DNA of 64,000 nucleotides from Tubiluchus corallicola (GCA_030141605.1 JAQGDQ010000775.1:1-64000), one strand, 5' to 3'. Positions 1 to 64,000 are shown, numbered from the stretch's first letter. The notes: a model not told the origin generated them from the sequence alone. Translations and numbers: made by a program.

Positions 1-1043
1 TGTTTGTGAGAAATGTTGTGTCACATAGGTGTACCGCAGGGATCTGTCCTGTCACCGCTATTGTTTATCCTGTATGTATCAGATATGTTTAGTGAAATTG
101 ACCAAAACAGATACATTTTGAAGTTTAAATTTACTAATGACGGCACAGTTTATTTGTACGCAAATAATGAATGCTACGAATTGGCTCGGTTGACATGTGA
201 TAAACTTCATGCCTGGTGTTCTAAGTGGAGGCAGATGATGAACTGAAATTGAAACAAAACAGAAGTTATTGCTTTTGAAAATAATCAAAATTCCAGCATG
301 CCAAAATTACGTTTTGGTAACAAAGAGATTAATTATGTTAACAACATGAAAGTGCTTGGAGTTACTGTCGATAAACATAATAATTTCAACAGCCATACCT
401 CTAGAAACAGGCAAAGTGCTTGGAAGAAATGGGCTGAACTCAAGAACGTAATTTCTAAAAATAAAAGTTCAAGAATGACAACCATTATTAGATTATTCCA
501 ATCTGTTGTGATGCCAAGTATATTTTATGGTGCGCCAAGCTGGATGAAAAGAAAACTCTTTTTGATGATTTGCTGACTTTGACGATTTATGGTACGACGT
601 AATGAAAACTGCTGCGGGTGGGGTGCAATCACAGGATATCTGATATTGAAAGTATTTGTGGAATGCCTCCAGTAGATGTAGTTTTTTCGTGCATAGTCAG
701 CAAACTTATATTAAAAGCTTTGAGCTGTACGGATGAGGATTTACTTAAGCAAGAAATACTTATTTGTGAAGCATTGCCTTTAAATCGTCGAATAAATCGA
801 AGAACACAGTTTTTTTACACAGTATTGGGGAAGCAGTCACAAATGAATGCACATGTCATAGTGGGGGAAGCACAAACTTCAGACCATCTACTCTTTAATT
901 GTAGTTTAGTTGACCAAGAAGCCAGAAAAGATCTTATCGATGTTCTGCCCAACCGGGAATTAAGAGAGATTTACTTGAAAAGAAACGCATTAGTTTCCGA
1001 TAAATTTATACAAGTGGTGAAAGACATTATTTACAAAATCTAA
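1..1043 (+). mobile_element. Decayed non-LTR retrotransposon (LINE) ORF2, RT C-terminal part
   Basis: GVPQGSVLSPLLFILYVSD motif, degenerate FTNDG at the YADD position, KVLGVTVD motif; stops and frameshifts. Confidence 0.9.
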
Positions 1044-1109
1044 TGTAGTTTTTATTACTTCGAGTTAGCTGAGAATATATAGTGTGAAAAAACAGTAAGA
1101 TAAATAAAT

Positions 1110-1700
1110 TTATATATTTTGTTTTAATTTAACTTTCTGAACCATAGTTGTTACTAAATTGGTAGCCATAGTAACGTAAGCTTCGGGTTTGATGAGCCCT
1201 TCGGGTGACGAGACTTCTGTGACATCTTTGTGTGACTTTTCAATCCACTCATTGACCTTTTCTGCACTTGATATTTCTTTGGCTACAGACGAAACCACAT
1301 CTGAACTAGCAGACCCCTGACTAGCCTTTTGCATGCGCAAATGTTTGATTTCCATGGCTTGTAATTTTAGTTTCTGTTCTTTAATTTTCAAGGCATGCAA
1401 ATCAAGCCTGCTTAAGTTTGTTGCAGAAGTTTTCACACTGCTGTACGTGGTTTTGCCCTTTTGCGTCACTCCCCCTCGCCTGATTGGTCACGAGCCGTTT
1501 TAACACTCTCACTCTTTGAAGTAGGCGTGGTTTGCCTCTGCAGTAATCTCGCTGTCCAGTACTCGTTGGACTAATTCTGCTTTACTTCCAGCGACTTGTA
1601 ATCCCTTATCCCGTAGCAACTTTCTTAACTCTTGTACGGTTTTTTGCTGAAACTGTTCTTCATTTAGTGCCAACAAATCTTGTCCTTGCCCGGAAGCCAT
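1110..1700 (-). pseudogene. Disrupted ORF with an N-terminal SAP domain and a coiled-coil/Ser-rich segment, possibly a retroelement Gag-like N-terminus
   Basis: KTVQELRKLLRDKGLQVAGSKAELVQRV fits the SAP consensus. A second ORF (1110-1469) follows after frame disruptions. Confidence 0.6.
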
Positions 1701-2059
1701 GCTGTACTAGCCTTTTCCAGGTGTTCTGTTCTCGAAAGCAATATGGCCGTCTCGTCTAGGCACATGGACTAAGATATAAAACTGTACGCGACATGCGTTC
1801 GACTTCGTTTTATCTGAAGAAAAATTAAAAATTCTTTCTGCTAAACCAACGTCAAAACATTAAGTAACTGGTATAATGATTATTAATAATAATATGACAT
1901 GACGAAATGTAAAGAAATGAAACCTACATCTTTGCCGCATACCGGTGACTCACTACTTTCATATCCTAACTGTGAAATGAGGCCAATGGCCTATTTTCTG
2001 TACTAGCTCACCTGTCTAAACTAGGAAAAACAAACACCAGGAGGCACCACGTGCTTATA

Positions 2060-2950
2060 TCCAAAACACAATGTCTTTATAACAGTTCTACACCAAGCTA
2101 GAGGAAAAGCTGCAGACAAAAAAATCATGTTTAATAAAAGCAATAAATAATACAGGCGTCATTTGCAAGACTTTAGGCCTTTCTATCAAGTCTGTACACC
2201 AGCCATCACTAGAGCTTTTGTTTTCATTTAACAACTTAGGAGCCTCAAGTACCTCATTTTGCGAAATTTCATCATCTAAAACTGGGACATATACATTCGA
2301 TCGTATATCACCATAAATCGAGTTTGTAATAGGGAGAGTGGATTTACTTTAAAATGACCGTGTTAAGACATTTGCCTCAACATCTGTTTTATAAATCGAG
2401 TCATATGCTTTTAAGTTTCCTTTCGAGTTTATAATCTTCCATATTTCTTTAGCATTATTATCTTGTACTAATTCATGCCATTTATCATGCTCTTTTTGCT
2501 TTTCTAATACATTATAAGCTGTTAAAACTTTAGATCTAGCAGTTTGCTAAAAGTTTAAAAGTTCAACTGTACATTCTCTCTTATATGCCTCAAATGCTGT
2601 ATCAGCTATAACACTTAAATGTCTTTACTTCCATTTCATTTGTAGCAGGGTCGTTTGCCAACCTACAATTTCTACTATTTGTGTGATTTTTAACAAAAGT
2701 AGTATTTGATGACGCACCAGCTGTACTGTAGGTCGTATCAGTATTTTTGTTTCAATTTTTCAACAAACTCCCCCCACAGGACATATTTCCTTGGTTCAAC
2801 AAGCAGTCAGTTTTACCCTGAATAATTTTTGCATTATGCTCCATCAAAAGACTAACCGTATGCCTGCAAGCAAAGTTACAGGTATATATCTTTTTAAGTC
2901 TGGGCCTATACAATGGTATTCGGTGCTAATAACATGCGAAGTTTTTAAAG
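2060..2950 (-). mobile_element. Decayed LINE ORF2 fragment (mirror of about 6590-7465)
   Basis: Reverse complement of the right-arm fragment. Confidence 0.65.
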
Positions 2951-2956
2951 CCATAC

Positions 2957-3060
2957 TTAAAGGGGGAATATCCCCAAAATTAAATTGAGCTTAAATAACT
3001 CGAGATTATATGGTGAATAGAAATACGTACCTCATTCTTCACGAAAATTTCATGTTTAAG
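2957..3060 (+). mobile_element. Possible Kolobok-type DNA transposon terminus (TTAA|AGGGGGAATATC); mirrored at about 6480-6577
   Basis: TTAA followed by a purine-rich end at the edge of the LINE fragment. No independent second end was found. Confidence 0.3.
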
Positions 3061-5804
3061 AATCCTTGGCAAAAAGTTCGGATAAAATTGTATACAAAAC
3101 GAACATTTGGCTAGGCCGCCATTGAGCATGTACCTGCACCTGCGCCTCTGGTGGCGAAATTGCCTTACTACAGATGAAACTTGCCGAATTGCCCAAGGGA
3201 GAACGATTGTTCAACACTTGTTTGACTATTTGGTTACATCGACAAACAGCGTTCAGCATAAAGTACTTTTGCGCAGTTTATACCAGTTAAGCAGTGAGGG
3301 CATCACGGTAAAGATTAGCTCATTGAGAATTGAATGCGTGACTTGCTAGGTTTCGGTTTTGATTTTTCTTATTGAAAAACTTTCGTGGAATGTGTTACAC
3401 CAGGATTCAGCAATTAGACGGGATGCAGTAGTCAGACGGAATATCGAAATATAACAACTTTTAGTTTTCAATGAGCAACAGAAAATTACTGAAGCAATGA
3501 AAGTACGATCTAAAAACCTGGATTCACTCCTACAACCTGTGTGATAATTTCTCGGCTGTTTGCTTTGAAACGTGAGTTTAGAACACGATGAACTCTAGTC
3601 TTAAAAATATTGTGATTATACTTTCGGAGAGATTCTGTCAGATGCAGTTTTTTGTAGCTTCTTTTTGTTTCATTTTAAGCCCAAGTGCATTGTTCAGCGA
3701 AGCAGTTTAGTCATATCGAGATTTGTATCCATTTCAATAAAAATATCACAATTACATTATGTAATGCAGTTATTTGCGCTAAAAATTTATTCTGAATTTT
3801 AATTGTTAATCCTTACACCATAAACAACGACTTCAGTGTATTTGGTAATTTGTGTAGCACAAAGAGCTTTGTACTAGAGAATTTTGTCATGCATATACTT
3901 TTTTCAACTTTGTAATAGAAGGAATGACAGAATAACCTTGCTTGAAACAACAAAATAAATAATTACTTTGTCATCGAACCACGTTATATCGTTAGTTTTT
4001 TATTTTGTAAAAGTGGATAACAATTATATTAATAATAAATGTATTGTTATCATTAATTTTTATATCAGCCCAACTGACCATGTGACGTCATCGTACGTAT
4101 TAAAATTATGCTAAAGTTCATTTTGTACTCCAAATAAAATATTCACTTCTGTTCAATTTGTGGGTTGGATTTTTGCCCGCCGTTTAATGCCTCTCCGCTT
4201 TTCCCTGTTTGATGGGGATCTTCCTGCCACATGTCTTGAATGGTTACAGGGTAATTTTCGCGTTCCTGGGAAAGCATTGAACCGTGATTTTCCTTATTGC
4301 CGCCATTACGGGTTTCAGCTACGTTTGAAGCTACACGTTTTGTTGCAGCAAGTTTGAGATCTCATAACTTTTGAGATCTCATAATGAGTTTGTTAGTTTT
4401 GTCTTTTACTTTATCCGAGCACGCCAGAGTTCAACACATGTGGATAAAAATAATAAAAGGAAAAATATAAAACATTCTCCATACAAATTTTAAAGCAAGG
4501 GGTTTTTATCCAAAATTTTTTTAGTGAAGTCCCTAGTAGTTTGATTAAAACAGATGCTATTTTTATGCCATTAGCATTTATGCTTAGAAATGACGAGGAC
4601 GAACAGAAGGACAAACAAACGTTAATGCATTTTTATAAAAAATGTGCAAAATTATTTAATACTAATTTCAAAAAAATATTTTTATAAATTACTTACATAC
4701 ATACATACATATAACGAAAAATTTCAGTTAACCACAACCCAGGTGTAATAGGACGAGAGGAGAGGATAATGAATTTCATGGTCGTAGCAGCTGTACATAT
4801 GGGCTATCATCAGGTTGTGGTTCCGTGGGTCCAGTTATCCAGGAACACACCTCCAAAACCAAGAAACCACACAGGGGCTCACACATTGCTGGGGCTCACA
4901 CATTGCAGACTTCACCACCAGAGCGTTAGCCAGAAACAAGGATCCTGTGTCTCGAAACGTCTCCTTTTACTCCTGTAAGAGTCAGCAAATGGCGGAGAAA
5001 GCGAGAAAAGTTCCTCGTTCTCAAACTTCGGCGGCAACCTCCTTAGGCATTTCCAAACTCCACCGGGAAGTTCCCTGGCTACTAGTAAAACTACCAAGGA
5101 GCCGTCTGGTTTCCTCTCGGAGAAATTTGATTACGATGAGAAGACCAAAACTAACAAACTCATTATGAGATCTCAAAAGTTATGAGATCTCAAACTTGCT
5201 GCAACAAAACGTGTAGCTTCAAACGTAGCTGAAACCCGTAATGGCGGCAATAAGGAAAATCACGGTTCAATGCTTTCCCAGGAACGCGAAAATTACCCTG
5301 TAACCATTCAAGACATGTGGCAGGAAGATCCCCATCAAACAGGGAAAAGCGGAGAGGCATTAAACGGCGGGCAAAAATCCAACCCACAAATTGAACAGAA
5401 GTGAATATTTTATTTGGAGTACAAAATGAACTTTAGCATAATTTTAATACGTACGATGACGTCACATGGTCAGTTGGGCTGATATAAAAATTAATGATAA
5501 CAATACATTTATTATTAATATAATTGTTATCCACTTTTACAAAATAAAAAACTAACGATATAACGTGGTTCGATGACAAAGTAATTATTTATTTTGTTGT
5601 TTCAAGCAAGGTTATTCTGTCATTCCTTCTATTACAAAGTTGAAAAAAGTATATGCATGACAAAATTCTCTAGTACAAAGCTCTTTGTGCTACACAAATT
5701 ACCAAATACACTGAAGTCGTTGTTTATGGTGTAAGGATTAACAATTAAAATTCAGAATAAATTTTTAGCGCAAATAACTGCATTACATAATGTAATTGTG
5801 ATAA

Positions 5805-5848
5805 GCAATACGTAACTATCAAATTGCTTCGTTCAGTTACGTATTGCT
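5805..5848. other. Oxford Nanopore ligation adapter remnants (end adapter followed by start adapter)
   Basis: GCAATACGTAACT at 5805-5817 and CTTCGTTCAGTTACGTATTGCT at 5827-5848 match the ONT Y-adapter sequences GCAATACGTAACTGAACGAAGT and AATGTACTTCGTTCAGTTACGTATTGCT. Confidence 0.92.
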
Positions 5849-5849
5849 C

Positions 5850-6094
5850 NNNNNNNNNNNNNNNNNNNNNNNNNNNNNNNNNNNNNNNNNNNNNNNNNNN
5901 NNNNNNNNNNNNNNNNNNNNNNNNNNNNNNNNNNNNNNNNNNNNNNNNNNNNNNNNNNNNNNNNNNNNNNNNNNNNNNNNNNNNNNNNNNNNNNNNNNNN
6001 NNNNNNNNNNNNNNNNNNNNNNNNNNNNNNNNNNNNNNNNNNNNNNNNNNNNNNNNNNNNNNNNNNNNNNNNNNNNNNNNNNNNNNNNNNNNNN
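5850..6094. other. Assembly gap (245 N)
   Basis: Run of N. Confidence 1.
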
Positions 6095-6589
6095 ACCGTC
6101 TGACTACTGTATCCCGTCTAATTGCTGAATCCTAGTGTAACACATTCCACGACCGTTTTTCAATAAGAACAATCAAAACCGAAACCGAGCAAATCACGCA
6201 TTCAATTCTCAATGAGCTAATCTTTACCGTGATGCCCTCACTGCTTAACTGGTATAAACTGCGCAAAAGTACTTTATGCTGAACGCTGTTTGTCGATGTA
6301 ACCAAATAGTCAAACAAGTGTTGAACAATCGTTCTTCCTTGGGCAATTCGGCAAGTTTCATCTGTAGTAAGGCAATTTCGCCACCAGAGGCGCAGGTGCA
6401 GGTACATGCTCAATGGCGGCCTAGCCAAATGTTCGTTTTGTATACAATTTTATCCGAACTTTTGCCAAGGATTCTTAAACATGAAATTTTCGTGAAGAAT
6501 GAGGTACGTATTTCTATTCACCATATAATCTCGAGTTATTTAAGCTCAATTTAATTTTGCTGATATTCCCCCTTTAAGTATGGCTTTAA

Positions 6590-7465
6590 AAACTTCGCAT
6601 GTTATTAGCACCGAATACCATTGTTTAGGCCCAGACTTAAAAAGATATACCTGTAATTTTGCTTGGCATACGGTTAGTCTTTTGATGGAGCATAATGCAA
6701 AAATTATTCAGGGTAAAACTGACTGCTTGTTGAACCAAGGAAATATGTCCTGTGGGGGGAGTTTGTTGAAAAATTGAAACAAAAATACTGATACGACCTA
6801 CAGTACAGCTGGTGCGTCATCAAATACTACTTTTGTTAAAAATCACACGAATAGTAGAAATTGTAGGTTGGCAAACGACCCTGCTACAAATGAAATGGAA
6901 GTAAAGACGTTTAAGTGTTATAGCTGATACAGTATTTGAGGCATATAAGAGAGAATGTACAGTTGAACTTTTAAACGTTTGGCAAACTGCTAGATCAAAA
7001 GTTTTAACAGCTTATAATGTATTAGAAAAGCAAAAAGAGCATGATAAATGGCATGAATTAGTACAAGATAATAATGCTAAGGAAATATGGAGGAAGATAA
7101 ACTCGAAAGGAAACTTGAAAGCAAATTACTCGATTTATAAAACAGATGTTGAGGCAAATGTCTTAACACGGTCATTTTAAAGTAAATCCACTCTCCCTAT
7201 TACAAACTCGATTTATGGTGATATACGATCGAATGTATATGTCCCAGTTTTAGATGATGAAATTTCGCAAAATGAGGTACTTGAGGCTCCTAAGTTGTTA
7301 AATGTAAACAAAAGCTCTAGTGATGGCTCTTGTACTGACCTGATAGAAAGGCCTAAAGTCTTGCAAATGACCCTGTATTATTTATTGCTTTTACTAAACA
7401 TGATTTTTTGTCTGCAGCTTATCCAGTAGCTTGGTGTAGAACTGTTATAAAGACATTGTGTTTTG
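6590..7465 (+). mobile_element. Decayed LINE ORF2 fragment (linker before RT and RT start)
   Basis: Manual translation gives KWHELVQDNNAKEIWRKINSKG, VPVLDDEISQNEV and AYPVAWCRTVI. Confidence 0.7.
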
Positions 7466-7826
7466 GATATAAGCACGTGGTGCCTCCTGGTGTTTGTTTT
7501 TCCTAGTTTAGACAGGTGAGCTAGTACAGAAAATAGGCCATTGGCCTCATTTCACAGTTAGGATATGAAAGTAGTGAGTCACCGGTATGCGGCAAAGATG
7601 TAGGTTTCATTTCTTTACATTTCGTCATGTCATATTATTATTAATTATCATTATACCAGTTACTTAATGTTTTGACGTTGGTTTAGCAGAAAGAATTTTT
7701 AATTTTTCTTCAGATAAAACGAAGTCGAACGCATGTCGCGTACAGTTTTATATCTTAGTCCGTGTGCCTAGACGAGACGGCCATATTGCTTTCGAGAACA
7801 GAACACCTGGAAAAGGCTAGTACAGC

Positions 7827-8390
7827 ATGGCTTCCGGGCAAGGGCAAGATTTGTTGGCACTAAATGAAGAACAGCTTCAGCAAAAAACCGTACAAGAGTT
7901 AAGAAAGTTGCTACGGGATAAGGGATTACAAGTCGCTGGAAGTAAAGCAGAATTAGTCCAACGAGTACTGGACAGCGAGATTACTGCAGAGGCAAACCAC
8001 GCCTACTTCAAAGAGTGAGAGTGTTAAAACGGCTCGTGACCAATCAGGCGAGGGGGAGTGACGCAAAAGGGCAAAACCACGTACAGCAGTGTGAAAACTT
8101 CTGCAACAAACTTAAGCAGACTTGATTTGCATGCCTTGAAAATTAAAGAACAGAAACTAAAATTACAAGCCATGGAAATCAAACATTTGCGCATGCAAAA
8201 GGCTAGTCAGGGGTCTGCTAGTTCAGATGTGGTTTCGTCTGTAGCCAAAGAAATATCAAGTGCAGAAAAGGTCAATGAGTGGGTTGAAAAGTCACACAAA
8301 GTTGTCACAGAAGTCTCGTCACCTGAAGGGCTCATCAAACCCGAAGCTTACCTTACTATGGCTACCAATTTATTGTATATTCTCAGCTAA
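7827..8390 (+). pseudogene. SAP-domain disrupted ORF (mirror copy)
   Basis: Near-identical to 1110-1700 on the opposite strand. Confidence 0.6.
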
Positions 8391-8399
8391 CCCGAAGTA

Positions 8400-9440
8400 A
8401 TAAAACTACATTAGATTTTGTAAATAATGTTTTTCATCTACTGGAGGCATTCCACAAATACATTCAATATCAGGTTTCCTGTGATTGCACCCACCCGCAG
8501 CAGTTTTCATTACGTCATACAATAAATCATCAAAATCAGCGTGTTTTCTGTTCATCCAGCTCGGCGCACCATAAAATATACTTGGCATCACAATAGATTG
8601 GAATAATCTAATAATGGTTGTCATTCTTGAACTTTTATTTTTAGAAATTACGTTCTTGAGTTCAGCCCATTTCTTCCAAGCACTTTGCCTGGTTCTAGAG
8701 GTATGGCTATTGAAATTCTTATGTTTATCGACAGTTACTCCAAGCACTTTCATGTTGTTAACATAATTAATCTCTTTGTTACCAAAACGTAATTTTGGCA
8801 TGCTGGAATTTTGATTATTTTCAAAAGCAATAACTTCTGTTTTGTTTAAATTTCAGTTCATCATCTGCCTCCACTTAGAACACCAGGCATGAAGTTTATC
8901 ACATGTCAACCGAGCCAATTCGTAGCATTCATTATTTTCGTTTGCGTACAAATAAACTGTGCCGTCATTAGTAAATTTAAACTTCAAAATGTATCTGTTT
9001 TGGTCAATTTCACTAAACATATCTGATACATACAGGATAAACAATAGCGGTGACAGGACAGATCCCTGCGGTACACCTATGTGACACAACATTTCTGACA
9101 AACAATGTTCTATTCGTATTTTAATACGCCTGCTTTTCAGAAATGTGCAGATCAATTTCAAAAGCCTGCCTGCTACCCCTGCTTGGGCTAACTTAAATAT
9201 TAAACCATTTACCCAAATGCCATCGAAGGCCTTTGTGAAGTCACAGAAGACTGCAATTCCAGGACAGTTTTGAAGCCTGTTTCTTTCAATAGCGGAAACT
9301 AGTCTAAGCAGATAGCGACTTGTGCTATGCAAGTGTTGAAATCCTTCCTGCTCTTGATCTATAGTGTTATTGTCATTTAACCAGGTTCTCAATCTGATCT
9401 CTATGAGCTTCTACTGTTTTGCCATAATAGAACGCAATCG
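8400..9440 (-). mobile_element. Decayed LINE ORF2 RT region (longer mirror copy of 1-1043)
   Basis: QEGFQ, VFCDFTKAFDGIW and GVPQGSVLSPLLF motifs. Confidence 0.9.
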
Positions 9441-9449
9441 TAATTGGCC

Positions 9450-9454
9450 AAGAG

Positions 9455-9505
<51 letters not shown>

Positions 9506-9524
9506 AAGAAAAAGAGGGAAGAGC

Positions 9525-9555
<31 letters not shown>

Positions 9556-9625
9556 ACGAGAGAGAGAGGAAGAGAGAGAGAGAGAGAGGAAGAGAGAGAA
9601 AGCGAGAGAGAGTGAAAGAGAGAGC
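9450..9625 (+). repeat. Imperfect (GA)n microsatellite
   Basis: Seen directly. Confidence 0.98.
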
Positions 9626-9965
9626 GAGTCCTTGAGTGCGGGATTGGGGTAATGACATTTAAGGATTAAGATCACGATTGTTATCAGTGTTTGGATTCTG
9701 TAAGTTGAAGAGACTCTAATCCCTCAAAGCTATTAGCGACACAGGGCGCTTATATTTTTCTACCTGGATGATCACACTGTAAAGCTAATTTTCTACATGA
9801 TAGGAATTTGCAAACACTCCGCGTGGGAAAAGCTAATCCGAGTTTAAAACTGATTTTCTTTGTGATACGTGGCTTTAGTTTCGAAAATAGGCGCCTGATG
9901 TTATTACACTAATCCGTTGTTTTCGGAATCTTCTTTAAAGGAAAGCGACCTGGGAGCAGATAAAA
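9620..9965 (+). repeat. Unclassified repeat X, diverged copy 1
   Basis: GTAATGACATTTAAGGATTAAGATCACGATTG and downstream sequence align by eye with 13192-14219 and the reverse complement of 25079-26170. Confidence 0.6.
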
Positions 9966-11747
9966 TGCGCTCTCACATTTAGACTTAAAAGAGCAATTTG
10001 GGTTTTACTTTTAAAAGAGGAAACGTCATCTTCTCCCCGAATATATCCTGTATTGAAACAATAGTAATAATATTTACAAGGAAATATAAAACATACCGTA
10101 TAGAATAAAACTTTCACAGATAAAAAACCAATTTATTATACAAACATTGTGTTTTAGCTGTTCTACATGGTTTTTGAGATTACCAGTAATCAAATAATAA
10201 ATGTAAACGACAGATCTAAACTTTAAAACATTCTAAGTGACAAAATAATATATAAAAAACCTTGTTATATATATAAAATATACTACTACAACCATAAATT
10301 ATAAACGAAACTCTCAATTTTTTATTTTAAAAATCAATTTGTTAACCTTAAAGGAAGACCGGACGATTGTTTAGACTCAATCTCATTTTAATTTGCTGTC
10401 CAAAATATATATTTTCTTGCCTATCAACGTTAACTATTGTTCCTTATGTTCCTTATATTTTCCTAATAATTATTTTAGAAAGTTAATTAACGGCAACTGA
10501 ACACAGCTATTGCTTACATCAGAAACTAACCACAGTTTGTGCAATGGCTGGCATCTTCCCTTGCAGCACATCAAGCACATTTGCGTAAGTGTTACAATAC
10601 TGTTTAAATGCATGATGTCACGAAAAATGGGCTCTACATTATATGACGTCAGAAACTAACATTTTAGTTCATGATCATGCTTATCACGGTACGAATGTGA
10701 CAAAGAGGCGCCGCTGCCAATCTTAGTAGATTCACAGAGCCGCGCGTAGCTTTGAATGTTTAACGAAATTTGCGTATCCGAGGTTATTATTATTTAATTT
10801 AAGCTTTGATTGACAAAATTGGCTTAAATTAACTGATTTTATACGGGCCTAGATGATAACGCCAATCAATCAATATTGTTAAATGCACATAGGCTCAGCT
10901 TCATAGAATCTCTGCATGTAATAATGCATACATCATACATGTACGTGAGTATGTGCCAAAGGGTGTTTCAAGACGTTACGACGTCCTAGGCTGGCAGTTC
11001 AGACCTACTCATCTCTACTACTGTATTGATTATTTATATATGAAACTGCATGCAATTACTTGTGTGCGTGCGTGCGTGTACGCATTATTTATATACAAAC
11101 CTACAAATTAACATGAGCAATTGCAGTGTAATTAATCTATAACATATAGATTAATTGCAGGGCACGTAATGGGTGCAATTTTTAATGTGCCAAATCCGCC
11201 ACATCGTATTGGAGTAAAACGGCCAAGAAACAAATGGCAGAACCTTCAACAAACGAAAAAGGAAAATCTCTGTCCCTCCTTTCTGTCTCTCTCTATCCCT
11301 CTTTCTTTCTTTCTCTCTCCCTTCCCCTTCTTCTCTCTATGAGAGGGAGGCAGAGAAAAATCAATAAATCAATAAAAATGCATTAGTTTTTTACATAGTA
11401 GGCAGCCCATCACGCAGTCAGCCAGCTTCTTTCCTCAGGAAGAACAATAAAATTTTACTTACAAGAAAATTGAAGAAGTATTTGCAAGTACATAATTCAC
11501 ACTTGTTGCTACAAGTGCTTTCGTTTTCGTGAAATGTTTTTAGTTTTTTAAACCAATAATTGATTTGAGATATTCTTGTTTTATTAAAAACGCAAAAGTG
11601 ATTTTGGCTCATTAGAATTGCGCGCATTCCGACACTATTGGTGGACTTAATAAATAAAATTACAGTCTATGCGCGGCTGAAAAGTTTTTAATCATCCGCC
11701 GTTTGATGCCGCCAGCGTAGCTGCTTAGCGCAAAAGCGAGAACAGGG

Positions 11748-11949
11748 CACACTGCGCATGATCACGGCAATTCCACACAGCGCGCTTTGCTACACGCTAT
11801 GATGGCGTCACAGAGCACACTGCGCATGATCACGGCAATTCCACACAGCGCGTTTTGTCTACACACTTTGATGGCGTCATAGAGCACTCTGCGCATGATC
11901 ACTGTAATTCCACACAGCGCGTTTTGTCTACACACTTTGATGGCGTCAT
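11748..11949 (+). repeat. Tandem repeat, 3 units of about 67-69 bp, each with ACTGCGCATG or a close variant
   Basis: GCACACTGCGCATGATCACGGCAATTCCACACAGCGCG...GATGGCGTCA occurs three times. The upstream flank 11644-11760 is shared with 17686-17850. Confidence 0.9.
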
Positions 11950-12304
11950 GGTTTATGGGGAATTCTTTTGCGCGAATTTGCGCAAAACTTTGCTATGCAA
12001 ATAACAGTTCGTGTTTTTGCGCAAGAGATCTCAAATGTTTACAACTAATGATTTCAATAAACTAAATTTAATTAGATTCTGCGTAAACTGAATGCAACTC
12101 TGACTGTGAAGTAATACGCATAAATTTATTTATTTATTTTCGAAAGTTTATTTCAGTACGGAAAAAATGTCATATAAAAGTAAAAAATTACCCTAAAAAC
12201 TAAGAAATATTACGCGCCAGGCGCAGTTAAATGAGCTACGAAAATACGCAAAAAATAAAAAAATAAGAAATATAAAACACAAAGAATCAGTTATGTTATT
12301 ATAC

Positions 12305-14830
<2,526 letters not shown>

Positions 14831-15103
14831 ATCCCCACGTGTTTGATCGACGTGCATCATCGAGTTCAGTTCACTGCAAGCAGCAATCAGGTAAATACAA
14901 ACGCACGACCAGAGACACTGAAAAAATCCAAATTCATTTCAATTCACACATTCATTTCAGACTTAAAATACATAAAGATATAATGGAAAAAAAATGAAAT
15001 AAAATACATATATATAATATATAATAATATATAAAATACAAACGTTTAAATGCATAAAATATAGTAATATTATTATTAGATGCTGATTTTAGATTATATT
15101 ACC

Positions 15104-15141
<38 letters not shown>

Positions 15142-15949
15142 TATATACTGTTCACTATATATGTAAATTATACTACATATTTTACATATTTCAACTGTTC
15201 TCACTAGTAGCTTTGTGATGCTATCTGTTTGGATTTTTTATACGTGTTGTATAATTCCAGATTATAAAAAAATAAACCTAGTGCAGTACAACAATTGCAT
15301 GTAGTCCTGTAGTCCTTATTGATTATTTTTGAAATTATTGATCTATAATGGATTATAATGTTTGTTTCTTATAATAAATAGTAATAATGCTCTCTATTTC
15401 TCTGCACATATATTAATGAAGGTTCTATTGCATTTTTCATTTTCTCCTATTATCTCTTTTTCTGTCCTAATTTGTTCCATTTTCGTTTTTCCAGAATGAC
15501 GGTTCATGTTGATTACACACGTGAGAATAGAAAAATTCTGCGACCTTAATGGTAGCTCGGAGCTGTAATTGTGGTTCGCTGTAAAATAAGAAATAAATTT
15601 TGCATAAAACTAATTTTAAAAAATTATTATTTTCTTTGTTCTTCTTTTACAGTATTTTTCTTACTTCTTTTTTCAATTTGAAATACTTTTCCTTTCGTAT
15701 AAAAAAATTGTGAAGTGATTTTTTGCCAGAATTTTCTTTCATTGTTACTGATGATTGCAAAAAAATGTTAGTTCACAAATAATGTTGAAATTAAGACTAT
15801 ATAAAATTATTTATTTACACGTGTTTGTTCAACTAGTTTGGCAGCTTTGATAATTATAGGTGTTTAACATCTTCAATGACAAGTGTGAACAGGTCAGGGT
15901 ACCAACACGATCTGCTTGGCAGCTTGCCAGCTACAAATTCGTTAAAGGA

Positions 15950-16280
15950 AAACCGTTCCTAAACTATTGTAGTCCAAAACAATCTGCTCTTTAAATATTG
16001 AATGCGAACATAGTATTTTATAAAGAACAACTTACGTGAAAGAATTATTATCACACAAAGACAATTTCATATTAGTGCCAATAGTTATTCGTTGTTACAT
16101 GCATTTTGGCTTTCGATAGTTAGACAGACGTTAGCGCATGCATTTCGGAAACGCCTTGCATGAAAACAGGTGCTGTACCTCTCAGTTCAGACTTGTTAGT
16201 TTCTGAAGGTAATACACACGTTCCCGAGCTTATGCGTGAACATGGCTGTAATTTTTTGGAAATTCATTTTGTCTTAAAAT
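15950..16280 (+). repeat. Repeat Y, uninterrupted copy (empty site for the Maverick at 38869-42877)
   Basis: Aligns with 38690-38868 joined to 42884-43035. Confidence 0.85.
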
Positions 16281-16780
16281 TTCTGTCTTACCCACTGCGG
16301 GTAGTTAATTGGAGACAGATGCACTGAAAAAGTGTGGACTTGTCGGGACTTGAACGCTAGACCTGGTATTAGAACTTCTATGCTATGCCAGCCGATGTGC
16401 TAGTCAACATGTTAAAGAGGCGCGAGAATTCCTCTTTGCAGTACACAATGCAACAGCACAACCTGTACCCAGGACAGTAGGATGATACTCAGTACACTCT
16501 TTTACTATGCGTGAACATGGCTGTAATTTTTTGGAAATTCATTTCGTCTTAAAATTTCTGTCTTACCCACTGCGGGTAGTTAGTTGGAGACAGATGCACT
16601 GAAAAAGTGTGGACTTGTCGGGACTTGAACGCTAGACCTGGTATTAGAACTTCTATGCTATGCCAGCCGATGTGCTAGTCAACATGTTAAAGAGGCGCGA
16701 GAATTCCTCTTTGCAGTACACAATGCAACAGCACCACCTGTACCCAGGACAGTAGGGTGATACTCAGTACACTCTTTTAC
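16231..16780 (-). repeat. Near-perfect tandem duplication of 2 x 275 bp, each with a tRNA-derived SINE-like head on the minus strand
   Basis: Units are 16231-16505 and 16506-16780. The minus strand reads TAGCACATCGG (A-box-like) followed by GTTCAAGTCC (B-box-like). Confidence 0.75.
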
Positions 16781-16929
16781 TTACATAGATGAAATGAGTA
16801 CACTATTCATTGGCACAATACGATTAGTAAAATACATAATAATACATTAGTTTATCACAGTATACAGATTACTTCCATATATGATACACAACAAAAACTT
16901 CTGGTGCAGATTATCCTTTTAATTTACGA

Positions 16930-17300
16930 AGTATGAATTGCGAATTTATAATTAAAAAGAATCTCTCTCTCAGGCTTTAGGGACGTGGGCATACAAAATC
17001 TGTGTTAAAGAATTCACATTAGTTGGTTTTTCAAAATCTACTTAGCTGGTATCGTTTTAGTTTCTCTTTGAAAATGGTTAATGATTGTTTGGTAATAGAT
17101 GGGAGGGAGTTCCACAGGTAAACTACTTGTTTGCCTAGCGAATTATTACTTTAGATAATTATCAGCAGGTGTATTCTAATTTGTAACTGACAAGAAAAGG
17201 AGCTTGTTATTTATGAAGGTGATTTTTAGACCATTGATATATTTATATAAAAATACTAAAGAGCGGTCAGTCACTTTGATATTCTAACATGGGTGCTTTC
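16930..17300 (-). mobile_element. Short LINE 3' fragment
   Basis: Minus-strand GKQVVYLWNSLP resembles the CR1/L2-group C-terminal LWNxLP motif. Confidence 0.45.
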
Positions 17301-17895
17301 ATTAAAGTTCTTAAAGTTGCTGTATAGTTGTTTTCTCAACAGTTTTCTCAGCTTCCGACGGTCCATTTTAAGAATATTAAGGGTGGTTAAATATATTAAT
17401 TAAAAAAAAATATTAATAAGAGAAATTAAGCTAGATATGTCAAAAATGAACAGCGAGACGTTTTTCACCAGTCCTGTCTTGGCATCACCAAGCGACTTTT
17501 CTCCATCCAGCATCATCTCTTTGACTCCTCACCAGAGGGCTTCACGGAGAAATGCTGCACTATAGAACAGTTGGCCACACTACTTCTTTATGCCACACAT
17601 TCATCATTTATCTCATAATATACGATGGCCGAGTGCGTTGATACAAAATTTATGTGTCACGTCCACTTTAGTTATAGAGGTCCTTGACTTAATAAATAAA
17701 ATTACAGTCTATGAGAGGCTCAAATGTTTTTAAACATCCGCCGTTTGGTGCCGCCAGCATAGCCGCTTACCCCAAAAACGAAATTCGTAACAATAGACTT
17801 TCGTTTCTTCCTTTTCGTACAATTCTTTTCGAGCACACTGCGCATGCCGTACCCGCTCCGGAATCACCTCATAAGCGAACCGTGCGAAAGCGCCT

Positions 17896-18466
17896 ATGAC
17901 AGTGATGACGTCAATCGTCTCCCCCGACGACGGAATAGACGAGGTTGGAGATGATGGAACTCTAGCTGAGAATTACTATGACTTGCATCATCCGGGCAGC
18001 TATGGAAGCACTTGTGTTCTCGAGCGCGCCAGCGGCCGTTCCGCGCACAGGGTGCACAAGTGGTTGAGCGCCCAGCCCGCTTTACAGGGGTGCCAGATAC
18101 CGAGGATACCCCACTCGACAGACGTTGACGTCTCGCCAATCGATTACCAATGGCAAGTCGATCTGACGATCATGGACGCTCTCTCCAAGTACAACGACGG
18201 CTACAAGCACGTGCTAATGATGGTGGATTGTTTCAGTCACTACACCTGGTCAAGAACGGTGAAGGATAAAGGTGGAAGCGAAACCGCGCCCGCCCTACGC
18301 TTCTTATTCGAGATGGAAGGGCGTGTGCCGCTCAAGTTACACACAGACAAGGGTAGAGAATTTCACCACCGAAAATGCCTACAAGGCCGCCATGTTGGAA
18401 CGGCTCAACAGAACACTAAAATCTAGATGTTTCGAAGTTTTCACTCATCTCAACATGCTCAGATGA
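17896..18466 (+). pseudogene. Maverick/Polinton retroviral-like (rve) integrase, frameshifted and truncated
   Basis: YYDLHHPGSYG, QWQVDL, YNDGYKHVLMMVDCFS, KLHTDKGREF, then after a frameshift KAAMLERLNRTLK (D-D-E triad). Confidence 0.9.
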
Positions 18467-19589
18467 ATAGATTTTCCCAGACTACTAAACGAATTGCCAT
18501 CACACATGATGAAATGTGAAGTGTCGTGCCATGGATGATATTAAAGGCTTAACTGTTTGAAATGTTATTGCTGCAATTCGAGTTTATTTTTGCAACAGAG
18601 CAGTTATCAAGCATCACAAGTTTTGTTGTTGTCTCAACACGGAACGTCCAACTCTGAAGAAGAGGCTGTGTAGTGAATGCATATTTTCGCCTATACACCT
18701 TTTTGCAAATGACTTCCTTCTCCATGATTTAAACCTTGGAGAAATATCCGTAACGTGACTATCCTAACTTCACTTCATTTTTCTGCAAGATTCTTATAGT
18801 CAATATTAACTACTTATTTCATTTTTGATTCTTTTTACTTCCATAATTTATTTTTCGTAATTTCATTTAAAGCGACTCTAAAGTGTAAAACAAGTTGAGT
18901 TTAATTTATTTGTTATCGAAAGTTATCAACTTATTGTGCTTCGTACACAACAATTTAAACAAATTCTTTGCATTTTGACTACCTTGTATCGCCAAATTAT
19001 TTCTTCGTTGAGTTGTACTTTATAATGTTGTCTCAGCTTCAAAACAGTCACGAGTTCGCTTCTGAGTTCAACTTTCGTGTAATAATCAATAAACGCAAGA
19101 TTTAATTAACGTAACTTGTTCTGTAGTTGTTTGAAGAACGAGCATATGCATTACTTTCACTATTGTTGCAATTTACTTTGCCAGTCTGGGAAACAAGCCG
19201 GGGATACAACCAGTCACACAGGCAGGTCTAACCTAAACTGTACAATAAAAAGTCACAGACGTAGAGGTACCTGTTGGCAGTCAGACAGCTTCCAACCTTT
19301 CAGTTTCTAGCAAATAGATATGAACTTGTTACATACTGTATCATAAAGTCGAGAAAAGAAATTAGAGATCCGTGAATAAAAAAACGCATCACTACTTATT
19401 CCAGCGGATGCACGGTCAAACTCAAATGTTTGGATGTTTCCACTTAATTAATTGACTTATCATTTAGTAGTAGTCTGGTGCTTGTGCTGAGTAATTTGCT
19501 GAGAGTTCAAGTAAAAACAAAAATGACATTATGACAGAGTAAGCGAAACAATAAACAACTAGCCAAACCCCACAAAAAGAATTTTGTGC

Positions 19590-20100
19590 ACAAATCAACA
19601 CACAACCCACACCACACCATACCACCTACACACCACACCACCCACACCATACCACTCCACCACATCACACCACACCATACCACTGCACCACCCACACACC
19701 ACACCACTCCACCCACACCATAATACTCCACCACATCACACCGCACTGCACCGCACCACACCATACCACCTACACACCACACCACCCACACCATACTACT
19801 CCACCACATCACACCACACTGCACCACACCATACCACTGCACCACCCACACTGCACCACCCACACACCACACCACACCACACCACACCACCCACACCATA
19901 ATACTCCACCACATCACACCGCACTGCACCACACCATAACACCACACTGCACCACAACGCCCACCCATCCACACACCATGCCACCCACTCCATACCACAC
20001 TACCCACACCACACCCCCACACCCTATCACCAAACCACACCATCCATAGCACAACACACAAAGCACACCACCACCACACCACATCAAATCCACCACCTCA
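19590..20100 (+). repeat. CAC/CACCA low-complexity minisatellite
   Basis: Seen directly. Confidence 0.95.
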
Positions 20101-20646
20101 CGTGGTGATCATGATGTTGATGATGATGATGATGGTGGCAATGATGACGACACCTATAGCACAAGCACCAACAGCACAGCATTACAACAAAACCATTCCA
20201 AACATTTTTCACAAAGTTGAAACTATGTGCTATAATATAATAAATAGCAAAGGCCCCGCAAAAGATTTTGCGTAAAAAACCACGTATAATCAATAATACG
20301 CGAACATCCTACCTAGTCCACATTTATAACGCAAAGCCCGTAACATCATGCCTACAGTTTGTTTAACTAACGCAAAGCCTGTAGCAGCTTTTTGCTGAAT
20401 TAAAGCTATAAGATTATAGACAGAGTATAATGGATTACGTCACAACAATGCCATTGCGTCAGCAGTTTTCTAAGCGAAAATTGCCGAAAATAGAACATCT
20501 AATTAACTCGCTAGTACTCCTCTCGGTGGATCTGTCCTAACATGTAGCCCACATCATCGTGTAGCCACTTTCTTCTTCTTTCTAAAGAGCTCCATATCTT
20601 CTTCCGAGAGTCCCACCGGGCGCCGCTAGAACGTTTTTCCCGCAGG

Positions 20647-21013
20647 CTGTTTGGTCAAAATTTCGAAAAAATCGCAAGTTGGGTCCGGGAAAACGCCCGT
20701 TGCGGGACCCCGTGGCCCTCTCGCGAATTCTAAATCGGCCTATGACACCCATCGCTGAACGGGCTATCTATCCATACCCAGCACCCCCTTGGCCCATTCC
20801 CGTTCTCTACATCTCAGCCGTATAACTTTTGCAAAAAACGGCCGAAAAATGGCCATTTTTGGAGGTTTTTCGCCTCCCCTTCCTCGCGGTGGGCCCGATT
20901 CGAAAAATAAACCATCAATGAGAAGACACTAGAAGAACTAAGACCTTTCGTTTGATATATAGATCGCCGCAAATGGTGCCCTCGTCCGGGCTGTAGCCTC
21001 GAATCTTATATAT
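20647..21013 (+). repeat. Interspersed repeat Z, copy 1 (possibly a non-autonomous Helitron/Helentron-like element)
   Basis: Homologous to 52225-52560 (CTGTTTG..CAAAATTTCGAAAAAATCGC, CCGATTCGAAAA, ACCTTTCGT.TGA.ATA.AGATCGCC). The class assignment is a guess. Confidence 0.7.
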
Positions 21014-21041
21014 TAAGCCCATACCAAGAATATTACCATAC

Positions 21042-23842
21042 CATACCATTTATTGGAGCGGAGGTGTACACCAGGTTGCAGGAGTTGGCTTCGCAGTGTC
21101 TAACAAGTTACAATTGGAGTCACAGCCCTTAGCTATCAATGATCGTCTCATGATGTTGAAACTTCGGCTACAGGACAAATCCTTTCTTACTCTCTTTAGC
21201 GTGTATGGCCCCACTTTGCAGTGCTCTAATCATGAAAAAGAATCGTTCTACGATAATCTCACTGCTCATGCTAGGCAAGCTGCAAATGATGGCAAGGTGA
21301 TTATCCTAGGGGACATGAATGCAAGAGTAGGAAGAGATTCTATGACTTGGCCAGGTGTGCTTGGCAAACATGGAACAGGGAACATGAACTCAAACGGACT
21401 TCTACTGCTAGAATTTTGTGCCAGGATGGAGTTCTCTGTGACTGGAAGCTTCTTCAGGCTTCACGATAGGATGAAGACTACATGGCAGCATGCACGGTCC
21501 AAGCTCTGGCATCAACTTGATCACATCTTGGCTTGTAAGAAAACCATGAGTGACAACAACATCCGTGTGACCAAAGCAAGTCTAACTGCAGTCTGTTTCA
21601 CGGATCACAGATTGGTGGTGTGCAAATGTTCGTTCATGCTACAGAAACCTGCTCGCCCTCAGCGTCCACCAAAGAGGTTCAATGTCGAAGTTGACGAAGG
21701 CAAAGAATCCAAACTGCAAGTTTATCTTGCCAATGTTTTGAGTGGTTGTAGACCATCTTGGGATGAAACCAAGGAAATCTTACTCAACAGTGCAGAAGCT
21801 GTGTTCGGTAAACAAGGAAATCGCAACCGAGACTGGTTCAACGAGCTTGAAATCGGTGCACTAGTCAAGGACAAGAAAAACAGGCGTGAGCTCAGAAATC
21901 ATATCCGACTTATGAAGAATCAGTGGTTCCAGGACCGAGCCAATGAAGTTGAAAGACACGCCCAAATGAAGAATTTCCGGGAATTCTACGCTTCTCTCAA
22001 TGCCGTTTATGGTCCGACATCGCGTTGTAACCATCCTATCAAATCTATTGCTGGTGACACTCTCAACTCATCCAATGATATCCAGAATCGTTGGATGGAG
22101 CACTTCAGCACTTTACTGAATCAAACTACCGATGCTGACTTTACTATCTTGGAGGAAATACCTCAGTTACCAGTCATCGACGAGATGGATGGACTAGTCA
22201 CCCTCGAGGAACTCAAGTACTCTATTCGCCGTATCAAGCGACGGAAAAGCCCTGGACCTGATGGTGTCCCACCAGAGGTTATCATCCATGGCGGTGCTTC
22301 TCTCCAGAATCATCTTTTGGAGCTCTTCAACGTTATTTGGAGGACTGGTGATATGCCTCGTGACTTTGTCAATGCTAACATCACCATTTTGTTCAAAAAG
22401 GGTGATCGCAGTGATTGCGGTAACTATCGTGGCATTTCCTTACTCAGTGTTGTCGGAAAGCTTTTTGCAGACATTCTTCTCGTTCGGCTGGACAAGATTT
22501 TGGAGCGTATCTACCCAGAGTCCCAGTCAGGGTATCGACGGGATCGCAGTACCATTGATGGTATTTTTACGATTCGTCAGCTGATGGAGAAAACGAGAGA
22601 GCATAGAACATCAATGCATATTGCCTTTATCGACCTTACAAAGGCTTTTGACAGTGTCAATCGCGAATTGCTGTACAAGGTGCTTTCAAAGTGTGGATGC
22701 CCGGATCGATTTACAAGTATGGTAAAAGCTCTGCACACTGATATGCTAGCGCATCTCTCTGTCAATGGCCAGCTTAGTGATCCTGTAGAATACAACAGCG
22801 GTGTGAAACAAGGCTGCAAGTTAGCTCCATCTCTTTTCGGGCTTTTCGCTGCAGTCCTTTTGCAGGTAGCCTTCGGCAGACTTGGCTCGACGAAGAGCAT
22901 TCATGTTCGATTCAGATATGATGGATAGACATTTTTGACCTACGTCGACTCAAAGCAAGGACGAAGACACGAATGATGTTCCTGCGTGAAGCGCAATATG
23001 CCGATGACATAGCTATCTTCTCTGACAACCCGGAAGACCTTCAGGATCTCATCGACATTTACAATGAAACTGCAAAGAGAATGGGACTACGCATTAACAA
23101 AAGGAAGACTGAGACAATGAGTGTCGGCTCTAGCGACAGTGTCAATTTTACCATTGACGGACAACAGCTTGGAAGTGTGCAACGGTTCAAATATCTCGGA
23201 AGTTACATCTGCTCAGATACTCGATTGGATACTGAGCTTCATGCAAGAATTACTGCTGCAGCCAGCTCTTTCGGCCGTATGAGGAAACGTGTCTTCGATA
23301 ACCATGACCTTACCATCGCCACTAAACTGCAGGTGTACAAGCAATGCATCATTCCGCAGCTTACCTATGGTCAGGAAACGTGGACGCTCTATCAAGATCA
23401 GGTCAGGTCTCTTCGTGCGGTTCAGCAGAGACATCTGCGTCACATCCTTCGTATTCGCTGGGACGACTATGTGCCAAACGAAGACGCGCTGGCTCGTGCC
23501 AAGATGGAAGATATCGAGGTTACGCTTACCAAGGCTCAACGTCGGTGGTTTGGGCATGTGGTCAGAATGAACGATAAGAGACCGACAAAGGCTCTTCTTC
23601 ATGGAGAACTAACCAGTGGCTCTCGCAGTGTTGGTCGTCCTCTCCTTCGCTTCAAGGACAAGGTGAAGTTCTTTCTGAGGAAAGGTGGAATGTTGGACAA
23701 GCTGCCTTTCGCAGTTCACGACCGTCCTGCATGGAGATCCCTAGTCAACAACTGTGCCGAAAAACTCGATGAAGAAAGACGGATGCTTGGATATGCAAGA
23801 AGGTTCAAGTGGTGGATAAGAGATGGTTTCATGGACATCTGA
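21042..23842 (+). mobile_element. RTE-clade (BovB-like) LINE, 5'-truncated, APE endonuclease plus RT, one frameshift at about 22925
   Basis: YWSG...GVGFAV, ILGDMNARVG, WHQLDHIL, NYRGISLL, FIDLTKAFDSV, GVKQGCKLAP, FDLRRLKARTK, QYADD and GSRSVGRPLLRFKD. Confidence 0.95.
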
Positions 23843-25078
23843 CTCGCACTGATTTAGCCGTATCGGCTTCGACGTTGTACTACTTGTTAAGATTCTAAAG
23901 CGTAGATTCTACAGTTAGTTTCATTTTAAGTTGCCTTTAGTGCAAAAAAATCACTCCCTAGCTGGAAGGGGAGGTAGGGGCGCTTCTACACCCTTTGCCC
24001 TATTTGTGTAGCACACGCCACGAAAAATCAACGCAAAATGATTTAAGATGAACCGATAAAGAAGGATCACCATTACAAGGTTTAATAATTTTCATTTATT
24101 TTGTGCCAATAAGCTTGACTTTATAAAAATACTTTATTATCCCTATGTTTTAACACTTTTAACATTCAATCATTACATTATTTTCCTGATATTAAATGAA
24201 TATTGGCCAGCCGGCTACTACTTCCTACTGCGCATGCCGAAACCTGAGAACTGAAGTTCCGAGAGTACGGCAATGATGGGAAATTTTTGCAGAAATGGCT
24301 TCATGAATTTCATCTTATACACGCAGATAAATACGGAAGCTGGCATGGAAGAAGTAAATTGGTTTATATTTTTACATCTCAAAAAACTGTATGAATGTTG
24401 TCAGAGGATAAAGATTAACAGCTAAGATGGGAAAAGCATGAGAAAGGTGAATCCCAGCGGGAAAAAGTCAAAGCTTTACACTTTTTTACAGCCCTGCAGT
24501 TTAAAAATTAGTATTTAGTGTATGTATTGATTTCTAACAGTCCCGCTAGGCATTGTTCCCTATAAACAGCGAAAATTTAATTTTCTGGCTAAACGAAACT
24601 GGGTTCGCGATTTTGGCGCAGTGCATCAGATTCTTCGTTTCATTTTGAATCGAGAGTTCATATTTGAACTGTGAGAAGTTTACTAAACTATAATTGTTGT
24701 CTTAGATTTTCTAAAAGTATAAAATTATTAATTAAAATAACTAAGGCGCTTGATGAAGAGCTTGAGGAAAATTTGTAGTTTTTCTGGAAAAAGGAGAAAA
24801 CGGGCTAGACATTGATGAGAGCTCTTCAACGCCTGTTCCAAGATGAAGAGTTACTAGTAACTTTGGGGGACATTTTCTGTGCGACCCTGCATTTAATTGT
24901 TCATTTTTCTGTATAACCTGCTAACCAGTTTATTCGCATTTCAGATTTTTAACTTCAAATGATATTGAGTGACACGTACTGTACCCTAGCGGTTCAACAT
25001 TTTATCACTACAGCTTGATTTTCATTGTTTTTCTCATACATTCGTCAAAATCTAATTGTTGGGCATTACTTTTAAAAT

Positions 25079-25177
25079 TGTCGAATTCGTAAGTTTAATT
25101 AAAATGTAATAATAATAATAACAATAATAATATTGATAATAATAAATAATAATAATAATCACTACTACTACTACTAC

Positions 25178-25244
<67 letters not shown>

Positions 25245-26170
25245 AATAATATTATTATTATTATTATAATTTATAGTGGTAAGACACATTAAAAGGGAAT
25301 CCCAACTCATAAAATTTAAAATTGCAAAACGAACATGTTGGTGGAAAGTTTTCACCACTTTTTCCTCGGAAAAGATAATCTTTTTTCACAGGTAAAATAG
25401 GAGTGGCCTTTGTGAATCAACGTGACGTTCAAATAATCCCGGGAAGAGTCCCTGTAAAGCAGTTTTTGTCTGTCCCCAGGGTCGTATACGTTTTGCGTCC
25501 CAGGCGCTAAGAGAACAGAAAGGAAGGATTACTATCATAGCCTCTGGAGCTTATTTTCGAAAGAAAAGACAGTCATCTCAAAGGTAAACAGTTCTAAGCT
25601 TTTCCCAGGGGGGTGAGTGCTCTCAAAGCTTTTGTCATTTAAAAACTACCTTGGCAAAATATTTTCTCAGCTAGAACACAATAGGCGCTCTGTGCATCTA
25701 ATTGCTCTTCCCAGGGGGTGAGTGCTCGCAAAGCTTTTGTCATTTATAAAATTAGCTTTGCCAAACATTTACTCTGCTAGAACACAATAAGCGCTCTGTG
25801 CATCTAATTGCTCTTCCCAGGGGGTGAGTGCTCTCCTACTTTCTTTTCTTTAGAAAATTTCCATTGCAAAATATTTACTCAGTAGATGAATACGCGCTCG
25901 CCCGCTAATACCTTCGAGAATTATTTGCTCTTCCCAAGGGCAAAGTGTTCTCAAACTTTCTCTCCTTTGAAAACTACTTTGCCAAATATTTGCTCGGCCA
26001 GGAACAGAAAATAAGCGCTCTCTACCGGTAATTGCTTGGAGGATAAGTGCATTTTTAAAGTTGTAAAATCCAAACATTGAGAGCAATCTTTGTCTTCATC
26101 CTCAAATGTCATTAGCCTGTCCCTGTATTCAAGGACGCTGGACTCTCCCTCCCCCCCCTCCCTCTCTCTT
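25079..26170 (-). repeat. Unclassified repeat X, copy 3, with subrepeats of about 106 bp and an AAT/ATT tract
   Basis: Reverse complement of 13192-14219. CCCAGGGGGTGAGTGCT recurs at about 25604, 25710 and 25816. Confidence 0.85.
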
Positions 26171-26399
26171 TATCATTAAAAACTGGTAATTAATGTTTTC
26201 CGCGAGCATGCCAAACAACAGATCAGTAACTGAAATTGGTCAGCATCAAAGTTTTGTGGATAAATAAGCAGGTTTTTGCGTCGAGGTACGAAGAAAGACG
26301 AAAGAGCGCGACGCATTTGACTGCTTTGCGCTTAAATAACGCTAATGCGTACGTTAAATGTCAAATTTTCGTCCAGGTGAGAAAACCAGGTTAATGGTT

Positions 26400-27470
26400 T
26401 GAAATGGTAGTAATTGGTATGAATTGTTCAGTTGTCTCATAATAAACTCTACTCCTGGTGATACAAATGTTGGCAAATTTTGAAATGTAATTTAAGCAAA
26501 ACAAAAGCTATTGATTTTGAAAATAATCAAAATTCCAACTTGCCAAAATTACACTTTTTTGTAATAAAGAGATAAATAACAGCAAAGTGCTTGGATTACT
26601 ATTGATAAAGGTATGAATTTTAATAGCCATACATCTACAGCCAGACAAAGTTCTTGAAAAAAATCGGCTAAGTTTAGGAGTGTAATCTGTAAAAATGAGG
26701 TTTTAAGAATGGCAACCATTATTAGATTATTCAAATCTGTTGTGATGCCAGTGATTTCGATCATTTGTGGTATGACGGGGGTGGGGTACAGTCCCAGGAA
26801 ATGTGATATTGAATGTATTTGTGCAGGCTTTTAGTACACGAAGTTTTTTGTATAGTCAGTAAAGTTGTATTAAAAACACAGAGGAGTCCTGGTGAGCACT
26901 TACCTAAGCAAGAAATATTAACTTGTGAAGCATTGCCTTTAAATTGTCGAATAAATAATCATCTTGTAAAAAATTGCTTGACCAGGAGAAAAACTTTTGT
27001 AAAAATATTTAAAAGAGTTAATATGAGAAATGGCAGTCTCGCTGAATATATTAATCTACGTTGTACCAGACAAGAATGTGTTAAATTCTAAAGTTCTTAG
27101 TGGAGGTGTAGAATTCAACACAGGAAATAGATGACGTAGCCACAGTTATTACAACCCCAGAACTAAAGACACTAAGTTTACCATTAAATAATAAGCAAAG
27201 ATGCGAAGAAACCAAAGCAATAAACTTGCTATTGAAAAGAGGAACGCCATCTTTTTATGCAACTTTTGGGAAGCATCCACCAAAGAATGCGCATGTCATA
27301 GTGGGGAAGCACATACTTCTCACCACTTACTCTTAGTTGGCTTTTAGTTGACCAAGAAGTCAGAAAAAATCTTATCAAAGTTCTGTACGGAAAAAAGAGA
27401 GATTTGCAGTAAAAGAAATGCATTAGTTTATAGTAATTTTATACGTGGTGTAAATGATATTGTTGTTGTT
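26400..27470 (+). mobile_element. More diverged copy of the LINE 3' region seen at 1-1043 and 8400-9440
   Basis: Shares TTTTGAAAATAATCAAAATTCCA, CCATTATTAGATTATTC and the KQEILxCEALPLNxRIN translation. Confidence 0.85.
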
Positions 27471-28217
27471 TTCACGTAGATTTTATTTCTTTGAATTACC
27501 TAATCGTATTTTTGCAAAAATTTCTGAATCTGGTAGCTATTAGGTATTATTTATAGAGTTCGCAGGTGGATATGAGGGTTGTATCTTGTGTAATTACTGT
27601 ATCACATTGTATCTTCTAACAGCGTCTGCTTATAGCTTGTCAACTTGTCAGCTTGTCAACTTAATTTCATTTTTCCTAGACCTTACTAAACTAGTTTATA
27701 TTTTATTTTTGAATTTCTAGTTGCACTTATAGTTTAGCTTGCCCCAAACGCATTTGCCCAGAACAGTGTATGTTTTTTATATGAACTAACACTGTCTGTC
27801 TTTTAATGTGATGGTCAATGTTTTTAAAATGGCAAATAAAGATTTTACTACTACTACTACTACTACGTGTACTTAGCCTTGTTGACAATTAGTCATAATG
27901 TCCTTTTTATTGTGTTTTGTTTTTGGATCGTGTTGAATTTATTGTTACCTGTGTCATAAGTAATTGTCATTCTTGCGAATGTATAAGATTGAAATGAATT
28001 CTTGTACACCTCCAAGAATAGATTAATAAAACAGTCATAATAATAATAATGATAATAATAATAATAATATCTGGTATGTTTGGGGTTTTGAACTCCGGGT
28101 AAAATTCCTTGTAAACCATACGTTTGGTAGAGCTACTGTTCAGAACATTTTCTTTAGTAACTTTCTTCTTGTGTTGCTGTGCACAGTACACTTTCTCATT
28201 GAACGCTAGTAAGTTTC

Positions 28218-28815
28218 TCAAGTAAGTGCATCACGGTGTCTCCGTGCTCTCTCTTGATGGTGACAGCGTGCTGGAGAGGCACCAAAGTGTGGCCCATGTT
28301 CTATGCAATCCAGATATAGGTACAGGGTCTGTTGACCACGATCCACCTTGCATGGGTGGGGCGACACATATTCGCCTCGGATCAGCACCTTTTCCCCCAC
28401 ATTCCGGAAGCCCATCATGTCCATGATAGGCTTTCACAAGACCAGAGTGGAAAGTTCTCCCTGCACCTTCCAGTGAGAGTGTCTGGAGTTGGGATGAAAA
28501 CTCACGTTGAAAAATTTTCTGGGCAACTATTCGTGCACGTAGCAAATCAACTGCTTGGCTTCGCTGTAGTGGCCGTTGTGTAGCTCTATGTGCTTTTAAG
28601 TCTTGGAGTGAAAGCGAAAATCTCTCGTCACGGGCAGCAAGGCCACGGAAGTTGCAAAAGGAGCGAGGATAGACTATTTCCGTCAGACCCACTTCCCACT
28701 CTCCCTTCAGTTCCAGCACGTCGAGCAGCTGCACTCGGAAGCTGCCGGGTCTGTTTTCCGGATGCTGTTCGGGCGAGGCATTGGAAGCCAGCAGCACATA
28801 AAAGCCGGTGGACAT
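28218..28815 (-). pseudogene. Maverick minor capsid (penton-like) protein, disrupted
   Basis: FYVLLASNASPEQHPENRPGSFRVQLLDVLELKGEWEVGLTEIVYP, and C-terminal TLYLYLDCIEH in another frame. Confidence 0.85.
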
Positions 28816-28859
28816 GATGGCTTCACGAAATCTTCCGCGCTTATCCATATTTCCGCATT

Positions 28860-29069
28860 CACGTCGTCGGTGCACTCCACTCCCCGCAATTCCTCGTTGG
28901 ATGGCGGAGATTGGGATATCCACAACACCCTCCAGGGTTTGCTATCGAACAACACGCTCCTATAGAGGACGAGATTTTTCACAAAAGCGGTTTTCCTGGC
29001 ACGAGAGGGTCCGGCCACCAACATGGTAATACCAAATTTCAGTCTGACGTCAAACGTTTGCTCCGTCAT
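28860..29069 (-). pseudogene. Maverick packaging ATPase N-terminus (copy A), joined by deletion to the minor capsid gene
   Basis: [29 protein letters not shown], closely similar to 40499-41134. Confidence 0.9.
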
Positions 29070-29236
29070 GAATAAGGCACTAATTAATTAGTTAATTAAT
29101 TAAATGATTAAGTGAGTAAATAATTAAATTTTTAGCCCTTTAATTTACCTTTCTGTATGAGTTTACAGTACTACGATGCAAACAATTTATGGGACCCCAC
29201 ATAATCTACTATAAACGTTCGTGCGTGCCTCCGTTA

Positions 29237-29387
<151 letters not shown>

Positions 29388-29419
29388 TGTGTGTGCCCGT
29401 GTTTGCGTATGAACAAGTT

Positions 29420-30140
29420 ATGGAAGACGAAACGTTTTCCTCTCACCCATGATTTCTCTGCAATGGTTAGTGCATCCATAGAGGACCAATTTTGGGTAAC
29501 TGTATATTTTGTTTTTCATTTCAAATTCGAGTAGTCGCCATTCGCGAGGAGCAGGAGCACCTTAAAAATATTTTTTACCATTTAATCGTAGGTCCATTTT
29601 CGTCGACGGTCGAAACACCAGCGCTTTAGCCAGACACTCACTAGAGGCAAGACGCTATCCATTACCTTAATGGAATACGATACACTAGTTGCCAGACGGG
29701 ATGCGATACTGGCGGCGGCGAGTAAGGGAAACGAATTTAGCAAGCTAGAAATACAACTGTCCCGAAGACTCGGATTGCTGGTGATGGCCTCGGTTCCGCT
29801 CTTCCTCAACAGCGTGAACATCACGTTTTCCATGAGCCGCAAAGCCCTTTGCAATCTCTTCAAGCGCACGTGGACGACCTGAAAATCATGCCACCGGGCA
29901 TCTTGTGTCTCGCTAGCCAAATCTACGTGTTCATGGGCGAGTGGGCATCCAGACCCGACATGTCCATCAGGCGTGGCGTGGAAGAAGGGGACGGTGTAGT
30001 TACGTGCAAACCCGGCATAAACCTACAACTGCACGAAAAATTTCAGAAAATGATAGAGGTGATCGAGGAAATGGTAGACGATGAGCCATACTACCAAACC
30101 CAGCTGTCGCTGCGACACAAACTGACGTGGGAAGGTTCGA
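29420..30140 (+). pseudogene. Maverick-borne spliced gene with tandem PC4-like repeats (copy A); exon 1 29420-29495, intron 29496-29591, exon 2 from 29592
   Basis: GT-AG intron. VHFRRRSK...TRGKTLSITLMEYDTLV and IYVFMGEWASRPDMSIRRG...KPGINLQL resemble PC4 repeats. Homologous to copy B; frameshifted. Confidence 0.7.
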
Positions 30141-30569
30141 AAGCTAGTGTTAGAGTTAGGGTTAGCCTTAACAACTAGACTCCTCAACTAGACACGGAAG
30201 CTAGATTTACCACGGAAGCTAGTGTTAGGGTTAGATCTAGGAATGGGGTTGAAGGTGTTATACACGGGAATGGAACCGCCCTCAAAACACATCCCAGGAT
30301 TCCCTAAACCACACGGTGTTGCATAAACTACCCTACGTGATTTTCGATTTGCGACAGGAAACGGACGATGGCATTCCCTTGAGAAGCACAATATTTCCAC
30401 TCGAAGCACCACAGATGGTCTTCTTGCCCCAAAAATGAGATAAACAAAATCGTGGTGCGTGAGCCACCGAATCAACAGCAGTCCATCAACAAAGGCAACA
30501 TCACTGGTGCTAGCAGTCAGAATGACACCGGTTTTATGTTACAAACCGTTTGTCCGGCAGTTGGCTCGT

Positions 30570-30920
30570 GTTAAAGGATATATCTGGAAAAATTGATGCC
30601 AAGTATGAGCATATATACAGAATTCTTTTTCTGATTTAAAGACAGAAGTCAATGAGATTACGTCAAGCCAACAGTATATCTTTGACATTTTTGAGAAATC
30701 CATGACAGATGTTTCTGCAAAATGCGAAAAACTTTGCTCCGAAAATGCTGCTCTAAAAACTACAGTATTTTCTCTTCAAGAGGAAATTAGAAAACTTCAC
30801 GAAAAGCAGGATGACCTTGAACAATATGAAAAGCCAGATTGTCTAATTTTTACTGGTGAACCTGTTACCAGGGTCGAAGATACATCCAATATTGTAGAGC
30901 GACTTGCTTATCATACGTAT
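30570..30920 (+). mobile_element. LINE ORF1 fragment (CR1/L2-group coiled coil)
   Basis: QDDLEQYEKPDCLIFTGEP..EDT resembles LEQYxRxxCLxxxGxPE...ED. Confidence 0.65.
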
Positions 30921-31899
30921 TTATACAACCTAGACAGGCACACAAACACACAATGCATCCATACAAATACACATTGGATCAATAATTGATGTCCGACACA
31001 AAAATTCTTCAAACCACAGTCTCGTTCATGCAATCAGCCACTCATACATTTCATAGTATTACCACAAATTGCACATTCAAGGTCAGCTGTCTGTCAGTTA
31101 TTAAAACGGCAATAAATAAACATTTGGAAACTTATATTTAAACTGGAATTAAATTTGCTAATGCGTTATTTAACATTCGTGGCTAAATCAATAATTCCAG
31201 CTAACGCCTTACGTAGTTATTGGGCTTCTCTGCCTAAAACTTTTTTTTTGTTATTGCAATGTACAAAGCATACAATATTTAGTCTATGAATCTGTGAAGT
31301 TAAACGCTTTAGTAACAGGTGCTGTTTATCTGAATTTCGCTTTGAAACATAACATACAAGGCTGCATATCAGTACTGTACGGGATGAACTATAGGACAAC
31401 GTTAGCTGTACTGACCTAGAAAAACGGATGGCTATTACATAGACCGACAATCAATGTCTGTGCTTAAGATTTTATTCTCTAACTAAACTCAAATAAAACA
31501 ATCAATCAATTAACATTTGGAAAATATCCCATCGCTGCCACCACCTGTGATGGTTCAGGTTAGAAGTGTCACAGGTACCCGAAGTCCACCTTTTGACGTA
31601 GCGTGTGCCGACAGGTGTATGCTAATTATTTATGCTAATTTTAAGATAAATTCATGAAATGTTCAATAAATACTTTGTTCGTAGTTTTCCTAAATAATAC
31701 GTGGGTTGTTTTCTTTTCATTGGTTAACGACATTTTTCTGATCTAAATAAACAAGACATGTAACAACAAATTTAATAAGATTCCAAATATTCAAAAAAAA
31801 AATGACAATGAGAATCAATGTACAAAAAAAGGAAAACCTTTTCCCCAGAATACTGGTGATCTACTAGGGTTTTGCTGAGTGTTCGCTGGCGGTACAGCA

Positions 31900-32045
<146 letters not shown>

Positions 32046-33580
32046 TTATTTCACTCCAGCAATACATATACAATACATCAACATACAATATTATTGAAAC
32101 AAAAAGAAACAGTATAGGTAAAAGAACGTTGAAGTCAAATTAACCAAATAAAAGAGTTGCTTTATGACACCTTGAAAGCTTGGCTTGTTAAGGTGGCACA
32201 AATGAGTGAACGAAAGAATGGTTGGGGTAGTAGACATGATGGAATGGAAAAATAGTAAGATTAGGGATAGGAAGAAGGAAAAGAGGAGAAGAAACGACCA
32301 CAGTTTATGTTTAATTTACATAGAGCTATATTAAAATAGCATTATAATTGATTGGAGGCCATATATTGCGACTGCATGAGACATGGAAGCATTAAAATTG
32401 TATTATAAGTATGAATAAAAAATGGTCCTTTTCAAGTACTTTTTGAAACTATAAATAGTTTTTTGTATTTTTACTTGGACACTTATTTTATTCCAATTAT
32501 TGGGGGCTGTGAATTTAATAAAGTGCCTGGCACTATTAGTACGACAGTAAGGGACATGATATTCGTTGGATCTTGTAAAGTGTTTAGGATTTGCTGTAAT
32601 GGGATTTGCAAAGGAAGTGGGAAACGAGTTGTAGTATGTCTTGTACATATAAATAGACAAGTGATATATAACCAAGTCTTCAGGGAATTATAATACCACA
32701 TTCATTAAATAAGGATACACCAACAGTGGTACGTTTAGATAAATTGTTTTATGTTCTTATAAACTTTCTTTGATGCCTAGATGAGCTTATTAAGTTGGCT
32801 GGATAAGATGTACCCTATATAATGCAGCAATAAGTTAGGTATGGTAATACCAATGAATTATAAAGAGTTATAAGATGAGATATGTGTAATTTATTTTTAA
32901 TAAAATTAATTATGTCCAGATTCTTAGCAATTTTTAAACATATGTGGTTTCCAGTCAAGATTTTCATTAATTAAAACGCATTAGAATTTTATATTTGGAA
33001 CTCTTTCGATTGCCTGTCCTTCAATGAATAAGTTAATGTCATTCGGGAGCCTCTCATTTATAGAGCGAAATACAATGCATTTTGTTTTAGTTGGATTCAA
33101 TGAAAATTTGTTTGCGTTAAACCAATCAGCTATTAATGGAAGTTTATTATTTATTTCAGGCACAGAATAAGATTGAAAATCAAAAAATAATGTGGTGTCA
33201 TATGCAAATTGAAAAAGGTTATTGTTGGTTAAGACAATTGGACAGGTCATTGATATATATTAAAAATAATAGAGGGCCAAGAGTGGAGCCTTGTGGTACA
33301 CCACACTTCATGGATTGACGTCTGGGCAGACAATTATTGCATCTAACTATTTGGCTTCTTGCAGAAAGTAATTATTAAACCATTCATTCAGAATACCTCA
33401 TGATCAACGGTGTCGAAGGCTTTAGACAAGCTACAGAAGATGCCAGCAGAGACTGATTTGTTTTCGATAGTATTAACAATTTGTTCACAGACCAAAGCTA
33501 GCTCAGTGGAAAGGCCTGATCTGAATCCAAATTAACTGTTGATAAGTATGTTATTTTTGATAAAATATTTGTATAATTGA
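32046..33580 (-). mobile_element. Decayed CR1/Crack-group LINE, RT and 3' end
   Basis: SKAFDTVDH, CGVPQGSTLGPLLFLIYIND, FAYDTT and WFNANKFSLNPTKT. Confidence 0.85.
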
Positions 33581-34290
33581 TTGTCCACACATATGTTTTG
33601 GTTTTGTCATATGTGTTTAGGTGACATATTTCCTTTTAGCAAAATTATTGACGACGAAAATTTTTATTCAAACACACGATATACTAGTGTTGGTGCTATA
33701 ATTGATAATAATTTTCTTAATTTGGATTTAATAGATGATGCAGAATCATTACTTAATGAAAACACAAATTTACATAGTACTGACCCGATATTAATTTTTT
33801 TAACAATACAAATGCCCTTGCCCATAGTAAATATTATGACATAGATAAATTTAATGCCATGTCGACTATTAATCATACTATAAATGACAATTCATTTTCT
33901 ATCATACACTTGAATATCCGCAGTGTAAAATACTAATCTCGACCACTTTTCTGAGTATATTCATTCACTTAATTTAAATTATTCTATTATAGCATTAAGC
34001 GAAACTTGACTTTGTGATGATATAGGCTCTACAATTCGTTTACCAGGTTATAATGCTGTTTTTATTAATAGGAAAATTAATAAAGGCGCTGGTAGAGTGG
34101 CATTGTTTATCAGAAATGATTTAACATATCTACTTCGTAAAGATTCAACTCTCTCTGAGGAAGATATCGAAGCCATTTTTTATTGAAATTGCTTGCAAAA
34201 ACGATGAGAATATAGTTGTTGGCTCTGTATGTCGCCCTCCAGGTGAATGCCCACTCCAATTTACTGACAAAATATCGGATATTATAAGTA
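33581..34290 (+). mobile_element. LINE ORF2 N-terminus and endonuclease fragment, inverted relative to the adjacent RT
   Basis: WFCHMCLGDIFPF, HLNIRS, IIALSET and IVVGSVCRPP. Confidence 0.75.
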
Positions 34291-34694
34291 AATATTTAAT
34301 ATTATATCAAACAAAATGAAACTCAAAGCGAAAATTTTATAAAGCAAACTGAAAGTAAAAGAATTTGTCAAAACCAATCCAAACCGGAATTCAGATAGCC
34401 CATTCAATGCTGGGTGTTATAGGCACATTTAGATTACACAGGAGGCCGTGGCATCCAGTAAATTTCATTTTCTGAACAAACTCACAGATTTTTCGAAATT
34501 TTAACCAAACAGCTTGTAGAAAAATGTTCTAGTGGCGCCTAGTTGGACTCTCGGAAGGAGATATATAGGGCCTCTCTTTGAAAAGAGGAGGAACATGGCC
34601 ATAAGGTAACGTTATATTTTAGGATGCTCCATCAAGAGACAATTGGCTTTTTCAAAAATGGCGTTCTCAATTATTTGCTAACGTTAGCCTACTT

Positions 34695-37600
34695 TCATCG
34701 CAAAAGATATGAATCAGGCAAAGGTCCATGGCCATTTTCCACAAATGCCTTTGACAATTCAGTGACATAATTATTAACACGTTGTTGAAATCCAGGAATG
34801 ACGTGGTAATAATGAGTAAAGTACGTGTCGTTTAATGTGTATTGTCTTTTGATATGGTCCCCTGGGTACTTTTCTGCACAATGTAAACGTGATTTGTTCT
34901 GTCCTAGGAAGCTTAAGACTGCTTTCAACTCTCCAGTCAAATTCGACTTTAGTTTTTCGTAAATGACAACATGAATGTCTGCAGATGATTTCAACAGCCA
35001 CCTGGTGTAAAAGCTGAACCAGCGGTTGAGCAGAAATGTACCGTTTAAAAACTCAAGCCATCCTGAAACAGTAAGAAAATAAGAACAATTATCTAATGAG
35101 TTGGTAAAGCGTCGTTGCTTCAGTGTTTTGACAGATTATTAACACAAAATTACTATTATGATCTTTAACACATATTATAATCTCTACTATAATCTTTGAC
35201 TTTTCAGAAAGAAGCAAAATTATACGAATGTTAAAAACACTTCACAACAACAAATTTGCATTCAGTATCAGAAAATAAGTGACGTTTGTGTTATTCTTAT
35301 AAAATGTTTCATTGTTACTATCGTTACCAGAATGTTCATTACTATCTTCAATAACCTTATCATTATAATTGGCACTGTTGTTAAGGATACTAAGAAAAAT
35401 CAGGTCATGAACCTAACAAAACTGCAAAATGAATCAAGTACTTACTGTATAAAGCGTACGGACTTTTATAGTCTGGTACTTCTTCGTTATTGCGTATTTT
35501 GACAAAGAAAACTTGTCTTTTGAACTCCGCATACACGGCATCATAAGGGTTTCGAACCACAAGGACAGCGGCTGCAAAGTCTTTCAGTGTTTCGTTGTCA
35601 ACAAGGTGCGTTTTAACAACAATCGTCTTTCCTTCAAACGGTTTTAGCCCTCTTGTACCCGGTGGAAAAGGAAAACTGCTTTTGCCTTTAAAATTATTAA
35701 AACTGACAGTTATTTGATCTGTTAATAGTTATTTTGAGTTCTGTCAATAACAATAATCAGAAAATTGTGACAAAATGGCAAACCAGAAACTTTACATACC
35801 TAAAGGCTGGTTCATGCCTTTACCAGCATAAAAACTGTTTAAGGTACAGTACTTTAGAGATGACATGGTACAGATCGTCATGGCATGCATATTAATTGTC
35901 TAAAAATACCAGCAGCTGCAAAATGAAGAACATTTTTTCTTGTGATTTTTGAAAAAATGCACTTGTTGTGTATCCCGTAGGATACATTGGGGACAAATGG
36001 CTGTAATTCCCCTTCATAATAACAGACACAGGAATACACTGATGTGCAAAAACCTCTTTGCTAGTCCAATAATTAGCTTTTTGTTTAGTAAACTATGTTG
36101 ATACTGCAACATTACTGTGTCAACATTGCCACTCTTGAGTCCCTTTCCAATTTATTCATTATACTGCTTCACTACAAATTAGAATGCAGACTATAGACAG
36201 CCTTGAAATCAAAAGGGATTTGGTCTGTTGGGACAATTCGCAGCAATCGGATTAGTGGGTGCTTGTTTCTTTCGGAAAAAGACATAAAAAAGAAGAGCCG
36301 TTGTACATATGATAGTAAAGTGGACATAATTTCTGGAATAAACGTTGTTCGCTGGTATGACAACAAGCCTGTAACATTGACTGCGACTCATTTTGGTGTA
36401 AATCCCGTCCAGAAGGTGAAACGATATGACAGAAAGCAAAAACAAAAAGTTGATGCAGATTGACCTGCAATTGTAAAAGAGTACAACATGCACATGGGGG
36501 CAGTATATCAGTTTGACATGTTGATGACTTTCTACAGAGTTGATCATAAAAGCACAAAGAGGCACTGAAGAGTACTCTTTTGGTGCCCTAGTGTTGCAAT
36601 TGTAAATTGTTGCAAATGTACACCGCCATAGACAAAAACCTAAAGGAGTTAGTTGGTGTTCTGAAGTGCTGTACCTGGCAAGAATGTTAGATGTCCTACT
36701 TTTAAATAATGTTGTTAATGTCGATTAGGTCTGGGGCGATGAAGGGGTCGAGGAAACAAAAACTTAACTCACTGCTTGATATGTCACCAATTAAAATGAG
36801 CAGTGGGTTTATACCATTATAATAATCCAAGAAATATTTTATTAATCAGGTCCCTCAACCTGGATTGAAATACTAAAAAAAATCAATCCAACACCCGGTA
36901 TGCTCTACGTGACGCATTTCTTCTAAGACCTAATCTACAGTTGTATAATAGTTTTTTCCAAAACAAGAGTTCGCAGGTGGCATAATTTACCACCCCTTTT
37001 TTGCTTCTTAAATTCAGTCGATCTATTTAGCATAATAAGCAAATACTTATGCATCAGTATATACATAAAGCAAGTATCTGTATAACATATATAAATCAAA
37101 TTCTCGTTAATACAACAAAATTAAGATATAATTCTTGAATTTTTGAATTGAGGCCAAAGAAGCAAAGCCTGTGTAAGGCCACCAGAATCAGTGGTGAGAA
37201 AAATATTTACAGGGGGCACAGTTAGTTGCAGTAAGTATGAGTTACAATCGAAAACAGGAACTTTCCTTTCTGCATTTGAACTTTTGGTGAGTTCGTACTA
37301 AATCATATATATTATTATATATATATATTATAAGTAGTCATATATAATCATATATATTATTATATATATTATATATTACTACTTATACTAAATATTATAA
37401 GTAGTGACATTTCAACAAATAGATTCATCGCCAATTTTTCACGTAAGACAGTGTGCATCGATAATTGTTTACGGTCTCTCCTCTGTACTCTGTGTGCCTT
37501 GTATATTTCAATTTTAGGTGTTAACTAATAAATTATTTGTGTTTTTGAACTTACTATCAATGTAACTATATTCAAGATAACCAGCTCCACGTGTCTGTTC

Positions 37601-40600
37601 TCAACTGAAATGTACTTATTGCATAGTGGAAGAACTCCGATCTGTAGTATTACTATATATCAGTCCAATTAAAATAAAGTTCATGTATTAGTGATAAAAC
37701 GGCAGAAGTTTTACACTCCTCTGGGCAAATACAATTTTCCTCCAGGGCAACCTAAATGCGCATCTGTTTAGCTTTGTAAAAATATATGGTTCTTACACGT
37801 TATTGACTGACTGCCCCTCTGTGTTAACAGACATAATTAAACTAAGTTTTGAACCCGTTGTGTGGTCACTGAAAAGCCCAACATAACAGTATTTCTGGCT
37901 GTTTTTGGTATTGCCTGCATAGTAGGGCCTTTATGGATTTAAGTGTCACGGATTTGGCAATCAATGCAGAACAGACAACAAGACAACTGCGTCAAGGATA
38001 ATGTCATTCATTCTAGTTGACTGCCTAATCAGCGTGCAAGATTTTTCACACCCCTGCAGAGCTTTTCTAAAACCAGTGCTTTTGGCAGAGATAGCTGCAG
38101 CTGCCTATTACTGGGTATCTAGTACTGTTATGAAAAATGCTCAACTTTTCAATAGTAAGCGGGAGAAACATTGGACAGGTATAAAAGATCCAAACCAGCA
38201 TGTAAAAATCACAGTCTGCGCACTTGTAAGTGGGTTTGCCCAGGTTGTAGTCGACTTTGGTAAAAAATTGTAATTAGCTAGTCGACATTGGTAAACAATA
38301 GTTGAGGCCTAGTCACAGAGCTGAACTCGATTGTCATGATTATGAGTAAGCCAGCACACTCACAGATACCAATATATTGGTAAAACGGTTTCAGAAATTT
38401 TTAGGCAAAATATATTATAGTTTTTATAAACCTCAATGAAATCTTCACGGGCCAAATTAATTCGAATGTGGCAAAAAACTTAATTACAATTACAATGCAC
38501 GTAATAAACACACTATTTACAAAAATATAATTACATACATATATAACGCTATAAAAACATATACGACTTTATTAAGAACACAATTATACAAGTCAAATTG
38601 AATAATTTAGCCTAATAACAGAACATCAAACTCGAATGTATAAACTCAATGGTACAACATAAATATATACATAAACACAATTTAAAGCAAAACCCGGACC
38701 CAATCTTAAACAGTAGGTCAAAACAATCTATTCTTTAAGATACTGAAAGGGAACATACTATTTTTGTCAAAAATGTCTTACGAATTATTACCACACAAAT
38801 ACAATTTCACATTCGCGCCACTAGCTCTTCGCTCTTACATGTATTTCGCCATTCACTAATTAGATGGGAGTAGAGGAGACTGTCTCTTTTCCAGTGATTG
38901 AATTGCCCTGTAATTGCCCAATTAATACCTATTGTATTGCTTAATTGTTCTTTTGTTTTAAGGGAAATTAGTGCTGAGGGGTGGGATGAATTAGGGACCC
39001 TGCCCAGGGGTTAGGTACCGCCACTTCTCGTTGTCGGTGCCAAACACTCGTCAATGAGGGAAATCTTTTTTTGGGATCGTTGATGAAGGAAATCTTTTTT
39101 TGGGACTCTACCGTGGCGACGACGGCACCAACAGTGAATTGTCTTTTCTTCCACTTTTCTTCTCTACGGCACCGACGGAGAATTCTCCGCGACCGCTTTT
39201 CTTCTCATGTCGCCAAAGCCCCGTTTGTTGATAAATGACGATTTAATTATTGTCTGCATTTATTTCAAACGACAAAGCCCGATAAATGCATTTTCGCAAA
39301 TGTTTTTTATTGATAGAATACAAAAAAATTTTACATACATACATTATGATGTCGTATATTACACAATATACTAAAACTAGATTAATGATGTCGCTATCGT
39401 GGAGAACATAGATTATTATCGACGAGCAATTGATACAGGCAAACATTATTTCTGTTAAACACAAATTCGTTAAATTTGAGAAAAACGCTAGAGAAATCCT
39501 CCGCGTTTGTCCCGCCCATCATCTCTTTCATCTCTAATGGACACTCCCTTGATGCAGAAGAAACCTTGCCAAACTGTCATTCTCCACCGTGGCAACAACT
39601 GACATTCGTAGTATTCCTCGTTGTTGACTATTTCGTCCAGATGGAGGTTCATGCCGGGTTTGGTTGGACTCACTGCAAATGCTTGTTGGGGAAAGATGAA
39701 GAGTGGCACGGAGTCTGCTATCAGGAAAGACGTTCTGCCAGACAGTTCTATTTCAAAATCTGTATAAGTCATTTCCTCATTCAAGGCCATCAGTATTTCT
39801 TTTCGTTTACGAATGAGTTTCCCCATATTCCATCACGGTCAAAGATACGTGCTTCCCTCTAGTGAGTGTTTCGCTAGTGGCATCATTCTTAGATCGACGC
39901 CGAAAATGAACCTATGAATAAAAGGACAAAATTTTTTAACGCCTTCCTGCCCCCTGACACCAAATAGGAAGAGGAAAACAATGTTTGACTATTCAAAATA
40001 GTAGAAAAATAATAATAATGAACATTTACTCACCTGATACTGTTCATCTAAGGATGAAAGTGATGTCGACAAATCGTATGTCAGAGGAAACACCATGGTG
40101 TCATTTTCCATCATCATCATACAGTAATGTTTTCTTCACTGACGAGAGAGAGAGAGATGTGCTCGTGTGCTATCTTCTCACCGTCCAAGGCAGATGTGGC
40201 AACTCCCTGTCAAAACACCACATTATATACGAGCTCTCTTCTGGTTAACGCCAACCAACGGATGAATGCTGTCAACAATAGTGCAAGCGATGATGTCATG
40301 GCGTCTGTCCATCCACCCGTTTTCCTGCCACGAAGTCACGACGCGGTGTACTACATAACATCTATTGTGAAAAAAACATGTTTGAAAACGTCCAACTGCT
40401 GCAACCGTTTTTTCTGCAAGCCAAGTCGTATTATTTATTTATTTATTTTTTGATAAACATTTATAAAGGTAGGTCGATTTGTTTATTTGGTAATTACGAT
40501 GGATCGAATTTATGATGCGAGATTGAAATTTGGTAGCACCATGTTGGTGGCCGGACCCAGTCGCGCCGAGAAAACCACTTTTGTAAAAAATTTAGTCCTT

Positions 40601-43600
40601 CATCGGAACGTGTTGTTTGACACTAAACCGGACAGGGTGTTGTGGATTTTGCAAACACCTCCTCCACTAGCCTCCTCTCGCGAAGAATTACAAGAAGTGG
40701 AGTACAGCGAGGACATAAATGTCGGAATACGTGCAGGAGATCTGGTGGTGGTGAACGACATGATGATGGAACTAGCCACTTCCAAGCGACTGACTGACAT
40801 GTTCACAAAGCTAGCACACCACAAACCGTGTTTCGTGGTTTTCATCACGCAAAATCATTTTCAACAGAGCAACGAATCGAGAACGCGCAGTTTAAACACC
40901 CACTACTTGGTGTTTTTCAAAAATCCACGCGACAAGATGCAGGTGGAAGTGTTGGGTAGTCAAATGTATCTGGGTAAATCGAAATCTTTTAGGGAAGCTT
41001 TCGAGCGCACCACCGCTGCACCCTTTTCTTACATGCTATTCGATTTGTGTCAGGAAACCGACGATGCCATTTGCATGAGAAATAACATATTTCCACACGA
41101 AGTGCCACAATTGGTTTTTCTTCCCCAAAAATGAGATCATTAAAATGGTGCACGCTGCACGTGTCATTGAATTACTAGCAGCGGTGAAAATGCCACAAGC
41201 TCGTATTAGACGTCATAAACCTTTTTTCAAGAAACTGGCTCGTGCCAAACTGCGTGATAGGACGGATATGTTAAAGTGGGCCGATGCCGATGTGATTAAT
41301 TTTTTGGCGGAATGCGCTCTCAACATACTACGCGGTAATGTGAAGTTGAAAACCAAACAGATAAAGGTATTGAGGGGACATTGTAATGCGCTGAGAAAGT
41401 TGGCACGCGCCGGTTCCACACTGAAAGACAGAAGACGAGCGTTAGTGCAAAAAGGCGGTATATTTCCAATCATACTTGGTGCCACCCCGTCTGCCGCCAG
41501 CGTGGCCATTACAGTGAAGACATTCTGCGATAAAAAAAGAAATAGAAAATGTATTCTCAGATGGTTTTACTATAACAGGTGTAACAGGTTAAACTATGCG
41601 CGGTTCGTTCTAGACACACCTGCCGAGCAGAAAACTGTAGAAATTTAACAGAAAATGGCGGAATTGTCTGCTCGAGGATTACCACCCGATGCGGAAAATA
41701 AGATGAGAAGTGAATTGATGCACGAGATCAAAGATTTGAAAAAGCCCTCCTCCACGGGCGAAGATGATGGAACCCGATTGATAGACACTCAAATAATCGA
41801 GGCATTACTCGGCAAGTACAAGAGCAGGGGATAAAAAATGCTCTCCTTTTTGAAGGCCTGTCGAACACACACCTGGTGGACTTGATAAATTATGCCACAA
41901 CTAGCCAGAAGATGACTCCGCCTCGCGGTTGGTCCGACTTTTCTCAACATCTGAAAGAAATAAGTGTACCTATGGCTCTGTTGGGTAAAACGGCTAAGAC
42001 AGAACTTGAGAGCTGGCAACAGCAGCAACAGCAGCGTGAAAGGTTGGGACTGTCAATGCCCCTATCTTCTCTAGTAGCCGATGTCGAAACGACGACACTA
42101 CCCCCACCACCTTCTAATAAACGAACCAGTCGAAAGTGTGGTCCTCAACAGCAGCAACACAATTTCAAGGGGTTTATTCGTCTTCCGAACTACTACAGAG
42201 TGTTACAGTGAAGGAGCTACCAGCTAGCTATATTGTCAACACTCAACCCATCAATTTACCGGGTGAACACTGGGTGGCGCTCTATTTAGACACCTCTGGT
42301 CGCGGAGAGTTATTCGATTCTTACGGATTGGCACCCACCTATAGAATTAGGACATTTTTAAATATAAATCATAGAGGAAAATGGACTTTCATCACAAAAG
42401 CACTACAATCACCCATCCTTCCTACTTGCGGAGCATACGTTTTATGGTTTTGCTGTAGACGACCTTATTACGACTCTCTACAGCAGCTGCTGTGTAATTT
42501 CCAACCATTTTTTCTAGACAGAGAAGTGGTGTTGATGAAGCATTTATTTTCCGTTGGCGACAGAGGTGATGATGATGATGATCGCTACAAACCACACCAA
42601 CGGTGATAATGTTGATGATGATGATGACGATGACAATGAATTTAATCATGGTGGTGACACCGTGCACGTTGTATGTTGTATGTCACTAATCTCCATGCTG
42701 CACTATAACCCACATGTAAGGTCTCACTTACTCCCCCTGGTCTGCTATAATCCCTCAATTAGCCAAAAAACACAGGAAATAATGCCACGGCAGGGGATTT
42801 AATTGAATTTTAAGTAGATATTAATTGGGCAATTACAGGGCAATTAAATCACCCGAAAAGAGACATTCTCCTCTACTAACGGGCACTAGCACCTGCATTT
42901 CGGAAATGCATTGCACAAAAACAAGTGATGTACCTCTAAGTTCAGATTGTGTTAGCTTCTGACGAAGTACACGCGTTTGACAGCTCATGCATGAGCACAG
43001 CGGTAAATTTGAAATTTGAATTTTTATCTTAAAACTTGCTCAGTTTTAGTACAACACACTGAATATCTTACAGCAGCACTGTACTTCAATTTTCGCTTTC
43101 GCAAATTCGTGCAACACGCTCGTTGATTATTTTTGCTGCTGGAACTTATGTTAGTTTGTGATGTCATCAGTAGTTGGGCTCTTCTGCCGTTAATTAAGTT
43201 TTTAGTCTATTGTTTTATTGTCAGAAGCGCTTTTGCAAGTATTCTCACCTTTTTTACCAATCCGCCTGGTAGATCTATTATCTGTCAGCTGGTGAACCAC
43301 TGAGCATTTCTTCCTGCTTCACCATGCGTTTCTCGAGCATAAGAGGTCTTTTACGCCAGTGGGTTGCTAGCACTATCCTGACAACCCTCCCGGGTTTGGG
43401 ACCGGCACAGAGTTCAGCTGGATTGCTGGGCCAGTGACTGGTTTCCAGCTTTCAGTATTAATACTGCCAGTTTGCAGTATTGGTCGTATCAAAATGTATA
43501 CTTTTATCGGACTTGAAAATGAATATGAAAAATGGGCAGTATATGAAAAATGATCCTGTCTTCCTGTAAGATAATTTCATAGACATAGTATTTAATTTAC

Positions 43601-46600
43601 AAAAGTGATGTTAGTTATATATATATATATATATATATATAGTTCGTTTTTAATTTATAGTAATTACATCTAGTAACTGAAACATTTAAAACAAAATTAA
43701 AATCAATTTGGAGAATTTCATAATCATTTCAGCCTAATAATAATTTTAATTTGTCATCATCTGATGAGTGAGTAAAGTTTGGATATAATGAGCTAATTTC
43801 TGTAAGAAGGGTGTTTCTTGTTGTCCAAATCTACTTTAGTGCAAGAGCATTTCATCTTCTGTTTCTTGTTTGCTCGTATCTTATTGTGTGCAGTATATTT
43901 CATTGGCTGGGTTTTTGTTAGGTTTATGATGTCAACCTGTTTCTGTTGCAAGCGAGTGGAAGCTAATACGTAGTTTCGTGAAAGTAATTTTAGCATTACG
44001 AGTTGTAGTGTTAATTTTTAACTAATTTTCTAATTCGTAGCATTCTTTAACTTTGCAGTAGGTTCTTAATTTGTTTACGTCGTTTTTATTAGTGCTGTGA
44101 GTTCCGTTAATTTCCTCCTTCCAATTTTCGAGAAGCACTTTTGGAGTTTCTGTTTAGCGCTGTACAGTAATCGTTTGTTGTACAGTACGTTGGTTTTTCA
44201 ATACATGTTCGAAGCTTGTTAAGCTTAGTAGACTTTTCACAAAATTTGCAGAGCTGAATATATTGAATATATATGTCTGTTTGACTTATAGTCTCAGAAT
44301 ATCTGTTTGTTTAGTGACGTTTTAGGTTTGTTGATTATTTCTAGCTACCCTCGAAGTACTTGAAATTAACTGTACAACCAGAAAATATTTCCTTTCTCTA
44401 AGCATTTTTTCTTTGGTCGTTCCTTGTAGTTTTTGCAAAGGGTTTGCTTAAAGCTGGAGATAATAACGCCACAGTCATTTTTTGAGTCCTTTTTCCTTCG
44501 GCTTTTGTGAGTTGGTATTATTAGGCTTTCGGACCATTCTCTGCGATATATATTTCCTGAGTAAAGTTTGTTGCCTAGATATGCTATATTTTTATGACTT
44601 CGTTTGACATGGCATCGTCGATTTATTGTTTTTCAGTGAGATTGCAGCTTTGATTGCTTCTTGGGGTTTTATTGTAAAATTCATCTCATTGAAAGTTGGA
44701 ATTTGGTTGCATGTGTTTTCTTGTTGGTTATATAAAGACTAGATGCTAGTATTGTTTGTAGTGGCTAAACGTTGTGATTGGATCGACATCTAACATTAGT
44801 TAACCAGTGACTTTTTTAAGCTCTTTCCACAAAACATTGCAGTTTGTGTCCTTGTAATTGAGAATTTTTTTTTGTAAATTTGTTCTGTATTTTCTTGTTT
44901 TAGACTTTTAAATTTCTTTCGGCATCATTACACTGTTTTCTTATTGTTTGATTTGTATGAAATTTGGTTAGAAGTCTGAGTAGTGAATGTACTTTGTTTC
45001 GCATTGACGTGTATTCACTATCGAACCAAACCGTATTTCCTGGCTTTTTTTATATTTATTGTGTTAGGGTTACGTTTGATTCTAGGTTGTACATTAGTTA
45101 TTTTTAGTATTCCAGCACAAATTTTTTGATATACGCTAGAGATAGCATTACATGCTTTGTCGATATTCTGCTGCGATACATTGTAAATTTTGCTAGAAAA
45201 ATTTCAATCTCACGTTTAATGTGATGTCGATTTAAAGCGTTAATGTAGTAACGGTATGCAACGTTCCATTTAATTTTTGCTGGTAACTGACGTAGATTAA
45301 ATGCACTATTTTAGGAAGTGGTTGTTTCATAGAAAACGCTTGTTTATGCAAGTTTTAATTTTACAATGATCAGAAAATTTTTTTATCACTTACTTTAAAT
45401 TATTCAGCGTTACGTAATAATTCAGCATCATTTACACAGTAGTCAATTATTGATGTATCATTGGGCTTCTAACAGGTAAACCTGTGTGATAAATTGCCTA
45501 AACATCGGCCATTTAAAATTCTAGGTTGCTGACTTTTACATATTTCTTATCGATTTGTACGGTAATTATCGGTCGGCTGCTTGTCTTGTGAGATTTTCGT
45601 GGGTAATTAGATTCTCGTACGTATAATTAGAGCGAGTTGGAATATAATTCCCATAATGATCGCTAATAGAATCAATTTCGTTTGCGGTTCTAGAGCCAAT
45701 CTATATAATTTTCCTAATTTACTGTATTTTTTACAACTTTTTCTTATATTTCATTAATGTCGAATTCATTGCTTACTCATGACGCGAAAGGTGAGATGTA
45801 TGTTGAACACAGATAGACATCCTCTACCAGATTGAAAAATTTTATCGAGTTTTAGCCAATTCATTTCTGAAAATTTTATCTCTTCCTAATTTTATCGCTT
45901 GCCATATTCAATGCGGCAATTTTACAGGAAGGCCTACATGGCAACTCTAGTTTACAATTAATGTTAATATGGATTTCAGTGCAAATTCACTAACTATGTT
46001 TCTTCAAATAAACGAAATTTGCTGCTCCCTAATTTTTCGTTTGGACAGTTAACATTAAAAACAGAAATTTTTAATTAAATTCTCAACTTTTGTATCTCGA
46101 GATTCTGTATCAACGTCTACCTGGGTTGTAAGATCTGTCACCACTACTTATATACCTTATATATCATCGTAATAGCTTATATATCAACGTAATATTAATT
46201 AATTCTGCACATTATTTTTGGTTTAAGCCATGGTTAAAAATACCCCTGGGAGCTGTGTAACTCGAGCAGTCAACATAAGGGTCGTCTATGGAATGGAACA
46301 ATCAAGTTTATTCCTTTTCCGTAGCCTAACAAACAAAAAACAAACTGGATAAATCTTGCAGATGAGCACGTGATCAGCAAAATATCGCAGACATGATCTG
46401 TTCGCATTTTCAAAGGCAAGAGGGATTTGATATTTTTGTTGCTCATTTATGTTAAAACAAAGGCTTAGTTTCTGCATTTTGTAGTGCTTTGAAACTTCGT
46501 CTCTACATTCTGTTTAAATTTGAAAGACAATTTTTTGCTACTTGAAGTGTTAATTCCGTGTAAAAAAAACTGATGCTTTTCAAATTTGTGTTTATGAAAA

Positions 46601-49600
46601 AATCAATCAGTTTATCGGCTGATTAGACATTAGTTGTCATGTTGCTTATTAAAGACAGTTGATATCCAACGTGAGCTGCTGTTACATATGCTTGACGACA
46701 ACTAGCTGTACGCATTAGTGAAATTGTCAGTCAAGGGTTGCATACGGTACTGTTTGTAGTGGACCTATAGGATGAGATTAGTGTTACAAATAGGGCTACT
46801 GGCAATAATCGAGAACTTCTTATACAATTGAGACTTTAGATATATTTTCTTCAGCAGCAAGTGCTTTAAGTGATATTTCGATATTTCCATATTGTTAACA
46901 TCTTAGAATCCTACACTCTCTCAAACCGTTTTTTCATTTATCAGAAGCTGTTAAGCGTTGTTTGCTTAATATTGAATCCACCCATAGAAGCAACATGGCA
47001 GTAAGTACTTCGTATAATTAAGTGGTTGCGTTTGACTGTGAAGGCTTTTTCACAATCGAATCCTGACCCTTGTCATCAAAAGGATACGTTTCTGCCAGAA
47101 AAGGCTTCTGTGTAATTTCTGCTGTTTTTCTGATTGAGCTAGAATGAATGTGCATCTAAAAGTTGCAATGAGGCTTGTTATGATTTAGTGTTTTTCAGGC
47201 GATTCTTGTGACAATGATTTTAGGTTGCCAAGTGCTTTTGATCTGAGCTATTAGAGTGTCGTGGTGTAATATACAATGTCATTAGTACGCACTAAATCTA
47301 CCAAAAAGGAAAACCTGTGTGAGCAGTTCCCGTCGCAATTCCGGTAGTTAATTCCAGCAGGTATCTCATCCATGTATTACCAGAACCTGGACAACTTGCT
47401 AAAGCTACACCAGGATTAGTATAATTCTCGTCACTCACAACCATATTGCAGAGGTCGTCTGTAAGAAAATGAGTAAAATATTAAAAACATTAAGAAAAAC
47501 ATAAAAAACATAGGGAATCATTTTTGGCAAGGAAGCAAAATATTTTCGTTGACAATTTTGCCACAGTTGCTAGTTATAGTATTAGACCTGAATAGCCCTC
47601 ATCCCATCTTGAAAGAAGCCTAGAAACGGGGATCGCAGGTCAAAGCGTACAAAAATATTTTACTAAAGGCACGTTGAGGAATGTTCAGCCTAACAGAAGA
47701 TTAAAATTGAAAGTGTCAAGTGGAATCGAGACATAATCACAATCTATCTTTCTTAGGTTCCTTATGGAATTCCAGTAATATGAACGTACTTTACACAGAA
47801 TTGTTTTAGCTCTTCACTGTAGAAAAATTTTTACATTTAGTACATATCCCCTTTCATTCTCAATTAGTAAGCTTAAGTTTTGTAACTCCAATAAATTTAA
47901 TTGCACTAATAAATATTACGTGTTTTGTTTTTCATCCTAATGGCATGAACTTGCCGCCTGCAACTATTATATCAAAAATAATCTCCCAACTGTTTTTTAC
48001 CGTCAGTTTCCATCAGACGTCGTGGTGTAAGACGGTATGTTACAGCACACTTTGATGTACCAGACTTCATAAGCTGTTTTACTTCATCTCGTCGTGGCTT
48101 AATGATATTTGAGCAAAAACAGCTTTGCGATGATGCTTCCCAAGTAGCGAATTTCACGGAGGTATTTCTAGAAATATACAACAATCAGAAAAATAAGTGA
48201 AACGTTACTGTAAATGTTGTCACTGCTAATTTTGATTCATTTTAAAACTTGTTAATTTAGAAAGCTAGACTTGTGCATAAATTTTCCCCCAAGTTCAAAT
48301 ACCTAATCTAACTTCGAATCCCAAAATAAACGTGAAATTGCTAGTAACGCATCTTTTTCCTTGGTTGTATTGATCAGCTTAATAGAAATTAAAAATAGTT
48401 GATTAAAATATGCGCATAATTATTATCGACATTTCATATTATTATCATATTTGCAATGATTACATGGAATGAGCCATATTGTTAGATTACATAAATAAAA
48501 AGATACTTTGGTCAACTACACTATAATTATAAAAACTAAGCTACGTTTCAGTACGAAAGACTAGAACATATTGTGGTAGAAATATTTGGTGGAAACTACA
48601 ACATGATCTGAGTGTCTACACTTTACCGTTACAAAATAAATGACCATACCTTGTTAGCTGGAGCCAACACAGCGCTTGAAGGACTACTATGCTAACTCAA
48701 ACTAATACAGATATAAAATAACTTTAAATGGACTTTACAGGAAGCCTATTACAAGCGGAATAAATAGCTTATTAAACTGACAAGTATGCGGAATGCCAAG
48801 CAATAGTAATTTGCAAAGTTATTCAGAAAATGGTTGTATTCATAAACTTGCTTGTTGGGGCAGATTCAAGCAAAGAGTATAAATACGTATAAACACATAC
48901 TGTCATATTTTCGACAAGCTGTATATACTATGAGTTAATTAGTGTGTTTATCAATGACTGGCGAGCCCTTACTAATGCAGACGTTTTTATACTGATGCAC
49001 ACTTTTTCATGAAGTTTCGAACGATGGCTACAATAAAGTAATATAGTATTTAAAATTATGGCTTAAAATTAGTCTCTGGCTATTCAAAAAAAAACACCTC
49101 TCGAGTCAAACTTCTGCAGCAGATTTTAGAACCATATTGAAAATTTTAGAACTGTTTAAAATCCGAATTTTACAAGCGTATAAAGACTACTGGACTATCA
49201 TATTTTAATACAAACTTGTCAAATGTATTAACATAACAAAAATCATGGATGCTAAAGTTTTATTTTTGTTAGAGAAATCCATTATGTGTTTCATTTTTAG
49301 CATTAATTAGGCAATATGGCACATCTAAAAGTGGCAGGAGGAAATGGCCCTAACAAAAAACAGAAGAAATCGTAAATAAGCATCTACTCCTTCCAGACAC
49401 AGCAGTAAACCCAACAACACATAAACAAACAAGCACTTGTTAAACAAACAAGCACTAATACAAATAAGGCAGCAATTCTTCACTAACCCAGAAGTTCAAT
49501 TCTTGAATGCCCTGCCGCCAAGTTAAAACAGCCATGTTTTTCTGCGAGTTTAGATTAAAATGAAAAGTTAATACCTTAAATCATTTTCAAAATAAACATA

Positions 49601-49601
49601 A

Positions 49602-49633
<32 letters not shown>

Positions 49634-52600
49634 GTGTGTGTGTGCTTATTTGTACCTACATTTATCTTATATATTATACTATATTATATTTATTTTTTTA
49701 TTTTTATATATATCAAAAGCATAAAATCACACAAGGACAGCACAGTATTAAAAAAAAACTCACACAACTGCACAGAATTTGAAAACAAAAACATATATTA
49801 CAATATTATAAGCAAATTGTAAACAAACTGTATACAATATAAACAAACAGTTTAGAATAGATGTGAATTTTGTACTGATAAATAGATAAAATTTTTATAA
49901 GAATAGTTTTCATCATTATCATATGTAGGGATTTTGGAAATGATTTAAGGTATTCATTTTTCATTTTAATCTAAACTCCCAGAAAGAGATGGCTGTTTTA
50001 ACTTGGTGGCATATATATATATATATGTATAATTTCTTTTAATTGGTTAAATGGTTGAACCACTAACATGTCAACCTAAACATAGAAGTGCAAATTGAAA
50101 GAACATTTTAAAAACGCAAAAGCGCTAACTTTTGTGTGTACATAATTTCTTAATTCTGTTGGTACAAGTTGGTGGAGTGTTCTATTTTAACACATATTTC
50201 AATGTATAATTTCATAGGGACTGTTATACAATTCAGTTTAAGAAGCTGCAAATATATGTATAACGTTGTACATCGTAAACCGTATTAGCATACCTTTGCA
50301 TGTTTATATTATCATTTGATTTCAATAATTATGCGAAACATGTTTAATTTTAAAATTACGTGCGATCTCTAGAATGATTTTACACTTACTTTACTAATTG
50401 ATTTGAATTCTTATTAAAACATCACATGTTTCTGTTTTAAAAACACCAGATTAAGTAACAAAACAAATTTATATTATAACAAAAGATTAACTTCCTGGAG
50501 ACTGATGTAGCAACATTTTTTGCGTGCAATAACATGATGATTATAAACCCTTCGTTTGATGAAAATTTTGGTGCTAGGGTAAGAAATGTTTGGGCAGCGA
50601 TATGCAGGCTAATAATTCAACTTACACACTTTGGCAGGAAGCTATGCACTCCTTGTGTGTGATTGTCTTGCTAGTGGGCTGCACACCTCTCATTCTTAAG
50701 CAAATGTGGTTTAAAAGTGAGGCTGAAACGAAATAACTATTATTATTTCTCATGATACAGTTTAAAACTTCCGCAACGTTTGGACGCATTTGTGGTCATG
50801 TTCACGCAACAATCTACCTAAATAATAATTACGTGTGAAAATTACCTACAGAATTCAACTTTGTGAGAAGCAAAAAAAGCCGAATACAAAATTGGAAACT
50901 TAGAGATCGTGAGATCAAAGCCAAATTACAGAAAAAATTAGTTTATGTTATTCTAGCACAATTCTTTCTCTAGCACAGTGGGTGATCATAAGGTGGTAAT
51001 GAGGCAGCAAGAGAAGCATTTGCACAAAAAGTCATTAAAAACAATGTAAACTAGTTAACAATGTTTCTGATTTTGCAAACAATAGTTACAGAATTGGACC
51101 TTGTAAAGATGCTAGCATTTTGTTTGAAAATTATAGTTTACATTTCATTGAACTCGCATTGTTGCTTGATTACATAAGAATTACGCTTGGCAACAAAATA
51201 CACAACACATGGGCCACAGGTCAACCAATCTTGGCCATTAAATTTGGCTCATTGAGACCATTTAATATAGTACAAGCTACTTTTAGTCGACCATGGAAGG
51301 CATTTGTCTCCTCGGCCACTGTTTTGCCCTTAATGGTGTCACAGCTTAACGATTCACATTGTAGCTTATACTATTCCATTTGCCTCGTCAAGCCCTATCA
51401 TTTGCTATAAAGTACTGTTACTCAAAATTCGCTGCACTTCTGTTCCCAACCCCCATTTTTGGTCACCATTTTGTTGAACCCAAATTTTGCATTTCGGTCT
51501 CTCCCACGGCGATTAAAACCTTGTCAGCTTTTTAGAACCCCAGCACCCCTACCCCACAATGCCCAAATATTTGCGAAAAAAACTACAAAAAGCTCTTAGA
51601 GCACATGTTTTTTAAAGGAAAAACTGACCGATGTCCCCTGCCCTTCTCTGTGAGTTTCGTGGCCATAGCTTGCAAGGCTTAGAATTATTAAGTGTTAAAG
51701 TTGTGGAGAATAAATAATAGCTAGTTGACAATCTTTCTGACGTGGTCAGAAACTGAAAATTTTGCAAGCAATAGTTGTAAAACTCAGCCTTCAAGATGAA
51801 GAGATGACAGTTTTTCTTGAAATTTTCTTTTATTGAATTCACCTTGCTTGAATACATTTAGTGCATTTCACTATGAAACCCCCAGAACTGTTCAGCCCAT
51901 CACCCACGGGTCAAACGTCAACCTGTCTTGGCATAACTTATATCATTGAGACCTTCCAGAAATGAACTCTCTAAACACCCGGGAGTGACACTCACGACAC
52001 CTGCAGTAGTTCGAACCGTCACCGCCACAGCTAAAATTCCTTGCAAATGGGATCTGCCTACACTGCACTGGCTACACAGAAAGTTACCACGTTCTTTTAA
52101 TGCAGTGTTGTACGAAGTAGAGCTTTTTCCCAAATTAACTTGTAAATGTGGTCAAAAGACGTGGTCAGTTATTCACACTGGAAGCCTAATAATGATGATG
52201 GGAACGGACTTGGAAAATTTCCTGCTGTTTGACCAAAATTTCGAAAAAATCGCGAGTTTGGTTCGGGAAAACGGCTGTGATGGGACGCCGTGACCCTCCC
52301 CGCGAATTCCAGATATGCCTACTACACCCGCCGTTGAACTGGGTATCTAACGATTATCAGCACCGCTCCCGGCCCGTTCCCGTTCCCGTTCTCCAGAAAA
52401 AAGAGGTGTAAGTTTTGCAAACATGGTCAAAATAGCAATTTTTGGGGGTTTTTCGCCCCTGGTTGGTCCGATTCGAAAAGTAAACCCTCAATGGCATGAC
52501 ACTAGATCGAAACCTTTCGTATGACATAAAGATCGCCTCGAATATATATATATATATATACCAGCGAAATATATACGATGATTTTATAACAACATTATAA

Positions 52601-52943
52601 TGTTATAATTTGCTAGAAACTAACTAGCTATGCACACAGTAAAAGCGTTAAACTACAAAAATTATTGAAGTGATGTTTAAAGAATAAAATTAAATAAATA
52701 AAATAAAATAACTAATTAAGTATGTAATATTATAATTATCATAGTGTGAATCTTACCACCATGAATCACGTCCAAAAATGGATTAGAAACATCGACGTAT
52801 CTTGCATCTTTCGACTCATTTTTTATCAAACGTGACAGATGAGCATTATCTAGTTTTGCAAATACAAACACGAAACATACCATACCAAATAAAAAGCTCC
52901 ACCTTGTAAACTCTTTTCTTTTATCGTGGAAATTTAAATTCAT
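34695..52943 (-). CDS. WSC-domain sulfotransferase (WSCD1/2 family), 6 exons: 52757-52943, 50626-50722, 48001-48167, 47302-47458, 35446-35675, 34695-35062 (1206 nt, about 401 aa)
   Basis: All introns are GT-AG with matching phases (1, 2, 1, 2, 1). N-terminal TM anchor ([14 protein letters not shown]); WSC-like ECIASC...FA...CFCS; 5'-PAPS loop [22 protein letters not shown]; IVVKTH; [12 protein letters not shown]; HVVIYEKLK. The exon 4/5 junction is the least certain. Confidence 0.85.
35965..36620 (+). mobile_element. piggyBac (PGBD-like) transposase fragment at 36190-36620, with a possible terminal remnant at about 35965-36005
   Basis: [25 protein letters not shown] and [12 protein letters not shown]; in-frame stops. 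Confidence 0.85.
39400..40111 (-). pseudogene. Maverick-borne spliced gene with tandem PC4-like repeats (copy B); exon 1 40111-40034, intron 40033-39912, exon 2 from 39911
   Basis: Exon 1 is [26 protein letters not shown], with donor CAG|GTGAGT and acceptor CATAG. Exon 2 is VHFRRRSK...[13 protein letters not shown], then KPGMNLHL and [18 protein letters not shown]. Frameshifts and an internal deletion are present. Confidence 0.72.
40499..41134 (+). CDS. Maverick A32/FtsK-like packaging ATPase (open ORF; Walker A G>E and Walker B D>N)
   Basis: [46 protein letters not shown] and PFSYMLFD. Confidence 0.92.
   Translation: MDRIYDARLKFGSTMLVAGPSRAEKTTFVKNLVLHRNVLFDTKPDRVLWILQTPPPLASSREELQEVEYSEDINVGIRAGDLVVVNDMMMELATSKRLTDMFTKLAHHKPCFVVFITQNHFQQSNESRTRSLNTHYLVFFKNPRDKMQVEVLGSQMYLGKSKSFREAFERTTAAPFSYMLFDLCQETDDAICMRNNIFPHEVPQLVFLPQK
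41189..41530 (+). CDS. Small basic Maverick protein with a QKGG-hydrophobic motif (putative protease-processed virion protein); the 3' end appears to read through to 41648
   Basis: [13 protein letters not shown]...LRKLA...[16 protein letters not shown], a pattern I recognise from ORFs next to the ATPase in invertebrate Mavericks. Confidence 0.75.
41655..42160 (+). pseudogene. Conserved uncharacterised Maverick ORF, disrupted
   Basis: DLINYAT...[23 protein letters not shown] (PxGWxxF...VP motif); internal stop at about 41832. Confidence 0.65.
42160..42606 (+). pseudogene. Adenain-type cysteine protease of a Maverick, 5' end lost at the deletion junction
   Basis: [25 protein letters not shown] and LQS...TCGAY (H-D-Q-C). 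Confidence 0.9.
43250..43445. repeat. Possible SINE or RTE-associated repeat
   Basis: CAACCCTCCCGGGTTTGGGACCGGCAC resembles a widespread retroposon motif, recalled from memory only. Confidence 0.3.
43730..46640 (-). mobile_element. Highly decayed LINE (possible ORF1 remnant, endonuclease, RT)
   Basis: Manual translation gives [13 protein letters not shown] and WFDSEY; many stops. Confidence 0.55.
51870..52215 (+). pseudogene. Divergent TATA-binding-protein-fold fragment
   Basis: [17 protein letters not shown]...[10 protein letters not shown]...[13 protein letters not shown] aligns by eye with a TBP repeat (YEPELFPGL...LIFVSGKVVLTG). Confidence 0.65.
52225..52560 (+). repeat. Interspersed repeat Z, copy 2, ending in (AT)n
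   Basis: Homologous to 20647-21013. Confidence 0.75.
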
Positions 52944-53329
52944 ATCGCTAAAACGTTATATTGATATACATCTGACTGAAACTCACATTCCTAACCCTGC
53001 AACTTTTGGAACTTTCGCGGCGGTAAGTTTTCTTGACCAAATGTAGCACGGTTGAGCACCTGTACTGAGGAAAAAATATTGCAGGTGCATGCGTATTAAA
53101 ATGTTGGAAATAAATGGTAAATAACTTCGTAACAGACCCACAGATTTGCCTTTGGGGGTTGGTTTAAACATAATTTATTGAAGTTGTAACATCTAGGTTT
53201 GAAACAGGCAGTTTTACAACTGATATATGTTCTCCCCTAGTTTGAGCGAACGCTAGACAGTTGCAGAACAATGGAGACCACAATGTACAAAAAATGTTAC
53301 AATAAATACAAGCATTAATATTCAACAAG

Positions 53330-56300
53330 AATAACAAACTTAATACTATTTAAAGCGCTTGGTGTTTGAGATAAAAGACTGCAGTAAAACAAAAATTTGA
53401 GTGTTCACAGAATTATCTAGGGTATGGTTCCCGTGCAGGAACAAACGTGCAAGTTTATTTGTTGCAAGACTGTAAACATTGATGTTAAAAGCTGAGAAAA
53501 GAGTGAAGAGATTTGTAAATGAGTCGTGTCTCGCCTAGTGGTAAAGAGGGCAGCTAGTTAAGCAATGATCGACTGTTTCATAAGTGGAACCACATTGACA
53601 ATTGGGTGATACTAGCGACCCATCGTAATTTTTACATTTTCTGAAGTACAAATCATAATTTAGTTGACAAAAACCAACTCTCATTCTAGCATGGTGTACA
53701 GATGAATTTCGAGTACCCCTAGAAAAGTAAGTAGGCTGCTTATTAAAACACATGTGATTCTTTAGTCGAGATTTAAAGATTTTTAAAGAGTTAGAGTTAC
53801 GGATATCAAGAGGTAAATTATTCCAGCACTTAACTGAGGAAGAAAAAAAAGAGTCATAAAAGCAGTTGAGTGGCATGTGTAACTAGAAAAGTATTCATTA
53901 TTGCGGATTGGATACAATGTAATATCCCTTACACGGGGAGGCAAAATATTAAAAAGGTAGTGGGGAGCTAAGTGATTCACGATTTTAAAAAGACATTTTA
54001 TAAACGGAAATATTGAAAGCGCTTAGAAAACTGGTGCAGTCCTGCTTCAAACAAAAGATTTGAATTATTGGAACCTGACATAGCACCGGTACAGCACAGC
54101 ACTCAACTGAATATTATCAAGCAGGGACTTAACATTACGACCTAATCTAGACCATTTAATACTGCCGTATTCCAAAGTAGGTAAAAAATAGTTTGAACGT
54201 TGCAGTATAGTGCAGACCTCCTAGTTTTGGCAGAACTGATACGATGATCTCGTTTACATGTTGTTGCCATTTTAGATCACACGTAACCAGGTGTTTATGA
54301 AAATCAACATGTTTTAAAGCTACATTATTGAGATAAAGTGGCATATGATGACGTTGCTGGATTTTACGAGAGAAGAGCATTACTTCGGTTTTCTGTGAAT
54401 CAAAGGTAACACACCATCTATCAGCTCAGTGTAGCAAGGTCTCTGGGTCGGAATTTAGACGCAATGTGGAATGTACTGGGTCAGTGACTGTATCCATTAT
54501 AAATGTATTGTCGGCAAAAAGACGTATGTCACACTGTATGTTATGAGTAATGTCATATACATAGACAAGAAACAAAATAGGACCCAAAATAGAGCCCTGT
54601 GGCACCCCAGCAGCCAGGGACAAAGAATCTGATGGGGCACGATCCATAACTACTCGTTGAATGTAGAAGGGACCACTGATGCCTAGCTGGGATAATTTGA
54701 ATATGAGACCTTTGTGGCAGACCCTGTCAAAAGCTTTACTTACATGGAGAAAAACTGCCCGTACCTTATATCTAGCGTCTAGATCAGAGTATATTTTGTG
54801 GACAATGGATACCAATTGATTGATCACACAATCCCCTGGCTTGAAGCCAGAATTACACTCATTCAACAGATTATTGTCAATAACAAGATAATTATAAAGT
54901 TCTTTATACACAATCCGCTCAAAGATTTTAGAAACACAGGAAAGTAGAGAAATTGGCCTATAATTAATAACCAGTTCTCTATCACCATTTTTAAATACAG
55001 GAGTAACATTAGCTGTTTTCATACTGACAGAAACATTCCATTGTTAACAGACATTTTATATAATAATGTTAAAGGCACAGAAAGCGGCTGAGAACATTGT
55101 TTTAAAACAATATTACTTATGCGATCGGGCCCTGTTGATTTGCCGACTTTTAGACATTTCAAGAAGTTACTAACTATATGCTCAGACAGGTCAACAGTTG
55201 ACAAAACACTATCAGTGACCAAAGAGAAAGAAGGAAGTACAGCATTATCGCAATTTACACTAAAGTTATCAGCAAAAAATTTGTTAAATATACTACATTT
55301 GAGCTTGGTATCAGCTATACAGTTAACAACTTTAAGTGGTGGAATAACAAAGTCATGTTTGCTTTTGTGAAATAATTTGACACTTTTCAACCGGACTTTG
55401 AGGCAGGTTTGTGGATCGAGTAATTTAGTATTTAGTTTCTTCATAAAATAAGATTAAACTTTTTTTAAAAAAAAATATTATAGGTATTCTTACATCGCTT
55501 GTATTTCTCCCAAGATTCAGCAGTTTGATGCAGTTTGTAGTATTATGTGATTTTTCAATAGTTTTTCATAATTTTCTGACGTAGCTGTTCATCCACAACT
55601 TGTTCCAAGGCCGAATGGTTACAGTTCTATGTGACACATAGTCATCTATCAAATTTGACAAATTAGTAATAACATTAACACAAACAGAATCAACAGTTTC
55701 GTTTGCAAGAAGTAAATTCCAATCAGTAGCATGAATAGCTTAACACTAGTCTGCTCTATTATAATAAAAAAGTTTTCTTTGGTAGGAAGCTACAGCTGGA
55801 AGATTTATAAGCATTTTACCGTAAATAGAGTTATGATCAGCTGTATATATAAGTGACATGATCAGTTATGATCAGCTGTATATATAGGTGACATGACTCA
55901 TTCTCTATTATTAAACCGGTAGCATCAGTTAAAATAATGTCAATCAAAGAGCTAGACACATCTGAAATACGGGCAGGATGTGTTATTAACTGTGAAAGTT
56001 GATTCTGAACAGTAAATGCAATTTGCCCCATCAGGAGGGTACCATACTGCACACTTGGCGTTAAAATCACCTGTATATATAATTGCATAGCGAACATTTC
56101 ATAAGCTGCTAATTGCATATCGTGAGACAATTGTAACTGTTTTATAAACTCATCCTCGGTAGGAGCATCTTGAGTAGGAGGTCGGTAACAGACACACATA
56201 TATAAAATTAAGTTGGTAAGATTAATTTCAAACTACATGAATTCAAAATTAGTATTAAAAACTAAATCTGTTCTTGGTGTGAAAGGTATATCAACCGAGG

Positions 56301-56520
56301 CGTAAAAAGCTATCCCCCCTCCTAAGCCATTACGATGTTTACAGAAAGGGACTTGGTAACCAGGGATCAATATGTCCGAGATATTAACTGAAGGGCATAG
56401 CCATGTTTCAGTAAGTGCTAAAATATCAAACTGGTTTTCATTTGAAATTAACTTCAATTCATCCAGTTTGAAGGATTCATTGTTACCTAACAAACTTCTG
56501 ACATTACCATGGAAAAGAAG
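53330..56520 (-). mobile_element. Decayed CR1-group LINE, nearly full-length ORF2
   Basis: DILALTETWL, GGGIAFY, CYRPP, NYRPISLLSCVSKIFE, SKAFDRVCH, GVPQGSILGP, LFADN and C-terminal CQCG..ETVDH. Confidence 0.92.
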
Positions 56521-56539
56521 AAAATTGGGGGTTATTTTT

Positions 56540-56636
56540 TAACCCTAACCCTAACCCTAGCCCTAGCCCTAACCCTAACCCTAACCCCAACCCCAACCCA
56601 AACCCCAACGCTAACCGAAACCCTAATCCTAACCCT
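56540..56636 (-). repeat. Degenerate interstitial telomere-like (TTAGGG)n
   Basis: About 16 CCCTAA-type units with variants. Confidence 0.9.
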
Positions 56637-57299
56637 GTCGCAGATGCGAGCATTTAATTTACAGTTTATTATTAATTTTGATTAGTAGTTTTAAACTTTA
56701 GTTTTTCATTACCACTAAGTCAGTGCTGACATCTGTTTGCACACTTGGAAGTTTCAAATAAATGTATGTACTTGCTACTGCTACATGTTTGTACAGAACT
56801 GGGTCACTTCGCTTCTCTGTGAATGATGTAGCTTTTCACAAATGGTAGCAAGATTAGAGGACAAGCAATAGGCTTAAACGGTGGTTTGGTTATAATGACC
56901 CAGGTGTCTTGATATATTGGCTGATGGATTTACTTTAACCTTTGTTTACTGCTGTTGATTATGTTTACCATTTTTGTGTATATGTGGACTGACTATGAGA
57001 CTATGATTTTGAGTAAATTACAGATAGCAAAGTTAAACCATGTTTTCATCCAGTGATTTCATCTGTTTAACACAAACATTGCAACGACAAAAACAGTCTG
57101 ATAAACCTGCCAATGTCGTTCGTTAGTTCTCCCCAAAACACCCCAGCGACAACTTTAGCGTCACGACAGACACAGCCTTGTGAGATGGGGGTCTGTGCCA
57201 ACGTCCTGTCTCAACCAGTCTGTGAGAAACAGAAAAAAACGGCTAAAATTAATTCCATGGACACCAGGAATAGATTTATAAATTTCATGGTGTTCTGCG

Positions 57300-58340
57300 G
57301 AGGGAAATAACATTAAGAAAGTGTCGAATCTAGTCTTGGTCTGACTTTCTCATGTAATGCATTCTAGGGCACTTCTTGTACAATGATCAAAACAACGATT
57401 GAATACTCGAAAATTCGAAGCTATAGCAATTGGTTCATCGGGGCTCCACGAATGAAGCTTTTTGTTCATGTAGTCAGCTCTTCTCTTAAAAATTCGGTCT
57501 TTTAACCTTGGCAAGTCAGTCTCAGCATAACATAATTCATTAAGTGTTCGCACCCCCCCCCTTAAATAAAGCTTTCACAACCTTATTGTACCAAACTTCT
57601 GAACGTTTAAATTCACTCGTTAACCATGCTTCAACTCCATATAACAAGGCACTTGTTACGCAAGCCTTTGCAACTTTCTTTTTTAACAAAAAATGGCATG
57701 TTATAATTACAATCGATATTTTACCATTTGAAATTGTTTGAATTTGTTTCTAGCGTGGATTTTCGTAATGGAAGACGTTTTACCGTCGTCTGTGATAGGA
57801 GACCCTAATTACCAGTAAGACTATGTATAATTAACCTGCAAATTGTCACACCCAAAACTAGTTCTATCTTCATGCGCACCGTTTATAAATTCTGTTTTTG
57901 TTTGGTTAACTGACATACCGAATTCGTCGCAAAATTCTAACAGTAACTTAAATTACTATAGGATCAATACAGGATTCCCGAGACGTAGCAAGAATTGCTG
58001 TATCGTCCATGAACAGTAATGTGTGCAAAGTGTAAATAATGCCCTAGGGCCGAAAGAACTCATTCTTCTTACCAAAAAGTCTACGTAAAAACGAACAGAG
58101 AACAACTCATTGGGGCTCCTTGTTTGACTCCTGCAGAACCACCTGTTAACGCAGATTTGAACACTAATTTTGTACAACTATACATTGCACGGATCATAAG
58201 CAAGTACTTCTACCCACAACCTGCATTTTTTAATTGTTCTACTAACATTAACCTGGGCACTTTGTCATATGCTTGTTGGAAATCTACATACAGAAACCAC
58301 ATTTTGACTTTGCTCTATTTTGCATACTCGTTTAAAAGTC
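57300..58340 (-). mobile_element. Decayed LINE RT (MDD type)
   Basis: DFQQAYDKVPR, GVKQGAPMSCSLF and LFMDDT. Confidence 0.75.
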
Positions 58341-58764
58341 TAAGGTCTAATATATGATCAATTTTCTATGATTCTTCCACACGCAGGTCTGTTGACTGCA
58401 AAACTTCCTCTAGATTCACACGTTGCTTTAACCCTTATCATTGTGCTTCTGAGTGTAGATCAGCTCGTAGTTGTCTGTATTGCAGGAAACAAGGACATCA
58501 TCGTTCTTCGTGTTTATTTCGCTTTCCATCTGGTAAACATTGATGCTCTTGATACTGATACTTGCTACTTGCTACTAAGAAGATGATTTTTTGTCAAAAT
58601 AGGCGGGAGAGCAAAACAAATACTGAATTGAGTTTAATTCGATAAGTTAACTAAATTACAAAACTTTTAAAGCAAGACAGAATACAATAATAGTAAATAC
58701 AGTATTTCGCAAAATAACCAGGAACATGTTAATCATCAGTGGATGATAAACGGAAACCATTTAT

Positions 58765-59095
58765 TTTACCACGGTCCATTATAATGTAGAATCCAGTGCA
58801 ATAAGAATAATCACAAAGGGGAGGGCAGTGACGAGACGCAACGAGAGTTTATAATTCTTCACCATTCGTCATCAATTGAGAGTTCTTCTTTAGTGATAGC
58901 CTCGTTTAATCAATTTGCAGTAGCTGCAGCTCTTCGAAAACCATCTCACACACCATGGTCCATTATAGCGGAGCGGGATGGCAAAGACAAGACGTAACAA
59001 TAGTTCATAATTTATCACCATTCTCGTTTCAAGGGAGAGCTCTTCTTCAGTGATAGCCTTGTCCAATCCATGTGCGGTAGCTCCAGCTCGTTGTT
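58765..59095. repeat. Diverged tandem duplication, 2 units of about 150-170 bp
   Basis: CCA.GGTCCATTATA, ATAATT..TCACCATTC, GAGAG.TCTTCTT.AGTGATAGCCT and GTAGCT.CAGCTC each occur twice. Confidence 0.75.
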
Positions 59096-59149
59096 GTGGC
59101 TATTCTGAAAGAAAAGATTTGTTAGGAGTGAGTTCTTAAGAAGCACTGT

Positions 59150-60600
59150 TGATATCATTACTATCAACTAAGTCAAGTCTTTTATTGTGTTGAACCGGTC
59201 GATTTAGATAATTCTAACGGAAATAAGAACTATTTAATTTCCTGCCATCAGCTAATTGAACAGTGGCAGAACGAATTTGTCCATCAATAGATGGAGGTAA
59301 ATCAATAACTATTGCTAAACGTCACTATGAATGTGGTAAATTGTCATGCACAAGAACAACTTCATTAATACGGGGAAAAATGATTGCCTCCGTTTAGTGG
59401 CATGGCACTCCCGCCAAAACTGTAGATACTCAATTGACCAACGGTCCCAAAAACGTTGAAGAATTGCATGGCCCTTTTTTATATTAATCTTTATTAAGAT
59501 TTGCAGGCTCTCTTCAACATGTACATTCCAAATTAAGTCATCTGAGATATGGACACCTATTAGTTTGACTATATCAACACTTTCACCTTTAATAGTAATA
59601 TTTGTTTGGAAAAATTAAAATGCATTTCTCTAATTTTAGAGCTACAAAATTTCATATTGTTTAATTGGGCCCATTCCAGTGCTTGTGTTTTTGCAGTCTG
59701 CAATTTGGTGGGTTTACCAGATCCACAGATGTCAGGGAAAGATGTATCGTCAACATACTTGACATAATGTTACAAAATCATTTGACACAGCAATAAATAA
59801 CTTGGTAAAGCTCATAGTGCCTTTGGCGCACTACCATTTGGCAAAGTCTAACAAGAGAATTCCGCTTAAATGAGCCAATTTATCAGAGGTTTGATATAAA
59901 TGATGTAGCATTGGAACAAGAGGGTGATTTGTTTAGTTTCAGGTTAATGAGCCCAATAGGTTTTGCTTAACTTCAGGTCCGATGGTCACCCATAGCTTCC
60001 AGAACCTTACAAACCACTGGTGTTGAGGAAATTAGACCTAAATATTAAGTGATTTTGTTTGACTTAGGAATGGGTACTACTTCAACAGATTTGCAAAAAT
60101 GTGGTACGAAGCCGGTTCGCACGCTACTTTTAAACATTGCGCAAACTGTTTTACATATAATGGCAGCTAAATCAGATAAATTGCAGTTTGGAAGTTCATC
60201 CGTCCCAACAGAATCGTGTGGGTTCAGCTTTAATGATTTGTGTTCAACTTCATCAACAGTAATAGTATTGTTATCTGGTACGATACGAGGTGCATAATAT
60301 TTACAATTACTTCCAATTAGCTAAAAATGCTGACATACCGAAACAAAAATCTGGTTCACATCGTCAGCTGACTTACCAAGATTATCTTCATATCCATTCA
60401 ATGCTACATTTCCTGAACTGCTGCTGTAAGGTTTTAAATCAATAATTTGCTTAAAGTAAGTCCACCAGGATTATCACTATAAATCAGTAGCGTGACCATG
60501 ATTCAGCAAAAAACATCTTATGGACGTTCACACAATTTTGTCATTGTTCGCCCAGACTAGTTATCATCAAATTTCCGTGATTATTTGTAATATTCAAGCA
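59150..60600 (-). mobile_element. Decayed LINE RT (KYVDD type)
   Basis: VKYVDDT and ISSTPVVCKVLE on the minus strand. Confidence 0.65.
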
Positions 60601-60879
60601 GCATATACTGGACAGCATGTGTTTATTGCGTATCACTTCAGCTTTATTTGAACAGTTTAATAAAAATAGCTACAGAATAAAATAGTGCGACAACCCGGGT
60701 CTGAAAATTGGTGCACTGAAAATAATTATTATTATGAGTTCATTTCGTATAAAATGTACAGCTCACAGAGATAAAGATGTTAGTAAAACAGGTAATACAA
60801 TGTTTGTAAAGTGTCATATCTACAGACATTCAACTTTATAATAACCACACATTGTAGTTCCCTTGTAATTATATTACAT

Positions 60880-62270
60880 TATACAGTGTTGTAAGGAGCT
60901 ATAATAGATATCTTAAAACATAATCTTTAAATGAGTTTTTAACCTTTAATTTTACATTTTCGTTTAGATCTACAGTACAACCATATTTAAATCTTAAATT
61001 TACTTGACTGTTATTTACATAATAGCATAGCTTTGGAATTCTCAATGTGCAAGAGTTTACAATTTTCCTCACAAAGTTTAATTTTCGACTATCTATTAAA
61101 TAATTCGCAGGCATTGTGCCACAAAAACACATTAATAATTTGATGCTTTCATTTTTTATAAAACCGAATATAAGCAGTGTTCCATTTTACCTTAATGGCA
61201 TTAACTTCATTATTTGATATACCCCCAATTTCGCATCCGTATAATAAAATGGGTAGACAATATGTATTGATCAGAGTTTTAGTACCATGTCATTACGATA
61301 ATGGCGCATACTTGAGAGAATATTATTCACGGAACCAATAAATTTCCTTTTTACCTTGAAACATCAATAGAAAAACTATCACTTGTCAAAATATCGCAAC
61401 CCAAATACTTTCCAGATCAGCTGTTTACCGCAAAAACAGATTACGCCCTCCCCAGTAAAGCTTTTACCAAAATAAAGAAGCCATGTTTTGTTAGGATTAA
61501 ATGAGATACTCTGTTCTTTACCATATTTTCACAGATTTTAAGCATTTCACGTAAGTGTCTACATGACCCTGGCAACAAGGCAATGTCATCAGCATACATG
61601 ACAGTGCCTACAAAATTATCTGCCACATAACAACCGTAACGAGCTGAACGCAATTGACGTATAAGGTCGTCTGTATATACAGCATATAAAATCGGTGATA
61701 ATACACCTCCTTACTTGACAAAATTGGGTACTATACTGATCTTGCCATTTGACACAGCCTGTAAGTTTACTATACCAATTCATTAATACGTTAATAAATA
61801 TTTTGGGAACCAGTTTATCTAGCAGTTTTATAAACAACCCTCCATGCAGTACTCTATTAAAAGCTTTGGAGGCATCTAGAAATGCGACATATACAGGATT
61901 ATTCCTTGTGGGGAAAAATTACAGTTTCTTTTATGGTATATATGGCATGACTGCAACTTGATTCAACTTTAAAACCGAATTGTAATTCGTCACTTTCTAA
62001 GCAATCACCGAATTTTCGTCAGTAAAACAGATTCAAATAATTTTGAGATAGTGGGAGATAGAGTCACTGCACTATAATTATTGAAATCTGTTAGGTCGCC
62101 ATTGTTATCTTTAACAACAGGTACAATTATTCCTTTCCCAAAATCATTTGGCACATAACAGTGTATGTACATAAGATTAAACAGCATTGCTATGTACAGT
62201 GATAATACTCTAGGAGCGTGTATTAAATGTTCAGCATATATTTGATCATAGCCGCCCCTCAATGTTTCAA
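60880..62270 (-). mobile_element. Decayed LINE RT
   Basis: NNYSAVTLSPTISKLFE, FLDASKAF and MYADDIALL. Confidence 0.85.
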
Positions 62271-62612
62271 TGTACTTATCAAAGCACCATTTATCTGCGC
62301 CTTTACATTATAGAGTTGGCTTTTGCAGTTATTTGTTATTGCTAATGGATGTTCTCTAGAACGGCGCACATCACAAGATTTCCCAGAGAAGAAATTGGTG
62401 CAAAACCGAAAATGCGTACGATTTTGTTTGAAAGTAATAGGCACATGTCAAGTTAATGTCACCAACAATAATTTCACACTTTTGGTTAACAACTTTTTGT
62501 GAAAATTCAGGATTTTCCATACAGTTGACTTAATACTATAATGCTGCTCATATCACAAAGAGAATCTATTCAATCATAATTATCGTAGAAGAAGTTAAAG
62601 TCTGCTTACCAA

Positions 62613-63430
62613 ATGCAGTTCAACTTCACTCAAAGAGGTATTTTATCAGTTCAGGTTTTTGCACTTCGGCCGGCCAAAACTGCTTTAAAAAGGTGTTGCT
62701 TTTGTCTTCTTCGAAAAGTGATTTTTGGATTCGCAGCAGTTTGTTTACTAACATTATTAATCGCCTACAAAATAAATGTCTCAGTGAGAACAAGTTCATT
62801 ACTTTCGGTGAAAATTCAAAGCTTTTCACATCTAATGCACGTTCAGGGGATTTTCGGCAATATTTGTCATCATACACAGACGACTACAAAGCTAATTCAC
62901 ACACTGAGAGACTGGCGCTGATTGATAAAGTCTGCAAGAGAAAGAACATTTCTGCTGCAGTTGAGTCCAGTTTCAAATACATTATAGTTAATGATAAGTA
63001 CAAATTGCTGTATTGTCATATTCCAAAGATTGCTACAACTAGATGGTTGACAGCTTTGGAACAAAACCGAGAAATGAAAAGCATTCGTCCAATGGAAGCG
63101 CATCATAAACAAAACGAAAATCATCTTGGAAAATATTCTCAAGCAGAAAGAGAGTCCCGTTTGAGCAGTTATTTTAAGTTTCTCTTTGTGCGACATCCTT
63201 TGGATAGAATTGTCTCAGCGTTTTAAGATAAAGCTAATAAATCATCAAAAGTCTCTGATGCGCAAAGATACTTGAATGCAAGCAAGACTTATCGCAACAA
63301 AATCCAGTTTCAACAAGGACGAAGTGTTGACATGAAGAGATTCAATGAATTTATTTTGTTTTTGTTAGACAAATCTTCTCGTTCACCTAAAAACCAAAGA
63401 CATATAAATGAACATTGGGAACATTTCTTC
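62613..63430 (+). pseudogene. Intronless carbohydrate sulfotransferase (Sulfotransfer_2 / CHST8-14 type) pseudogene
   Basis: TM anchor in frame 62613, then a frameshift to LLYCHIPKIATTRW and KFLFVRHPLDRIVSAF*DK (premature TAA), FNEFILFL and NEHW; 3'-truncated. Confidence 0.88.
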
Positions 63431-63623
63431 ACGCATCACGTTCTTTCACTTGCTTGATAGTGACTTTCGGAATTATTGAATTTACAACTAACGAGAGCGC
63501 ATGCAGAATTTCTGGAGACTGTAGCGTTTCCTTGACTTTTGAGTTCATTTCTAAGTTATTAATTTCATTGACAATTTGTTCATCATCTATAATAGGCTTG
63601 TCTTCTTCAGCAGACGACATCAT
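63429..63623 (-). mobile_element. Short ORF, possibly the 5' part of a retroelement that truncates the sulfotransferase
   Basis: Abuts the CHST truncation point in the opposite orientation; no diagnostic motif. Confidence 0.3.
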
Positions 63624-64000
63624 TCAGACTAGTATGCGTTATTCCTTGTATTAAATCACTTATTCCAGCAACATCATAGACATAGTTAATCATAGAATAT
63701 CATTTTAGCGATTACTTCTAGTTGCCATAATAAAACCCAGAAACGTTTAGTGCATATTTCCTGCACATTTAAATTTACTGTATTTTACTGTACGATATAG
63801 TATACAGTTTGAGTTTAGAGAACAGCCTGAAACACGTGCGTTCGTCTCGGTTGCTGAACCCCTGAGCTAGCAAAGTTACTCATGATAATTTAATTTAAGA
63901 TATATTAATTTTCTAAGGTTGTAACAGTTACCATTAGTATATAATTAAGCATTCAAAATTAGAAAAAAACATAAACATTATCGCTCTATGTCCTTTGGAC

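What the first reader, a model, noticed from the sequence alone, without database searches (positions are those of the whole stretch)
29420..40111. Two diverged Mavericks share an intron-containing gene encoding tandem PC4-like (ssDNA-binding) repeats, head-to-head with the packaging ATPase
Seen: copy A (29420-30140, +) and copy B (39400-40111, -) each have a first exon of about 26 codons (..FPLTHDFSAMVSASIEDQFW and ..[19 protein letters not shown]). Each has a phase-0 GT-AG intron at the same position (96 and 122 bp; the intron sequences do not align). Exon 2 starts [14 protein letters not shown].(L/V)S(I/L)T.MEY in both. Later segments ([28 protein letters not shown]) repeat the same pattern. 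The ORF track misses this because of the intron and frameshifts. Established: PC4/Sub1 has the core IDIREY...KPGRKGISL...QW..L and binds ssDNA as a dimer; Mavericks replicate with a protein-primed PolB, and the usual core set is PolB, integrase, ATPase, protease and capsids. Inference: this lineage encodes a single-chain multi-PC4 protein that could act as the SSB for strand-displacement replication (analogous to adenovirus DBP) or as a transcription cofactor. Exon conservation with intron divergence suggests the splicing was functional. I do not know whether this has already been described.
Basis: partly seen in the sequence, partly recalled or inferred. Interest (0 to 1): 0.85.

Follow-up and report, generated by a model that had tools for sequence, protein, structure and literature searches.

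The report
Spliced PC4-like gene inside Maverick relics
Two decayed virus-like Maverick transposons in an animal genome share an unusual gene with a likely spliced intron, whose product weakly resembles the DNA-binding protein PC4 in one domain and likely helped copy the element's DNA; such genes were already labelled on Maverick maps but, in the papers I could search, never studied.

Summary
The gene is real. Both copies have a GT-AG intron at the same phase-0 position, closed by stops if unspliced, and keep a coding signature (118 codons, dN 0.40, dS 0.80). Both lie head-to-head with a Maverick packaging ATPase. Copy B sits just inside the left terminal inverted repeat of a 4,009-bp internally deleted Maverick, so the gene belongs to the element. 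Two corrections: the introns do align (0 of 2000 shuffles reach the score), and 'tandem PC4' is not shown. Only one of four candidate units matches PC4, weakly but by three methods (Pfam E 0.02, ESM Atlas 0.87, own profile 0 of 60 shuffles). It lacks the PC4 W89 stacking residue. Folding failed and no RNA run covered the gene, so splicing and ssDNA binding are inferred. One unbroken relative was found. PC4-like ('MOSUB') and 'SSDBP' labels already stand on adintovirus maps (Starrett 2021, Suppl. Fig. S2), intron-bearing Maverick cargo is known from nematodes, and this scan noted PC4-like Polinton genes in at least 7 other genomes. Verdict: a new variant of a known but unstudied Maverick accessory gene; likely a replication SSB (0.45).

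The parts
29420..29495 (+). Copy A exon 1 (broken by a frameshift near its start)
   Evidence: codon-position identity to B 0.65/0.82/0.41 over 17 codons
29496..29591 (+). Copy A intron, GT-AG, 96 nt, phase 0, 3 in-frame stops
29592..30133 (+). Copy A exon 2; frameshift with missing sequence near 29870-29890; similarity ends near 30130
   Evidence: tblastn of P0001, 40-48% identity, E 4e-32; a contig of run X1 holds additional letters at the break (table 8)
29891..30082 (+). The one supported PC4-like unit (unit 3; P0001 residues about 115-179)
29238..29384 (+). (CT)n tract just upstream of copy A start; TATAAA at about 29210
   Evidence: function untested
28824..29069 (-). Element A packaging ATPase, N-terminal part, head-to-head with the gene
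   Evidence: 62% identity to B ATPase
28234..28815 (-). Element A minor-capsid (penton)-like fragment abutting the ATPase N-part
   Evidence: 40% to ORFs of Maverick contigs L025 and L027; the penton label is recalled, no Pfam hit
30292..30438 (+). Element A ATPase C-terminal part on the opposite strand (rearrangement)
   Evidence: 51% to B ATPase residues 165-211
38869..38931 (+). Element B left terminal inverted repeat, begins AGTAGA
   Evidence: 63 nt, 92% complementary to right arm
39430..39911 (-). Copy B exon 2; frameshifts near 39825 and 39500, internal deletion near 39670 removing most of unit 3
39912..40033 (-). Copy B intron, GT-AG, 122 nt, phase 0
40034..40120 (-). Copy B exon 1, open, 29 codons from the first ATG (26 from 40111)
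40499..41134 (+). Element B packaging ATPase
   Evidence: 31-36% to ATPases of L025 and L027, which weakly hit Pox_A32 and Adeno_IVa2
41145..41648 (+). Small basic conserved Maverick ORF after the ATPase
   Evidence: 32-37% to the ORF at the same place in L024, L025, L028
41649..42211 (+). Further conserved Maverick ORF, in two frames
   Evidence: 28% to L024 and L028 ORFs
42121..42606 (+). Adenovirus-type maturation protease remnant
   Evidence: Pfam Peptidase_C5 E 0.006, below cut-off; 34% to L025 protease
42815..42877 (-). Element B right terminal inverted repeat, ends TCTACT
   Evidence: flanking 6-mers match 4 of 6 (chance 4.8%)

Best explanation
This is a decayed accessory gene of one Maverick (Polinton) lineage, with a likely spliced intron, whose product is predicted to hold at least one PC4-like domain and likely served as the element's single-stranded-DNA-binding protein during replication. 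Shown: homologous genes in two element relics, coding-type conservation, homologous GT-AG introns, position inside the TIRs of element B and divergent from the packaging ATPase. Inferred: transcription in the nucleus from a promoter in the 350-378 bp shared intergenic region, removal of the intron by the host spliceosome, a protein of roughly 270 residues or more, pairing of the PC4-like unit with a second beta-sheet/helix unit (same chain or a second chain), and coating of the strand displaced by the protein-primed PolB. Both copies here are now broken.
For: Coding signature A vs B: 118 codons, identity by codon position 0.66/0.77/0.51, dN 0.40, dS 0.80; ATPase control 0.27/0.94. Conserved codons lie upstream of the first Met of exon 2, so a start in exon 1 is needed. 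Intron homology and splice signals. Unbroken relative P0001, 42-47% identical. PC4 signal on one segment: Pfam PF02229 E 0.02 at P0001 125-171; ESM Atlas top three clusters all carry PF02229, best 0.87 with 180 shared features, a viral cluster; profile of 16 phage and plasmid PC4 proteins gives hhalign probability 63%, E 7e-5, 0 of 60 shuffles and a full-length in-register alignment, 18.8 vs 2.9 +/- 2.0. F77 (as W), R86 and a basic residue at 100 of human PC4 are kept. Phage T5 has a PC4 homologue tied to DNA replication (T5.115 = PDB 4BG7; PMC7549692 passage). Adintovirus maps carry MOSUB and SSDBP labels.
Against: All PC4 signals are weak: 14.8 bits against a Pfam cut-off of 25; Atlas under 0.9 is a lead only; in the window background two unrelated segments of 1158 scored like the gene (E 0.019 and 0.031 vs 0.016); the three methods are not fully independent. 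Window fragments alone hit no Pfam family and A's first exon-2 segment no Atlas cluster. Unit 3 has no aromatic residue at PC4 W89 (nor at 88) and lacks R70 and K101; W89A abolishes ssDNA binding in PC4 (PMC4350104 abstract text). The gene lies beside the packaging ATPase, not PolB, and 2 of 2 related Maverick contigs with over 1 kb upstream of the ATPase have PolB there and no such gene, so it is dispensable for Mavericks in general. No transcript evidence.
Confidence: 0.45

Rival explanations
1. The PC4-like protein is a transcription cofactor for the element's own genes (PC4/Sub1 role at melted promoters), perhaps with an element-borne TBP-like protein, rather than a replication SSB.
For: PC4/Sub1 acts in transcription (PMC4350104 abstract). 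The gene shares a divergent intergenic region with the virion-assembly genes and is kept with them in element B without PolB. TBP-like fragments occur elsewhere in the window (Pfam TBP E 0.082; second piece).
Against: The TBP-like pieces are 9-19 kb away and not shown to belong to these elements; the TBP match is weak. Retention in a dead deletion derivative need not reflect function.
Confidence: 0.22
2. The fold is PC4-derived but repurposed: having lost the W89 stacking residue it no longer binds ssDNA in the PC4 way and serves as a scaffold, an RNA/dsDNA binder or a decoy for host PC4 partners.
For: W89, R70 and K101 equivalents are absent in both A and P0001; three other units are unrecognisable; P0001 has a long low-complexity tail.
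Against: T5 PC4 also departs at this position in the alignment yet is described as a functional homologue; F77 and R86 equivalents are kept.
Confidence: 0.18
3. The PC4 resemblance is chance: a real spliced Maverick gene of another fold.
For: Scores below cut-offs; no PC4 chain among PDB sequence hits; both AlphaFold2 runs uninformative.
Against: Pfam and the separately built profile pick the same 50 residues in both P0001 and copy A, in register from strand 2 to the helix, and the Atlas independently ranks PC4 clusters first.
Confidence: 0.12
4. There is no intron: exon 2 is a stand-alone ORF and the upstream similarity is promoter or UTR conservation.
For: P0001 as called starts with Met at the start of exon 2; the intron is more conserved than synonymous sites would suggest; intact vertebrate Maverick genes are intronless (PMC8097293); no RNA junction seen.
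Against: Neither window copy has a Met there; exon 1 shows codon-position bias and ends on GT in frame at the same place in both; single-base indels inside the intron break any frame.
Confidence: 0.08

Closest known systems
Adintovirus (Polinton/Maverick) 'MOSUB' and 'SSDBP' accessory genes, Starrett et al. 2021 (PMC8502044, Suppl. Fig. S2)
   Same: A MoSub1/PC4-named gene on an animal Polinton map; in the extracted label row it stands next to an ITR, as the gene here stands next to the TIR of element B.
   Different: Only a map label; not defined or discussed in the main-text passages I read, no intron mentioned. I could not compare sequences, so orthology is untested; that MOSUB means MoSub1 is my reading.
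PC4/Sub1 C-terminal domain (Pfam PF02229; PDB 1PCF, 4BHM) and phage T5 PC4 homologue (4BG7)
   Same: Unit 3 aligns in register with strands 2-4 and the helix, with F77-, R86- and G102-equivalents.
   Different: Below the Pfam cut-off; no W89 aromatic; embedded in a protein three to four times longer; canonical PC4 is a two-chain dimer.
Type I (single-chain) PC4-like domains: Whirly/P24, MRP1/2, Pur-alpha (PMC7549692)
   Same: Precedent for repeats of the four-strand/helix unit in one chain without sequence similarity, which is what a four-unit reading would look like.
   Different: Not shown here: no fold obtained, units 1, 2, 4 unmatched.
Intron-bearing cargo genes of nematode Mavericks (wasp, krma; 10.1101/2022.07.12.499685)
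   Same: Genes with introns in the region next to the left TIR while core genes are intronless (passages).
   Different: Those are host-derived proteases and kinases; this gene has no host orthologue found and may serve the element itself.
Adenovirus DBP (recalled, not tested)
   Same: Would be the functional analogue: SSB for protein-primed strand displacement.
   Different: Unrelated fold (recalled); no sequence comparison made.

Membership tests
Maverick/Polinton | Terminal inverted repeats with AGT/AG-type end motif | tested here: met
   Element B: 63-nt arms, 92%, AGTAGA//TCTACT vs (AGT)2 or (AG)3 in PMC8097293. Not found for element A.
Maverick/Polinton | 6-bp target site duplication | tested here: inconclusive
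   4 of 6 match; chance 4.8%
Maverick/Polinton | Packaging ATPase, protease, minor capsid | tested here: met
   Matches to ORFs of contigs L025 and L027 that also carry PolB and integrase; ATPase and protease in B, ATPase and penton-like in A
Maverick/Polinton | Protein-primed PolB, integrase and major capsid inside the element | tested here: not met
   No PolB or major-capsid match in the window; the integrase fragment at 17845-18490 lies outside both elements. The elements are deletion derivatives, not autonomous.
PC4/Sub1 (PF02229) | Pfam score above gathering cut-off | tested here: not met
   14.8 bits vs 25 for P0001; none for window fragments
PC4/Sub1 (PF02229) | In-register profile match over strands and helix | tested here: met
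   Unit 3 only:
PC4/Sub1 (PF02229) | ssDNA-contact residues R70, F77, R86, W89, R100, K101 | tested here: not met
   3 of 6 kept or conservatively replaced (F77, R86, R100), read by eye with numbering
PC4/Sub1 (PF02229) | Four-strand sheet plus helix fold, paired as a dimer | tested here: inconclusive
   AlphaFold2 mean pLDDT 32.6 and 39.1
PC4/Sub1 (PF02229) | Binds ssDNA | not testable with these tools
   needs bench assay
Type I single-chain PC4-like (Whirly/Pur-alpha-like) | Two or more units in one chain | tested here: inconclusive
   Unit 1 vs 3 in register, 3 of 60 shuffles reach it; halves in register over 53 columns but 33 of 100 shuffles reach it; units 1, 2, 4 do not match PC4 in register
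Adintovirus MOSUB gene | Sequence orthology to the labelled gene | not tested
Spliceosomal (U2-type) intron | GT-AG ends, pyrimidine tract, frame joined, junction in RNA | tested here: inconclusive
   Sequence features met; no RNA holder listed

The most novel reading that the evidence does not exclude
This Maverick lineage encodes a spliced, single-chain four-unit PC4 protein (a duplicated pair of one canonical and one degenerate unit), a Whirly/Pur-alpha-like architecture evolved independently in a virus, that is the missing SSB of Polinton protein-primed replication and is co-regulated with the packaging ATPase from one bidirectional promoter.
Probability: 0.2. Interest if true: 0.7.

Novelty: new variant of a known kind. 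Interest (0 to 1): 0.42.

Why it matters
[quoted passage not shown] If PC4-like accessory genes fill that role, an open question in Polinton replication becomes testable with a small protein. A conserved spliceosomal intron in an element-serving gene would also show long nuclear, host-spliceosome-dependent expression, against the 'intronless' picture of Maverick genes. The caveat is that the gene class has been labelled before and that this copy pair is dead.

Tried and rejected
No own genome is held. Homologue searches: 3 of 3 word-index searches returned nothing or only P0001; the representative search gave 5 hits, of which only P0001 is a true relative and 4 are repeat-driven or unrelated. 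Locus scans for the gene were empty: viral contigs (the single hit L001 is a phage tail-type ORF matched by a short word), metagenome contigs, phages. The ATPase scan of viral contigs was empty; of 6 metagenome loci 5 are Maverick ATPases and L029 is spurious. A DNA motif scan for viral PC4 genes gave 6 loci, none clearly PC4. PHROGs and NCBIfam gave nothing. PDB sequence searches gave no PC4 chain and nothing for the ATPase. AlphaFold2 failed twice, so no fold search was run. Complex prediction of unit 3 with unit 4: no answer, not evidence. RNA: no RNA holder listed; the guessed RNA run X2 laid 1 contig on the ATPase and none on the gene, which is no evidence on expression. Summed contig depths of X1 are much higher over parts of copy B than locus-specific contigs, hinting at more copies, but the tool states they are no copy number. 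Adding exon 1 did not raise the PC4 score of unit 1, so the domain test gives no support for splicing. A separate tool alignment of the N-terminal part was not completed.

Full report
Setting. The window is repeat-rich, low-GC DNA with LINE-type ORFs and microsatellites, consistent with an animal genome (inference); no whole genome is held.

The observation. Both quoted exon 1 and exon 2 motifs are present. The introns are 29496-29591 (96 nt) and 40033-39912 (122 nt), GT-AG, phase 0. Unspliced read-through meets stops in both. Among 26 and 45 candidate GT-AG pairs, 4 per copy keep the frame, and the proposed pair is the only one at the homologous place in both; the B donor is CAG|GTGAGT. They are one ancestral intron with kept signals. 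Over 118 aligned codons A and B show identity by codon position 0.66/0.77/0.51, dN 0.40 and dS 0.80; the ATPase control over 125 codons gives 0.27 and 0.94. Decay after insertion inflates dN, so these show past purifying selection, weaker than on the ATPase. Exon 1 alone (17 codons) has the same pattern. Both upstream regions carry a TATA-like word and a (CT)n tract just before the start; function untested.

State of the copies. Copy A has a frameshift near the start of exon 1, a frameshift with missing sequence near 29870-29890, and loses similarity near 30130. A contig of DNA run X1 holds additional letters at the second break, and the relative P0001 is open across it, so the two segments are one gene. 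Copy B has an open exon 1, frameshifts near 39825 and 39500, and an internal deletion that removes most of the PC4-like unit.

The elements. Copy B lies in a 4,009-bp element, 38869-42877, bounded by 63-nt inverted repeats (92%) that begin AGTAGA and end TCTACT; vertebrate Mavericks end in (AGT)2 or (AG)3 (PMC8097293, passage). The flanking 6-mers match 4 of 6 (chance 4.8%), a possible decayed target duplication. Inside: the gene, pointing to the left TIR, then ATPase, two conserved ORFs and a protease. These match ORFs of metagenome contigs L024-L028, of which L025 and L027 also carry PolB (Pfam E 7e-14, 4e-15) and integrase. No PolB or major capsid matches the window. So B is an internally deleted, non-autonomous Maverick and the gene is part of it. 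Element A is rearranged: ATPase N-part and a penton-like fragment on the minus strand, ATPase C-part on the plus strand beyond the gene; no TIR was found. In 2 of 2 related contigs with more than 1 kb upstream of the ATPase, PolB stands there and no PC4-like gene; the other 3 true loci are too short. The head-to-head layout is thus lineage-specific.

Relatives. One true relative was found, P0001 (343 aa, Logan contig of 1,683 nt, 42-47% identical, called from the start of exon 2 onward). Its genomic context could not be read. All other searches were empty (see Tried and rejected); they cover animal genomes poorly, so this is no proof of rarity.

Is it PC4? Window fragments hit no Pfam family. 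P0001 hits PF02229 at residues 125-171, E 0.02, 14.8 bits against a cut-off of 25. The ESM Atlas ranks three PF02229-bearing clusters first, the best at 0.87 with 180 shared features, 98 members, all viral where recorded, PF02229 on 21% of members, phylum Preplasmiviricota known for one member; under 0.9 this is a lead. I built a reference from 16 phage and plasmid PC4 proteins starting from T5.115 (= PDB 4BG7). The same segment scores 10.6 bits in copy A and 8.2 in P0001; among 1158 window segments it ranks first by E-value (0.016) but two unrelated segments are close (0.019, 0.031). Profile against profile, unit 3 gives probability 63%, E 7e-5, 0 of 60 column shuffles and a full-length alignment at 18.8 versus 2.9 +/- 2.0, 0 of 50. 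I divided the protein by eye into four units. Units 1 (across the intron, X at the junction), 2 and 4 did not align to PC4 in register; unit 1's best alignments are out of register, and shuffling exon 1 did not lower its score. Unit 1 versus unit 3 aligns in register over 31 columns (3 of 60 shuffles reach it), and the two halves over 53 columns (33 of 100 reach it). With 2-3 rows per unit these tests have little power, so a tandem architecture is neither shown nor excluded. AlphaFold2 gave mean pLDDT 32.6 and 39.1. Of six ssDNA-contact residues of human PC4 (PMC4350104, abstract text; alignments, read by eye) unit 3 keeps F77 as Trp, R86, and Lys at 100, and lacks R70, W89 and K101.

Mechanism. 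Best reading (0.45): a spliced accessory gene whose PC4-like product coats the displaced strand during protein-primed replication. Shown are the gene, its position and the weak PC4 match; splicing, fold, ssDNA binding and the role are inferred. Rivals: transcription cofactor (0.22), repurposed fold (0.18), chance resemblance (0.12), no intron (0.08, not exclusive of the others).

What is known. Full-text searches: 'Polinton' + 'PC4' gave 1 paper, irrelevant; Maverick/PC4/coactivator/capsid, 23 papers, none of the 20 listed holding 'Maverick'; six-term search, only that one of the 40 listed (of 212) holding PC4; 'adintovirus' + 'intron'; 'MOSUB', 22 papers, none of the 20 listed on Polintons; Polinton + SSB terms, 30 of 3,695 listed, one mentioning Polinton once; Mavericks/Polintons + spliced, 19 of 23 listed. 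However, Suppl. Fig. S2 of Starrett et al. 2021 (PMC8502044; I read passages, section 3.2 and the extracted text of that figure) labels a MOSUB gene next to an ITR and SSDBP genes on adintovirus maps; Figs S1 and S3 could not be read and the archive was cut. I was led there by scan notes e1-8631281 and e1-8593302. Intact vertebrate Mavericks are intronless (PMC8097293, passages), but nematode Mavericks carry intron-bearing cargo near the left TIR (10.1101/2022.07.12.499685, passages). PMC7549692 (abstract, section on type I domains, passages) describes single-chain repeats of the PC4 unit and cites the T5 homologue as a replication factor (that paper seen as a title only). Term look-ups in 10.64898/2026.10.13.758929, 10.1101/2024.03.25.586562 (also one section), 10.1101/2023.08.22.554363 and PMC5803895 showed nothing on PC4-like or spliced Maverick genes. 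The scan itself holds 12 notes on PC4 with Polinton in at least 7 genomes, several spliced; these are unchecked leads, not support.

Verdict. A real, previously unannotated-looking variant of a known but unstudied Maverick accessory gene class. The TIR-bounded context and the homologous intron are solid; the PC4 assignment holds for one domain at modest confidence; the tandem and SSB claims remain open. Interest 0.42.

Noticed in passing
window 51937-52290 (+) and 20647-20712 (+): TBP-like ORF fragment (Pfam TBP E 0.082) with a second, 77% identical short piece 31 kb away; may be a Maverick-borne TBP as in scan note e1-8577702.
   Followed up: partly
window 17845-18490 (+): Broken Maverick-type integrase fragment (Pfam rve E 2e-10; 29% to L025 and L027 integrases), outside both elements.
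   Followed up: partly
window 1-9104: Large nested inverted duplication, arms 97-100% complementary around about 4400-5150 with an N gap near 5850-6100; a palindromic element or an assembly artefact.
   Followed up: no
window 29238-29384 and 40145-40156: (CT)n tract at the homologous place just upstream of the start in both copies, expanded to about 140 nt in A and 12 nt in B; possibly a promoter element that seeded a microsatellite.
   Followed up: partly
window 30135-30260: Short GTTAG/TTAGGG-like repeats at the point where copy A loses similarity and the ATPase C-part begins; perhaps a healed break.
   Followed up: no
window 56540-56647: Degenerate (TAACCC)n telomere-type array.
   Followed up: no
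window 20997-23842 (+): Nearly whole LINE-type endonuclease/reverse-transcriptase ORF in two frames (label recalled).
   Followed up: no
L025:1-9759: Metagenome contig with a compact Maverick gene run PolB, ATPase, small ORFs, integrase with chromodomain, penton-like, capsid-like, protease, all on one strand.
   Followed up: partly
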